A stretch of DNA of 61,992 nucleotides, the filler included, from Hausera hauseri (taxonomy: Eukaryota): assembly GCA_046269625.1 (NCBI GenBank). It is 10 parts of 10 records of this genome, joined end to end, with 100 filler letters (N's around TTAATTAATTAA, not from the genome) between each part and the next. Parts side by side here need not be neighbours in the genome. Positions count along the whole stretch, not along the records: positions 25,142 to 29,984 come from JBJURY010416811.1; 9 more parts are not named here. One strand, given 5' to 3'. A program made the translations under genes and the position numbers. This document shows positions 1 through 61,992 of the stretch, piece by piece. Each line of letters starts with the position of its first letter. Positions within the stretch are counted from its first letter, which is position 1. The notes below the pieces were generated by a model that ran no database searches, had not been told where the DNA came from, and was given only the letters and a program-made list of their open reading frames with translations.

Positions 1-950
1 TTCAGAACACAATTGCCGCTTAAAGCCTTCGACAAAGTTGGAATTGATTTCGCCGGACAGGTGAACACACGACAAAGACGAGGGTTAATACAGGAAAAAA
101 GATACATCTGTCTAATCACGTGTTTACTTTGTAGAGGAGTACACATCGAAATGTTGGCAGGGTTGGACACCAATTCTTTTTTAAAGGCACTGAAACGTTT
201 TATAAGTCGGAGGGAAAGGCCTTCGTTGATAGTCTCCGATAACGTGGAACATTTTTAGGAGTAAATAGAGAAGTGTGCGAATTTCAAATCGACACATATA
301 GTCTCAGGAGAGAGCTCAAGGACAACGAAATAAGGTGGATATTTAATCCTCCTGCAGGACCTCCCTTCGGAAGGGTCTATGAAGTAATGGTAAAGTCCAT
401 AAAAAATTCGTGGAACAAATTGCTTTCGGAGAATTCACTGACAGGTGAAGAATTAGAAACATTACTAATAGAGATTGAAGGAATTACGAATAGCCGACCG
501 CTAATAAGAGCCGTCGATGATAGTAAAAATGATGTCTTCCTCTCTCCGAACCACCATATAATCGCCGGATACAACGGTGTGATCTCATCGGAGGTGACCG
601 GAACGAGGATCAGTAGATTGGCAGATAGATGGAGATACATACAAAAGTTAGTTAGCGAGTATTTGGGTCGTTGGAGAAGTGAATTCCTATCTGAATAGCG
701 AAATTATGAGAGAGAAAAAGGAGAAAAGATAGACCTGAAGATCGGAGAAAAGTGTGGCTATTGGAGAAGAATGAAAAATCAAATCACTGGCCAGTTGCAG
801 AAATAACAAAAGCTTTCCCTGGGATAGACAACGTCACAAGGGTGGTAGAAATAAGACTGAATGGAGAAATGTATAAAAGGCCAGTACACAAGTTATGCAA
901 AATAGAAAATGATTTGAGTTGGACGGATACCATAGAGAACATACCTGTGA
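1..950 (+). pseudogene. BEL/Pao integrase core and C-terminal (DUF5641-like) region, frameshifted
   Basis: GIDFAG, LKRFISRR, IVSDN, WIFNPP, EGITNSRPL, WRSEFL, WPVAEI..AFPG.D...RVVEI. Confidence 0.9.
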
Positions 951-963
951 GCCGGGTTGCCCC

Positions 964-977
964 AAGGAGGGGGGAAA
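964..977 (+). promoter_or_regulatory. Polypurine tract of the BEL element
   Basis: AAGGAGGGGGGAAA after the IN end and directly before TG(CTAGG). Confidence 0.8.
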
Positions 978-2490
978 TGCTAGGACCCGATTGTTAGTTG
1001 GGGAATTCGGCGAAAGTCCAACCAGAAGTTAAAATTAGGGAGAGTATATATGTGTATGTACATATAGATGTGTGTATGAATATATGTAAATATAAGCATA
1101 TGTGTATAAGTATAGGTGTGTATATGTATATAAGTATAATTGGTATGTTGAATTGTATATATATATATATATATATATTGTACATAATGTTTTACGTTTA
1201 TCATGATAAAATTGTGTGTGGATGAGGTATGCTTGGGAAAAGGGTGCTGGTCAGTAATGTAAAATAGGTGGAATGCTGATTGGTGTTACGAATTATGTAA
1301 TTGTGACACAACCCTTATCAGTATCCTGGGAGGCCTGAAAGTTCGGAAGGATTAATGTAAAATTAGTAGTGTCAATGTTACAGGTAAGAATTATTGAAAA
1401 TTGATTACAAAAAATTTAAAAAGATTTAAAATTTAAATATTTAATAGTCAGATTATATGCAAATTGCTCTTGGCGTAATAATAAGAATAAAGATTAGTGC
1501 AAAAGTTAATGAGTTAGAATGAAAAATATATCAGAACACAAGAAAGCGCAATACAGTCGATCGAAATTTGACTTACCTGTGAAATCGGAGATGGAAACGA
1601 ATGAAACAAATCTAGTCTTTGGAAATTTGATGTCAGATGAGAATGTTATTACCAAAGTGATGAAATCGAACCTTATTTCTTATCTTTATTCACTGTTCTC
1701 GAATGACGTGATGCTCAATGATATGGTCCAAAACACCGAAGAATGAAATCCGGAGAATCATGTGAACGCACATGAAATAATGGGATCATCTAGTAATTAT
1801 GGAAGTAACTTTACTGAGTACCAAAGAATTTTCAAATATTTAATGACCGTTCGTCGTCTTATAAATAGAAAGACAAGATCGAATATGCGAGAGCTGCTTG
1901 GTCAAAAGACTCGATATAATGGAAGTTATTCTGAATCATTCCCGAAGTCAAACCGTCCTCTTGGTAATTCTTCAAGAGTTCAGTCAATCTATTCTCAAAC
2001 GTTATCTCGTTGAAAAGCAGCAAAACCTTGGGTTTGTAAGTTACTTTTCCGTACAAATTATCTCGATGAGAAAAATATTGATGGAAGAAAACCCAATGAC
2101 ACTACTATGTTTCCGTTAAGAGGTGGATTTAATAAGATTGTTGAGGTTTATCTTCATCTTTTCGATTCCGGGAGTTCTGGGACGGGTTGTGTCGATGGGA
2201 GAAATGCATGTGTGTCTGGGGGAGTTGAAATGAATGAGTGAGGGAACGAAATTGGTGATAAGATCAGTCTACGTAAGTCGGCGTTGAGTTGGGGGGTTCT
2301 ATAGCTCAAGGGCATTTAGTTGGGCTGAAGAGATATATAAGTCAGAAGAAAAAGTGTATGGGTCCAATGAAGGATTGGTAAATGTGGCAAGGGGATTTAC
2401 ATGAGTAATAAATTGTTTGTTTATTTAGAAGGGAATGTATACAATGTTTCGACGATTTTATCCTATTATATCATTATAGATTTTCCATTA
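978..2490 (+). repeat. Single LTR-position segment between PPT and PBS (may include inserted or flanking DNA)
   Basis: Starts TG after the PPT, ends just before the tRNA PBS, AATAAA near 2407. Contains a TA-rich low-complexity tract (1040-1180) and unexplained ORF remnants (1519-2119). Confidence 0.55.
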
Positions 2491-2492
2491 TT

Positions 2493-2510
2493 TGGTAGCA
2501 GAGCGTGGTT
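2493..2510 (+). promoter_or_regulatory. Primer-binding site complementary to initiator tRNA-Met 3' end
   Basis: TGGTAGCAGAGCGTGGTT is the reverse complement of AACCACGCUCUGCUACCA. Confidence 0.85.
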
Positions 2511-2703
2511 TGTGCTCTGCACCGTAATCCGCGAGCACAGACCATGCGATGCAATGACCTTTCAAATTCTGCATATCCTTTTCCTTGATGTCGGTCTGCT
2601 TTTCTTCCCTTATTGTATGAATGGAGCGAAAATCCGTACCAAGCCCGTATACGTTGCATCAGGTAATGGTGCGCGGAGATTGAGCAACGTTTAAGGCGAG
2701 GCA

Positions 2704-4720
2704 ATGGTGATGCTCTCGGAGAAATTAAAAGTCTTATCTATTCGAATTAAAGAAAATATTCAAACGTCTAATTGCGTTGAGGGGACAAAAGGACGTAATA
2801 AATCAAATACGAAGGAAAATGATGTGTTTAGAAGAAACTTGCTTGGGGCGATAAGAAGCAAATTGCTAAAAGGAATGAATTGGAGGAATCTAGACGGTAT
2901 TGAGAAACGGTCAACCGAGAAAATAAAAAAGAAAAATGGAAATGAGAGAAATCTGAGGAAAGGCATTACAATGGAACAAGGTAAGATAAAAAAGGAATTA
3001 GATGATAAGAAAATGGGAGGAAATTCGGTCTTTCCAGAGGAAGAGAAGGAGAAACGAATAATCATGCGTTGTGGTGGACGTCGCTATGTGACAGGATCGA
3101 AAAAATTACGATCCTACTGTGCTCTAACAGATCACATAAAGGAGAACTTGAGGGTTCTCCGTGGATTCATATTGCTAAGTACCGAAAAGCCATTGCGTAC
3201 TGACAATGAAGTAAGGGATGTAAAGCACGGTTCAACAGTTTATGTAATGTTCCAGTTAAAAGGGGGAAGTGAACGGACCGTAGACGAGCTCGAAGAACGT
3301 CGAAGGCCCATAAATGAGTTAGCCTTGATCAGAAGGAAGTTGATAGACATAAAATTGAGTGAACATGATTACGGCGTGTTCTATCAAAGTTATGAAAACA
3401 TTTTCTCAAACGTCCAAGAGGAACTATGTATATTACCGACTGCAGCTAGAAAACTAAAAAGAAAAGAACGTAACGCTACCGGAGAACGAGATGGAAAAGT
3501 TGAACAAACAAAATGAGTAGATTAACACAATTAATTATAAACGGAGTCTCCGAGAGAATAAAACTGTCCTCAACGTAACAAAAAAGACCGCGAATGACAA
3601 AATGAGAAAAAAAACATATTTCCGAAACTACAAAGGCTGGAGCTGTCAAAATTTGGTGGGGCGATCGTTAAATATGACCGATGGAGAAGAACATTTGACA
3701 TATGTATAGACAAAACGTTAATGTCTACCATATGTAAACAACTACAATTGGAAAGATGCATATATGATGAGTCGAAAAGGTTATCAGAAAACTTCGACAT
3801 GTCGGAAGGAGGGTATAGGGTATCCCTGGAAAAACTAGATTCCTAATACGGTGGTGAACAGCGATCTTATGCGGCGTTTATGACTGAAGTCATGAGGTTC
3901 CGGGCAATTGACGAGGAAGACATAAGAGGGCTAAACGAATTCGTGGCAATGTTCGAAGGAATAATTGTAAGATTGAGGACTATAGGGAGAACAGAGGAGC
4001 TTACTGGAGGGCTACTGTATCAAAGCCTTGTAGAGAAGCTCACAGAATCAATTGTACTTCTGTGGGAAAGGCACGTCACCAAGAAAAGTCGGGTAGGACC
4101 GTAGTAGAAATGAAGAATTGTATTGAAACGGGAGCGATGGTCAGGAGGAATACCATAGAAAGAGTAAGAGGGATAGAAGTGTTTAACACAGGTCAGGATG
4201 GTTGATATTCACCTGCGGAAAATAGAAGATCGTACTTTACAAAAGATCACAGGCTGTGAATAAAGAGTACGAGAATATGAATCCCAAAATAAATGATCGA
4301 CAAGTAAAAAATGGATGCAATCTAACCCCCCCCCAACATACAACGCGAAGATCGGCCCCAGAGATGCTGGAATTATAAAAAGATGGGTCTATGCCAATTC
4401 GGAGCGAAGTGTAAATACATATATCAACCTAGTAAAATGAGCAAAAAAGGACATATTGGTACTATGAAAAAGGAGAGTGTAAATATGGGAATAATTGTAA
4501 ATTCCTACATGAAAAAATTTGTAGAAGGAAAGGCTAAAGACAGTTATGACAACAGGGATGTAGGGAGAAAAATGGAAAATTCTTGTGAGAACACAATATG
4601 CACGAAAACAGAGGAGTCAATGCCATGGACGTCAAAAAACGAAGAAAGAAAGGAGGTACAAAGTAAACAAAAAAGTGTTAGAGTTTACGTTACCCAAGGT
4701 ACTCCGGAAGCTAGTGAATA
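2704..4720 (+). pseudogene. BEL Gag with N-terminal ubiquitin-like domain (3052-3267), DUF1759-like core (~3620-4100) and CCCH fingers (4365-4510)
   Basis: ...STVYVMFQLKGG; FPKLQRLELSKFGG...W.RTF; CWNYKKMGLCQFGAKCKYIY and (Y)WYYEKGECKYGNNCKFLH. Confidence 0.8.
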
Positions 4721-4729
4721 AGAAGAAAG

Positions 4730-7729
4730 GATAGCTCTAAGGACTGTGGAAGTATGGATAAAGAATGGGAATAGAATGAAGAAAGCAATAATGCTGTTGG
4801 ACGATGGTAGTACCGACAGTTTCGTTGACTGAAAACTGTGCGAAGAATTCGGTGTCGGTAAGAAAACAGAAACGTTGACGATAACAGTCGTCGGAGGAAA
4901 ACAGACCAAGATGTCTATCGATAGGGTTAAAATGGTATTGATAAATATGGACCGGTTAATGGAAGTTAAATTCGAAGCATTGGCTATGAGAAATCCAACC
5001 GGAAGGATGAGGGCAGTGAATTGGTTTATTGAAAGATGGCCACATCTGAAGGATTTAAAGTTTCCCAAGATGTCACACAGGTTGGAAGTGGATGGGATCA
5101 TTGGGGCGAATTTTATAGAATAACACAGGTCAATCAAAGAGGTATACGGTAAAAGGGGTGCACCGGTGGCGCGATTAACCCGTTAGGTTGGACCTGTGTA
5201 GGGTAAATAAAAAAGGGAAGGAAAATCATAAAGGGCAATTTTGTGAGAGCCTTTTCGACAAGGACAGAATAAATTGAAAATAACTTGAGCCGATTATGGG
5301 AGGTCGAGTTTAATATGGATGTGAAAGAGTCTGAGAGGTCTGAATAAAACAAGGAAACAGTGAAGAGTATACTAGATGAAACGACTTACGAGAAAAACAG
5401 ATACTGTGTTCCATTGCCGTGGAAGGGAAGGAAACAATTAGGAATGGGAAATAATGAATGGATGGCAAAAAGACGACAAGAAATTATAAAGAACAAGTTA
5501 GATAAAAATGAGAAGACAAAGGCAACCTATGAGAAGGTAATCGATGCGCACACAAAGGAAGGGTATATACGAGTAATGGAGGAGCGAGAGGAGCAAGAGA
5601 CAGCTTGGTTGTTACCATATTTTCCGGTTATGAAAACCAACAGGGAGACCACAAAATGCTGGATGGTTTTCGATGCTTCTGCGAGATATCGAGGAAAGTG
5701 TTTAAACGATTTTCTGGACCCCGGTTCAACACTACAACTAGATATCATAGACATTATAATAAGGATGAGGAAACGACCATGGGTAGTAGTATGTGATATA
5801 CAAGAAATGTTCCTGCAGATCGAAATAAAACAAGAGGATACAAAATATCTGAGATTTCTGTGGTACAAAGATGGGAAACTCAAGACCTATAAGTTCAATC
5901 GGTTGGTATTTGGGCTGAATACCTCCCCGTTTCTGGCGCAGCTGGTCTCGAGACATATTGTCGAAAAATTTAGAGATAGATTCCCTAGAGCCGTAGAGAC
6001 GATAGAGTATTCTACGTACATAAACGACTGCATCGATTCCGTCGGCACCGAAAAGGAGGCTGTTTCGTTATATAATGAGCTGAACGAAATCTGGAAAAAA
6101 GCCGGGATGGAACCTCTCAAGTGGGCGTCGAATTCAAATGAATTGATGAATATAATGCCTACCACGAGCGGAGAAAAAGAATTTAGCATATCGGAAAAAA
6201 GGGACGTGGTTACCAAGACATTAGGGATAAAGTGGAATATATAAGACGATAGATTTGAGTTTGAGGAATGCTAAAAACAAGAGACGGAAGTAACAAAAAG
6301 AACATTATTAAGCGCATTAATTAAACTGTTTGACCAGCTAGGTTTTATCAGTTGATACACATTGTTAGGTAAAATATTCTTGCAGCAACTGTAGATGATG
6401 AATGTAGATTGGGACGAAAAGATTCCCAAGGAATTGAGCGAGAAAATGAGAACATGGGTAAAAGGAATGGAGAACTTGAGCATAATAAAGGTGCCAAGAT
6501 ATTTACATTTCCAGGAGGGCGGCGATAGTAAAGTGAATATATTCTGCGACGCCTCTAGATGGGGGTATGGGGCGGTCGCGTACTTGATATCTATAGTGGA
6601 AGGAGAAATTAAAGTAGTAATCATATGCTCAAAAGGTAATGTGACACCAGTAAAATCTGTCGCCATACCAAGATTGGAATTAATGGTAGCTTGCAGAGCA
6701 TTTAGGCTGGGGAGAGAGGTGGGAAGGACTCTGTGCAGCAAGAAAGAGGATATACAGTTCTGGACAGATAGCATGAACGTATTGTATTGGATAAAAGGTT
6801 TCAGGAAGTATTAAAAGACATTCGTTGCCAAGTGAGTGGGTTTCATCCAAGAAGAAACGACCGGGGACAATGGAACTATTGAGATCAAAACACAACCCAG
6901 CAAACTGCCTGTCTATGGGACTGGGTATTGATGAGCTACGAGATAAAATAGAATTGTGGAATGATCCGGAGGTCCTCAGACAGACGGAAGGCCAATGGCC
7001 AATCCAACCAAGAGAACTAACGAGGCCGAAGGATGACGAAAGGAGAAAAGACGTCTTCACATTAATGTCCTTGAGAAATAATGCAATGGAGGGAAAATAT
7101 TGAAGACAGGATAATGTGGATGACACCGAACAATGTGTAGAATCCCTTTGGGAAGGAGTAGTTAGACAAAAGATTGAGGAAATTGCACAGAAAGAGGAAA
7201 ACAATAATCTAAGCGAGGTAGAGCTAAGAAGGAAGGCCAAATTGGAAATAATAAAGGAGGACCAAGAAAAGGAATTTTATAGGGAAATGAGAAAATTACG
7301 ATCCAAGAAGAACATTAGTGTTAGGAGTGCTATTGCAAAGTCTAAAACCGTTTTAGACGACGAAGGGGTATTGAGATCATGTAGTTGCTTGATGACGACC
7401 TCTTGGTTGAATTGGAAGCAAAAATATCCTATAATACTGCCCTCGAAGAGCATTGTAACAAAATTAATCATTGAAGATACTCATTTAAATTTACGACACG
7501 CGGCGGGAGTCAACCATCAAGTCGCTGAGTTAAGTAGTAAATAGTGGTTCCCCAGGATGAAGAAACTAGTCAAGGCTTATCAAAATTATTGTATGACCTG
7601 CAGGAGATCAAATGCGAAAGGAATACGAACGATAGCGACACCATTATCGGCATTCAGAACACAATTGCCGCTTAAAGCCTTCGACAAAGTTGGAATTGAT
7701 TTCGCCGGACAGGTGAACACACGACAAAG
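4730..7729 (+). pseudogene. BEL pol: protease, RT, RNase H, integrase zinc finger; disrupted
   Basis: LLDDGSTDSF; YIND in place of YxDD; FCDAS; H...HAAGVNH...CMTC. Confidence 0.9.
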
Positions 7730-7829
7730 NNNNNNNNNNNNNNNNNNNNNNNNNNNNNNNNNNNNNNNNNNNNTTAATTAATTAANNNNNNNNNNNNNNN
7801 NNNNNNNNNNNNNNNNNNNNNNNNNNNNN
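7730..7829. other. Artificial contig linker. Same linker at 14818-14917, 19866-19965, 25042-25141, 29985-30084, 36396-36495, 41779-41878, 50400-50499, 57864-57963.
   Basis: N44-TTAATTAATTAA-N44, which gives stops in all six frames. Confidence 0.98.
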
Positions 7830-10800
7830 AATGACGTGCTGTAAGTAAGTGAGAAAAATGTCTTAAAGCAAGAACTATTGCCAGCAGTTCCAGATCGAAA
7901 GTTGAATATATAGTTTCTGGTGGAGTTAATTTTCGGGAAAAAAATTCTAGGGGCTGATTTTTGCCTTTGTACAACTGGTGTAGTACGGCGCCTACTTTGA
8001 TGTTTGATGCATCTGTGGTCAAAATTGTCTCAGCGTCAGGCTTAGGAAATGCTAATATTTCAACAGTATTTAGTCCTTCGCGAAGCCTATCAAACCTATT
8101 AACCAGTTGTCGTGTCCACTGGATTTTCTGGTGTTTTTTCCTCCTCTTAAGTGTGCAAAAGTTGCTGTGAGTTCCGAACAATATGGGACATATTTGTGGA
8201 CGAAATGCAAGGTTCCAAGAAAACTGCGCATTTCAGTGGTTTTCCTAGGTAATTAAACGTTTTTAAGAGACTCAACGCAATCTGGCGGAGGTGAATGGCC
8301 GTGTTTCTGAAAGAAGTTACATTTTGCAAAATTGATCTGTAGGTCGAACTGATTAAGTCGTTTGAAAATAGATCGTAGGTGTTTCTAATGTTGTTTAACA
8401 AAATGAGAAACAACCAAGATATCATCAATATATAAATGTGCAAAAGGGAAGTCTGAAAGGATTGAGTCAACGTGTCGCTGAAAAGTCTGCGCAGCATTAC
8501 AGAGACCGAAAGGCATGTACACGTACTCATAAAGACCGAAAGGTGTGGTAACTACAGTTTTCTCGATGTCTTCCGGTGCGACAGGAATTTGGTGGTAAGC
8601 TTTGGTTAAATCAATTGTTGAATAGACTGTAGTAGTATTAAGCCAATATAATATGTCTTTAATTAATGGTAGTGGATATGCATCCATTGTGGTTAAAGTA
8701 TTAAGCTGGTGGTAATCGCCACATGATCGGAAGGATCCATCTTTCTTTTGGACAACGTGAAGAGGCGAAGACCATGGGGATTTAGATCTACGGACAATAC
8801 CTGATTGTTCGAGTTCAAAAAATTCCGCCTCTACTGCCTGCCTGAGACGCGGTGACAATGGACAGACCTTTTGTCGAATTGGTCTTTGGTGTCGTGTAAT
8901 TATATGGTTGTAAATGCCGTTTATAATTGTAAAATTCCGATCTTTCTGAAGAATACGAGGACAAGAAGTATTGATGAATTGTTGTAAGCTTACGGGTAGT
9001 TGCTGGACTATTGGGAGTGTCGATGAACCAAGGTTTTTAGCAGTACTTGATGAATGTTGGTTGTATGTTGGTGGGGAATTGAGTGGAGTTTGATGTGGAA
9101 TGTTCGTGTCTAAGGCCTTATTTGATCAAATGTTGTTGTTCAATGATTTTACTAATGATCAATATCGTGAGTGTCGACATTGAGCTGTGACTGACTATTG
9201 ACATTGTGTATTTGATTTCAGACATCGTTGGTTACAATCGACTAGCAAGTTATAGTACTACAGGAAATCGGAGTCAAATATTGCTGTCTGGACGTTAGCG
9301 AAAGATAATTTGCAAGTTCCGGCAATATGAAGGGGTTGACTGGAGGCAGTTTATAACGGTTTTGTTTTAAGTGAAGAATGCTGAACCAGAAAAGAAAGTG
9401 GTAGTAATGAGTTCGCTGCACCGGTATCGATGAGAAAGTCTATGGATTGAACGTTAGAAGTGGAGATAGCAGCTTTTAGTGTAAAGACTGAAAAAGAAGT
9501 GCGTAGGCAAGAAGAAGTAGGTAAGTTGCCTTTGACAGATTCTTCCGTGAATACTGGCAGCGAAATCAGTTTTTTTTGGATTGTTGAATTTGGTCGGTTA
9601 ATATTAGTGAAACTGGAACATCTATCAGTGGTGTAGTTATGGTTAGTCTTATAGTTACAGCCTGAAATACAATTCCGGGCATTAGATCCAAATTTTTCAT
9701 GATAGATGCAAAAAATGTTATCTGAGTGTAAATGCGAGGAATAATATCTACAGCCTAAGCAGCATTTATTTGCTTTGTTATTAAATTTATGATAATAACA
9801 TATAAATGACCGCGTTGGTGACGGTGTTCGTTTTCTTGACACAGAACGTGTTGGACGAGGTAAGAAAGCATTCTGTCGATGTGAGGAAAGGTCATTCAGC
9901 TTATCATTGATGTTATTGATTGTATGTTGTAGTGCAGCATTTTCGGCGCGTAATTGGTTTAATTGGTGTTCTATAGATGTATGTCGTTGGCTGTCGTCGG
10001 TCGTGATTGCGGCTGATGTAATGGGTTGTGATTGTATTTGTAAAACTTTGTGTGCTTTATCGGCCAATTCAGCTAGTTTATCTAAAGCTGTAGAATCCTC
10101 AAAAACAGTAAGTCATGTCCTAATTTGAATAGGTAAAGCATTAAGAAAATATCGGCATAGTAGATCCGGATTGTGTTCCTTGGTGACACCCAGAGTACGT
10201 AAGTGGGCCAATGAGATGAATAAGAAATCACTAGGCTTTTGTGTCCCCATTGTGTTTTCATTAAAGAATCGTTGTATTATCGAGTTAATTGGTGGTTTTC
10301 TTGGCTTTAATACAGCATTGAACAATTGCGTATAAGGGTCAGGACGTTGAGAAATGTCCAGTAATATATGGATTGAGGTCTTTATGGAGTTTGATAGAAG
10401 GTAGAGTAAATTATGGGCTTTGGTTAACGAGTCGGTAATGCCGTTGGATTGTAGCCAAATTGATGGTAGTGGAGCCAACTCTTACTAGAGTTTTCATTGT
10501 CTGTAAAATATTCAGAGCAATGCGAAGGTGTAATTGTAGGGGTTTTATGAGAAAAGTTAGTATCGGTTGAAGGAGTTAAATGGTTTGATTTTGGATAGTA
10601 GACAATGGATTTTGGTTTTGTGGTCATCTTATCTGTGATGTCACTTATTGGTGAAGAAATCATACCGTCGCGGATTATAGGGTAGATGTGAATACAGTAA
10701 TAGTGTTATGAGGACATGATGCGTGAGAGGTCAGTTAGAATGAATCCATTGTGTGTCAAATAGAAGTCATTAAAGGCGGTGGCTTTATGAATTAGGTCAC

Positions 10801-10930
10801 ATAATTGTATTGTGCCGACACATTGTGTTATATGTGCGGTATGTATTAATTTATTATTTACAAAAAGGTGGATTGAAAATGATGACGAGAGGCAACAAGG
10901 TGGATGATGCGGTATCTCTACGTATTTTGT
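7830..10930 (-). mobile_element. Gypsy (CsRn1-like) LTR retrotransposon copy A: Ubl-gag-PR-RT-RNase H, decayed
   Basis: QKPSDFL and LDKLAELADK (gag); two CxxH-x8/9-C-x3-C knuckles; FLIDTGA; SPWSSPLHVV.KKDG, IDLTKAYHQIP, MPFGLCNA.QTFQR, YIDD; TTDAS...GAVL, YSTFDLELLAI. Confidence 0.92.
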
Positions 10931-12199
10931 CACATATCTTGTAGCTGTTGAATTAGCTGCTGTAAGCATGGTTCTGCCCGACTGGGCCTGATCGTCCAGA
11001 CGAGTTTAATTCCATCGGTGAACCAGGACGCAGATGTGGTAAGGGAGGAAGCTAAACATCTTACGTACGTCTTAAATGGTAAATATGGATGAAATCCAGT
11101 TAGTGTCAAATTGTATGTAACCAAACAGACTGTTATATTTCTTGAAACCGAACTAGCCTTACCTAATTGATAAACAACTGTGATGAAGTCTCCAGTGTAT
11201 TGCAGGTCCATAGTAATAACCTTAGAACTTGAAATGAAGTGTGGTCTGTACGTTTGTTTTAATTATGAATTTGGCGTTTGTATAATGAGAACATTTTTAA
11301 TTTTTTGTGAACGGGTAACGGTTTCATTTACAGAAAAGTGTTTGACTTAACGGCCATAAATTTAATGTAATTAATGATGACGTACAATCTTTTGACACCA
11401 ACCGAACTCTACTCTGGTTTAGACCAGTGGGACCCTCCGAAGGGATTCGAGAAAATCTGACATAATAATCCATTTCAAGCAACACATCCGAATCATATGT
11501 TGCAAGAACAATGATATGTTCTCCTTCCAAGATTGTTATTTCCTATTTGAATGAGTGCCATATTTCGTTTTTAATTCGAAATACATTATCAAATCTCTTG
11601 GAAGTGAATACTTGATTGGAATTTCTAGTCAACGCTTTAGACCACCGTTTTTTGTTTGGAATAATGAAGCAAATGGACAAGGCGTTAAGAATGTGCCAAA
11701 GGAAATGGTACAAGTAATATTCGTATCCATGAGATACCGACAAGCAAAAAGGACAAATGCAATTGCTGCACAGACTAGACACCGTCAGAGACCAAGAAGC
11801 CACCAATCAATGGGTGGTATGATAACTCGTAATTGCGAAATGCAAAAACCCCAGGATCCTAATACGATCATTGTTCCACTACTGATAGGTATGAGATAGA
11901 ACCAGAACGATTTGTGAATCACACCAGCGAGTAATGAACAAGCATAAACATTATTATATTTAAAATCATTTGTAATATGACAAGAAGCGATATGGATACC
12001 ATTAGAGTGACCCAGTTGCTGCTGACCGCAACAATATGATCAAAGTAAGCAAGTTTATCAACAGGTAATATGCACGTGCTATATTCACTATAATCTGAGC
12101 TGCATATAATATACACCATAGAAAATCCATCGGCGATAAAGTCCATTAAAGCGAGGGGAAGTGTGCGTTAAAAACCGACAATTATTGTCGGAAAAATAA

Positions 12200-14420
12200 A
12201 GGTCAAATTAGACCAGACTAATGGTCGTCGACTGTGCTTCACCTTTCATACTTTATGTACTAACATTTCCAGGGTATGGTTGAAATATGGTAACCGTTTC
12301 ATGTTTGACGTCAAGTCAAGTGCATGGGCCTCTAGGTTAATTCGCAACGGTTGTTTGATGATGTAGTGGAAAAAAAACGTTTTCGTTAACTGACATTACA
12401 GACGGAACTAGCTGACCAAATTCGTAAATCGGTATTGTCGTAACAGTAAACTCATTCGATACGGAGAACAAGGTTCCATCACTGTTTAGGACAACGAGAG
12501 GGTAAATTTTCATCTGTTTACAAGTGAGCATTATTCGTTTCGATAGGAATGAATGTCTAATCGAATGCACCTTACCGTCTACATGAACCCTCGCATTGAA
12601 CTACAGCCTAACTCAAAGTCCGTGAATACCGCAGTTCAATCACAGTGTATTTTCCATTATCACACAATTCATACTCCAGTCCACCGAGTTATTTCCATCG
12701 TAATCGAATACAAACGGTGTCCACAACAAATCCACATCATACGCAACAACCATAAGACCAGTAAGATAAGTACTCTTGCTCTTCTGTTCCGAATTCTCCT
12801 TCACCGAATTGGTGAACTTTTTTCGTTGCAACATCAACAAGTGGCCAAAGTAATTGACGAGAATACTAGATAACGGTGAACTACCTTGACCATTGTACAG
12901 ATTCTGAGTTATTTCACAGTAAATTGATGATAAATCAACGGAGATCACGCATGCCGAAAATTCGACGTAACTCTCAAGGGAGAAGATCTGACAGAATTGT
13001 AAAGATATTGATCCTGACTCTGTACAGTGTATGTTATGTAGGCATATCGATCCATCAAGGGAAAGCGTGACGAATATGTTATTGTATAAATTAACAACTA
13101 GAATCTGTGATGGTACAGGCAAACTGAAACAACTTTCATCGTCGATCTTTTTTAATAAATAATAGTCTTAATTCGAAATTCTCTTTAATATTGTTATAAC
13201 ATGAAGCACAGATGAGATTTTTAAACCACACTGCAGCACCACAACTTCCATCGACTGTTCTTGTGTTTCATTGCTGCAGTCGCAATTTTTGAGTGTTTAA
13301 ATAAAATACGGCAAAGCCTTTTATTGCCAGAAACAAAAAAGCAGTTTCCATTTCGATTGACAGCTGCAAATTTAATCGGCCAATTAACATTTATATACGA
13401 CTCTGGGTAGTCTATTCGTTCCCATGGTGCCCCGTTGAGGCCAGCTGATTCCGTCGTCGAAAGAAGAAAGAAGACGAGCTGATGAGCAATAAATGCAGTT
13501 AATTATCAGTGATCTGCTTCCCTGACAGAGCCGATTTAGCAAACTGATAAATAACAATTTCGGGTTTTTTGATTTATTTTTCGACTCCCGAATAACCCAA
13601 AATGAATAGCGCTCGGTTCCCCATTCGAAATTAGATAGTCTCAAATAAATATTCCATTCCTGTCGGAGAGAACTGAATAACAGACATTTCTGTGATTACC
13701 ACAAACTGAACCCCTTGTTTTTTCCAACACAGCCAAACAATAGTAATCCGGTGACCATTTCAACGATATTACGGCACCGGTTTCCGTTTCGGCATCGGTG
13801 TATTCATTACAACATCTTCAGTCAGTGTTGGAGACGCCGTGCTCCGGTTTCATCATCGAAATTGTAAACGACACCTTCATCCATTTTTCCACCATATGCA
13901 ATAGAACGAAATTTTAAGTTCACTGCGGAACATGTCGCTCATCGAAGATTTTCGGCCCAAACAACAGAGACTTGTTCGGTGATGAGCTTATGTTTAGGAA
14001 TGTGTAAGAAGGCCGAACGGCCATTCTGAAACAAAATCGCTACACCGCTCAAACTGGGAAACCATTCCATTGCAGAACACTGGGAATCATCTTTTGTCAT
14101 ACTGTTAACTTTGGAAAATTCCAAATCCGTAAAGAACGAAACCAATCCCAATTTAATCTGTTGACTGTACAGAACCCTGCCATCCCATTTGATACGACTA
14201 AATGAAGCGTCGTCGATAGATACGATTGAATCTTCTCGATAAATACATAAGCAATTAATTTTCTTGCTGAATGAAATACTATTCACCAAAACAATTGAAC
14301 CGTTAGAAGGTTTCAAAGGCACCGTTAAATCATTTCCAATTAGTCCACTGGCACAGATTTTTTCTCTTGTTGCCAAATGCTCGTTCAAGCACTGCCTACG
14401 AAATCTACATCGGCATCGGG
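12200..14420 (-). pseudogene. RIC1: RIC1 (Rab6 GEF subunit, Rich) pseudogene or fragment
   Basis: Collinear RIC1 motifs: FFTDLE..., MEWFPSLSGVAILFQNGRSAFL, EQVSVVWAE..ATCSAVNLKFR, TGAVISLKWSPD, SILVNYFGHLLMLQR, HSFLSKRIML...IYPLVVL, LRINLEAHAL..LPYFNHTLEMLVHKV. Stops and frameshifts present. Confidence 0.85.
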
Positions 14421-17400
14421 TTTGGACTGCATCGTTTAGCACTATTTAACAACAAACACATTTCCACCTTTCTGGGATAGTTACTGGCCAAACATTTTTA
14501 ATAAATACAGATATTGACTGATAAAGATTATTTAATTGTAACACACTAGAAACCATAAAAGTCTTATAGAAAAAGATGTAAAGCTGAAAAGCCATAAATA
14601 TAGAATCAGGAAATTTCAAACTGAGCGAATGTACCAATAAAAAACAACTGCGGGATGCCCAAAGACAACAACCAAACTCACCCGTATAATTCTGTATCTG
14701 GGGATCCAGCGAATCCGTGCATGTTATACAACAGAATCTGTACTGTTATTCTTCTGACACCATTTGTGGTACATAACCGTGACCCCTTTATGCCTTGCGA
14801 TCTTTGTAAATAAATTGNNNNNNNNNNNNNNNNNNNNNNNNNNNNNNNNNNNNNNNNNNNNTTAATTAATTAANNNNNNNNNNNNNNNNNNNNNNNNNNN
14901 NNNNNNNNNNNNNNNNNATTCCTCAGTCTATACGAATGAATTCCTCACTCGGGACACTAGATTATATGTTGGCATCGGGGTCGTGTGTATAATTAAACAC
15001 CTAACCTTTATTTTGTGTCAACATGTAACATAATAGTAACAATTGATGTATAATATACTAAGTATACTGTCACTATTAATCCTATGGTGGGATAATGAGT
15101 CACTCTATTTTAGGTATGATATATATTTATACAATATTTTCTATCATATCAATATACATTAGGTAATGAATTCTAAATGTTCGACTTAAAACTATTTTTC
15201 CAAAAATTCATCAATAAAATTAACCTTATCATAAAGGATGGTAATAAGTCCTCGCAGGTAAAAAGGGATGGTAATAAATCCTCCTAGCTAGGTATGACAT
15301 CTTTATAAATTACGTTAATTTCGGACTATATTTTACTAAGGTGTAATTTGATGTAATCCACCTAGTAAAGTTGTATGTTTATTTGTTGCCTCCAATAAAT
15401 ATAAACATATTTTACTGATGTCTATATATTTTGCATTCCTTTTTCTTGCTTTCAAAGTTAATATTGTGACATGTTAAGTACACCATCGCGTGGGTACACC
15501 ATGAATGTTCATTTAATTTACTCTACTTCGACAATATATAAATTAGTTTCAAAATATTAAAAGTTGCTTTTCCTAAATAGAATCGTATTTTATCCCTGAC
15601 GTGATCATCCATAATAATTGCGTTACATTTAGAATTATTTAACAAATATTTCTTTCTATTACTAATTTCACTATGTGCCATTATATGTCCGAGTAAAATA
15701 AAGTATCAGAAAATCAGCGAAGGAGTAGTGCATCGACGTACTTCTCTAAATATCTTTAAAAGAAGCCTTTTGGAAAGAAAACAATTTTCGCAAGGGATCA
15801 AGTCCATATTAATCCTTCTAAAAATCATAATTGTAAATTACACGTAAGTAATTTCAAAGTTTGCATTCCGAATATTGAAATCTTACGGAACTTTCAACAA
15901 AATTATATAGTATTCTACTCCCAATATTATCACAAGCATTTAGAAATATATGTTGGAAATGGTAACTAATATAATGTATTTTTCCTTTGCTTAGATAGGA
16001 ATATTTATTTATATTCCGCGTTCCTACACAAACCTTCTTTTCCTTAAAATTTTATCCATCATTAGGGTAAGAATCAGTCCACTAAACTCTTCTCCCTACA
16101 CACATGCCAACTGTTTGATTTCGGGAGTTTAATCACATTCTCTTATCCAAGGAACTTTGACGAATAAAGATAATGAGAATTACAAANNNNNNNNNNAATA
16201 ATCTGTAAGCAAGACCCACAAACGTCAACAGTATTACCACTAATTCTTATTCAATTATGATTATTTATGATGACCTTCATAGAGATACCGATCTCAAGAT
16301 CACTAGTATATTGTTTCAAATATACACCAACAATCCTTAACAAAGTAACCGTCCTTCTATTACTTACAAAGGAGTCTTCTGGTGTCATTACTATTTTATT
16401 CGTCAGTTGATTCATGACGCAGTGTTGCTTCCGGCCGGTCTTCCAGTGTTCATGTAGAACCTACATATAATAGTACCTTTCATCCAATATAATAAAGAGA
16501 ATTTTAAGTTCTAGACGCAGTTATGTTGATTTCATGAGCGTCTCTAGCGTATCTAAAATTTTCATTGAACCTTTGGTATTCTGGCAAATCTCAAAATTTC
16601 GTTCACAATTAACGAGTAATATTAGATTCCCTTTTTATAAGAGTCACGGAATTCGCTTATTAGAGTCTAAAATCATTTAACAACGTAATCCTCAAGAATC
16701 CGTTCAACATATACGATTTGAAAATCAAATTCCGCTTTCCTGTACAATGCAAACATTTAGAGTACACCAAATCAATATAAACCAGTATCACGATATTTTA
16801 TCTAACAGCATGCTAGTTATGTTCCGGTTGTCAACGATTTGTAGCGTACGCTCCATTTCTCACCGGAATATTTAGCATTAAACTCATCATATCCATCCAG
16901 ATCCACTTTATTTTCCGATTCATATCAATCTAAACTGAAAGCCTTTAATCATTCCCAGCAATCTGACTTTCCATTTTTTGTATCAATCATTTATTACACG
17001 ACAAAACGGTACAAGCGACTATATATAAAGGTATGCGGCAAAACAACTTCAATTATATTGATATATAAACATTAGGAATCAAATTAATGATTTTTATTTA
17101 CCATTGTGTCCTTCCATTTGATTAACATTGCCAGAAGCTTGATCGGCCATTTCGTTGAAATGATGAATTAAATTTATCTGGATAGGACGAATAAATTCGG
17201 AGTGACTCGTAGAACTTCAATATCTTTATTGTGTTGATAATATTTTAAAATAGCTTATAAAGTTCTGATATCATCAAGTCATTACCTGTCGGTAATGATT
17301 TACTTTTACTCTTGAATCTAATTTAATTTTTTCGTGTGTGAATTTCTTGTTGCCGTGTCTCATCTTTTAACTGGTTTATATACCAGTAGGTCATCACTAA

Positions 17401-17931
17401 ACGCATGATGACATTTCTCAAAATCAATTTTCATTTTTGACACTAATCTCAAGTCGCCAATTTGCTACAAATGACATTTTCAAAATCAGTTTTTATCTGA
17501 CACTAATCGCTTATTCTAATTAGATTTTACATTAATTGCTGAATCCAATAACACTAATCCAATTTACAATTACTTATTCCAATTAGATTTGCCACTAATC
17601 ACTCATTCCAATGACTCTAATCCAATTTACAAAAAAAGATAATTTGTGACTATTTTCTAAATTGTTATTCAAATAACATTAATTCAATTTACAAAACAAA
17701 ATACTAATTTACTAAATATATTTTAATCATAAATTGTTACTGCCGCATCACATTAACGTGGTTAACAATTTCATACAAACAACAACAAAGATGTGACACC
17801 CATAACTTAGGGTTTAACAAAAGAAGAAAGAATGAAAGAGAGGAAATTATAAAACAAGTGCTAATATCACGTATTGTTTTGCGTAATGTTTTTGTTACAA
17901 TGTTTGTCACGTGGCTTAACCGATCCTAACA

Positions 17932-19865
17932 TTTCTGCCCTTATGAGACAGGATTCGGTCCTCCGGATCACTTTGGGTACTGACAGCGATGAAGCTGAGA
18001 TTTCTGGGTCTAATTGTCAATGTCGCATCATTTACTGGATTCATCTAATGGCATAATCGTTGGGTACGGTTGTCGCAGGTATATGGTAAATGGTAGTAGA
18101 CTGATGGTTGACGGCAGTAAGGGCATGATATACCCTTATGAAATGTCATTCGAAATGCATCGTGTGGATCAATGGATTGAAGAAATTGAGAACGAAGTTT
18201 GCTGAAACATGTTGCACATAGATTATGATTTCATTGGAATTGGACCACTGTTATTCGTTCAGTAAGGCAAATCGTACACTCGTAAGTTGGAAGTTGATTG
18301 TAGAAGAGGATTTGCAATGTTGCCCAAAGGTCAAGCGGGGCTAGGTCGGAAATAAAGTCGATTTAACATCTATTTAGAACTGGGAACCAATCTTCTTGTA
18401 ATAATGATGGCAATGGGGGACTGAGATATAGTGGGTGTTGGAGTTATTGAAGGTGCAGGTACTGGCAATTCAGATAATGGTCTGATAATCCGCTCAGGAT
18501 GATAACGTAGATGCGGGATTGCAGATGGTTGATTCCAGTTAATAACAATGGGAACAGTATTCGGCATTACAGCAACTAAATCTGTAGGCTGTTTTATTAT
18601 GTTTTTGGCATAGACAACATATATGGAATTGTAAATATAGCATGGAGAAAGGGGTTGATACACCCCAAGAGTTTTAGCGTCCAGTAAGGATTGGTCAGCA
18701 TCAGATGGGAATGCGTCATGCTGGATACAATACTTAATTTCATATTTACAGATTGGGTAATAAGGCATAGGGTAAGCTTGTGATCGGGCTCGATCCATAC
18801 AATATAAGCAAAGAATATGCACGCATGGTGTTAATCTGTACACTACATTGAGGATTGCTCTGCATTCCATACATTATTGGAGGTCCGAAAATAAGTAGGA
18901 TCAATTAAGATTTAATTCAATGGTATTAAGATCTATACAACTGTCAGTATCTTCAATATACTCTGAGTTCGATAAGTAGTTATACAACTGTACTAATGAT
19001 GACGTATACGTATGGATGATGGTAGTATGTAATAATTGTTCACTTAAACGGATTATAAATACTGGATCTGTCGAGAAATTTGTAGTAATGGAGTGACAGC
19101 TAAGATTGAAGAAGCCATTGGTATTACTAGTAGGTAGTTTCAATGAGCATAAAAGTAGATCGAATTGTGTCGTTATAATAAATTTATACTTCAACATATT
19201 TTGTACGAGAGGTAAAAAATCTTTGTTATTGATTTTATTTAGGGTAAGATCATCTGTTATACCCGAAAAGAGTGTTCTCCAGTCAATAATTTTATTTCGG
19301 ATCTCGTCTTTATGATCCAATATAGCGATATCAATGATGGTTTGATTGATAATTGTCGGATTGGGCTGGGTAGTAACGTAATTATAGGCTAGGAAGGTGA
19401 ATGAGGGTTCTAAATCTGAAAGATAATCCTTCTGGTACTGAAACGTATTCATTTACTGATGAGAGTGGTTTGGTTATACGGATTAATTGCTCGTAGTCTT
19501 CATTGTGGGTGTATATAAGTTTTCGTTGTATCACTTATACAGCATATGTACAGTCGTTCGACGAAGAAATTGCAAAAGACAATAATTCCACAGGAGGGAT
19601 GGTAATAATGCCGCTACAGTTATCGAATAGTTCGTGATCAACATCGAATATAGGATCATTACAGTTAATATCGATAGTCAATTTGCCACTGATGAGATGT
19701 ATAGCTACAGTATCGAATTTTCGCGGCTGGTCGGTAAGAATCAGTTGAGATAACGAATTGGGGATATCAGTGGTTGTCTGTTGAATACACATTTGTCTGG
19801 AATAGAGCTGGCGTTTCTCAGACTTTAAGCTATTTGGGATAGCTGTTTTATTAGGAAAAACATAA
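17932..19865 (-). mobile_element. 3' end of a Gypsy-type element: unknown domain X, pseudo-exonuclease, RING, Pro-rich tail, degenerate PPT; LTR probably starts at 17931
   Basis: Homologous to the C-terminus of ORF 25142-29281. AAGGGCAGAAA|TGTTAGG on the minus strand. Confidence 0.7.
18745..18873 (-). pseudogene. C3HC4 RING finger
   Basis: CMEC-x12-CVHILCLYC-x12-(Y)PIC, with the seventh ligand mutated. Same frame as the upstream exonuclease-like ORF across two stops. Confidence 0.75.
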
Positions 19866-19965
19866 NNNNNNNNNNNNNNNNNNNNNNNNNNNNNNNNNNN
19901 NNNNNNNNNTTAATTAATTAANNNNNNNNNNNNNNNNNNNNNNNNNNNNNNNNNNNNNNNNNNNN

Positions 19966-22900
19966 GTAATTTACGTAGTTTTGTAGTTTTTCTATCATTT
20001 TTTGGCCTTTTGTCTCGCCTATCTTAATTTTGAATTTTTTCATTTTTTTTTTGGCCCGGTCCCACCTTAACAAAATTTAGTTTTTCCACGAAAAAATTTG
20101 AAAATTTTCTGGATTTTTCTAGTTTGATTTTTTTGCGTGACTTACTTAATTTTGAAGTTTTTTTTACTATTTTGTGGTGTTTTGTCTCGCCTATATTAAT
20201 TTTGAATTTTTTCAATTGTTTTGGCCCGCTCCCTCTTTACCAAAATTTAGTTTTTCCATGAAAAAATTTGACATTTTTTGGTCTTTTCTAATTTGATTTT
20301 TTTGCGTGACTTACTTAATTTGGAAGTTTTTCTATCATTTTTTGGTCTTTTGTATCGACTATCTTAAATTTGTTTTTTTAAATTTTTTGGCCCGCTCGCC
20401 AGTTGCCAAAACTTGGTTTTTTGACGAAAATATTGAAATTTGTATGGTCTTTACTAATTTGAGTTTTTTGCGTGACGTACTTAATTTTGAAGTTTTTCTA
20501 CCATTTTTTGGTCTTTTGCTTTGGCCCGCTCCCCCTTTATCCAGATTTAGTTTTTCCACCAAAAAATTTGAAAATTTTCTGGTCTTTCCCAATTTGAGTT
20601 TTTTGCGTAACTTACTTACTTTCGAAGTTTTTCTCTCATTTTTCGGTCTTTTGTAACGCCTATTTTAATTTTGAATTTTGTCCCATTTTTTGTCCCGCTC
20701 GCCCCTTACCAAAATAATTTTTTCCACGAAAAAATTTGAAAATTATCTGGTCTTTTCCAATTTGAGTTTTTTGTGTGACTTCCTTACTTTTGAAGTTTTG
20801 CTATCACTTTTTGGTCTTTTGTCTCGCCTATCTTAATTTTGATTTTTTCAATGCTTTGGCCCGATCACCCCTTACCAAAATTTCGTTTTTCCACGAAAAA
20901 ATTTGAAAATTGTCTGGTCTTTTCCAATTTGAGTTTTTTGCGTGACTTACTTTCTTTTGAAGTTTTTCTATCATTTTTTGGTCTTTTGTAACGTCTATTT
21001 TAATTTTGAATTTTGTCAATTTTTTTGGCCCGCTCCCCGCTTACCAAAATTTAGTTTTTCCATGAAAAAATGTGAAAATTATCTCGTCTTTTCCAATGTG
21101 AGTTTTCTGCGTGACTTACTTACTTTTGACGTTTTTCTAACATTTTTCGGTCTTTTTTCTCGCCTATTTTAATTTTGAATGTTTTCAATTTTTTGGCCCA
21201 CTCCCCCTTTACCAAAATTTAGATTTTCCACGAAAAAATGTGAAAATTTTCTGGGCATTTCCAATTGAGTTTTTTGCGTTACTTCCTTACTTGTGAAGTT
21301 TTCTACCATTTTTTGGTCTTTTGTCTCGCCTATAATAATTTTGAATGTTTTCAATTTTTTGGCCCGCTCCCCCCTTATCAAGATATAGTTTTTCCACCCA
21401 AAAATTTGAAAATTTTTTGGTCTTTTCTAATTTGAGTTTTTTGCGTAACTTACTTACTTTCGACGTTTTTCTATCATTTTTTGGTCTTTTGTAACGTCTA
21501 TTTTAATTTTGGATTTTGTCAATTTTTTTGGCCCGCTCCCCGCTTACCAAACATTTGTTTTTCCATGAAAAAATGTGAAAATTATCTCGTCTTTTTTTAA
21601 TTTGAGTTTTTTGCGTAACTTACTTACTTTTGACGTTTTTCTAACATTTTTCGGTCTTTTGTCTCGCCTATTTTAATTGTGAATGTTTTCAATTTTTTGG
21701 CCCGCTCCCCCTTTACCAAAATTTAGTTTTTTCCACGAAAAAATGTGAAAATTATCTCGTCTTTTCCAATTTGAGTTTTTTGCATGACTTACTTACTTTT
21801 GACGTTTTTCTATCATTTTTTATTCTTTTGTCTCGCATATCTTTATTTTGAACTTTTTCATTGTTTTCGCCCGCTCCCCTTACAAAAATTTGGTTTTTCC
21901 ACGAAAAAATTTTAAAATTTTCTGGTCTTTTCCAATTTGCGTTTTTTGGGTAACTTACATACTTTTGAAGTTTTTCTATCATTTTTTTGGTATTTTGTCT
22001 CGCCTATATTAATTTTGAATTTTTTCAATTTTTTGGTCCGCTCCCCCCTTATCAAGATATAGTTTTTCCACCAAAAAATTTGAAAATTTTCTGGTCTTTT
22101 CCAATTTGAGTTATTTGCGTGACTTACTTATTTTTCAAGTTTTTCTACCATTTTTTGGTCTTTTGTCTCGCCTACATTAATTTTCAATGTTTTCGATTTT
22201 TTGGCCCGATCCCCCCTTACCAAAATTTGGTTTTTCCACGAAAAAATTTGAAAATTGTCTGGTCTTTTCCAATTTGAGTTTTTTGCGCAACTTACTTACT
22301 TTTGAAGTTTTTCTATCATTTTTTGGTCTTTTGTCTCGCCTATCTTAATTTTGAATTTTTTCATTTTTTTTTTTTTTTTGGCCCGGTCCCCCCTTAACAA
22401 AATTTAGTTTTTCGACGAAAAAATTTGAAAATTTTTTGGTCTTTTCCAATTTGAGCTTTTTGCGTAACTTACTTACTTTCGAAGTTTTTCTATCATTTTG
22501 TGGTCTTTTGTAACGTCTATTTTAATTTTGAATTTTGTCAATTTTTTTTTTGGCCCCCTCCCTGCTTACCAAAATTTACTGTTTCCATGAAAAAAATGTG
22601 AAAATTATCTCGTCTTTTCCAATTTGAGATTTCTGCGTGACTTACTTACTTTTGACGTTTTTCTAACATTTTTTCGGTCTTTTGTCTCGCCTATCTTAAT
22701 TTTGATTTTTTCAATGCTTTGGCCCGATCCCCACTTACCAAAATTTGGTTTTTCCACGAAAAAATTTGAAAATTGTCTGGTCTTTTCCGATTTGAGTTTT
22801 TTGCGTGACATACTTACTTTTGAAGTATTTTCTACCATTTTTTTGGTATTTTGTCTCGCCTATATTAATTTTGAATTTTTTCAATTTTTTTGGCCCGCTC

Positions 22901-25041
22901 CCCCCTTATCAAATATAGTTTTTCCACCAAAAAATTTGAAAATTTTTTGGTCTTTTCCAATTTGAGTTTTTTGCGTAACTTACTTACTTTCGAACTTTTT
23001 CTATCATTTTTTTGGTCTTTTGTAACGTCTATTTTAATTTTGAATTTTGTCAATTTTTTTGGCCCGCTGCCCGCTTACCAAACATTAGTTTTTCCATGAA
23101 AAAATGTGAAAATTGTCTCGTCTTTTCCAATTGGAGTTTTCTGCGTGACTTACTTACTTCTGACGTTTTTCTAACATTTTTCGGTCTTTTGTCTCGCCTA
23201 TTTTAATTTTGAATGTTTTCAATTTTTTGAACCGCTCCCCCTTTACAAAAATTTAGATTTTCCACGAAAAAATGTGAAAATTTTCTGGGCATTTCCAATT
23301 GAGTTTTTTGCGTTCCTTACTTAATTTTGAAGTTTTTCTACCATTTTTTGGTCTTTTGTCTCGCCTATGTTAATTTTGAATTTTTTCATTTCAATTGTTT
23401 TGGCCCGCTCCCTCCTTACCAAAATTTAGATTTTCCAAGAAAAAATTTGACATTTTTCTGGTCTTTTCTAATTTGATTTTTTTGCGTGACTTACTTAATT
23501 TGGAAATTTTTCTATCAATTTTTGGTCTTTTGTCTCGACTATCTCAATTTTGAATTTTTTCAATTTTTTTGGCCCGCTCCCCAGTTACCAAAACTTGGTT
23601 TTTTGACGAAAAAATGTGAAAATTTTCTGGGCATTTCCAATTTGAGTTTTTTACGTGACTTACTTAATTTTGAAGTTTTTCTACCATTTTTTGGTCTTTT
23701 GTTTTGGCCCGCTCCACCCTTATCCAGATTTAGTTTTTCCACCATAAAATTTGAAAATTTTCTGGTCTTTCCCAATTTGAGTTTTTTGCGTAACTTACTT
23801 ACTTTCGAAGTTTTTCTATCATTTTATGGTATTTTGTAACGCCTATTTTAATTTTGAATTTGGTCCCATTTTTTGGCCCGCTCGCCCCTTACCAAAATTT
23901 AGTTTTTCCACGAAAAAATTTGAAAATTATCTGGTCTTTTCCAATTTGAGTTTTTTGCGTAACTTACTTACTTTCGAAGTTTTTCTATCATTTTTTGGTC
24001 TTTCTTGTTGCCTATTTTAATTTTGAATTTTTTCAATGTTTTGGCCAGGTCCCCCCTTACCAAAATTTAGTTTTTCCACGAAAAAATTTGAAAATTGTCT
24101 GGTCTTTTCCAATTTGAGTTTTTTGCATAACTTACTTACTTTTGAAGTTTCTCTATCATTTTTTGGTCTTTTGTCTCGCCTATGTTAATTTTGGATTTTT
24201 TCAATTTTTTTGGCCCGCTCCCTCCTTACCAAAATTTGCTTTTTCCACGAAAAAATTTGAAAATTGTCTGGTCTTTTCCAATTTGAGTTTTCTGCGTGAC
24301 TTACTTACTTTTTACGTTTTTCTAACATTTCTCGGTCTTTTGCCTCGCCTATTTTAATTTTGAATGTTTTCAATTTTTTGGCCCGCTCCCCCTTTACAAA
24401 AATTTGGTTTTTCCACGAAAAAATTTTAAAATTTTCTGGTCTTTTCCAATTTGCGTTTTTTGGGTAACTTACATACTTTTGAAGTTTTTCTATCATTTTT
24501 TTGGTATTTTGTCTCGCCTATATTAATTTTGAATTTTTTCAATTTTTTGGTCCGCTCCCCCCTTATCAAGATATAGTTTTTCCACCAAAAAATTTGAAAA
24601 TTTTCTGGTCTTTTCCAATTTGAGTTATTTGCGTGACTTACTTATTTTTCAAGTTTTTCTACCATTTTTTGGTCTTTTGTCTCGCCTACATTAATTTTCA
24701 ATGTTTTCGATTTTTTGGCCCGATCCCCCCTTACCAAAATTTGGTTTTTCCACGAAAAAATTTGAAAATTGTCTGGTCTTTTCCAATTTGAGTTTTTTGC
24801 GCAACTTACTTACTTTTGAAGTTTTTCTATCATTTTTTGGTCTTTTGTCTCGCCTATCTTAATTTTGAATTTTTTCATTTTTTTTTTTTTTTTGGCCCGG
24901 TCCCCCCTTAACAAAATTTAGTTTTTCGACGAAAAAATTTGAAAATTTTTTGGTCTTTTCCAATTTGAGCTTTTTGCGTAACTTACTTACTTTCGAAGTT
25001 TTTCTATCATTTTGTGGTCTTTTGTAACGTCTATTTTAATT
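19966..25041. repeat. Tandem satellite, ~167-172 bp monomer, about 30 copies
   Basis: Recurring TTGTCTCGCCTAT...TTGGCCCGCTCCCC...TTCCACGAAAAAATTTGAAAA; anchor spacings of 172, 168, 168 and 167 bp. Confidence 0.97.
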
Positions 25042-25141
25042 NNNNNNNNNNNNNNNNNNNNNNNNNNNNNNNNNNNNNNNNNNNNTTAATTAATTAANNN
25101 NNNNNNNNNNNNNNNNNNNNNNNNNNNNNNNNNNNNNNNNN

Positions 25142-28100
25142 GTCATAGCAGCCATATGGAGTATCACAGAGCAAGAAGAGTCATTACTACGAAAACAACG
25201 AAGTGACGAACAAATCAAACAAATTAAAGAATATTTAAAAAGGAAAACAATACCAAGTGATGTTAATCTTTATACCCATTTAAAACAGTTTGCTGAAAAC
25301 TATGAAACAAAGAATGATATATTGTATTATAATCACAAAGGAAAACTAGCTATAGTTGTTCCTCAAGAAGATATAAAGTTGCTGCTGACACAGTACCATG
25401 ATGGTATGATGGGAGGACACCAATCAATAAAAAGGACCTTAGGAAGATTGAAGAGAAAATATTATTGGTACACCATAACTAAGGATGTCCAAGATTGGTG
25501 TAAGAGTTGCCCAGTCTGTGCCACTAGAAAGAATACCGGTTCAAAAATTAGAGTCCCTCTCAAGCCAATAGAATGTCCACCGGCTCCTATGGAATTTTCA
25601 GCAATGGACATCCTGGGTCCATTGCCTCTAACGATTAATGGAAACAAATACATGTTGGTGTTTGTTGATCTATTTTCTAGATGGCCAGTTGTAATACCAA
25701 TACCAGATCAAAAGGCTCAAACTATTGCTCAAGCCTTCGTCGAAGAAATTGTTTTTAACTATGGTGCACCAACTAAATTACTAACGGATCAGGCACCCAA
25801 TTTCACAGGAGAAGTTATGGCAGAAATATCGAAAATATTTCAAATATTACAACTAAAAACTACTCCGTATCATCCTCAAACGAATGGAACAGTGGAAAGA
25901 TTCAACGGTATCTTAACTAACATGTTGGCCACTATGGTCAATGAACGACAAGATGATTGGGACGAATATATCAAGCCATGTTTATTTGCCATTAGAAATA
26001 CAATCCATCCGGCAACGAAAGAAACTCCCTTCTATTTGATGTATCTCAGAGATACTCACATGCCAATCGATTTAGACTTTAAAATGCCTGTCTCCCATTT
26101 GAAGAACGTGACGTATAAAGAGTTATTAGAAGAAAAATTAGGGTATGTATGGAGTTTGGCCTCACGTCATACGAAAATGTGTCAAAAAGAATATAAAAAC
26201 CGTTACGATGAAAAGGCTAAACCACATGACCTTAAACCTGGAGACAAAGTTATGCTACACACGCCATTAAGTAAGAAAGGCAGAACACCAAAGTTAGATA
26301 GACCATATAAAGGTCCCTATATGGTCCAGAAAGTAGATGAAACTAACATCTACTTAAACAAAAACAAAAGAAATAAAATGAATCCAATAAAAGTCCATGT
26401 GAACAGATGCAAGCCGGCACCAATAGAATCAAAAATAAGAAATGAGAGTTTTAGCCCATCGCTAATGGCAACACTGATGATGCTAATTTTAGTAACCAAT
26501 GTATCAGCCCAGTCCTTGGATGTGAATTATAAGGCCGTACAGGTTGGAAAATACCCTTGTATAAAAATTACGGCTAATCGAAACTTAACAATGGATGAAT
26601 ATATACACATATTCATATCGAAATTGCCGATAGTAGAAAAGGCAACACCAGAGAATTGTGATCTATATTATAACCATTCAATACACACCTGCTGTGGACT
26701 TTCATTCGGAGAAACGTACAGGATTCAATACGCAACGGGGAAAAGCGACCAGAGTTACAGAACATATTTCTCATACCCTGGTACCACACATTATTTTCAC
26801 CGACCATACTTTCTTATTTCATTCTATGCTAAGGTCATGAAGAATGGACCTTGCGTAACGGCAGAACCAGATGTCATAATTACAAGGTATACAAAGTTCA
26901 AGTATATAATATTTGACGGAACTAACAGTATAGACTGTGAACCGAATTATCAAGATCCATATAAATGTTGCCCTATCGTTTTTAACAAACAATATACGAT
27001 ATACTACTGGACCACGTATAACGGTTATACATGGTCAAAAACAGCAGATGGTCCAGAGATAACTGTAAGATCTCCGGTAAAGGTAACCCCTATTTCGACA
27101 ACCAAAACAATTGCCTCAGTAACAAAACCAAGTATACCAACTATATTACAAAAAGTAGTAACTACACCAATAATAGAACCTAAGAAGGATATTAAAGAGT
27201 TGGATATAATTATCCAACCAACAAGTCACTCATTAATTATTACAGTGCTCAACCTGAAGAATACAAACATAAAATTCGAGTGCAACCTCAACCACAGAGT
27301 GATTAGCGAAGGAGTTTTAACTCCCGAAGAACCAACATCTGTATGTATGTTCTTAAAATCTGACACAAATTATAAAGTCGTCATAACAGAATTAGATGAC
27401 GAAGGAGAAAAATTACGAACAGTTTCTCGGACCGAAAAGACCTTAAAACTAATAACAACTACCTCAAAAGCTATGCAAAAAGTAATTACACAAAAACTGG
27501 AACAAAATTCGAACAAAAATCTTTGGATAATTAGTACGTTATGCGTCCTCCTAATATTACTAGCCATATTGTTACCTTTAGTAATTTATTGTTCGAAAAT
27601 AAGACAACGACAGCATAGGATAAGGGAAATGTTAGATCAATTAAAAATTTTAAGGGAAGATTCCCAGGTATCGTCACAAGACGTAAGTGCGCCTTTCCTA
27701 GAAAACCAACGACAAGTTGAAAGACTTATCGACCAAGAGCGGCAGATCCAACCGTTGAAAGACACAACCATATGTCTTTGCATAAAAATCCATGACCAGG
27801 CCGCAAAATTCCTAGCGACCTATATTAAAAAACGACAATCGAAATATGATAAAATCCTTTTTTGTAAAACCGCTTGGCTAATATTAATATTTTTATTTTT
27901 AGTCCAAGAAGGTGCAGAACGAACTGAAAGACCCAACTCCTTCTATAACCATATTTTATCCAATTTATGGGCCACCTCCAATAAAGATTATTGCTATTAT
28001 GGAAGAGCCGTTTTTATTCCCAACAATCTCAAGGGCTATTCAGTCCAGCAAAGAAGTAGCCTTATAATCAAGGTCCGACAAAGTTCGACTAATCTCTCTG

Positions 28101-29281
28101 ATCTCATCGATACCTCCGGACACACCTATGCCATATATATCTCTGTGGCTAAAGGAACCATCCAGCTCAAAAGCAAGTCCCACTCCAATGGAATCACAGA
28201 TGTAATGGAAGTTTTAACCCGCGTAACAATCCGTCTGGACCCTCGATTGTACGCAAATGCCACGATTACCATACGGACATGCCGAGAAGTGTTCCCAATA
28301 ATCTTTTTAGAAGTCATAAAGAAGGACTTAATCCCACGCTTAGATTACGAAATTCCCAAATACTCTACTCCCAAACCAAAAGAACTTGATGTAGAACAAG
28401 GACTGTCATTCGCAAGAAGACTAATAACATCAAAAGAGGAAATGTTAATAATGGCCGTAAATCCAATATATCTATTCACCCCTATCAGGAATACCGAAAT
28501 GACTACGGTGGAAGTAACCCTAATGGACTTAAATGGAAAAGTTATTTTGGATGAGATTCTATGTCCTAGAGAAAAGATCGATAATTACAACAGCCATGTA
28601 ACCGGACTAAAAGAAGATAATATTATTGGGAAAAAGGACTCGTATCATGAAGAACCTTTCATCAGGAAAATAATCATCGGGAAAATAATCATAGGCATTG
28701 ATGTTTACCACATCTTTGCTTCTATTTTTAGATATGACTACAACAATTTATTGGGGATTAGAGAATTGTTGTACCACGATAATGTTAATCCCCAACGCAT
28801 ATTCTCAGCCAAACAGATCTTCACCCAGTACAATAATAACATATACCCTCAAAGAACAAAAGAGAAAGCAATTACAATATTAAAGATTTACAACTCCATT
28901 CCAGAGTATCAAAATGAACAATTTCAAACTCCAATGGATGTGCAAGAATCTACAGACACTTCATCAATTGCCACCTGTTCAACATCTACCCAATCCGCCA
29001 ATAATCAAATATCAATTTCTTCAAGAGACAGTCATATTAATTTGAATCCATTAACAATAGCAAGTTCCTCAGAATCGATTGTCGTTGACCTAACCAAAGC
29101 CTCAAAGAAGAAAAAGAAAATTCCAAAAACCGAAACAATAACCCTAAAGAAACAGATTAAAAAAAGAGGACGACTACTCCATATCAAGTCTGTTGACTAT
29201 CAGGACTCTAATGGTGTTATTGAAGCTTACCCTCTGATGCTGTGGACAGCATCGTCTAAGGAGGGAGAAGATGTGCAGTAG
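25142..29281 (+). CDS. Gypsy pol 3' end, 5'-partial: integrase fused in frame to signal peptide, three FN3-like domains, TM, domain X and REX4-like pseudo-exonuclease
   Basis: Open from contig start. HDGMMGGH...CPVC; AMDILGPLP; LTDQA; YHPQTNGTVERFN; YKGPY; MATLMMLILVTNVSA|QS; LWIISTLCVLLILLAILLPLVIYC; VEVTLMDLNGKVILDEILCPREKIDNYNSHVTGL. Confidence 0.9.
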   Translation, partial: VIAAIWSITEQEESLLRKQRSDEQIKQIKEYLKRKTIPSDVNLYTHLKQFAENYETKNDILYYNHKGKLAIVVPQEDIKLLLTQYHDGMMGGHQSIKRTLGRLKRKYYWYTITKDVQDWCKSCPVCATRKNTGSKIRVPLKPIECPPAPMEFSAMDILGPLPLTINGNKYMLVFVDLFSRWPVVIPIPDQKAQTIAQAFVEEIVFNYGAPTKLLTDQAPNFTGEVMAEISKIFQILQLKTTPYHPQTNGTVERFNGILTNMLATMVNERQDDWDEYIKPCLFAIRNTIHPATKETPFYLMYLRDTHMPIDLDFKMPVSHLKNVTYKELLEEKLGYVWSLASRHTKMCQKEYKNRYDEKAKPHDLKPGDKVMLHTPLSKKGRTPKLDRPYKGPYMVQKVDETNIYLNKNKRNKMNPIKVHVNRCKPAPIESKIRNESFSPSLMATLMMLILVTNVSAQSLDVNYKAVQVGKYPCIKITANRNLTMDEYIHIFISKLPIVEKATPENCDLYYNHSIHTCCGLSFGETYRIQYATGKSDQSYRTYFSYPGTTHYFHRPYFLISFYAKVMKNGPCVTAEPDVIITRYTKFKYIIFDGTNSIDCEPNYQDPYKCCPIVFNKQYTIYYWTTYNGYTWSKTADGPEITVRSPVKVTPISTTKTIASVTKPSIPTILQKVVTTPIIEPKKDIKELDIIIQPTSHSLIITVLNLKNTNIKFECNLNHRVISEGVLTPEEPTSVCMFLKSDTNYKVVITELDDEGEKLRTVSRTEKTLKLITTTSKAMQKVITQKLEQNSNKNLWIISTLCVLLILLAILLPLVIYCSKIRQRQHRIREMLDQLKILREDSQVSSQDVSAPFLENQRQVERLIDQERQIQPLKDTTICLCIKIHDQAAKFLATYIKKRQSKYDKILFCKTAWLILIFLFLVQEGAERTERPNSFYNHILSNLWATSNKDYCYYGRAVFIPNNLKGYSVQQRSSLIIKVRQSSTNLSDLIDTSGHTYAIYISVAKGTIQLKSKSHSNGITDVMEVLTRVTIRLDPRLYANATITIRTCREVFPIIFLEVIKKDLIPRLDYEIPKYSTPKPKELDVEQGLSFARRLITSKEEMLIMAVNPIYLFTPIRNTEMTTVEVTLMDLNGKVILDEILCPREKIDNYNSHVTGLKEDNIIGKKDSYHEEPFIRKIIIGKIIIGIDVYHIFASIFRYDYNNLLGIRELLYHDNVNPQRIFSAKQIFTQYNNNIYPQRTKEKAITILKIYNSIPEYQNEQFQTPMDVQESTDTSSIATCSTSTQSANNQISISSRDSHINLNPLTIASSSESIVVDLTKASKKKKKIPKTETITLKKQIKKRGRLLHIKSVDYQDSNGVIEAYPLMLWTASSKEGEDVQ
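29258..29271 (+). promoter_or_regulatory. Polypurine tract; putative 3' LTR starts at 29272
   Basis: AAGGAGGGAGAAGA|TGTGCAG overlapping the ORF end. An alternative PPT lies at 29808-29817. Confidence 0.65.
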
Positions 29282-30520
29282 TCTAAAATAAACAATTTGA
29301 TTGAAATAACGATCGTTTATTTGACTTTCAGAGTGATTCAAAATAGACTGATTATTTGGCTTTTAAATTGAATAATAAATTATCCATGAACTAAATGTAA
29401 TTTAATTTATTCTTGATCCATGATTAAATTGATTTCTGTTTTCTTTTGGTCTGCAATAATTGGTTTTTATTTATCATATAAATTTCCTGTGGTGGTAGAT
29501 AAGTATATATACTGGTGTCATTTACACAATTTTTATAACTTTTTGACGAGGACAATTCTCATGATGATGAACCATGCTTATGACAATTGTGAGTTTTTAT
29601 TTCATTTGTTTATTGCGTTTTGATTGTCGTTAGATTATCGTATTCATAATTGTGATTAAATATTTTATCTTAATCTTTTTCTTATTTTCATTTATAAATA
29701 ATTAATTAAGAGTATTGTATTGTAATAGGCATAAAATAACACAAATATATAAACCCTTTTGGTATACCTTCCTTTAATACAGGTCGGTTGTTTAATCTAC
29801 GATAAATAAAGGGGGAGTGACGTCGGTGTACCTCCCGACCGAGCTCATACATTAAGGAAAAGTAAATTAAACTTAATCCTTGAATTTCGGCAGACCCACA
29901 GGCTGCCGAATACCTTGATTAATTAAACAGAACTTGGGACAAGGAGAGGGCCCAAGTTAAGTATCGATAGTATAAGTTTAAGGTNNNNNNNNNNNNNNNN
30001 NNNNNNNNNNNNNNNNNNNNNNNNNNNNTTAATTAATTAANNNNNNNNNNNNNNNNNNNNNNNNNNNNNNNNNNNNNNNNNNNNTACTTCAGGAGATAAA
30101 TTGTGAAATTCCTAACAGAAGTACCCACAGGCTGCACTGGAGGTGCTACAGCTAATACTGCTGCCGCTAGTTGTGTTTGCATATCACTACAGAAATTTGC
30201 AAAATTGTTTAAGATGGCAGTAACCTTCTTTAGTCTATGCTATGCTTTAACTAGCCATTAGCTCATTTGTTCAGAGAACTAAAACAGGTAAGATATTATT
30301 TGTTCAAAACCTTTCCAGAGAACCCCACTTTAAAGTACTTTTTAAAGATACATTTTCCAATTTCAAAAAACAACACAAATATTTTAAAAAAGTTAGGTCG
30401 TACTCAGACCAGGAAATTCCTTTGGTCCGCTTGTTTGGTCCGAACAAAAAGTAGGCTTTATATCTATTTTTGTTTTGAATAATTTATAATTCTGAATATT
30501 TTTAAAGTATTTTCATTCAG

Positions 30521-30733
30521 ACAGTTATGTAAAAATAAATGTCTGTACCGATGCTGGCTACCAATTAGCTCGTTTCAATACTAAAAAAGTCTCAAATGAA
30601 ATGCATCCTTCTTTCAATGAAACGTTTTCCGTTGATGTTCCACATTTTCAAATAAATGGGATCACAGTACTCATAGCTCCATATAATAAAGTTAGTTTGA
30701 TAAGCAAGGATATGATCGGATGGATTGCAATGG
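30521..30733 (+). CDS. Internal exon encoding a C2 domain, synaptotagmin-14/16-like
   Basis: ttcag| ... |gtatgt; DSYVKINV...HPSFNETFSVDV...YNK.SL..KDMIGWIAMG resembles SYT14/16 C2B. Confidence 0.75.
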
Positions 30734-31142
30734 GTATGTATGTTTCTTTAATTACCTTTTGTTTAATAAACTTTTCACATGCACCTGTTGTTTCAAATGA
30801 GAATGATTATTTATATGAAATAGATTTCGAATTGTAAATGGGTTGTATAATCAAAAATGGACAAAATGACTGATGCTACAAATGATCAAAACTAATAAAT
30901 CATGGGTACCTAAATACAAAGACCAATGAAACGATTACATATATTTCTATCCTAAAACGTTGTGTTTGCCGAAACATCAATCAAAAATGTTGCAGAATCT
31001 TTTTAATACTTTTTATTTTTCATACAAATATACTGAAGGAAGGAACAATTATAATAATCAATCAATAAACAAAAGGAAACTGAAATTGTTTGAAAATAAA
31101 ATAATGAACATTTTTCAACGAATTGGATGAATATGCATTTAA

Positions 31143-32054
31143 CACATTGACGGACACATGCGTCTATAGTCGTCAAAGCGAAGTTCACTATGTGGCATGA
31201 CGGCAATAGCCGTCCAAAATGAAACGGTCGTTTGTAGACACTGCAGCTATAGCGGCACAAATGTGCATTTATCGGCGTACAAGTGTCATGTTTTGGAAAC
31301 AATTTTTTTAAGTTGAATTTCGTTTTCCACCTGTTACACGACTTTACAGCTTCAGTATGTACGCGGCTGTGAAGGGAGTAGTGCGATGTAGCACTGTGGA
31401 ATTCTTACTACATCTTTAAAGAAAAGACAAGTTCTCAAATGAGGTTTATAGAATACAGGGAAGCAATCATACGATCTCTAACTGGTATAGATTATAAACA
31501 GGATGGAAGGTCTTTGGTTCAATTTAAACGTGCACGAATCCAAACCAATGAAATCAACTACAATGGAACACAGCATTTTCCTGAGAAAATTTCTCCTGAA
31601 AATTACCAGCGAAAAACATATTTTCAGCGTTGTAAACAATGTTATAAACAGGGAATAAGGAAGGAAACATCATATTGCTGCAAGAATTGCATGTCAAAAC
31701 CTGCACTGTGTCCTGCACCATGCTTTGAAACATGGCATACCGATAATAATGTGTAATAATTATAAACTTATAATAAATTTTTTTGTCATTTATTTATTTT
31801 TGTTTGATTATAAACTAACATTTCGTGTAAAACTCCCAAAAGCACTTTGTTGCACACAAAAAATTGCTTATTTGAGTCATTAAACCTGTCATTTACGCTT
31901 TTAAAATTTTGCTGTTATAGCCGCCATCGTCCCGTTACTTAGTGTCTGGAGTCCGCTGGCGCCATGACGATTATAGCGGCAACCTAATTAAAGGTGTTGA
32001 ATTAATCACAATTAATCAATAACTATATACTTGTTCCTACTGTCCGTCAATGTG
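31143..32054 (+). mobile_element. Non-autonomous piggyBac, internally deleted, retaining the transposase C-terminal Cys-rich domain (31439-31756)
   Basis: TTAA on both sides; perfect 14-bp TIR CACATTGACGGACA / TGTCCGTCAATGTG; RCKQC..KETSYCCKNC..PALC.APCFETWH. Confidence 0.92.
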
Positions 32055-34129
32055 TTAACAGAATGTGCTTAACCTTTAATGTCCGAATAAGATATCACAA
32101 TTAATGGACGACCAGGGATTTCATCATTCCTTTTTTGGTTTTTACAATTTCTGCATAATTTTTAATCGAAATCTATAAAATAATGTTGACAAAATATGTC
32201 CAAAAGAATAATCACATTTAGTGAGTTTGTGACCGCGTCTGGGTTCATATCTCGAGGGTTTTCCCTGTGAAGCGCACGAAGAGCACGAATTCGTTTTAAA
32301 ATGTTTAATAGATTTGGCGTTTACATCAATACCAATGGAGACAGAATGTGCAAGATCGGCGAGATTATTGCAATTAGGATTAGTGAAATTGTCGTCTAAC
32401 TAAAATCATTTTTCTACTTTCCCATCATAAACGAAATTCGGTAAATTGAAATTTTCGGTCATACGCAATTGGTTCGTTTTCACTTTGATTTGCAAATTGC
32501 ATAATACGCTACGTTACTTTTATAATGTTCTGCACAAAAACTCATTTTACTTTACAAAATTTTGTGCTGAATACTATGAATATACAATTTTACCAACGAA
32601 ACAAATTCGAGTTTTTAAATCACTCTTATTTCGCACTTTTTCAATTTTCCCTTCCCAATACCCATACGATTTTTGAAGTTTGATAAACCTTTTCCTATTA
32701 TTAGAAAAATTATCAAATTAGAGTATTTTCATGTAGATAGGGGGAAATGAACAAGTGCGAAATTCCATCAAACTTTTTGTCACAGTAAAAATTAGGCACC
32801 TGTTAAGCTGTTTTCTAACATTGCAATTAAACGGAATCTACTGTATCTCTTTACGTGCCTTTCATTCTCTTCAAATTTATATCAATAACTTATTCGATAT
32901 AGTCCGCACAAAGCTATTTTATTCGGTTCACTATATGCAGAAACTTTTTTAACTCCCTGACTCTGAACCATAATAGTACATATGAAAAGTTATACCAAAC
33001 CGAGTTAGTCAAAATGTGACATCTCTTTTCTATTTGTTCTGACTATTTCTCACTAAATTTTATTCGTCGTCATAGTTTTCTACTAATTGCGTGTTGTATC
33101 CGGTTGCAGAATCAACCTAATTTCCATTAGCCTTTATGGTCCGATGATTGAATTATATGTTGACAGTTTATTACTTTCATTAACACATCCTTTATTTTGT
33201 AAACGTTATAAATTCATTTCGCTTTTTTTTGTTAATCGTTTCATGTAATTTGAAAATGTGAAATGTACCGTGATCTTCGCCGTTTACATGATTTCAAACA
33301 AACAATTCAGGATTCTTCAAAATCTTGACTCCTAGTCTAGATCCCCTATTTTATTGATGTGGGGTTCCGTTTCTTAAAAAGTTGAATATATGAATCCAAA
33401 ATATCAATAATATAATTAAAATATTAAAACAACAGAAACATTTTCCCATCATATCTTATCTGGTATTCTCCCACAATATGTGACTCCAAAAATATTTTTA
33501 AACTGTCGCAAGGTATCTATTCGTTTTTTTTACTATTGGGCGATTCTCTGGAAAGTGAAACAAAATTTCTAAAAAATTAAATGTTATATTAACATGTAAA
33601 CTTGTCGTATTATTCAAGTAGGGTGTTCTAGTAATGTAGGACATAATTTAATTTTCATATATTTCTAAAACTGGTAAACCTGTAAACATTTGAAAGTGTA
33701 GAATCTCTTGCGATGTCAAATGTTCAATAATTCTTGTCACATTTGAAATAAATTGAAGTCCCAACAATGATGTCCATACATCATTGTCTATATGTTACTT
33801 TGAACACTACCATCAGGCTTAATTAAAATACCAATACACCATAATGCATTAACATCTTTATTATAAAAAATCGCATAAGTAACTGTGCATCGCTTGGAAA
33901 TGTCCCGTGCGTCACGGATTAGTATTGTCCACTAGTATCATGCCTGAAATTGTTAAATATAAAAATGAACCACAACGAATATAAATCAAGCCTAGTGACA
34001 CGAAGACAGTGCAACAATAACTTTTCCACTAAATGTTTTATATCACTGTTATACAATTTCAAATGTTTGCTCCGTGCATCACCCTAAAAAATGGCAAGCT
34101 CGCAGTTCGTACTGGAAAACAAACTGTCC

Positions 34130-35990
34130 TCCTAATTCAGCCGCATCAGGTGATGATATCTTCTTCATGACATTCTCTGAGTAAAACCACACCTTGAACT
34201 TCTTATGTGGCCACTTCCATGTACTTCCTATTGCCTTCATCATGAGCTTGACTTCATACTCTTAGCAAACGATCTGCGTAATTTCGCCTAGAAACTCATT
34301 CTTGTTATATCGCACTAGAACCAAGTCACCAACCACTTTAGAAGAACTTACAGTATCAGTGAAGCAGGTCTCGTCAACTAGATGCACTGCATTATAGAAC
34401 AAGTGCAATGCTCCGTTTGGTAGTGCCTTCAGTACGTGAAGCTTCTTGATGCCTGAAACAGGCGATGCATTTTCCTACAGCCGGTCATCACGTGGGATGT
34501 CCTGTTCTCCCATGTAGATAACAGTTGTACTAGGCAAGAGCTGATAAGCCAGTACAGTGACCTCTTTTGCAGTCTGTATAGCAGCAGCAGTTTCACCTTT
34601 GCTCTCACTAAAGACTTCACGCATCCTCCAATGCCGTCTACCACACCTTTTCCGTGAGAAGTTGCACTGTACTTCCAGAAGAATGACTTGTTGTAACGCT
34701 TGCTCAGGATCTGAAGGAGAAATGTCATGTATCTGTTTTTGAACGCGGATGATGGTCCATCAGTCCAGATCACCTCGGTCACATTCATCATAGCAAATGA
34801 AATAGTTGTAATTCCTTTTCGTACAGGTGCTGAATAAATGCAGCAACGGTGTTTTTTCCTTGTATTTAGTATTTGAACAGATCAGGTATGTTTTGCACTG
34901 TCCTTTGTGCAAAGCAGCTGTCCACAGCGCACTCTGCACCTCGACCTGATACTCACAACTATAGTTCATGGCGAAGTCCATTTGCAATACGCGATTATCA
35001 CTGTTTACCTTATCTGTGGCAAACCTCTCTGCCTGAATCCTTTTTATATTAATATGCTGCACAATAGAAACAAATGCTTCTTGAAGTTTTGCAATTAATT
35101 CTCCAATACTACTTTGCTTCACTGTGCATGTCACTTTGTTTTCATCTTTGCACCATTCTTTCCACGTTACTTCATGCGCTAACTGATCATCTGCAACCTG
35201 AATTTTCTCACCGTTACTGCATTTTGGACAACATCCTTGCCAGCATGCAGAATTCTTTGTTGTGTCACATAATTTATCATTCCAAAATGCTATGGAGTCG
35301 TATGTTATTTTCATTTCCTTCAATTTTAAGAAGAAATTGTCACACGTCATGCATTTGCATTGATTTGCTGGTGTTTTGTGCAGCAGTTTTACGTTATCAG
35401 GCCTCAATTTGAAAACGTTGGAAATCCTATCTTCATCGTGGAGTTAACGCCTTTGAACAAATTGTAGGCTTCTTTCAGAAACATTATTAGGAAACATTTC
35501 CTAAGTTTCTGCATTTTATCATCTTTCCAGACAGTTACTTCATCGTTTAATCCGCAGCATGTGTAAACAATATCAGGTCGGGTAGAAAATTTCTCAACAG
35601 CCCTCTGCTTAGCCGTTACCTCCACCATTTTACTGGTCACTGGCTTTTCTGTCTGATGTGCAGTAAAGCCAGATTGTGAAGCAAGCTTCTCAAGAACTGC
35701 ACGCTTTTCTCTAGGTGATTTGTATAGATGTGAACTGGCTATTCTCACAGCCTTTCCAAATGACCGAGGAGTTCTGTATGGATGAAGTTCTTCATCAGCT
35801 ACTTGACCAACCCTTGATGAATTGACTTTTGCTACTTTACCACGATACTTTCGTTTTCTTCTCCTCTCCTTTATTTTGAATTTTTCTTTCAACTTTTCAT
35901 CTTTTACCCGTTCTGCTTTGTCCTGTTCTCTCTGCTTCTGCATCCTGCTTTTGTTGGCTTCCTTTATTCTTGCACCTCCGCTTTAAGAAT
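34130..35990 (-). mobile_element. Decayed DNA-transposon transposase, probably Sola-type (subgroup uncertain)
   Basis: CKCMTCDN; MDFAMNY..EVQSALW; IWTDGPSSAFKN; YSATSHGKGVVDGIGG. Confidence 0.6.
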
Positions 35991-36495
35991 TTGCTGATAT
36001 GCACTAATGTGCACTGTCGATTAGCACTTTGTCCCGATCGACTCGATCAAATGTGCAATGTGCAGCTATCGATTTGTGAAATNNNNNNNNNNTCGATAGT
36101 GCTCCATGTGCACTATCGATTGGCACGTTCAAATTGATTTATCGATCCACACACTCCCGTGCTGTAGTGCAGACTTCAAATTTATCCCCTACTACTCTTT
36201 ACTAATTGTTCGCGTCGCAGAGATTTCTCTTTGGGTCTCCTCGAGAATAACCGGTTATTGATTTTGCTCTTGTAACGTAAAACAGCAGGATCGTTGTGAT
36301 CGTCGTTGAAAAACTAGTCGGACAAGTATTGTAGGAATATTACTTGTTATATAATCAAATGCTGCTTGTCATATAATAATATTAATCGACAGGGANNNNN
36401 NNNNNNNNNNNNNNNNNNNNNNNNNNNNNNNNNNNNNNNTTAATTAATTAANNNNNNNNNNNNNNNNNNNNNNNNNNNNNNNNNNNNNNNNNNNN

Positions 36496-38280
36496 ACAAG
36501 TAAATTATAGTGGGACAGAAAGTCTGAACCCAATATAGGTGTGCGTACATTGGCTACTGTAAATTTCCAAATAAATATGTCTGGAAAATTGGGAAAAGTG
36601 AAAGTTAATTTGGTAACACCAAAAGTTTGTAAAGGTTCACCGGACGCAGTGAACAGTTGCTTTTTTGAAGTAAAATTGTTTTAAATATGCTGTGTTGGTG
36701 GTAATAAAGAGATTTCTGCGCCAGTGTATATGAGAAAATTGATGTTTTGCTTTGTTGGAGTGACGACTGCCACTTCCAACGTGAATACAGCAAAAGAAAT
36801 GTGTCGGCTATTGTTTTGTAGGTTGTCGCCTTTGCTAGAACTTGCCGTGTGTCCTAGCGGCGAAATCAGTTTTTTGTAGTTGGTGAGTTTGGCCTACTGT
36901 TTTGTGTGGGTTTAATGGTGTTGATTTTATTGTGCGTGTTGTAGTTACAGCAAAGTAGGAATTTTTGTGCTTTTGTTCCAAATTTTGAGTGATAGATGAA
37001 AACGATGTTGCTTGTATTAAAATTGGGGGAGTAAAATTTACAACTGATGCAGCATTTCTGAGCATTTTTACCAAATTTGTTGTGATAACAGCAAATAGAT
37101 GACCGCACGAGCGAAGGCGACCGTCTTTGTCGTTGATTAAGTACATTAAGGGAAGCAGCCCTAGTAAAACTTTGTCGAGGCAGGATCAACTAATTTAATT
37201 TCTCGTTTATGTTGTTAATTGTTTTTTGCAACATTTCATTGTCTGTGTGTAATTGCGCAATTTGTTGCTGCAGCATTGCATTTTGTTTTTGGTGTTTTGT
37301 TGTTAATGCCGCAGAGACAGTTGGTGCTGTGTGTGAGTGCAACACTTCATAGGCTTTGTCCTCCAGTTCGGCAAACTTTTCCAGTGCCGTGGAGTCCTCG
37401 ACCACAGTTAGCAAAGCTCTTGTTTGAAGGGGTAGTGCATTTAGAAAATAGCGGCGAATAAGTTTTGGGCTATGCTCAGATGTTATGCCAAGGGTGTTGA
37501 GGTAAGACAAAGATGTGCGCAAGAATTCAGAAGGCTTTTGAAGGCCCATGGCGTTGTCATTGAAGAACCTTTGAATGATAAAGTCGATTGATAACTCAGT
37601 GCGCTTAAGAGCGGCATTATAAAGTTGAGCATATGGATCGGTGTGGTGAAGAATGTCGATGATGTTTGTAATTTTAGTTTTAGTAGAAGCAGGTAAGTAA
37701 AAAAACAGGCTGTTGGCTTTGGATAAGGGGTCAACAATGTTTTGTGATTAAAGCCAGAATTGATGAAGTTTTAACCATGTTTGGGTAGAATTTTGGCTGT
37801 AGAGGAAGTATTCTGTGCAGAGTGAATGAGTGGGGAATGTGTGCTGTGTCAAAGTGTTTGAAGCACTTTGTTTGGGTAAGTAAGTGATGGAGATCGGTGG
37901 TTTGGTGGGTTTGTCCGTGGTATCAATAGTGGGTGATGAATCGATGCCACCACAGATGCGGAAGTGAATGTGAAGACAAATATTAGATGATGAAGATTGG
38001 AGAGTTCCAACGAGAGGTACCGTGAAGCCGTTATGTGCAAGATAAAAGTCAGGTGAGCGAAGGAAAGCAAAAATGAAGTTATAGATTGCCGTCGTGTTTA
38101 AATGTGTTACTGCATTTGTGCAAATGTGTTATTTAAATAAAATAAGAAGTAAGGAGAGATCGTGTGGCCGGGGACGTGTCGTGGGGCGGCAACGAAGGGT
38201 GCCGTCTAACCCAATAGTATAGGGTGTGCGGCCGAGGCTTCAGCCTCGCCGTGACGGTCCGCAAACTGCGGGGTAACCGA
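36496..38280 (-). mobile_element. Gypsy (CsRn1-like) copy B: degenerate PBS, Ubl, gag, frameshift site, PR
   Basis: CGGTTACCCCG resembles the tRNA-Trp PBS TGGTGACCCCG; LHIHFRICGG; QKPSEFL; two CHCC knuckles; FLIYTGAEISLLP. Confidence 0.88.
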
Positions 38281-38394
38281 TCTCTTACCTGTCTTATTGT
38301 GAATCGTGTTCAAAATTGGAAGAAAATGTTTCTGAATCATTTCTTGCGCTAAAACATTAGATGGATTTTGTATACTGTGGAGACAAATCATCTT

Positions 38395-40154
38395 ATGCAG
38401 GTAATTGTGACTTAGTAACATCAATTAAAATTCGTAAATTATTGGCGGAATTTATGAAAGAATTGTAATTAGGATAATTTACGTGCGGCGGTATTGAGGT
38501 GGTTCCGCTGTAAATGCCCAACGGTGGGATGGCGGATTTGTCAACGATGACAAGTCCAATCGACGGAAACGTCAAAAGCTCTCCAGTTGTTTGGAGTTGT
38601 CGAAGAATGGAAGGAATTTCCATCTTTGTTAAATTGTTTATGGAATCTGTGATACTGGCACTTGCAAAAACTTGAGTTTGAGCAGCTTTTGTAGTTTCAA
38701 GAGCAATTTTCATATCTTCAGTTTGTTTAAAAGGTAAATGTTTGTACATGTTATTTGTAAGTTGTCGAAAATTTTCCTTGAGAATTAACTGAATGAGATC
38801 GTATGTGGTTGTCATGTTACTTCTTTGTTTGCGAATTAATTCTTTTTGCCTTTTATTTATAAAGGTGCCAGATTCAGCAATAAGATCCATTTTACCAACA
38901 GCCACGACTTAATGGTATTTATAAATTTAACTCCATGGGAGGCTTGCTCGAGATTTCTTCTGGATTCGAAAGTACTTTTAAGTAATAGGATGCTTCTTTC
39001 TAGATTTTCGTCTTGGTACAAAAGTTTGTAGTCAAGGAAAGGCTTAAGAATCATTGGGTCAGTGAGAAATTTTTTATATGGTTCAGGCCTGTTTGAGATT
39101 TTCAATGCTACTCCAAGAATGTTTGCTTGATTGTCGGCTACTTCTGTCATGGATGCTAACTTGGTAATAACTACTTTGTTGATTCTTTCCACTAGGTCTT
39201 TAACAGCATTGAATTTTGAACTGAAGTTAGTAATAATTTCGTCAATGCTTGCTTTTATAGTCGATTCGGATATTGACGCAACATAACACATTGAGCATTT
39301 TGGATCATTTCTGTTCCGTCCGATAAGATCAACAGAAATTCTTTCAGAATCTGATGTCAATAAAGTTTGAGCATAGCACCACTGGTCAATAAAATCCTTG
39401 CTTACACATTTCGAATAATTTTCTTGGTTAAGGTGCTCTTTCATGTTAACATTTCGATCGACAAATATCGTTTTCAAGGACGTTACTAAATTTTCAATTG
39501 ACTCAGTGCTGGGTTTTACTTCAATGGCTAAAATTTGGATGACTGAAGAATAAGTCACTCCGCGAATGAAGTCTAAAGCTTTAATAATGTTAAATTCATT
39601 AAATAATGGACTTTCAACGTCCAAAACAATGACAAACATTGAACGACCAACTATGAAAGGAACCATAAAACTCGTTGGGCAAAATAGCTGAATAATGTTA
39701 ATTTTAGTATCACAAAGTGTCCATGCATTTGGCTCGAATATAATTGGAGTTTCTTCTTTTCGAACTTTGAAAGAACAGGTTTTAATGTAATGACCAATGT
39801 CATATTTAAAATTTAGATCTATTGAGAGAATCACTAAGTTTGTTGGTAATGTCTCTGCACTGGTTGCTTCTCGAAATAATGATTGGCTGAAAATTGGATC
39901 AGTTGCCCACAGTTTCTCCGTACAACCATCCAATATTAATTCTTTAATATTCGGAAAATACTGAGCCAATATTTCAATACCTAGATCTGTTAAATGACAG
40001 CAACAAGTTAAATTTATTGACATGATATTTTCCTTTTGGTTTGATTAAGTTCTTGCTTCAAAACAAAGAACACTTCGTCGGAAAGTTGATCAATGCCACT
40101 AAAGTCGAGGGTTATTAGATCTTTAGATGGTCCAATGAGTTTAGTGATGGATTT
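38395..40154 (-). pseudogene. LRR plus degenerate Roc/COR-like (Roco-like) gene fragment, frameshifted
   Basis: LDFSGIDQLSD, INLTCCCHLTDLGI, LILDGC (LRR); RSMFVIVLDV (Roc-like strand); AVGKMD; LQTTGELLTF...LVIVD (COR-like). Confidence 0.45.
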
Positions 40155-40599
40155 CTATAAAATTATCAAAATTATAAATACACTGTCAAAGTTATCAAAT
40201 TTGAACACCATTCCATTCAACAAAAACGTTTGAACTAAATAGGTGCTCAAATTGTAAAATCAGACAAAGATAGAAAAAGTTACCAAGTAGCAAAAATAAA
40301 ATTTTCAATTTAGTTGACCATGACTACAGTAACACTATTGTGCTATCCCCTTATGCCGACATCGAATGGACCCTAAAATGTCAGTCGAGAAAAGCCGTAA
40401 TCGACATAGATGGTTGATACCATGACGTAATACCCCATTCCGAAGAAAAAGAATCAATGAGAAAACAGATTTTAAGTTGAAATTTACGCTTTGGATTTGT
40501 ACTAGATTTAAAAACCATTCAAAAAGAGAAAATCAATTTGTTGAAAGTAAGCTGCTAGCTAAATCCAATATTTCGATTACTTTGCAGTTTTTCCTCTGC

Positions 40600-41110
40600 A
40601 TGCATACACAAGATAAGTTTAATAGACCTTCTCAGTCCCACCAAACTCAGATCATTTTCTTCTTGGGATGAAGACCTTGCCTGACTCTTGGCTTAGGCGT
40701 ATCCCCCAGGGCAATCCACTCCTTTTTCTGCTTCATGCACCCAAGCTCCCGATTTTTCGGAAAATCCCATCAAATGAAGATGATTAAGAATGGTCACATG
40801 ATCGCAGTTCATTTTTTCAGCCAACTCACGACTAGTTTGGCGACCGTCCTCCTTCAAAAATTCTTTTAGACGCTCTCATCGAATTCTGAAGGTCGTCGGG
40901 TGCGGACCGTGTCGTTGAGGTCATAGTCGCCTTTTTTGAACTTTGAAAACCGTTTCCACGCAGTAGACTCGCCTATGACATTCTTTCCATACACGTTGCA
41001 GATGTCCCGAGCTGCCTCAGCAGCTTTTTAGCCTCGATGAAAAGTGAAGAACAGTAAATGTTGAAAACGCTCATTTTTACCTTTGAATATTCCATTTCCG
41101 AGCCTACAAA
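40600..41110 (-). mobile_element. Mariner transposase remnant
   Basis: ESTAWKRFSKFKKGDYDLND..RTRRP; LHPKKKMI.VWWD. Confidence 0.8.
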
Positions 41111-43144
41111 ATTATGAAGAATTAAAATATTCGGAAAAACGATTATAACAGTTTTGTAGAGCAAAATGACCTCTTTCGAATAGTATATACATCGTGCGAA
41201 ATAATGCACAATTCGTTATAAACAAAATCCAACTTGGGTAAAATAGAACAAAATTCACGATATATACTAATATAACTTGGGTAAAACAGCACAAAATGTA
41301 TTTATTCATTCAATAATGGATTCAATAATGAAAAGGTGCGTGCGTTTAAGTTAAGTACAGATCAACAATATAAAGAGCTCCGTATTTATATAATTTCATG
41401 AAAACTCCTTTTTTATGGCCAATGGATTAAATCAACAATGTCGATGTGAGATGTCTTAATTATCGCTATATATAGTAGGTAGAAGTGAGGGTTCCAGCCC
41501 ACTTTCCCAAAAGTGCTCAGATCGACCTCTGACTAAGTTTTCCCCACCTATCTTGCAATTCTGAGCATTTCATGTTTTTTCGTCGGAAGACCCCCCTCAG
41601 CCGGAAACACATGTCATGTGTCATCAATGGTAATCGGTAGTGCTCGATGAGGCGAGAAAATTTTTATAGAACGGCGCCAGTCAAAAATGTAACCGGGAGG
41701 CGCTAGATGCAAAAGAAGCAAAACGGGAAATGTTCTACTAGAAACGAGACACGAGTTACCAATTTCGCAATGTTTGGTNNNNNNNNNNNNNNNNNNNNNN
41801 NNNNNNNNNNNNNNNNNNNNNNTTAATTAATTAANNNNNNNNNNNNNNNNNNNNNNNNNNNNNNNNNNNNNNNNNNNNCTTGAAAAATATGATAAACTGC
41901 AATATAGACATAGAATCATTTCTTTGCAAAGAAAGCCATGAGTCGATTAGTATTTTTAATAATAAGACTTCACGTTTAATCGTTGATACCGCTTACGAAA
42001 GATTGGAAGATATAGATAAAAAATAATACTTTTCATCAATATTAAGTAATATTTAAATCTGAAAATGTATTATCCAGTGATATACTTTTAACTGATAACT
42101 TTAGCGATAGTTTTCCCATACCTGATCCACCATCAGAAAGGAGTGTTATTCAACTTACTCTGTGTTATAATGTGCCATATTTGACATTTATAAATGTCAA
42201 TGATTACATCATTGGATTTTGGACCTTTGGTTCACTTGTAAATTTACCATCGGTAATTTGTCGCATAAAGAAGCACAAGAAACCGAAACTTTTATGTTTA
42301 TACCCTTTATTCCCACAAAAGTATGCTACATCTAAAGAATTTTTGAACTCAATCCAATCAGTTGAAGATAAGGGCGAGATATCATATGTAAATATTTTGT
42401 CGGTAAAACATAAAAAGTATTTCATCGCCAATCAATGATCATAACATAGCAACAGATGATAGTGAGAGTTCCGATGCAAGACACAATTCACGGGATAAAA
42501 CTGATCATTTAAAATAATCAAACATATTGATCCATGAAGCCAAACGTAATTCGACAGGGATTATTTCTGTCGATTCAGTTGATCGAATAAAATCATTAAA
42601 GCCGATAAAGCTCGAAACATTTTTGGTTCGTGAACAATGCCATAGAAGCGTAAAGAAGGATTTTCTTGTTGTTGAATTATCTGAGACATTTGACAGTCAG
42701 TGAGTGCCTGCCGAAGAGAAGTTTTTCAACATCTACAGCGAAGAATCAAAAGATGACTTGTCGGTTAATAACTGTAAATTAGAGAAGAAACATTTTTACA
42801 TGCACGATAGTTCAAACATTTGTGGAATCAAGCCCGTCCAGTTCTGATACGACATATTGTTTTGAATACCAAACAATCCCTTATTTAACAAACAAGTTTT
42901 TCTATAACTCTACAATCCAATTTGATATTGAACTGTACGACAGGATTTTACCAACCAAAAACTCGTTTAAAGTGTTCTGAAACTGCCCAACTGAAACCTA
43001 GTCTATCCGGTCTATCCAGAGGTGTTTCTTCAGACTTGACAATTGCAGACACATCAATTCAGCCAAAAGTAAGGGTGCAAAGTAATTTTGTTATTGAATA
43101 TATTACTCTATTCACGGCGCATTCAACAAATTGTCGGACTGAGG

Positions 43145-46100
43145 GACTGAGCGTGCCCGTCCCCGATGCACCACGTCCCTTATCCAATAACATACACTTC
43201 TATACCTTCAGTGCGACACAGTACCTTCATGCTGCGCTGCTCAGACTTTTATCTTGTATCATGGCTCCATACTTAACGTCCATGACCAACTTTCTTCCTT
43301 TTCCTCCCGAATCATCCACCTCACTCTCCACTTTCGCCTACGGGGTGAATCGGACCCCGATCCTTCTTATGCTGAAAACTCCACCAAGACCAGATCTGGT
43401 CGTCGTCCTGCTGACCCTATACTATCCGCCTCTCCTAACCTTCCTCGCAGATTTTTCCTTGACAAAACTAATTTAAGTCGCACCTGGCTACAGTTTCATT
43501 TGCAATGGCTTAAAGCCAATGACATCACCGATTCTTTCATGCATGTGAACAGCTTGTTGCTTCTTACAGCAAATATCAAGCAGCAAATCAATAATCTTGC
43601 CGATATACTCACCTCTTCATATCCATATGACATGCTTTATAAATCAGTCCTACATATTGCCGACCCTTCCATTGACAGCATAATACAAAAATACTTTAAT
43701 GAACATGCTATCGGAACTTAAAAGCCGTCTGATTTCCTTAAAACCGCAATTTCTCAAATGAGTTCCTTAGGCGTCACTTCTACAAACAATGTCGATCTTC
43801 TTTGTTAGTATTTTCTTTCTTTCTTATCCACTTCCATCAGAGCATTGTTCAGTCTTAGACGATTCAACAGCACTTGAAAAGCTCGCCTTACTAGCAGATA
43901 AAAATTTCGACATCTTGCAATCTAACAACTAACAACCAGTAGCTGCAGCAACCGCTCACACGCCATCACACGCAACTGCATATGATGCAGAAACAATTCG
44001 ACACACTTCAACAGGCAATTTCTGCGATTACAGCCCAACTTAGTGATTTATGTGTGCCTTGAAGAAGTGAAAACCGTGTTTCGCGCGATCGTAGCCTTTC
44101 AAGGAATTCCTTTCGATCCAAATCTTGATATGGAAGAATAATTTGCATTTATCATAACAAATTCCACAGAGATGCAAGAAAATATTTTTTGGGCTGTCGA
44201 TTTTACGACGAACGTTACGCAGTAGACAGCCAAATCTGCATTTATCACACAAAGTATCAGTCCAGCGCTAGGTCGTGTGTGCCAGGATGCAAATATTATA
44301 AAAAGAATTCTAGTTTTTCTCCATCTTCTTCGCCTCCTAACTCTTATCATTCCTTTTCTTTTTCCCAACAAACCTGAAAAAATTAACAACGCCGTCATAT
44401 GCCACGGCACATTGTGGTATAGGCAATACCGATCAATTTTCTGGCCGTCTTAACACCGCCTCTGCAGTTTTTCTGTTAAAATCTGCATTGTTCCCCAGTA
44501 ATGTTTCACATATCGACTTCCTTATCGATTCACAAGCTGCATTTTCGCTTCTTCCATTATCCTTCGCTCCTACATCCACTATAATTTCTTCTCCACCACT
44601 CTTCACTGCCAGTGGTCAACCGTTGCACATCGCAGGCACCACGGAACTGATTTTAACATTCGCCAACTTGCCAGATAAGTTTATCTGGAAATTCCCCTGG
44701 CTAATACTAAATCCCCCATAATCGACTCAGATTTTCTGACCGCACATGACCTGCTAGTTGACTGCAAGTATCGCTGTCTTATGCCCAGAAACTCTGTCGT
44801 GGATACCAACAAATATCTACCAAACAGCTCAGTAGAAACTCCGTTGTTGTCGGCCGTTAAATCGCGTGTGAATTTGAAAACTTGTTCGTCAACTAATAAC
44901 GGTACATTTAATAATTCATACATTTCTTCTATTACATCAAACGTATCTAAGTTAATTTTAAAACAACCGAGTAAACGTAGTGTTGATGGTGGCAGTTGCA
45001 GTTGTTCTTCTCCAACATTATCCACTGTCACTCCTGGTGATATGCCTCAATCATTCTCATCGCTGGATTCCAATCTCAAATCCTATATCACAATTTCTTG
45101 CTTCCGCACACTCAAAAAGGACGTCAACTTCAAGCCGTTTTCTACAACTTATCACCATATAATTATCGAACACCAAAGACCAATCAGACAAAAGGTCAGA
45201 CCACTGTCACCTCGTAAGCGAAAAGCCATTGAATCAGAATTTAATGAACTCGAAAAGGCTGGCATTATTTGAAGATAAAAATCACCATGGGCTTTACCAT
45301 TGCATGTATTAACATGGAAAGATGGCACATACAGACCATATGGTAACTATCGGCAGTTAAACAACCTAACAGCCCTGAATGCTTACCCTTTATTTCTCAT
45401 AAAGGACATCCTGCACAGTCTAACCAATACTACTACGTACTCCACAATTGATATGCATAAAGCTTATCATCAAATTCCGGTTGCACCTGATGACATTCTC
45501 AAAACTGATGTCATTACTCCATTTGGCTTCTATGAATATACTTTTATGCCATTTGGTTTAAGTATCGCTTCCCAAACTTTTCAAAGGCACATTGATACCG
45601 TTCTGTCAAGACTTGATTTTGCTCATCCATACATTTATGACATATTAGTTGCCTCCACATCTCTTAAACAACATCAAGAACACCTTTGTATTATCTTTCA
45701 CACACTACATCACTGGAATTTGCAAGTCAATTTCTCCAAGTGTCACTTCTTTCAAAAACGTGTTAATTTCCTAGGTCACGTCATCACTTTTTACGGCCAC
45801 TCTCCACAACAATTAAAAAATATAACGCTACCAAAGACTACTACGGATATGAGGAGTTTCTTAGGCACACTCCACTTCATCTACAAATACGTACCGCATT
45901 GCTCTGAGCTTACAGCCCCTTTCGCATATCTGTCATTCTGAAAAAGCGGCAGTCGGTGCACTGGACTACTGATTTAGTCACCAAATTCGAACACCTACGC
46001 GAAGGCCTAAAACCGTCGAAATACTAGCCTATCCAAAGCCCAACGCAGATCTTACAATTACCACCGATGCCTCTATCACAGCTACCGGTGCAGTACTACA

Positions 46101-48380
46101 CCAGATCTCTAACGGCGTCGACAAACCATAAGAATTTTACTTCAGAAAACGTACACAACCCGAAAGCCGTTACTCAACATTTGACATTGAGTTACCCGCC
46201 ATAGTTTTGGCAATAAAACATTTCACATACCTACTTCTGTCTTGTCCATTTGTCATTTAAACTGATCACAAGCCTCTCTGATATCATGTAGTTAAAACAG
46301 CCATCACCGAGGCAAGAACGACATATATCATACCTGTCTACATTCAGTTTCGTTTTAGAATACATCTCGGGTACAGACAATTTGGTAGCAGATTTTCTAT
46401 TGAGGTCGGTTGGCTCCATTACAGTTGAGCCGATTTTCTCATTCGAAGTTCTAAAGGCCAATCAACCGCATGCTGACTTCCTTGCCTCTTTCAAATCCTT
46501 CGAAATCATTGATGGCATTGCTTTTAATACGTCGAATTCCGGTAATAAAAGATCATTCTAACTCCACCTTTACAAAAGCCAGCCTTCCTTTATACGCATT
46601 CACTCCATCATTCGGGTTCGAAAGCCACCTTTCGCCTGCTTCAACGTCAAGTAGTTTGGCCATCAATGCGCAAAGATGTGCAGGGCCGAGTTAAGGAATG
46701 CATAGCCTTTCAAAAATACAAAATCAACAAACACCTTAAACCGTCCCTTTACCATTTCCCCAGCACATCACGTTTTCATACAGTTCATCTTGATTTCGTT
46801 GGCCCTTTACCTTCTGACCACGGATATAAATATATCCTTACTATGATGGATCGTCCTCGCTGGCCTGAAACCGTTGCTCTCCGTTCAACGAACCATGATT
46901 CAGTAGCTGATGCATTTGTAAAAATCTGGATCAGTCGTTTTTGTTCCCCACATTACATAATAACGGATCAAGGTCCACAATTTGAGTCGGACCTCATCAA
47001 ATCATTGTCAAACGCCTAGGGATATCCCATTTTCATACAACATCATATCATCCTCAAGCGAATGGCCTCCTTGAAAGCTTCCATCGAACAATGAAAATAT
47101 CTATAAAAATCTTGGCTGACAATCATCGTAATTGGACGTCCATTCTAACATTTGTTCTACTAGGGTGGCGCAACACATTCTCTACCATTACCGGTTGTGT
47201 TGCAGCCGAGGCACTCTTTGGAACTCAAGTTCGTGCCTTATTCGAAATTTCTGATCTCGACGACAACCCCACAGAAGAAAACAATCGTGCAGCACAGTCT
47301 CACTTTGTCGAGGTCAGCTCAGAATCCTTTTGCCGTCTATTCAACAATAACAAATCGTACATTCCGAAGGATTTATACACCACCAAGTTTGTTTGGCTGA
47401 AAGATAAATCGCCTTCTGGTTTTAGACCTCAATATGTTGGCCCATACAAACTGATGAATCTCTCATCTCATACAGCAACCATTTTATGCCAAGATATACC
47501 TTACAACATCCACAATTCGAATGTGAAGCCCGTTTTCTTCATTGATGACAATCTGGATGCCAATTCTACCTCCAATTCAAATTCAACTCCTACTCCTTCT
47601 GATTTTCTAAATCACTTTGAGCCATTACAACAATCACTTTCTTGTCCCTCTCTTTCATCATCTCCTCCACCTTTTTCATCTCCATTACTTACATCGACTG
47701 TTTCATCGCCTTCAATTGCATCGCCTCTTTTGCTTGACTTATACTCCTCAACACCCTCATCAGTTTCATCACGAGCAACACCACGCACTGAATCAGATAA
47801 TCACACAAAACTTCCATCACAAATGTCACTCAACAGCCAAGCACAAATCAATCAAGTAAGGCACGCAGAGTGATATTTAGCAATTACAGCAAAGAAAAGT
47901 GCTTCGATGGTACACAACGCCTGACACATACCAAAACCGAATAGGCACTAAATATTGTTCCTCTGTTATTTCATTGTTTTCATCTTGATTATCCCGTTGT
48001 TTTAACCTTTACATAGTTTGTCTTCTGGCACGGGGGGTTGATGTGGTGCCGCGGTCGCGGGCGCGAATTGTGTTAATGGGGCAATTCATCAGAAAGTATA
48101 TCAGAAGATACAGCAGCTCAAGAGAAATTGACAGTTCAGAAAGTGACAATCAGAGCTCAAAACTAATCATTCGTTCGGTAGATACATGTCATGCAGTTCA
48201 TTTCAAACCTAAAATTGATACGTCATCTCGCACTTCTACGAATTTCCTTTCTAGCCTACAAAAGTTGTGAAATCGCTGAATAAAGCTTTATCTCTCGTAT
48301 GACGTGATCTTGTATCGTGTGATGCCTGTTTGCAGTTCTTTTTTTATTTGACTATCATATTATATATATATTTGTACATA
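43145..48380 (+). mobile_element. Gypsy (CsRn1-like) copy C: Ubl-gag-PR-RT-RH-IN-PPT-3'LTR, decayed
   Basis: LHFRLRGE; CIYH..Y...ARSCVPGC; FLIDSQA; IDMHKAYHQIP; YIYD; TTDAS; VHLDFVGPLP, ITDQGPQFES, YVGPY; G-run at 48032-48037, then TGTGG at 48042. Confidence 0.92.
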
Positions 48381-48949
48381 TAACTGTGTGAATAATTGAA
48401 TAATTGATAATTGATATTTTTTTGAATAGAAAGTTGTTTTGCAGCCTTTTCTTTGGGATTCATTATAACTGTTCTCTTATTTACGTCCTACATTGATCTA
48501 AAAGGAGTCATGTACATTGATCACATTTCACTATTATTATATTTTAGTTTTAAAAATGAAGAAAGTTTCTTCGTTGCTTATAACTGGAAAAATTTAAAAC
48601 CTTTAAATAAATATGAAAAATTGTCAAAAAATGATAAGATAAATTTTAAATTATTTAACTATCAGTTAATTAATGCAAGTTTAAAAAGGAATTTAATAAT
48701 GCCACACATCCAAATTGCGGGAAACTCCTAAATTTGTCATCTACCACTTCACTGCAGACATCCTGTGAATTAACTCGGGTAATGACCGACAACAATGGTA
48801 AAAACGATAAAGAATATATGGACAATCGGCAGCCAAACTCCTAAACTCCCTAAAGATAAGAGCATGGAGAAGGTTCAGGGACTAAAAGGATCTGGGGATG
48901 AAGAATCTGATCAATTCTAATGATTTCTTAATATATAGTCCAGTCGAAA

Positions 48950-50160
48950 ATGAAAGTTTGCGAATTAACTGCCGCTAACGCGACTAGATATTAGACTAGA
49001 TGAAAATTACTAATCACATGAATGGTCAAAACCAATAAATCGAATATATGCTGCAGCTTTAAAACTTGACATTACATATCGTTCTGAGGATCTGCAATAC
49101 ATACACATTGCAGATGTTAAAATGGTACATGAATTAAATAATATTCCAAATCCAACAATGAGAGAAAAAATTGGAAGAGCTCTTGTAAAACTCATAATGA
49201 AAAGCAAGCTGCTTTTCGGAAGTGGAATTCCTATGAAAGGTAAAATAGTTACAGAAACTCGATTGCATAGATTAACAAAAATGAAAGCAATTGAAAACGT
49301 CTACAAAAGCCAAGATGATTACAAAGATGTTGAAGCAAAGAACATTCCAGATTTTCAGATGAACAAATACTATTTTCATGAGTTACATCATGAATATAGA
49401 AAACCAAAACGATTACTCAAAGTACATGTTTATCAAAAAGATAATTTAGCCGTTATGCCAAACAAATCAACAGATTTTGAAAAATACAAATACATTCTAG
49501 TTGTGACTGATTTATACACTAAATATGGATGGGAAATTCCAATGCAAAGTAGAACCCAGAAACACTAAGAGAATCATTTGAACTAGTATTTGAGAATGAT
49601 CAAAGAGTTCCAAATAAAATTTGGTTTGATAAGTAAGCAGGAATAAGATCAAAATATTTTGATAAATTCTTAAAGGAAAATCATATTACACTGTATCACA
49701 CTGAAAATGAAGGAAAATCAGTATTTGCAGAACGACTTATTAGAACCTTGAAAGAAAACATATGGAAACATTTTACTGGGCAAGGAAATCAAAAATTGTA
49801 TATTAAATTATTACAAAATATTGTTAAAGAGGACATTAATACAATTCATTCAACCACCAAAGAAACACCATTCAATGCTTCTAAAAATCCAAATTTAGGT
49901 AAAGATATTAGTAAGGAAAATATTTTACAAAAATGTAGACTTGGATAATCAGAAACCAAAGTTCAAAATAGGTGATTATGTAAGAATTTATAAATGCAAA
50001 AAAACTTTTTAAAAAAGGATATACTCATTCTTTTACAAAAGGAGTATTTATTATTGATAATGTATTATATACATTGCCAATAACATATAAATTAAAAGAT
50101 TTAAACGGAGAAAAATATTAGGAACCTTTTATACAGAAGAATTATTGAAAAGTAAAGCTT
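48950..50160 (+). mobile_element. Polinton/Maverick remnant: PLA2-like ORF followed by retroviral-type integrase
   Basis: KPINRIYAAALKLDITY...IAD..M...TMREK..LVK.IMKSK..FGSG; ELHHEYRK; YKYILVVTDLYTKYGW; PNKIWFDK; TENEGKSVFAERLIRTLK. Confidence 0.8.
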
Positions 50161-50325
50161 AGCTTAGCATAGGCATTGAATTATTTACATAAAAATAGGA
50201 ACATAAGTTTTTGAAAAAAGTTTCAAATCAAAATTAAATCTAGATTACAATCAACATTTTACTCATGATGTTAAAAATGTGATTATACAATAATATTACC
50301 ATCATCAGAAACAACTGAAAATTTA

Positions 50326-50399
50326 ACACTAGAACAGCCGACCGGGTCATTTTGACCCGAAATGAACTTTATTGTACTATTACTCATGGAGTTTAAGAG
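50326..50399. mobile_element. Probable piggyBac terminus
   Basis: TTAA|CACTAGAA followed by the palindrome CGGGTCATTTTGACCCG; cut by contig end. Confidence 0.5.
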
Positions 50400-50499
50400 N
50401 NNNNNNNNNNNNNNNNNNNNNNNNNNNNNNNNNNNNNNNNNNNTTAATTAATTAANNNNNNNNNNNNNNNNNNNNNNNNNNNNNNNNNNNNNNNNNNNN

Positions 50500-50995
50500 A
50501 TATTGGTAATTTTAGTTTTGATGGAAGCTTGTAAATGAAAAAAAGGCTGTTGGTTTTGGATAAAGAGTCTACGACGTTTTGTGATTGGCGCCAGAATTGA
50601 TACAGTTTTAGCCAAGTTTGAGTAGAGTTTTGGCTGTCAAGGAAGTATTCTGTGCAGGGTGAATAAGTGAGGAGTGTGTGTTATGTCGAAGTGTTTGAAG
50701 TACTTTGTTTGAGTAAGTAGGTGATAGAGATCTGTGGTTTGGTGGGTTTGTCCGTGGTATCAATTTTGGGTGGAGAATCCATGCCACCACGGATACGGAA
50801 TTGAATGTGAAGGCCGACACAAGTTGTAAAAGGTTGGAGGGTCCAGCGAAAGGCACTATAAATCCTTTGTGTGTTAGATAGAAGTCAGAAGAGTGAATTA
50901 AGGTAGAGGTGAAGTTGTAAATAGCGGTAGTGTGTAAGTGTAATACTGTGTGTGTGAATGTGCTTGTTATTTAAAAAAAAGAAAATGGGGTAAGG
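50500..50995 (-). mobile_element. Gypsy (CsRn1-like) copy D fragment: Ubl and gag N-terminus
   Basis: DFYLTHKG...GLHIQFRIRGG|MDSPPKIDTTDKPTKP; close nucleotide similarity to 37690-38154. Confidence 0.85.
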
Positions 50996-51899
50996 ATATA
51001 TAAATTTTCTGTAATGTTTCCACACTATACGGTACTTCTTGGCCTTTAAAGCAATACTGAACTTGTTTTACAAAATCAGCAGACATTGATCCGAAAGCCG
51101 ACAAAGATGATCTGCATCTGGACACTATTGATCGCAGTAAAATTATGATACACCCCAAACCAACTAAGGTGGCAATATCCATGCCAGGACACTTCTGAAT
51201 ATGTTTAATATAATACTGAGCAAATTGAGTAATGAGAAAATCGATTTTTGCTGAATCCTCCTAAAAATTATTCAAAGTGAACGGCTAATGAAGTAATTAT
51301 GACAGTTAATCAATAACGTGTAGAAAAATGTGACATAATCATTCGATTCTGAACGAAGTTTCAAAAACTGTGTAAGAGATTTACATTCAGAGTATAGATT
51401 TCTTGCGTACGCATTTTAAGTATTACAAAAGATGGAAATAGCAAAGGGGTCGATTTTTCGAAACATCGTATTCCAGACTGTCATGTATATTATCCTTAAA
51501 CTATCAAACTTGCCAAAATAACGTAATTGGAACCAATATTCTTTTAATATTTGATTTATAGTTTTTTGCATGATGTGCCGAAATGAAAAATATTCATCGA
51601 ATATTCGGCATAGCCAAAATTTGTACTTGAAAGAATATGCGATACATTTTAGATTGAATGAACTTCTAGAAAACACTAGAAGTCGAATATATTACTCGAT
51701 TCATAAGTTTCCGTTTCTGAATATTGGGCAGGTTTACTGCATTTATTTATACTCATTAGGGCGGTTCGAAAAAAAGTTTTTTTTGAAAGTTCAACATCCC
51801 CTGATTGTATTTGACTAAGCTTGGTGTCAGTGTACACAACCCAAATTTCTTCGGATACTGTTTTAGCCACCAAGTTCAATGTCGCAAAGTGTTTCATGT

Positions 51900-53720
51900 T
51901 CAAGAAACAAAAGTGAAATATAGAAAACAATGCCGCCAAAGAACCTGACAATTTCATCATAAACGATGTTGTCACAGAGAATGTTCAGACGATATATGAC
52001 CGTTGCAACATACCATCAAACCGGAAAGACAAGATCAAAGAACGTGTTTGGTTCTTCAAAAAATTCCATTATCAAGGAGGTTCCAAAATCCTCATAAACC
52101 AAACCCCGGTAGTATCACTGAATTTTTTGCTAAGAAAAAGAGTAATTATTGTCAAGAATGGAAAGTCTGTTCGAAGCTGCAGATAACGCTAAAGTGCCAA
52201 AAATTGAGAAACAGTTTCTGGAGAATGAAATATCTGCTAGAAGAATGACGATTAGGTGCACGATAGATCAGGATGCTACTAGGAAGAAAGAGCAGAAAGA
52301 AGAGTACGAAAAATTTGAACAGGAACGAATTTAACGTGAAAAGGAGAGGACTATGCGGGAGACGACTTTTAAAATGAATATATTATTCCACCAGTAGCGA
52401 TTAGGATGAAGGTGACGGCGAGATGGATCAAATAGAGACAAATGAAGATTATACACCAGGACCATCCACTTCCAATGCATGAGACCTTATGGCATACCGG
52501 GCATTGTTGACAAATCAAAAATTTGACGAGCTACATATCACGTGATTGAAGAATTATAAAAGGCCCCTACAGCGTTTGGTGGAGGGCTCGGTTATGATGG
52601 ACAAAAAGATCTAACATCACTCAAACCGAATAGCATATTTTATATTGAACTTTCTGCGGGAAAATCAGTTAGTAGAAGCTCTTGCATGTGTCGGCACGAA
52701 TACCAACGTTGGAGCTGCAGGAGGAATAAATCACCTAATCGAAATCAATATCGGCTGAGAAGTACAGTGGCTAATTTGTTTGCTCCACGCTATTGAGCTT
52801 CCCTTGAGGCACTTGATTACAGAACTGGACGGACCAACATCGGGATCAAGCACTTTTTCTCGACCAATCGGAAAGATGCTTCAAAATGTTCTGGAACTGC
52901 CAATCATAACTTTTAAGCGTTTTTCCCATTCATAACACCTTTATGATATACTGGATTCCATCTTGAAAGATCTGTCCGAAGATCAGAAATACATATGGAG
53001 GGTGGTTACAGGTCTCATTACTGGAAACTGGGGCGGCTGAAGATTGGACCCTGTTGATTGCTAACAACCGCATGTCAAATTTGTCACATTTATGCTTCTA
53101 CGGAGAAACTTTCTAGAGTGCCGACGACCCTCATGGCCTACATCATCAGTGTATATGCTCCAATGTGGTTCCTGGTTAAATGCATTGAACTTGCAATTGA
53201 GGGTCCACAAAGCCTCTTCTTCCTGATGATGCGGAGCGTGCAGATGGGTGATTCTGTGCCAAAAGATATTGTTCAACGGTGTATTCAAAGAAATAAGTTC
53301 TTTGACCATCCTGAGAACATTCTGCTTGCTCAACTAGCATCCGAATCGAAAACAGACAGAATTGATGCTGTTCGTGCTATCATTGAAGCACGAGCCAAGT
53401 TCCGTCAAACGAATTCAGTGGCACCAGTTCATTTATTCCAGGTTCCTTCACTCGATTTTCAGGCAAAGAATAGGCAAAGAACGATCAAGTGGGCCGAAAG
53501 GGATATTTATGAACTACCGTTGACTAGAAAGCTCACAAACAGTGACTTACATAAGATCGTAGCTATGCCCTTGGTCGTGCGCAAATTTAAATGTCACATA
53601 CAAATGGTTGAGAGTGCTCTGAAGGAGGTGACTCGAATGTCACGGAAGGTCGTTGGAGAGACCAAGAGAAATTCCAGCATAAAGATGGTGATGGTAAACC
53701 GTTCAAGGTTTGCAAACTAG
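51900..53720 (+). mobile_element. hATm-like transposase remnant
   Basis: GTNTNVG; VQWLICLLHAIELPLRHL..LDGPTSG; YAPMWF; HPENILL; KCHIQMVE. Confidence 0.75.
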
Positions 53721-54429
53721 GCAATCTTAATTGATGTTATTCTTATAATCTTGATGGCAATACAAAAACTTTCTACTATGCTTTAATTACCATGTGTACT
53801 GTGGAATGTCGTATTGCGCATTTCTTAATTGTACATTATGGAAATTTCACGAGAGAAAAAGAAGTGCTTTTTTGTAACATCAAGATAATATTGTATTGAC
53901 AACAATGTTAATGAATTAATAGTAGAAGTTTCATAGGGTAGTATACAATGTATAGAATGGACGAATTTCGGTCGGAAGGATGATCACAAATAGGAATAAA
54001 ATTTTAATATATGTAAATTTATTGGTCTCACCTCACAGAAATGTTATATTTGGGATATGAAATTCATATGCAAAATTGGAATAAATAATTTTGAAACTTA
54101 GATGTAACTCAACGGGGTCAAAGTTTAGATGTCCTCGGCTATCGGAATTCAAGGAGTCTATGGCATGCGTACACCATGTAGTATAAGAATTATTCTTGAT
54201 CTATAAGACCTACACTCCATTCCAGTAAAAAACAACAATGAAGAGAAAATTAGTGTATTGATACAATGATCTGGCATTTATTAAAGTCAGTCGATCAGTC
54301 AATTTGTCAAAGGATTTATTGCATTTGCTTTCAACTGCCATTTCTTTAGCGTTATAGATATCAACAACTGAAAGCGACGTGTGAGTGGACTGTCTAAGCC
54401 TATAGTTCAAACTTATTTACTATTTAGTT

Positions 54430-56601
54430 AAAGTCTTTTTCAGTGCGTCTGGCAATTGTCAACGATCTTACTCAACAACTTGAAGGGGAAACTGCAGTTG
54501 ATTCTCGTCTTTTGTCAACAGTCCAGTGTAATTATGAACCAATGCTACACCACGTTCTGCATTATCATTCACCACTGTAAGGGCATTGGCAGTGACCCTG
54601 GCCTGTTGGTAACTCTCAATTATGCTCCATGAAGCTGGATCTTCTTCCAGGAATTCTGTAGGAATTTTTAATATTTCAAACAGCACTAGCGACCTCTTGG
54701 ATATAAAGCTTGAAAACTGCCGATACTTTATCGTCTTAATGTCAACTACTGCTCTCTTTGGAGGATGTTTATCAGCTGAACTGTCCTGAATGCCACGGAT
54801 CATGGCAGTCTTCTCGTTAGGTGTATGGTCATCAAACAGCGCGAGACACCAGTTCCTCTGTGATGTACCATAGGTGAGAACTGAATTTGTCAGCTGAAAC
54901 TTTCGAAATTTGTGGTTGGAATGCCTCATATGCAACCAGGTCTTTAAGGAATTGTAGATCATCAGCAGGGGTAGCTGCTGCATTTGGCGCCATAAACCAT
55001 GCCTTCATATACAGACGAGCCACAAAAACTCAAATTTTACTAAGGCCTTGTTGTTCTTTTGAAGTGAGTTTGAAATCGGAGCGGGAGAGTCAAATTTTCA
55101 TAGCATAAATAACTTCTGTCATCCATCTAGCTTGTGGAATGCGCCTGGAGCCATGAAGTGAGCACCCTTCTGAGGTGTAATTCCTAGATAGATCAGAGTA
55201 AGCTCCAGCATCTCACGGTAGTCATCTGTGGGTTGTTGTTGCAAAAGTTTGTCACTGATTAACTGAATGTTGGCTTCCTTTATGTCTGACACCTGAGTGG
55301 CTGCTAGATCGTCGCAGGTGATATCTTGATAATGCAGGTGATTAATATATGATCACTGTTCCTTGAAGTGCTTGAAGATGTGGATATCCGGCCCATCGGA
55401 AACACCCAGGCGCTTCTGGAATACAGCAGCAATGACTATTTCGATTATGTGATGTCGACAGGCCAGAATTAATAGATTTCGTTTGAGTATTTATTGTGAT
55501 TCTTCCTATGTTTGAACTGGTTGTATTAAAACTCATTCCAATAACAGTTTCTTCCAAGTCCCATTCTTTTAACGAATCACAAACAGCCTTCGCCCGTGCT
55601 TCAGTTGTTCCAGACGGTAGTTTGGCCACAGTACATAGCTCTGAAATTCCAGCTTCGGTGACAATAATTGGCAGGCGATCAACGTGTTCATTGCCTGTCA
55701 AGTCCTTCAACAGCTTGCTATCCCAGTGCACAACCACAGGAACATTTGCTACAAACGCTTCTTTCAGTTTCTCGGCTATCATCCTTCGATGTTTGAGTTG
55801 GCTACGGCGAATGGTCTCGCTATTTAGTGCCAACCCGTGGATATCATGACCGAGACTGTTTGCTATTTTAGAAACAATTATCATTGCTTTACGATTTGAC
55901 AATTTTGTGTGGTCGATTGCAGCAGTCATCTGCGGAGTAATTACTCTTTTTCTGCCTCTCTCATCACGTGGGGTTGAGATTGGTTCATTATGCTGATATT
56001 CTTCATGTGACTCCTCTGTGTCGTTATCAAAGCCTGACGTGGTGATGGTGAATGATGTACTGGATATTTCATTTGTCAAGAGGCAGCGAATACGTCTTTT
56101 GTGTTGCTCCATTTGCCTTTCAAGACGCCTTTTCTCCAGTTTGTGAAGCTTATCATCCACACCAGCCATGCTGCCTTGTCTGTCCTTCTCTCGCTGCGCT
56201 ATCAGGAATTCACGATCCCCTGGAATTTTTATCACTGACAACGCGTCAGAGTGAGCAATATCAAAGAAGTCTTCAAGCATATCACAGAATTGTGTTTCGT
56301 TCTTTTTTTGTTGCTGTCTCACGTGCTTTGTTCTTTTTCAGAGATCGCCAGTGGTCAAAGATGTCTTAAATTTTTTCTGGTAGTGTTGAACAGCTCTTGT
56401 CGGTATTCTTGCTGGATTACAGAACTCTTGAACCTTGCCAATCACAACACTGGATGAATCACACCTTGTCTTCTTAAGATCGAAATGGTGGCACAAAAAC
56501 AGGCCTAGGCACTGACGAAATGATGGCAATTTAGAACCCGAGATTTCATAGGTCTTATTTTCCAGTAAATACACCAAATCTTTGCAGCGTATGGTTGTCA
56601 T
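54430..56601 (-). mobile_element. Second hATm-like transposase remnant
   Basis: GSKLPS.RQCL; VVHWDSKLL.DLTG.EHVDRLPI; GMSFNTTSSNIG; HLWY.TEELV; VVNDNAERGVAL. Confidence 0.8.
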
Positions 56602-57963
56602 TGTTACAAGCTGTTAAACTCAAAGTGCTTTGTAAATTAACGTGTTTGAATTTTATAAATCAATACATACATATAATTTGACTTTTTCAGTAACAACTGT
56701 ATTAACGTGAAGTCACGTCTGTCATACAAAGAATATTAAAGCTAAATTAAACCATTTAAAAATAAGAAGAGTTGGCAAAGTTGGTTTACTGCTTCCTTTA
56801 CTGTTTGTCAATTTGCCTGAAAATTTGCAGGAAGAATTATCATAATAAACCTAATAAATTTATAGACTGAGAGAAAGTGATTCCGCATGTTCAAAAATAA
56901 GTGTCACGCTACTGAATAAACATTTCTTATGTAGCTTGGTGCTTGCATGTTCATTTCTCATCATAGGCCTATGCATAATTATACTAAACTTTAGTGACTA
57001 TACCATGTGCTGTTTCATTCTGAAATATTTCATTCCTTGAATAAGCTTCAAAATCTGCTTCAGAATGTATTTATATTTGCTATTTTGTTAAGTGCATCTC
57101 AATTTATTGAAACTGAAAGTTTTATCAAACAGCCCGATGTGTAGAATTTAACACACCAAAATTTACTACACTGCGGTAAAATTAACTGTATAATTAAATT
57201 TCAATAATCTCTCTTCAGAGAAAAGTAATTTTTATGTCGACAGCAAATAAATTTGGGCCAGAAGGGATCAATTTTCTTTTTGCAATAAATCCTCGAATAT
57301 ACCTAATTGAAACGAATTTGGTCGCTTGACAAATTTATCATTATCTATTTATCTGAAACCATGAAATTGTCAGGACGCCAACGTGAATCGGAAAGTAACC
57401 GTAAAAAATCATGAAGAAAGCTGTCTAAAATAAAATGATTGATGACTCATACACATCAATGGGCCTATACAAGTAAAGGCGAAAACCAAAAGGAGAGAGA
57501 AATTGTAGAGCATTCGTGAACGTGTAGTGTAATTGCCAAGCCGATTATAAAAGAGTAGTCTATTCAAGTAGAAACAGATATCCAAGTGGAAAAGATCGTA
57601 TCGGAAGCCAGATATTCTAAGTGCTGATTGACTAGACGACGCAGTACGTAGAATAAGTATTTGTTTTTGCCATTATAATAAATTTTACATTTCATTAAAC
57701 TTCCGACAATTTTTCAGCGCTTAGACGGTTTTTAAACGCAGTAACTGATCGAGAACGACAGTCTTTAACTGCATATTAAACGTCAATTAATATTCTTGGA
57801 ATTATTGTTAGTTTCGGGAGTTGTTTAGGGCCACCGAAAAAAACAATTGTAATTTTTGTACACNNNNNNNNNNNNNNNNNNNNNNNNNNNNNNNNNNNNN
57901 NNNNNNNTTAATTAATTAANNNNNNNNNNNNNNNNNNNNNNNNNNNNNNNNNNNNNNNNNNNN

Positions 57964-58060
57964 ATTCTTTTATCAAATTCTAACAGGTGAGATCGTAATA
58001 AATGTTATTTTCATGAGAACTATCTTACAAAATATATCAGTTTGGTTTGAATTTTGATAA
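57964..58060 (+). repeat. Duplicate of the NLK exon 4 end and intron start (61027-61123)
   Basis: First 77 nt identical, then one mismatch and about 19 more matching bases. Confidence 0.9.
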
Positions 58061-58199
58061 GAGTAACTTTTATTACTGCTTGAATAGGAAGTTAAACATA
58101 CCTAGGCAACTACTGTTTTATGTATGATCCATTATTCTCTTCAATTCTTGAAACCCAGTTTCGAAGAAATGTGCAGGTCTCGTTTGAATAAAGTCTTCA

Positions 58200-58406
58200 A
58201 CTATTTGTCGTAACTCCTCCTTATCATCGAACTGCCAACCTCTGAGATGTTTTTTTCAAATGTAAAAACAGGAAAAAATCGCTTGGCGCCAGGTCTGTTG
58301 AGAATGGGCGATGGTCAAGCAACTTGAAACAAAGATTGTTAATTTCGGTGGTTGTGAGGGCACTTGTGTGAACAGGAGCATTATCCTGTAAAAGGAAGAG
58401 ATTCAT
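58200..58406 (-). mobile_element. Mariner transposase C-terminal fragment
   Basis: LLQDNAPVH; H.PFSTDLAPSDFFLF. Confidence 0.85.
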
Positions 58407-59363
58407 CAGTCTGTATTTTCATCTGTTCCTTCTAGCCTTCTGCAATAATTCTGCATAATAGGCTGAATTAATCTTGATCTGTTTATCTGCAAAATGAAGT
58501 GATACAACACATTTTTCAAATATCTGCAAAATATAATGAAAATACAAGATATTTTAATATTGAAATAACTTAACATCAGAACATCCAACTTTATACAATT
58601 TTTGAATATACGCAAGAAGTTCGCCCCGCTTCTTCGACCAAAAAAACAGATCCACCCACGCGAATCCATTCTCGTCCATTTATTTCAATTATTCTATTTC
58701 TTGAAGAACGAAGACGATTCAACTTCGATTCCAAAAAATTCAACCGCTCATTGAAATAATTTAGTGGAATACAAAGTTCCAAGACCAAATCCATTTAAAT
58801 TTGGATCTCGAAGATCATCATAAGTCAACCGTTGGCTTTCCATGTAATATTTCTTGGCATCTTTAATAGATCTTATTTCCCTTTCCAAATTTCTTTGATC
58901 TTTAGCCAATATCATCTTTACTTTCTTATTATAAAGAATCCATGCATCCACAAAACGATCTTCGCTAAACATCTAAAATCGAAATAAAATTAAACAAATA
59001 TAAAAAATATTTAAAACAAATATTAAAAATAAATTAAGAAATATAATAAAAATAATCTTAAAACAATGTAATAGAAATAATGACTAAAGCCAAAGTTAAA
59101 TAAGGCCTCTTAATTTTTTTTAAAAATTTATCAGACACTAATACAGTCTGCATATTATTCGGCTACAACAAATCAATAACAATTAACTGGGTCAGTCACA
59201 ACAACCGGAAAACCACTTGAGATAACACCAGCTATAATTAATAATGTCAAGTGGTACTTGAAATGACTGCAGGCAAACTCAATTAATCACTCAAGTGTTA
59301 CTATAAATAGCACACTAGTAACACGAGATAATAAAACACGCTGAAACAGACAGATGAATCAAA

Positions 59364-59960
59364 TTAATTTTGAGTGTCAAATACTCCTTTGCCGTGACAT
59401 CTGCGCAAGTATTGTAAAAATGTCTTCCCGGAGCAGCTTCCGTCGATTATTTGATACCCTGCAATTTCGTTACAAGAAATTGTCAGGGCAAGGATACCAG
59501 ATGGAGCATATCCGTAATTTCTCGAAACATGGATGTTAAATCCAGTTTCATCCAGGAAGAGGAAATTTCTTTGCCCAAATTTTCGTACTTCCACGAAGAA
59601 GTCTAATCTTTGACAGAAATTTTTCATGGTGAGGATGTTCTCCGGCCTTTTCACCACTCTCTTTCGGGTCAGTCCCGCTTCCTTGAATATTCTAGACATT
59701 GTCATTGAAGACACGTTAAGGTCCAGTTTCTTCGCTATTTCTATTTGAGTTAATGTAGCATCACTCTATGATGGACTGAACGTCCTGGATAATATTTTGA
59801 TGTTTTTTCAGCTCTCTGGAAAGTTTTTTTGTTATATCGGAAAATGAACGGTCGCATGCATCTGTAATCTTCATCCATCGTTGAACCGTTCGGTAATTCG
59901 TATTTGTTGATTCCGACATTTCCTTTAGCGGAAAACCCCTATTTAACATATTTCTCATTA
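59364..59960 (-). mobile_element. Tc1/IS630-like transposase remnant
   Basis: HTH-like YRTVQRW; GLTRKR; FLFLDETGFN..YGYAP.G. Confidence 0.75.
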
Positions 59961-60160
59961 TGTTAAATTTGTCCTAAGTCATTTTTTCCTTGCTCATTTT
60001 TAAATTTGTAAACATGTGTATAATATTTAAACAAATTTGTTACATTTATCTGATTATAAACACCTATCCATTTCATATATTATACTATATACTATTCATT
60101 ATCACACATAAGCACGTTTTATTTTTTCGAACCTTGGCCGTTGCTACTAGGACAAGTCAG

Positions 60161-61049
60161 ATGTTAGTCACAGTAAAATTTATGGCAAGTACAGTTGTGG
60201 CTCCAAATGCTATTATAACATCGTTAAAGCCACTGAAAATCGATCCTTGGAGAAATATTTCGATGAATGTGCAATATCCCATCATTCAAACTTGTAATCC
60301 AGTATTGCAATATGAATATCAGAAATCAATTTTACTACCGTCTTTCGGTAATCCAATGGTTCCTTTTCCAAATCAATGTATATCAATTCCTAACAATATT
60401 CCTCAGTCATTGAGATCTTTTCAAGTTATTCCTATCAGTATGGCTCATCAATTTTCGGGCTTAATGCCTCATGCACATTTACTTGCATTATCACATCAAC
60501 CGAATAATTATTTACGAAATCGAGGTTTTAATTTTAATAATTACAATAAAATTGTTGTTAGTTTCGATGGGAAAAAACCATTAGGAAATGGAGCTTTTGG
60601 TGTTGTTTGGTAATTAATTTATTTTATTTTCGCAAATTGAATTGAATTATCCAAGGCAAGTGAACGATCCTCGAACAAATGAAAAAATGGCCATGAAACA
60701 AGTGACAAATGTTTTTACAAATGTTATGTCGGCTCAGCGTACGTATCGCGAGTTGAAAATGCTCATGTCGATAAAGCATTCAAATGTTGTTATTTTGATT
60801 TTAAATAGAACGTTTTAATTAATGTTTGATAGATCATTTTGCTGAACGATGTCATTTTGGAAGATCAGTCGAATTCTATGTCGAATGATATGTAAGCAAT
60901 CATTTGGATTTTTAAATGAGATTGATTATTGAATTTTATTAGCTACATTCTATGTCAGTTTATGGACTTTGATCTTCATACAATAATTTCATCCAAGAAG
61001 TCCATTGCCAAGTTTCATGTTAAATTATTCTTTTATCAAATTCTAACAG
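60161..61049 (+). CDS. NLK: Nemo-like MAP kinase 5' exons: ?-60609, 60656-60785, 60833-60891, 60943-61049; start codon uncertain, gene incomplete
   Basis: KPLGNGAFGVVW/QVNDPR...MKQVTNVF..RTYRELKML..KHSN/...IYILCQFMDFDLH.II...HVKLFFYQIL; GT-AG introns of 46-51 nt. Confidence 0.8.
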
Positions 61050-61992
61050 GTGAGATCGTAATAAATGTTATTTTCATGAGAACTATCTTACAAAATATAT
61101 CAGCTTGGTTTGAATTTTGATAATATTAAAAGAAACAAGTGTTGTAAATTAGCAAATTTCACGGGAGTAATGTGCATTTTTATAAATTTATCTTGCTTAA
61201 TAATCTATATTTTTAAGCTAAGTTTTAATTTATATGAATATGAATTATTCCAATTTTCGTACTTAATTTTTAAATTGAGTTCGAAACGTTGATTCTTATT
61301 AATTGATGAGTGTTAAACTAATCAAAAATTACCCAAACATCGCCACATGGTAACAAATTAAAATACAATTCAGGTCAGTACGAGTTAAAGATGCTATGAC
61401 GACATGACTATTAATCACAAATAAGTGACTCCTTGTTAACTCAGTTTTTAAAATTTCATTGGTTGAATTTGAATGATATAAGTTGTATATGTTGTGTTGT
61501 TGAACGTAATCCTTTCTGACGAACTTTTCTTTTTGTATAAAAAATTAATGTTTGTTGATTTATGACGTTTTTACTTTTACATCACGCACAATCGACTTTT
61601 TATTGATTACCATCAGCCAAGTCTCAGTTTGTAATATTTTTCTTTTGATTTTGTTTGTTCATGATGTTGATTAATTAGTTTTTTTGTTTGCCTCTGTACG
61701 TGTAAATTATGATTTGAACTTATTGCACCGATTCTATTTCAAATTAAACTAAATATAGTTGAACCCACTTTGATTAATCATCATGTGCTTAGGGTGTTTT
61801 ACGTTACGATTTCCATTGATCGTACTCTTTTCATTGATATTGATATACACTCGATAATTTTGTTCATCATGGCTCTTTCAAAATTATCTATGGCTTAAAC
61901 GAAATAATTCTGTCCAATCCACCTCATCAACTGTTCTGTGCCTAGTTAATTACAACAGCTTCAACTTAGACATTAATATGAATATTGTCTGT

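Follow-up and report, generated by a model that had tools for sequence, protein, structure and literature searches.

The locus comprises positions 17932-19865 of the window (the whole stretch of DNA analysed, 61,992 nt). It is read on the minus strand and closes a contig (14918-19865) that is bounded by N spacers. The window as a whole consists of short contigs with such spacers between them; it is AT-rich and holds many remnants of mobile elements together with fragments of animal-type genes. Reading 17932-19865 on the minus strand takes three frames and meets 7 stop codons between 19864 and 17932, and the stretch is the decayed tail of a dead copy of an element. For the searches its pieces were joined with the letter X at each break. 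The features of the locus, and of a long open reading frame (ORF) on another contig, are as follows:

19538-19864, minus strand: cupin domain (earlier named X), truncated by the contig edge at its 5' end; family profile match at 19861-19541, E 1.7e-8
19399-19537, minus strand: linker, with a frame shift near 19418-19399
18904-19398, minus strand: ISG20/REX4-like DEDDh pseudo-exonuclease; profile match at 19518-19081, E 3.8e-6
18901-18903, minus strand: natural stop codon of the cupin-pseudonuclease gene, where the relatives P0055, P0056 and P0057 end
18748-18873, minus strand: RING finger 1, a degenerate C3HC4 finger in which 7 of 8 ligand positions are recognisable; BRCA1 RING E 0.006
18397-18531, minus strand: Pro-rich stretch, 10 Pro per 45 residues
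18114-18278, minus strand: RING finger 2, C3HC4; Pfam zf-C3HC4_3 E 3.2e-6
17930-17942, minus strand: polypurine tract (PPT)-like site plus TG; purine tract 17942-17932 with one pyrimidine, at the repeat edge
25142-29281, plus strand: long ORF on the other contig, intact, 1379 codons from the contig start
about 27962-28330, plus strand: cupin of the long ORF, in frame
about 28440-28903, plus strand: pseudo-exonuclease of the long ORF, in frame

We regard this anatomy of the locus as very likely correct. The cupin piece lacks about 24 codons up to the Met of its intact relatives P0055-57, with which it shares 56-59% identity, and it ends at a stop codon (19537-19535). In the linker, the insertion and deletion variants of other copies concentrate at 19418-19421, at the frame break. 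The pseudo-exonuclease piece is 60-70% identical to P0055-57 and carries two short in-frame deletions relative to them.

The original prediction had taken the locus as a diverged second member of a cargo family that includes the long ORF. All four quoted motif pairs were found; they are collinear, on separate contigs, and lie in two reading frames within 17932-19865. The significance of the pairwise alignment was marginal. When the pieces were compared one by one with the long ORF by BLASTP, none matched (best E 2.6 and 0.78), and a Smith-Waterman alignment of the X-joined piece with the long ORF covered about 290 residues at 26% identity, with a score reached by 80 of 1000 shuffles with BLOSUM62 and by 4 of 1000 with BLOSUM45. 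Profile alignment, in contrast, was significant. The X domain and nuclease part of the long ORF were searched by phmmer against 1.84 billion representatives (E up to 0.001), which resulted in 45 hits. Of these, 37 were retained as the family; the eight excluded were P0008 and P0011, whose matches were due to repeats, and six nucleases of cellular type that lack the X domain. A family profile was built from 25 outside proteins, with no sequence of the window included. In a six-frame search of the window this profile recovered the long ORF (E 4e-48) and both halves of the locus at the E values listed above, the cupin part with its IPNxLK-type N-terminal motif among them; nothing else was significant (next match E 2). 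The X-joined piece reached 52 bits on the profile, compared with a maximum of 10.4 in 2000 shuffles (1893 scored).

A chance match between locus and long ORF could be read from the insignificant BLASTP values and from the BLOSUM62 shuffles (p about 0.08). It is refuted by the independent profile matches and by the intact relatives P0055-57, whose scores with the long ORF are 96-121, a level reached by 0 of 500 shuffles, and whose E values on the family profile are 1e-36 or better. Comparison of P0055-57 with the catalytically intact subfamily by hhalign gave a probability of 98.5 and E 1.9e-15 over 309 columns. The likelihood of a chance match is thus negligible, and the membership proposed for the locus was borne out. 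The independent profile matches both halves, and the cassette of cupin and pseudo-exonuclease is therefore real and old. It had been held to be an old family trait and not a misassembly, in agreement with its presence in 37 family proteins (of the 45 hits) and at seven loci.

Longer forms of the cassette were sought by word-based searches, which yielded 0 of 1634 candidates among proteins of 758-2414 aa with the long-ORF region and 0 of 3541 candidates among proteins of 1524-4350 aa with alignment A4, both being weak evidence. No relative of the cassette was found in viral contigs (four queries) or in prokaryote genomes. In the ESM Atlas the two-domain piece matched RNase_T clusters at 0.89-0.90, and the cupin part gave no usable match.

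The fold of the cassette was predicted by AlphaFold from the long ORF (37 alignment rows, mean pLDDT 91, pTM 0.86); a model of P0055 from a 3-row alignment had a mean pLDDT of only 37.7. The modeled long-ORF cassette consists of two domains. The second has its best match in ISG20 (Z 16.5, rmsd 2.4, 150 aligned), which also matches the nuclease half by sequence (E 1.8e-4). The first is a cupin barrel, which matches the CENP-C cupin at Z 9.9 and, tied with it, bacterial cupins at Z 9.6-9.7. According to these models, the domain earlier named X is a cupin (double-stranded beta-helix) barrel and the nuclease fold is ISG20-like DEDDh. Among the cupin columns one His is nearly invariant, being replaced by Ser in the long ORF and by Tyr in two others, and an HxH or HxD...H metal motif was not present in the barrel columns. 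Because only one His is nearly invariant, the barrel is probably a binding or dimerization module and not a metal enzyme. An AlkB-like enzyme was considered, since AlkB-bearing viral replicases occurred among the fold matches, and was ruled out by the lack of the metal motif. The ISG20/ISG20L2/REX4-type DEDDh exonucleases (PDB 1wlj, 7yw5) share the fold of the nuclease half and are its best sequence match; in contrast to them, the subfamily of the locus carries a cupin at its N-terminus and none of the five catalytic residues. In the cellular-type proteins P0025 and P0036, a REX4-like nuclease domain is present four times in tandem, and the catalytic motifs of some of these domains are changed.

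Not all of the family is dead, as catalytically intact members occur beside the pseudo-enzymes. The D-E-D-H-D residues are kept in 21 of the 33 family proteins that span all five catalytic columns and altered in 12, one of which (P0010) is a poorly aligned fragment. In the locus copy and in P0055-57 all five positions (ExoI D and E, ExoII D, ExoIII H and D) are replaced, in P0055-57 by alike residues (A/T, N, Q, T/S and Q), while the long ORF retains ExoII D alone. The first catalytic Asp was predicted to be replaced by Asn in both the locus and the long ORF. One alignment to the PolC HMM does put Asn on this Asp, whereas the family and profile-profile alignments place Ala in this position and Asn in that of the Glu; under either register both residues are lost in both sequences. 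Since the catalytic loss is common to the intact relatives P0055-57, the pseudo-nuclease of this subfamily is a selected state and not a product of decay.

In a tree with the catalytic columns, 13 of 14 pseudo-enzymes grouped together (support 91/86), and the same grouping had support of 55/76 without these columns. When P0055-57 took the place of the locus copy, the pseudo-enzymes were split in 200 of 200 bootstrap trees; the AU test did not reject a grouping of P0055-57 with the long ORF and P0006 (p 0.29). In pairwise comparison the locus subfamily is closest to active members, with a score of 181 for P0017 versus 108 for the long ORF. Short or redundant partial rows were excluded from the trees (P0010, P0024 and P0047; also P0034 in the trees without catalytic columns and with P0055-57), and the P0055-57 tree further omitted P0012, P0023, P0026, P0027, P0031, P0040, P0043 and P0048.

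The intact relatives also fix the borders of the gene. With the nuclease-RING piece as query, three proteins among 1629 candidates were found (P0055-57, 349-357 aa, E 1e-46 or better). Each matches only the nuclease part of the query, and none has a RING. This search was restricted to proteins of 202-646 aa, and longer fused relatives could therefore not appear. All three start at a Met that would lie about 24 codons past the contig edge, and all three end exactly at the stop codon 18903-18901. At position 18902 most aligned contigs (depth 7527 of 7671) have another letter, which still gives a stop codon; this position is among the 40 of 603 differences listed. Because P0055-57 start at their own Met and end at this stop, we conclude that the cupin-pseudonuclease is here a stand-alone gene of about 350 aa, as judged from sequence, fused neither to an integrase nor to a RING; the ends are those of called ORFs, and read-through is possible. 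The upstream integrase and transmembrane region that had been expected in frame is not compatible with the Met of these relatives. P0055-57 are acidic (K+R 18-23, D+E 39-44), and nucleic-acid binding is therefore somewhat disfavored.

A C3HC4 RING was said to follow the nuclease in frame. Two RINGs are present: the region 18873-18748 is a weak one, and the stronger one at 18278-18114 had been missed. RING1 matches Pfam RING models at E 0.0017-0.004, under the cut-off. It is directly behind a second stop codon (18876-18874), with a Met at 18870-18868. The Pro-rich stretch lies between the RINGs and is followed by stop codons at 18372-18370 and 18333-18331 and by the second frame change. RING2 scored 27.3 bits with zf-C3HC4_3 (Pfam cut-off 27) and E 7.2e-6 with RING_XB3. 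It has Cys or His at seven of the eight ligand positions, a stop codon inside the motif (18233-18231) and another at 18047-18045. Likeness between the two RINGs was not significant, as 73 of 2000 shuffles reached their score. By their fold family, both would be E3 ubiquitin ligases.

The original prediction had combined a nucleic-acid binder and an E3 ligase in one protein, which would bind nucleic acid and ubiquitinate bound host defence factors; the stops would then reflect decay or be read through. RING1 does lie in the frame of the nuclease, 9 codons past its end, and one distant family protein, P0049 (870 aa), joins a cupin, a dead nuclease and a C-terminal C3HC4 RING (Pfam E 2.6e-7) in a single ORF. 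A host protein of similar logic is PML isoform 1, described in the available part of PMC13659232 as carrying a RING and a dead DEDD-fold domain (PXL), a pseudo-exonuclease binding G-rich nucleic acid. This is an analogy only: PML-1 is a host restriction factor with an exonuclease-III/TREX-like domain in one polypeptide, whereas the locus is element-encoded, ISG20-like and made up of separate genes. Against one fused protein, the reading of the locus changes among three frames with 7 stops, and the stop 18903-18901 is the gene end in 3 of 3 intact close relatives, ahead of both RINGs, and is still present in most other copies. Furthermore, a RING was absent from 43 of the 44 hits scanned, P0049 being the exception, and the RING of P0049 does not adjoin its nuclease: it sits more than 300 residues beyond it. 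RING2 with its tail was considered as an ortholog of the P0049 RING and rejected, as the likeness was no more than that of generic RINGs (104 of 2000 shuffles as high); neither RING of the locus shows detectable orthology to it. Neither the continuous frame nor the combined protein could thus be upheld for the locus, and we consider the fused protein quite improbable.

The extent of the repeat was followed with contigs of one run (X1), which is possibly the source of the window itself and hence not independent. On 17922-19865, 5724 contigs of this run aligned, 2974 of them less than 90% alike. Summed contig depth, which does not equal copy number, was 1096-22729 in every bin of 17922-19865 versus 2.7-32 on the flank, and it dropped from 22729 (17922-18044) to 14.5 (17799-17921) at the repeat edge. 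One contig (17647-17979, 1 difference) spans this junction, and 3% of the contigs continue into unlike sequence. Depth was continuous across the border between nuclease and RINGs (5198, 3851 and 2017); contig joints across this border, all of single contigs with short sides, were left unused. The stretch 17932-19865 is therefore one abundant, diverged repeat, which includes the cupin, the nuclease and the two RINGs and stops at the purine tract with TG. The predicted PPT-like site was confirmed, as the tract at 17942-17932 followed by TG coincides with the repeat edge. A PPT followed by TG, as at the start of a 3' LTR, is thus present at 17942-17930; the LTR itself was not identified. A similar tract with TG follows the cupin-nuclease gene in locus L002 and is also found at 29804-29819. 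After the long ORF, 29804-29984 (plus strand) contains a clean polypurine tract, then TG and what is probably the beginning of a 3' LTR.

Since one repeat spans the nuclease and the RINGs, the RINGs are cargo of the element. The RING block could still be a separate insertion or a captured host fragment peculiar to the locus copy, as no intact relative of the block was recovered, RING1 is weak and the two RINGs are unlike each other. The high depth continuing across the border up to the PPT-like edge argues against this. Terminal repeats sought inside the block were not found, the RINGs lie on the same strand, and RING ORFs neighbor the cupin-nuclease gene in the related loci L004 and L006. We regard a separate insertion, which had been named as an outcome that would overturn the prediction, as very improbable.

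Depth rises several-fold just before the PPT-like tract, at 17950-18080 (71002 at 17973), as if this part were shared with a more abundant, perhaps non-autonomous repeat. Tandem repeats of 62-63 bases at 17505-17714, shortly past the PPT-like site, possibly lie inside an unrecognised LTR.

The cassette occurs in different gene contexts. The long ORF encodes, in this order, an integrase (Pfam H2C2 and rve), hydrophobic segments, beta-rich repeats, a transmembrane segment, the cupin and the pseudo-exonuclease. Its integrase is 47% identical to that of locus L001 and 45% to that of L003, compared with 30-32% to another Gypsy integrase in the window. At seven metagenome loci, all of one assembly and of the catalytically intact branch, the cupin-nuclease gene is a separate ORF; among the loci and relatives examined, fusion behind an integrase occurs in the long ORF only. 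In L001 and L003 an upstream polyprotein of more than 3000 aa contains a mononegavirus-type fusion glycoprotein, protease, RT, RNase H as well as an integrase, and its end is a membrane-anchored tail arranged like that of the long ORF. The env lies in frame before the protease (Monjiviricetes_fusion E 8.7e-84 in L001 and 5.4e-94 in L003) and is not visible for the locus copy. The pol order protease, RT, RNase H, integrase is present in L001 and L003, and an integrase in the long ORF; the contig of the locus ends at 19865 without pol, and neither pol nor an LTR was seen on it. From the PPT-like edge and the context of its relatives (seven loci of one assembly, intact branch), we infer that the locus copy belongs to Ty3/Gypsy. 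In L004 and L006 separate RING, IAP-like RING and TRAF ORFs are located upstream of the cupin-nuclease gene.

Some further details of these loci were noted. The runs of accessory ORFs ahead of the intact cupin-nuclease gene (L004 226-4637, L006 54-2475) include RING-H2, IAP-like RING, a full TRAF (RING, zinc finger and MATH) and coiled-coil proteins. In L007 (1344-6782) gag lies 2.1 kb downstream of the cupin-nuclease gene in the same orientation, an order that would be expected of tandem copies or of a circle with one LTR. The polyproteins of L001 (1-9037) and L003 (1-9621) have two aspartyl-protease-like segments, in L003 with a membrane-anchored insert between them. Behind the integrase and in frame, the long ORF (26462-27960, plus strand) and the polyprotein ends of L001 and L003 each show a hydrophobic segment, two beta-rich repeats, a stalk rich in Thr and a membrane anchor. 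These tails have no significant mutual sequence match and belong to no Pfam family; they may represent a second surface protein besides env.

Several known systems resemble parts of this arrangement. In planarians, the giant Gypsy elements named Burro/GYPSM1 (Arkhipova and Yushenova 2019, PMC6431247, as far as its available text goes) have env in frame upstream of pol. The env of Burro is mononegavirus-like, and the elements also carry MATH/TRAF, BIR and ubiquitin-like domains; MATH/TRAF is found in the polyprotein or in an accessory ORF, and domains alternate between separate ORFs and fusions. An arrangement of this kind is displayed by L001, L003, L004 and L006, with env in L001 and L003. 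The link of this cargo to ubiquitination and apoptosis is already published (PMC6431247; Grohme 2018 and Jurka 2007 cited therein). MATH/TRAF cargo was found only in the relatives L004 and L006, and the BIR, BCL2 and ankyrin domains of Burro were not seen in the partial loci; the likeness to Burro is drawn from its published description. The accessible text gives no exonuclease or cupin for Burro, and the term exonuclease refers there to Terminons. A 3'-5' exonuclease as a separate accessory ORF downstream of pol is described for the Juno and Vesta LTR elements and the Terminons of bdelloid rotifers (Rodriguez et al. 2017, PMC5408684). According to the same source, in the sections available, the rotifer ORF3 is DEDDy, RNase D-like, with intact catalytic residues and no cupin or RING, whereas the family of the locus is of the DEDDh ISG20/REX4 type behind a cupin. 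GAG-ENV-POL errantiviruses with an HSV/gB-type env have env before pol in Nematoda, Bryozoa and Platyhelminthes (Chary and Hayashi, PMC13524379, main text), as is likewise the case in L001 and L003; exonuclease, RING, ubiquitin and Burro have 0 occurrences in this main text. A cupin with an exonuclease joined to a Gypsy element or retrotransposon was absent from the literature searched, which was mostly open-access and did not include Repbase; supplements on Burro or errantiviruses could list such an ORF. The cupin-DEDDh gene is thus apparently an undescribed, old cargo family of giant Gypsy elements.

The locus is probably the decayed 3' accessory region of an abundant Ty3/Gypsy element of a Burro-like, env-carrying clade, with a stand-alone cupin-pseudonuclease gene and one or more separate RING genes. 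Of two transcribed units ahead of the PPT, the first would be the gene of about 350 aa for a cupin barrel and an ISG20-like DEDDh pseudo-nuclease under selection, and the second the downstream gene or genes for two C3HC4 RINGs with the Pro-rich linker between them. In live elements the products of both units may act as accessory proteins on the host cell. The ancestral, intact nuclease most likely would have trimmed 3' ends of RNA or single-stranded cDNA, and such trimming would remove by-products of replication or silencing-triggering small RNAs. A non-catalytic binder or decoy may be what the pseudo form is. Together with this clade's genes for TRAF and IAP-like RING proteins, the RINGs, as E3 ligases, would tap ubiquitin signaling, and pseudo-nuclease and RINGs may share one pathway, as separate proteins.

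We propose such a counter-defence role tentatively, as one that is quite possible. Less likely, although to be taken seriously, is that the accessory proteins serve the replication of the element and that the pseudo-nuclease binds or shields the ends of its RNA or cDNA in export, packaging, or primer and end processing. A comparable case is CERV, an accessory protein of the C. elegans LTR element Cer1 with a G-protein-like domain that is not expected to be active; it is needed for export of the genomic RNA (PMC10309623, available portion). Similarly, the DEDDy cargo is proposed by Rodriguez et al. to process the 3' ends of element RNA (PMC5408684, in the part available), and the best-matching cupins include dimerization domains such as that of CENP-C. 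A role in replication leaves the recurring RING, TRAF and IAP-like neighbors unexplained. Counter-defence by separate proteins is therefore ranked above a role in the RNA handling of the element, and both are ranked above one fused degrader. CERV was also considered as a precedent for RING fingers and discarded, as its "rings" are multimers according to the same partial source (PMC10309623).

An improbable extension of the counter-defence reading is that the cupin and ISG20-like gene, widespread among giant Gypsy elements with env, split into working nucleases and conserved pseudo-nucleases and that the dead form became a substrate adaptor for RING ligases of the element, fused in P0049 and encoded by neighbors at the locus. 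If true, this would represent a retrotransposon system similar to Vif or ICP0, by which small-RNA or antiviral factors of the host are removed. The catalogue of accessory genes in invertebrate LTR elements is poor, and a function is known for almost none of these genes. What is new here is a conserved cupin-DEDDh gene whose active and dead branches are matched and which occurs as a free ORF, fused behind an integrase and membrane anchor, and fused to a RING; intact natural proteins of each kind exist in public data. The surprise is limited by the locus being a dead copy and by nuclease cargo and ubiquitin-related cargo each being already known in Gypsy elements.

Other features were observed in the window. 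The entire contig 19966-25041 is satellite DNA with a unit of about 168 bases and copies 84-87% alike. Host exons were found at 12640-14445 (minus strand; RIC1 beta-propeller, E 6.8e-12) and at 30496-30837 (plus strand; C2 domain, E 3.8e-7). Other decayed elements at 1-7729, 7774-10481, 31382-31756, 43191-47873 and 59364-59765 comprise Bel/Pao with RT and peptidase A17, two further copies of Gypsy, a zinc finger of piggyBac type and a transposase of Tc1 type. An ORF of 395 codons at 38857-40044 (minus strand) resembles FBXL2 leucine-rich repeats in its first 45 residues (E 0.03, weak) and is followed by an ORF of 171 codons (38393-38908, minus strand) upstream of gag-like Gypsy remains; neither belongs to a Pfam family, and the 395-codon ORF is possibly another ubiquitin-related cargo.

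Follow-up and report, generated by a model that had tools for sequence, protein, structure and literature searches.

In Hausera hauseri (assembly GCA_046269625.1) the integrase of a Ty3/gypsy element continues, in one open frame, into a predicted type-I membrane protein for which one FN3-like domain is shown and two more are likely. The frame lies at the 3' end of the element, in the window, i.e. the whole stretch of 61,992 nucleotides analysed here. We are highly confident of this anatomy. The full reading that we favour goes further, and we hold it to be only somewhat better than even: the integrase would be in frame with a second, non-fusogenic surface protein, serving attachment beside a putative class III env encoded upstream. 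The post-integrase protein is likely a membrane protein common to a whole clade, which stands beside a real fusogen and does not represent a new type of env.

The open frame and its ectodomain

Ten contigs, separated by N-TTAATTAATTAA-N spacers, make up the window, and the contig of the feature spans 25142-29984 alone (4,843 nt). The neighbouring elements are thus unrelated to it, since they are separate contigs joined end to end. The argument of the sequence-only reading that an intact ORF amid decayed TEs suggests recent activity or selection is therefore void, being an artefact of the joining. The read-through of the integrase that it described is real: no stop follows the GPY motif and the frame continues to 29281, in the order integrase, signal-like stretch, two Cys repeats, stalk, Ig/FN3-like sandwich and TM (Table 1). 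That earlier reading ended at 27920; 450 further codons in the same frame hold a C-terminal AlkB-like and ISG20-like module.

Table 1. Features of the contig, in positions of the window
Feature	Position	Strand	Basis or remark
One uninterrupted frame of 1,379 aa, the 3' portion of a Ty3/gypsy polyprotein	25142..29281	+	5'-truncated by contig edge
Integrase	25142..26430	+	H2C2 zinc-binding 25358-25534, rve core 25583-25876, GPY motif 26312-26320
Signal-peptide-like stretch MATLMMLILVTNVSA	26465..26509	+	Hydropathy; 16 of 17 relatives have a similar stretch after their integrase
Cys-rich repeat 1, FN3-like by motif only	26519..26800	+	C-x2-L-x5-Y at 26690
Cys-rich repeat 2, FN3-like by motif only	26801..27060	+	Motif at 26966
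Thr/Pro/Val-rich stalk	27061..27184	+	Sequence
Unit 3, seven-strand Ig/FN3-like sandwich	27185..27445	+	AlphaFold pLDDT ~60-77; homologous to relatives' post-integrase units
Predicted transmembrane helix, basic stop-transfer	27521..27592	+	KD19 3.05
Second hydrophobic stretch, probable T-rich tract of a 3' splice site	27863..27913	+	AG at 27901-27902, 5' of next module
AlkB-like / double-stranded beta-helix domain	27905..28336	+	Model pLDDT 87, 22-row alignment
ISG20/REX4-like DEDDh exonuclease fold, pseudo-nuclease	28421..28930	+	phmmer ISG20 E 1.6e-4
Ser/Thr-rich tail with Lys/Arg cluster, NLS-like by eye	28931..29281	+	Sequence
Polypurine tract	29808..29817	+	AAAGGGGGAG immediately 5' of TG
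Probable 3' LTR start (TG...)	29818..29984	+	Sequence; cut by contig end

The integrase has the H2C2 zinc finger, the DDE core and the GPY/F module expected of a Ty3/gypsy element (Pfam PF17921, E 1e-19; PF00665, E 2e-13), and a polypurine tract directly followed by a TG-initiated LTR is found at 29808-29819; the contig holds this 3' end only, the 5' LTR lying outside it. The order PR-RT-RH-IN is present in relatives, and the contig of the window begins just before the integrase. Because it starts inside pol, we can only infer an env upstream in the window's own element; no env-like match occurs elsewhere in the window.

Both membrane features of the sequence-only reading were recovered. The signal-like stretch is predicted from a modest hydropathy (2.79 over 11 residues on the Kyte-Doolittle scale), and the transmembrane helix, which is followed by basic residues, is strongly hydrophobic.

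The claim of three FN3-like domains holds for the fold of one. Unit 3 is predicted to form a seven-strand sandwich whose best Foldseek matches are fibronectin type III domains and monobodies (E ~2e-3, TMt 0.6-0.7); with VIA it gives Z 7-8, FN3 being tied with other Ig-like and C2 folds. The Pfam cut-off for FN3 is not reached, the only match being Fn3_Dep-1_3rd at 14.7 bits vs a cut-off of 26, and the fn3 clusters of the Atlas, at 0.86, are a lead only. A profile built from 20 units of relatives, the window excluded, matches unit 3 of the window with an E of 2e-8 (22.9 bits), and 1000 shuffles that keep the motif residues score at most 11.1 bits with it. Units 1 and 2 have the motif in common with the relatives but do not match the profile. 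For these two the FN3 fold is a candidate one: they have the motif, with a pLDDT below 50 in single-sequence AlphaFold and a probability of 0.2% in hhalign to the relatives' units.

Units 1 and 2 are, as the sequence-only reading stated, related to each other (alignment score 50 vs 27.4 ± 4.9, reached by 2 of 1000 shuffles). The motif C-x2-[LIV]-x5-Y occurs in all three units, and three matches are obtained in 2 of 5000 shuffles, for a motif that was picked after viewing the sequences. Direct alignment of the window's ectodomain with that of a relative described below, L002, is marginal (24 of 500 shuffles), the link between them having come only from the profile. A word-index protein search with the ectodomain gave no match, and the same was true of residues 430-1379; in a HMMER search of 1.84 billion representatives the ectodomain had no match either.

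The ectodomain was compared with known fusogens, as the sequence-only reading had proposed. Between signal and TM there is no R-x-x-R, in agreement with the absence of a clear furin site noted before, and the ectodomain has no internal hydrophobic segment of fusion-peptide type; the succession of R-x-x-R and hydrophobic fusion peptide of class I fusogens (gypsy/baculovirus F) is thus lacking. Class III fusogens (gB / Monjiviricetes G) have an ectodomain of ~530 aa matching PF24664 or the env of the clade; that of the window is ~335 aa, and its post-integrase part has a score of -1.8 with the clade env profile. Pfam matches to fusogens of any class, including class II (phlebovirus Gc), are absent from the window frame. 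Viral Foldseek rows to glycoproteins have rmsd of 23-42 A, on a low-confidence single-sequence model with units 1-2 unfolded, and are too uncertain to be interpreted. Since it matches no fusogen tested, the FN3 protein is likely a second surface protein, and the idea of a non-fusogenic type-I surface protein in frame behind the integrase is supported.

The C-terminal module and a candidate splice acceptor

The 29 matches of the frame among the 1.84 billion representatives searched with HMMER all fall within its last 450 residues. Twenty-eight belong to one unnamed family, many as stand-alone ORFs of 420-590 aa; the match to P0021 is a spurious repeat match and was excluded from the alignments. 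The model of the module was built with 21 relatives as alignment. Its AlkB-like domain is close to Ofd2, ALKBH7 and ALKBH6 in VIA (Z 12.2-12.4, with rmsd of 2.6-2.7 over 133-134 residues for Ofd2 and ALKBH7), and no invariant columns of the HxD...H iron-triad type are apparent in alignment A1. The exonuclease-like fold is DnaQ-like, with ISG20 as match (Foldseek E 1.5e-8; VIA Z 17.2, rmsd 2.7 over 159 residues). All five catalytic residues (D, E, D, H, D) are missing from the window's copy; the full set, with D or E at the third site, is present in 15 of 21 relatives.

A second hydrophobic stretch (27872-27913) had been taken for signal-like. Judging from base composition, it is probably encoded by the T-tract of a splice acceptor: its AG is the most T-rich among the 98 YAG sites in the frame, and the site at 27902 agrees in phase, and roughly in location, with the acceptor-like site that L002 has in front of its separate exonuclease ORF. 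At a second locus, L001, there is no clear acceptor directly before the exonuclease start. A signal peptide at this position, which we rejected, would put a nucleic-acid-type module and its basic tail into the lumen, and it has no small residue at -3. As no in-frame ATG occurs until 28205, the module must come either from a message spliced onto an exon further upstream or from the polyprotein, as its tail.

Relatives, integrase tree and diverged copies

The loci L001 and L002 were obtained from 100 candidates by a metagenome scan with the C-terminal module; scans of viral_contigs for relatives found none. L002 has a single frame of at least 2,862 aa. It encodes, upstream, a signal, a Monjiviricetes-type class III fusion protein (E 7e-84), a TM, two proteases, RT, RNase H and integrase, and, behind the integrase, a signal-like stretch, two related beta-rich units, a Thr stalk, a TM and a basic stop-transfer. 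Its exonuclease is an ORF of its own further downstream, and T-rich AG sites stand directly before both downstream ORFs.

A search with the integrase and tail of L002 and a length filter of 1,574-5,009 aa gave 67 proteins; the inclusion of the tail in the query and the filter may bias the set towards tailed elements. In a careful tree of 26 rows, based on the integrase alone and with 8 hand-chosen outgroups, the window and 17 relatives form one clade with support 99/98, and a quick tree of 57 rows (10 of the 67 dropped, their alignments being short) gave the same grouping. The window, whose branch is long (0.82), is sister to P0046-P0050 (support 90/95), and its integrase is 48-58% identical to those of the 17 clade members. 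Its pol thus groups with elements bearing a class III env upstream of PR/RT, in a clade of 18 rows of which 12 have this env.

In these 12 of the 17 relatives the env, of gB/chuvirus type, shares the frame of RT and precedes it (Pfam PF24664, E 1e-83 to 1e-97); three of the five records that have no env in the ORF begin inside PR or RT. A signal-like stretch and a TM behind the integrase are found in 16 of the 17 (15 by hydropathy threshold, P0044 by eye), P0041 having neither, and 11 relatives combine env with this signal-TM module. A protein standing in for env is thus contradicted by the env that the relatives carry upstream in the same polyprotein, and the one-off capture suggested by the sequence-only reading gives way to an old, clade-wide part.

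The ectodomain itself is variable. One or two units with C-x2-[LIV]-x5-[YH] occur in 12 of the 16 module-bearing relatives, 20 units in total; four of the 16 have no FN3 motif, and P0051 and P0052 have a different, Cys-rich ectodomain. Because of these four, and of P0041 without signal or TM, the FN3 fold is not essential to the lineage. Identity among clade members has a median of 17% for the units and is 36-49% for env and 61-86% for RT; such a high variability of the units, seen at the level of sequence, would fit host-facing proteins.

Methionine within 15 residues before the hydrophobic stretch is absent in eight of the 16 module-bearing relatives and present near the signal in eight. A protease-like D[ST]G lies between integrase and signal in nine of the 16, and Pfam recognises a protease behind the integrase in four of six relatives scanned. 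Polyprotein processing fits, because of the eight relatives without upstream Met and of the D[ST]G in nine, and release by signal peptidase, already put forward from the sequence, is plausible. The prediction of a complex between an L002-type env and its FN3 ectodomain, run without alignments, scored 0.00 and speaks neither for nor against such a pairing.

Six sequencing runs, coded as six organisms and six studies, contain the stretch, and the run with the most matches may be the source sample; no RNA run is listed among them, a result that carries no information on expression. In one run, X1, 7,888 contigs match and three quarters of them are less than 95% identical, so that the family has many diverged copies; sequencing depth was rejected as an estimate of copy number, which this measure does not give. 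Over 26330-27990, covered by 2,715 contigs of X1, only seven indel rows are among those listed for four runs, each with a small share of the depth or at a depth below 3, and several of them are frame-keeping or compensating. Our counts of differences cover, out of more than 1,400 rows, the few dozen with the best support: 19 of 22 are synonymous in repeats 1-2, vs 31% expected, 2 of 7 in unit 3 and 2 of 8 in the juxtamembrane part. The selection invoked by the sequence-only reading is thus visible in repeats 1-2, while unit 3 and the part beside the TM show no synonymous excess and no purifying signal.

Mechanism, rival readings and known systems

The proposed topology would be Gag (cytosol) - signal - Env (lumen) - TM - PR/RT/RH/IN (cytosol) - signal - FN3 ectodomain (lumen, then surface) - TM - tail. 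Alternating signals and TMs would thread env and the FN3 ectodomain into the ER lumen, Gag and Pol remaining cytosolic, as in a flavivirus polyprotein, and signal peptidase together with the element's protease would release the parts. The FN3 surface protein may then serve attachment beside the class III fusion protein, a role that we infer and behind which host-cell modulation ranks closely. The pseudo-nuclease module would likely be made in the cytosol from a spliced message using the acceptor at 27902, the read-through being a by-product or a second route. Drawn out into a complete two-glycoprotein entry system, this scheme is tentative and less likely than not: one flavivirus-like polyprotein would yield both a gB-type fusogen, encoded ahead of pol, and a modular, fast-evolving FN3 protein for attachment or triggering, encoded after the integrase, and a dedicated AlkB-like/ISG20-like RNA module would come in addition. 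It counts against our best reading that the class III fusogens of rhabdoviruses and baculoviruses work without a partner.

The same anatomy could act on the host cell, as a receptor mimic, immune decoy, superinfection block or adhesion helper, the protein being accessory cargo of Burro-like elements. The number (1-3) and kind of ectodomain units vary among relatives, P0040 has an additional signal-FN3-TM copy ahead of the protease, the clade accumulates accessory domains (ankyrin, ubiquitin-like, AlkB-like, exonuclease), and the account of Burro in PMC6431247 mentions apoptosis and ubiquitin regulators. All this speaks for host action, but the in-frame fusion to Pol couples the amount and the site of synthesis to those of particle proteins, and a modulator could have an ORF to itself, like the exonuclease of L002; on balance we find host action rather doubtful. 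It is unlikely that the membrane protein comes mainly from a spliced or internally started message (ATG 26465 or a nearby acceptor) with the open junction being incidental. The window and all 16 module-bearing relatives have an open junction, eight of these relatives have no Met there, and the TTTTAG at 26449-26454 previously offered as acceptor is a poor one, which follows a purine-rich stretch and has its AG at 26454 outside the 8 most T-rich of the 98 sites. This has to be set against the in-frame ATG that begins the signal-like stretch in the window, its counterparts near the signal in eight of the 16 relatives, and the T-rich AG sites before two downstream ORFs of L002, from which the family likely splices.

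Two further readings carry much less weight. The FN3-TM protein could itself be the envelope, a new type of fusogen replacing gB in a sub-lineage: it occupies the canonical env position with signal, Cys-rich ectodomain and TM, the upstream region of the window is outside the contig, and five of the 17 relatives have no env in the same ORF. The lack of a furin-type site, of a match to the clade env profile or to any Pfam fusogen, and the 11 relatives with both env and module, make this very improbable. An assembly chimera, or a host gene fragment caught by one dead copy, is barely credible. The contig is indeed short (4.8 kb), the assembly is repeat-rich and fragmented, and no single contig spans the whole stretch; but the integrase/signal junction, at which the sequence-only reading had asked for a search for chimeric joins, is bridged by gap-free diverged copies and the join is real. 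Record 9 of run X2 (191 nt) covers 26363-26553 at 84% identity, record 24 of run X5 bridges 27627-27990, also gap-free, a 1,947-nt X2 contig spans the integrase into the ectodomain with a joint that recurs in five of the six runs, and the layout recurs in distant relatives.

Burro elements, giant gypsy elements of planarians, were reportedly described by Grohme in 2018. They are also named GYPSM1, and their env is in frame with gag on one side and pol on the other (Arkhipova and Yushenova 2019, PMC6431247). The relative P0038 resembles Burro: its one huge ORF includes an env placed after gag and before pol, and it likewise has CCHC knuckles, ankyrin repeats and a domain of ubiquitin/SUMO type. 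Compared by description only, Burro differs in that the text available of PMC6431247 describes neither a post-integrase signal-FN3-TM protein nor an AlkB-like/ISG20-like module, and its BIR, MATH and BCL2 domains are not among the Pfam matches of the six relatives scanned. GAG-ENV-POL errantiviruses with an HSV/gB-type env are known from Platyhelminthes, Bryozoa and Nematoda (Chary and Hayashi 2026, PMC13524379). They share with our clade a Ty3/gypsy pol preceded by a class III env, the arrangement of the 12 relatives, and the Schmidtea env rows of the supplement resemble the env of L002 by eye. Together with a RIC1 exon, this likeness to planarian env would suggest that the host is an animal and perhaps a flatworm. 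The main text of that article contains no mention of fibronectin, FN3, immunoglobulin, exonuclease, AlkB or DEDD, its figures, outside this search, possibly showing tails, and seven of its supplement files contain none of fibronectin, FN3, exonuclease and ankyrin. The clade probably belongs with the Burro-like GAG-ENV-POL elements, set beside the named copies by description and by the likeness of env by eye.

Other elements share parts of the layout. Atlas virus, a hookworm belpaovirus (PMC9094657), likewise has a single polyprotein passing from pol into membrane glycoproteins, with a receptor-binding GN separate from the fusogen GC; however, it is a Bel/Pao element with a class II fusogen from Phenuiviridae, and its FN3-like topology is that of domain III inside this fusogen. 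The bdelloid LTR elements Juno and Vesta (PMC5408684) have a DnaQ-like exonuclease or a small TM ORF3 downstream of pol, but their exonucleases are RNase D-like DEDDy, with intact active sites and in separate ORFs, whereas that of the window is ISG20-like DEDDh, fused to the AlkB-like domain and catalytically dead. Exonuclease is listed as a known accessory domain of LTR elements (PMC6338049), and an AlkB-type domain is reported in orchid gypsy elements (PMC9289625). Subscription papers, Repbase and figures aside, which may hold one, a post-integrase FN3-TM protein is described nowhere in the literature that we searched, and that of this lineage is apparently undescribed.

The AlkB-like and ISG20-like module adds another accessory family, one that the databases searched leave unnamed, and a TM protein at the 'env position' behind the integrase need not be an env. 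In catalogues of gypsy elements with env the fusogen is the only criterion; a second surface protein, conserved in place and fast-changing in sequence, seems to be present in this lineage. In two-protein entry, herpesviruses use gD/gH-gL with gB and paramyxoviruses HN with F; these, too, have a separate surface protein beside the fusogen, and offer a possible working analogy with no shown homology. The FN3 protein is a concrete candidate for the determinant of cell or host specificity in invertebrate endogenous retroviruses and, if the two-glycoprotein reading is true, it would give a retroelement an entry system of two proteins, as herpesviruses or paramyxoviruses have.

Other contigs in the window

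The remaining features are collected in the table below. The satellite fills its whole contig, and the exons of the RIC1-like host gene indicate that the source is a eukaryote with introns. The two ORFs of 395 and 171 aa adjoin a decayed gag-like ORF; no Pfam family was found for either of them. Among the decayed pol fragments, those at 7843–8987 and 45114–47013 share only 28–40% identity with the reverse transcriptase and integrase of the clade formed by the window integrase and its 17 relatives, and the fragment at 243–7276 is presumably Bel/Pao-like, judging from its motifs.

Features on contigs other than that of the main element
Feature	Position	Strand	Remark
Decayed LTR-element pol fragments	243–7276; 7830–10112; 42889–47873		
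Exons of host RIC1-like gene	12640–14445	-	PF25440, E 7e-12 for 12640–13164
Second AlkB-like plus exonuclease family member, broken	18370–19865	-	
Satellite, 166–169 bp	19966–25041		
Two ORFs, 395 and 171 aa	38393–40044	-	

The AlkB-like plus exonuclease module and its surroundings

The second, broken member of the family is divided between two frames (E 2e-8 and 1e-4 with the family profile) and is followed by RING-like ORFs, whose RING matches are below the cut-off. Like the copy on the main element, 6 of the 21 aligned relatives from P0002–P0030, the protein matches to the C-terminal module, lack the catalytic set; dead versions of the AlkB-like plus DEDDh family thus recur. P0002–P0030 are an unnamed family of “IPN-motif” AlkB-like plus DEDDh proteins.

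At the metagenome locus L002, a separate ORF (8757–9425) lies downstream of the polyprotein and ahead of the exonuclease. It encodes a charged, coiled-coil-like protein of 222 aa, and its ATG is immediately preceded by TTTTAG. No Pfam family was found for this ORF.

Pieces identical to window positions 28966–29782 were found in both X1 and X2, two sequencing runs whose codes assign them to different organisms and different studies, with 817 nt in X2. This identity may stem from closely related hosts, from one organism co-sequenced in both runs, or from a recent transfer.

Domains behind the integrase

In 9 of 16 relatives (P0042 and P0044–P0051), the stretch between integrase and signal contains additional aspartic-protease-like domains, one or two per protein; in P0049 and P0050 ankyrin repeats occur there as well. 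In P0067, a GAG-ENV-POL-type element (env upstream of pol) that falls outside the clade, a hydrophobic stretch and a domain containing Cys are likewise present at a long distance behind the integrase; the FN3 motif is absent from this tail domain.

The relative P0040 has one module of signal, FN3-like unit and TM behind the integrase and an additional one upstream of the protease (residues 40–230), which indicates that the module is able to duplicate and move. In the tails of P0042, P0051, P0052 and P0053 the signal and the TM are retained while the ectodomain is of a different kind, short and Cys-rich in P0051 and P0052. This suggests that the post-integrase ectodomain is a swappable cassette.

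What the first reader, a model, noticed from the sequence alone, without database searches (positions are those of the whole stretch)
27990..29281. Retroelement-borne unknown beta-rich domain plus catalytically dead REX4/ISG20-like exonuclease
Seen: 28441-28900 matches the DEDDh REX4-type pattern (VTLMDLNGKVILDEILCPREKIDNYNSHVTGL...IRKIIIGKIIIG versus VSIVN..G.VLYD.YVKP.E.VTDYRT.VSGI...LL.GRILVGH). The ExoI ALDCE motif is replaced by MAVNP. It is preceded by an unassigned ~110-aa beta-rich domain and followed by a Ser/Thr tract and an NLS-like KKKKK. Inference: a pseudo-nuclease acting as an RNA-end binder, silencing suppressor or decoy.
Basis: partly seen in the sequence, partly recalled or inferred. 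Interest (0 to 1): 0.75.

Follow-up and report, generated by a model that had tools for sequence, protein, structure and literature searches.

The report
Retrotransposon-borne dead REX4-like exonuclease cassette
A gypsy-type retrotransposon carries, just before its 3' end, an unassigned domain joined to a relative of the REX4/ISG20 RNA-trimming enzymes that lacks all five catalytic residues yet stays conserved across copies, and a second, very distant and broken element nearby has the same pair, so it is likely an old accessory protein that would bind RNA rather than cut it.

Summary
Observation confirmed, with corrections. 27990 is not a gene start: the region is the last third of one stop-free 1,379-codon frame (25142-29281) running gypsy integrase, then an env-like membrane protein, an unassigned domain, the exonuclease-like domain, and a Ser/Thr and Lys tail, into a purine tract and LTR start at 29272. 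The domain at 28442-28909 is a REX4/ISG20-type DEDDh homologue (ISG20 E=1.5e-4; profile score 28.4 bits vs at most 9.5 in 1,000 shuffles). All five catalytic positions are replaced: Asn1107, Ile1109, Ile1191, Gln1237, Lys1242. Related copies show 25 of 40 listed differences synonymous against 33% expected (p=1e-4), with no stop or indel listed. New here: a second, broken element in the window (19864-18901, minus strand) has the same two-domain cassette (z=6.6), then RING-like ORFs. Function is inferred, not shown: likely an RNA-binding pseudo-nuclease accessory protein (0.4). New variant of a known kind (rotifer LTR elements carry intact DEDDy ORFs).

The parts
25142..29281 (+). One stop-free reading frame of 1,379 codons, open at the 5' contig edge; gag, protease, RT, RNase H and the 5' LTR are not in this contig
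25358..26416 (+). Ty3/gypsy-type integrase (H2C2 zinc finger, D-D-E core, GPY-like C-terminus)
   Evidence: Pfam Integrase_H2C2 E=1e-19, rve E=2e-13; Ty3 Gag-Pol 7q5b E=7e-26, top of 16 PDB hits; motifs located
26462..27595 (+). Env-like type I membrane protein: signal-peptide-like segment (26462-26509), ectodomain with two related Cys-containing repeats, Thr-rich stalk and a third domain, transmembrane helix (27527-27595); no match to F- or gB-type envelopes
   Evidence: hydropathy; repeats A/B z=4.5, 0 of 500 shuffles; no significant Pfam or PDB hit; no R-X-K/R-R site in the ectodomain
27596..27904 (+). Tail of the membrane protein and a second short hydrophobic stretch that coincides with a splice-acceptor-like site (branch-point-like motif, T-rich tract, AG at 27901-27902)
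   Evidence: most T-rich of 261 AG sites in the frame; splicing not shown
27905..28423 (+).
   Evidence: 28% identity over 157 columns to 19864-19409, z=4.8, 1 of 1,000 shuffles; no usable Atlas, Pfam, PDB, NCBIfam or PHROGs hit
28442..28909 (+). REX4/ISG20-type DEDDh pseudo-exonuclease: Asn1107 (28460), Ile1109 (28466), Ile1191 (28712), Gln1237 (28850) and Lys1242 (28865) stand at the five catalytic positions
   Evidence: selection
28925..29191 (+). Ser/Thr-rich linker and Lys/Arg-rich, NLS-like tail (KKKKK at 29105-29119)
   Evidence: NLS function inferred
29258..29271 (+). Polypurine tract (14 purines)
   Evidence: sequence
29272..29984 (+). 3' LTR-like segment starting with TG; the stop codon lies in its first 10 bases; cut by the contig end
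   Evidence: a run X1 contig begins exactly at 29272, and the 12 listed indels all fall at 29675-29880; partner LTR not available
18901..19864 (-). Element 2: broken, distant copy of the same cassette (unassigned domain with a stop and a frame change, then an exonuclease-like ORF at 18901-19452 with no Asp or Glu in the first strand)
   Evidence: REX4-like profile E=6e-4, second of 1,113 window ORF pieces; hhalign E=2.7e-5; cassette z=6.6, 0 of 1,000 shuffles
17930..18873 (-). Element 2 downstream part: two RING-like ORFs (18370-18873, 18045-18230), a purine-rich tract at 17942-17932 and TG at 17931
   Evidence: Pfam RING hits E=0.02 and 3e-4, both below the curated cut-offs; sequence

Best explanation
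This is the accessory gene of a gypsy-type LTR retrotransposon, made of an unassigned domain plus a REX4/ISG20-type exonuclease domain that lacks all five catalytic residues and is conserved across copies, and it likely works as a nucleic-acid-binding protein that would shield the element's RNA from host 3' trimming or small-RNA silencing. Shown: position between integrase and the purine tract, homology, the residue replacements, purifying selection, and sharing with a second distant element. Inferred: (1) capture long ago of a REX4-family gene from a host or a large DNA virus; (2) loss of catalysis before the two families split; (3) expression as a soluble cytosolic or nuclear protein from a spliced RNA using the acceptor-like site at 27902, or by cleavage from the polyprotein; (4) binding of structured or 3'-terminal RNA, with the basic tail adding affinity or nuclear import.
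For: Homology. A model guided by 7 REX4-like rows (pLDDT 70.7) matches ISG20L2 (E=7e-8, TM 0.72) and ISG20 first. Dead site: the first strand has no Asp or Glu between residues 1101 and 1118, so the ExoI Asp is missing in every register tried. The ExoII and ExoIII registers are clear (scores 20.2 vs next 7.2, and 12.8 vs next 3.6). Selection: 25 of 40 listed differences are synonymous against 32.7% expected (p=1e-4, crude dN/dS 0.29), with 0 stops; most of the 15 replacements are conservative. All 40 rows appear in both runs and no indel is listed. The Asn1107 codon varies synonymously in 11 X1 and 5 X2 contigs. Age: the same cassette in element 2 at 28% identity in the unassigned domain. Precedent: catalytically dead ISG20 still binds the HBV epsilon stem-loop (PMC5388505, passages); PML's PXL pseudo-exonuclease binds G-rich RNA and DNA (PMC13659232, abstract).
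Against: No binding, expression or splicing data. The domain is net neutral (K+R 18, D+E 18), although the five active relatives are also near neutral. It keeps only 10 of 38 family-invariant columns, and basic ones are replaced at 1221 and 1244. The structural match is partly circular because REX4-like rows guided the model; the single-sequence model failed (pLDDT 30.3). The selection count uses the 40 best-supported of 112 differences, unpolarised, from contigs at least 80% alike, and X1 may be the source sample. No rows were listed at the ExoIII codons, so their state in other copies is not shown. If the frame is made as one polyprotein, the second hydrophobic stretch could place the cassette in the lumen. 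Element 2's integrase is not in its contig and its ExoI register differs between alignments.
Confidence: 0.4

Rival explanations
1. The dead domain is a protein-binding decoy or adaptor. It mimics a host REX4-type exonuclease and ties up its partners, or brings host defence proteins to a ubiquitin ligase such as the RING-like ORFs of element 2.
For: Hydrophobic core columns are kept conservatively while catalytic and several basic columns are lost; net charge is neutral. RING-like ORFs follow the cassette in element 2. Planarian Burro elements carry ubiquitination- and apoptosis-related domains (PMC6431247, passages).
Against: Element 1 has no RING ORF between the cassette and the LTR. The RING hits are below Pfam cut-offs. 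No partner is identified.
Confidence: 0.25
2. The whole frame is one polyprotein cut by signal peptidase. The second hydrophobic stretch acts as a signal, and the cassette is a lumenal or particle-surface structural module that works with the env-like protein.
For: No stop in 4.1 kb; the 27600-27905 linker stays open in only 0.1% of base shuffles. Two N-glycosylation sequons lie in the unassigned domain, which has a weak Fn3 hint (E=0.085). An in-frame env region is described for Burro (PMC6431247).
Against: The hydrophobic stretch overlaps the best acceptor-like site of 261, and its last 25 codons are open in 11% of shuffles. The cassette has 3 Cys and a basic NLS-like tail. The unassigned domain shows no likeness to the ectodomain repeats (z below 0).
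Confidence: 0.15
3. A captured host gene decaying as a neutral passenger.
For: Very low identity to REX4-like proteins (12-26%); element 2's copy is broken; no outside homologue found.
Against: Synonymous excess, no stops and no listed indels; 0 gaps against 379 summed mismatches in 16 listed, overlapping pieces; a collinear cassette in two families at 28% identity.
Confidence: 0.08
4. The domain is still a nuclease, with a rearranged site that uses nearby acids (Asp1187, Glu1241, or Glu1099/1100).
For: An untrimmed MAFFT alignment and the all-column ungapped score put Glu1100 under the ExoI Glu. Asp1187 and Glu1241 exist near the site.
Against: That register still puts Lys at the ExoI Asp and needs a 10-residue insertion. 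With the catalytic columns ignored, the A-V-N-P-I register ranks first, though narrowly (4.4 vs 3.7). Asp1187 and Glu1241 align to ISG20 D90 and E153, not to D94 and D154. Single D11, D94 or D154 changes abolish ISG20 activity (PMC7756014, passage).
Confidence: 0.05

Closest known systems
DEDDy exonuclease ORF3 of bdelloid rotifer LTR retrotransposons Juno and Vesta, and of Athena/Terminon elements (PMC5408684)
   Same: A DEDD-superfamily exonuclease gene carried downstream of pol in an invertebrate LTR element and shared between distant retroelement families.
   Different: Those are RNase D-like DEDDy with invariant residues reported intact, in a separate ORF3 without TM domains. This one is REX4/ISG20-type DEDDh, lacks all five catalytic residues, is fused to an unassigned domain, and lies in frame behind integrase and an env-like protein.
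REX4/REXO4, ISG20, ISG20L2 DEDDh exonucleases (cluster F.5 in PMC3985635; PDB 1wlj, 7yw5)
   Same: Sequence and predicted fold, including the conserved central block between ExoI and ExoII and the spacing of the three Exo motifs.
   Different: No catalytic Asp, Glu, Asp, His or Asp; 12-26% identity to the REX4-like rows; carried by a mobile element.
Cellular DEDD pseudo-nucleases: PML PXL (PMC13659232), Maelstrom (PMC7968707), EXD1 (named in PMC5408684)
   Same: A dead DEDD fold kept by selection and used for nucleic-acid binding.
   Different: Those are host genes from other DEDD subfamilies, and Maelstrom and EXD1 act in piRNA silencing; this one is encoded by the transposon.
KolobokD DNA transposons with a DEDDh exonuclease (PMC9587614)
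   Same: A DEDDh accessory domain in an invertebrate transposon.
   Different: A DNA transposon; similar to exuperantia, TREX and ERI1 rather than REX4; presumed active.
Errantiviruses (PMC13524379) and Burro giant gypsy elements (PMC6431247)
   Same: A gypsy element with a membrane protein after pol; in Burro, a multi-domain polyprotein with in-frame env and accessory domains.
   Different: The ectodomain here shows no F or gB match and no furin-type site. No exonuclease is mentioned in the errantivirus survey's main text (0 occurrences).

Membership tests
DEDDh exonucleases, REX4/ISG20 group | Sequence homology to the group | tested here: met
   (28.4 bits vs a maximum of 9.5 in 1,000 shuffles); Pfam RNase_T itself not hit
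DEDDh exonucleases, REX4/ISG20 group | DnaQ-like fold | tested here: met
   alignment-guided model pLDDT 70.7; top Foldseek hits ISG20L2 and ISG20, TM 0.69-0.72; partly circular
DEDDh exonucleases, REX4/ISG20 group | ExoI Asp and Glu | tested here: not met
   Asn1107 and Ile1109; no acid in residues 1101-1118
DEDDh exonucleases, REX4/ISG20 group | ExoII Asp | tested here: not met
   Ile1191 aligns to ISG20 D94
DEDDh exonucleases, REX4/ISG20 group | ExoIII His and Asp | tested here: not met
   Gln1237 and Lys1242
DEDDh exonucleases, REX4/ISG20 group | 3'-5' exonuclease activity | not testable with these tools
   needs an assay
Ty3/gypsy LTR retrotransposons | Integrase with H2C2 finger, D-D-E core and GPY/F-type C-terminus at the end of pol | tested here: met
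Ty3/gypsy LTR retrotransposons | Polypurine tract followed by an LTR starting with TG | tested here: met
   29258-29273; a contig of run X1 starts at 29272
Ty3/gypsy LTR retrotransposons | gag, PR-RT-RH-IN order, paired LTRs, primer site | tested here: inconclusive
   the contig starts at the integrase after an assembly linker; no second copy in the window; no whole genome held
Errantiviruses | Envelope of F type or gB type | tested here: not met
   no Pfam or PDB match and no furin-type site; by sequence only, the ectodomain was not folded
Bdelloid-type DEDDy ORF3 | RNase D-like DEDDy domain with intact catalytic residues | tested here: not met
   best matches are REX4/ISG20-type and the residues are absent
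Nucleic-acid-binding DEDD pseudo-nucleases | Demonstrated RNA or DNA binding | not testable with these tools
   needs binding assays

The most novel reading that the evidence does not exclude
An old, undescribed lineage of gypsy elements carries a complex-retrovirus-like 3' module: a membrane protein that is neither F nor gB type, an orphan domain fused to a dead REX4-type nuclease, and in some families RING ligases. Together they form a transposon-encoded counter-defence that shields element RNA or sends host silencing factors for degradation.
Probability: 0.2. Interest if true: 0.8.

Novelty: new variant of a known kind. Interest (0 to 1): 0.55.

Why it matters
Few animal retrotransposons are known to encode counter-defence proteins, and the role of their captured exonuclease genes is open (PMC5408684 leaves it untested). 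A REX4-type domain that lost catalysis, yet is kept under purifying selection and shared by two families only about a quarter identical, says the useful property is binding, not cutting. It gives a small soluble protein on which to test whether a retrotransposon protects its RNA or blocks silencing.

Tried and rejected
No homologue found: word-index protein searches with 27989-28921 (0 of 973 candidates at E<=0.01, lengths 171-545), residues 430-1265 of the whole frame (0 of 6,888, lengths 758-2414), and the exonuclease domain alone (0 of 34 at E<=10, lengths 91-293). These need shared 5-residue words, so they do not show absence. The HMMER search of all representatives was never available, so the range of the cassette outside this genome is open. 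Pattern scans found no relative in viral contigs or, for the exonuclease domain, in metagenomes. 9 distant integrase loci have no match at E<0.5 to any post-integrase part. The phage tblastn gave 8 records, all at E>=2. NCBIfam, PHROGs, Pfam and PDB name neither the unassigned domain nor the ectodomain; the Atlas gave no usable hit for the unassigned domain. The single-sequence fold of both domains was unusable. VIA structural alignments did not complete. No RNA holder was listed, which is no evidence on expression. Summed depth falls from integrase to the cassette; this was not used, since depth is not copy number. Element 1 against element 2 is weak with BLOSUM62 (z=1.8 and 2.7; BLASTP E=0.19) and clear only with BLOSUM45 and both domains together. 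Of 42 motif-pattern loci and 6 alignment-scan loci, 6 distinct full and 2 partial REX4-like proteins emerged; one near-duplicate (L040) was dropped, leaving 7 rows. Weak viral fold hits (adintovirus, ichnovirus; E 0.08-0.23) were not taken as evidence. The host species was not determined.
Full report
Setting. The window is a string of short contigs joined by 100-base linkers; the finding lies in the contig 25142-29984. No whole genome is held. The host was not identified. An animal is inferred from gypsy and DDE elements and exon-sized host-gene pieces.

The frame. 27990 is not a gene start. One frame is open from the contig edge at 25142 to the stop at 29279-29281, 1,379 codons. In order it encodes: a gypsy integrase (Pfam H2C2 E=1e-19, rve E=2e-13; Ty3 Gag-Pol best of 16 PDB hits); a signal-like segment; an ectodomain with two related Cys-containing repeats (z=4.5, 0 of 500 shuffles); a transmembrane helix; a tail; a second short hydrophobic stretch; the unassigned domain; the exonuclease-like domain; and a Ser/Thr tract with a Lys-rich tail. 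A 14-base purine tract at 29258-29271 is followed by TG at 29272. A contig of run X1 begins exactly there, and the 12 listed indels (of 27) all fall in 29675-29880. The domains therefore lie inside an LTR element, between integrase and the 3' LTR. The 5' half of the element is missing from the contig.

Homology. The domain at 28442-28909 finds ISG20 (E=1.5e-4) and ISG20L2 (E=1.5e-3) in the PDB, and RNase_T-family clusters in 28 of 30 Atlas hits; Pfam gives nothing. To get full-length references I fetched REX4-like genes by motif scans and confirmed them against ISG20L2 and ISG20 (E=3.5e-42 and 8e-37). A profile of 7 of them ranks this frame first among 1,113 window ORF pieces (E=1.5e-6) and scores the domain 28.4 bits against a maximum of 9.5 in 1,000 shuffles. 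A model built on that alignment reached pLDDT 70.7 and matched ISG20L2 and ISG20 first (TM 0.72 and 0.69). This is partly circular; the unaided model failed.

The active site. Against ISG20 D11, E13, D94, H149 and D154 (numbering read from the alignments; D11, D94 and D154 named as catalytic in PMC7756014; E13 and H149 as catalytic from recall and from the family columns), the protein has Asn1107, Ile1109, Ile1191, Gln1237 and Lys1242. The ExoII and ExoIII registers win by wide margins. The ExoI register is less sharp: an untrimmed alignment and the all-column score prefer a register nine residues upstream that keeps one Glu. That register still has Lys at the Asp and needs a 10-residue insertion, and the strand has no acid from 1101 to 1118.

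Selection. 134 contigs of run X1 and 44 of X2 lay on 28430-28900, mostly under 90% alike, with no indel listed. Of the 40 best-supported differences (112 in all), 25 are synonymous against 32.7% expected from the same change spectrum (p=1e-4; crude dN/dS 0.29), none is a stop, and most replacements are conservative. The Asn1107 codon changes synonymously in 11 and 5 contigs. For the whole frame, 26 of 39 listed differences are synonymous against 30.4% expected (the 40th row lies outside the frame). Over the unassigned domain, 5 listed pieces of 251-350 bases carry 32-69 mismatches each and no gap. Limits: a subset, unpolarised, no rows listed at the ExoIII codons, and X1 may be the source sample.

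A second element. The same profile found a second hit in the window, ORF 18901-19452 on the minus strand (E=6e-4; hhalign E=2.7e-5). Upstream lies a frame, broken by a stop and a frame change, that aligns with the unassigned domain (28% over 157 columns; z=4.8). Read with X at the breaks, the two-domain cassette aligns collinearly (z=6.6, 0 of 1,000 shuffles with BLOSUM45; the single domains are weak with BLOSUM62). Its first strand also lacks acids. Two RING-like ORFs follow (E=0.02 and 3e-4, below cut-off), then a purine-rich tract and TG. Its integrase is not in the contig, so its identity as an LTR element is inferred. The cassette is thus older than the split of two very distant families; loss of catalysis before that split is likely but not proven, because element 2 has decayed.

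How it is made. The second hydrophobic stretch overlaps a T-rich tract, a branch-point-like motif and AG at 27901-27902, the most T-rich of 261 AG sites in the frame. A spliced RNA entering here would give a soluble protein with a basic tail; ORF3s of LTR elements are typically expressed from spliced messages (PMC5408684). The alternative is one polyprotein: the 27600-27905 linker is open in only 0.1% of shuffles, but its last 25 codons in 11%. No RNA run was listed, so this is untested.

Mechanism. A fold kept under selection without its catalytic residues must be kept for binding. I favour nucleic acid (0.4): dead ISG20 still binds a structured viral RNA (PMC5388505), PXL is a nucleic-acid-binding pseudo-exonuclease (PMC13659232), and the tail is basic. 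Against this, the domain is neutral and keeps 10 of 38 invariant family columns. A protein decoy or adaptor (0.25), a lumenal structural module (0.15), a neutral passenger (0.08) and a rearranged active nuclease (0.05) are the rivals.

Comparison with what is known. Exonuclease ORFs in LTR elements are described for bdelloid rotifers, as intact DEDDy enzymes (PMC5408684), and a DEDDh domain in KolobokD DNA transposons (PMC9587614). Two unchecked earlier notes of this scan report Rrp6-like ORFs in other genomes, one called dead; they lower the novelty of the kind and were not tested. Nine literature searches listed no paper whose title or abstract start describes a REX4-type or catalytically dead exonuclease encoded by a retrotransposon; the library lacks most subscription papers, and Repbase was not searched. 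What I saw of each paper: PMC5408684, parts 1-3 of 5 (abstract to discussion); PMC6338049, part 1 of 4; PMC13524379, abstract, a term search and the first part of section 5; PMC13659232, abstract and outline; PMC7968707, PMC9587614, PMC6431247, PMC7756014, PMC5388505 and PMC3985635, passages. No supplements were read; the element lists in those of PMC13524379 could bear on novelty.

Verdict. A real feature: a retrotransposon-borne, selected, catalytically dead REX4/ISG20-type domain fused to an orphan domain and shared by two distant elements. It works like a pseudo-nuclease by inference and is not a member of the active DEDDh family. New variant of a known kind; interest 0.55. Its range beyond this genome and its function remain open.

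Noticed in passing
window 18901-19864 (-) and 17930-18873 (-): A second, broken element with the same two-domain cassette, two RING-like ORFs, and a purine tract plus TG; 62-63 nt repeats at 17505-17714 lie in its LTR-like part.
   Followed up: yes
window 26462-27595 (+): Env-like type I membrane protein with two related Cys-containing repeats, in frame with integrase, matching no known envelope; joints in all four runs laid show a related subfamily with the same layout. It may be a new kind of envelope or a captured receptor-like protein.
   Followed up: partly
whole window: The window is a string of short contigs joined by nine 100-base linkers (44 N, 12 bases, 44 N), so neighbours across linkers are not known to be adjacent.
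   Followed up: yes
window about 20000-25041: Five kilobases of T-rich, apparently repetitive sequence with strong AT skew, -0.37 to -0.41; it looks like a diverged satellite, but no repeat finder was run on it.
   Followed up: no
window 5348-6244 (+), 8385-9125 (-), 45279-45941 (+), 46986-47873 (+): Reverse transcriptase and integrase fragments of other retroelements.
   Followed up: no
window 12640-13167 (-), 30496-30837 (+), 31382-31756 (+): A RIC1 beta-propeller-like piece, a C2-domain piece and a DDE_Tnp_1-like zinc finger: likely host exons and a DNA transposon fragment.
   Followed up: no
window 38857-40044 (-): A 395-codon open frame with no Pfam hit at E<=0.001.
   Followed up: no
L010, L011, L012, L040, L041, L044: Intact REX4/ISG20-type genes with all three Exo motifs on IMG/VR contigs, five of them 91-466 kb and one labelled GVMAG: large DNA viruses carry this family and are a possible donor route.
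   Followed up: partly
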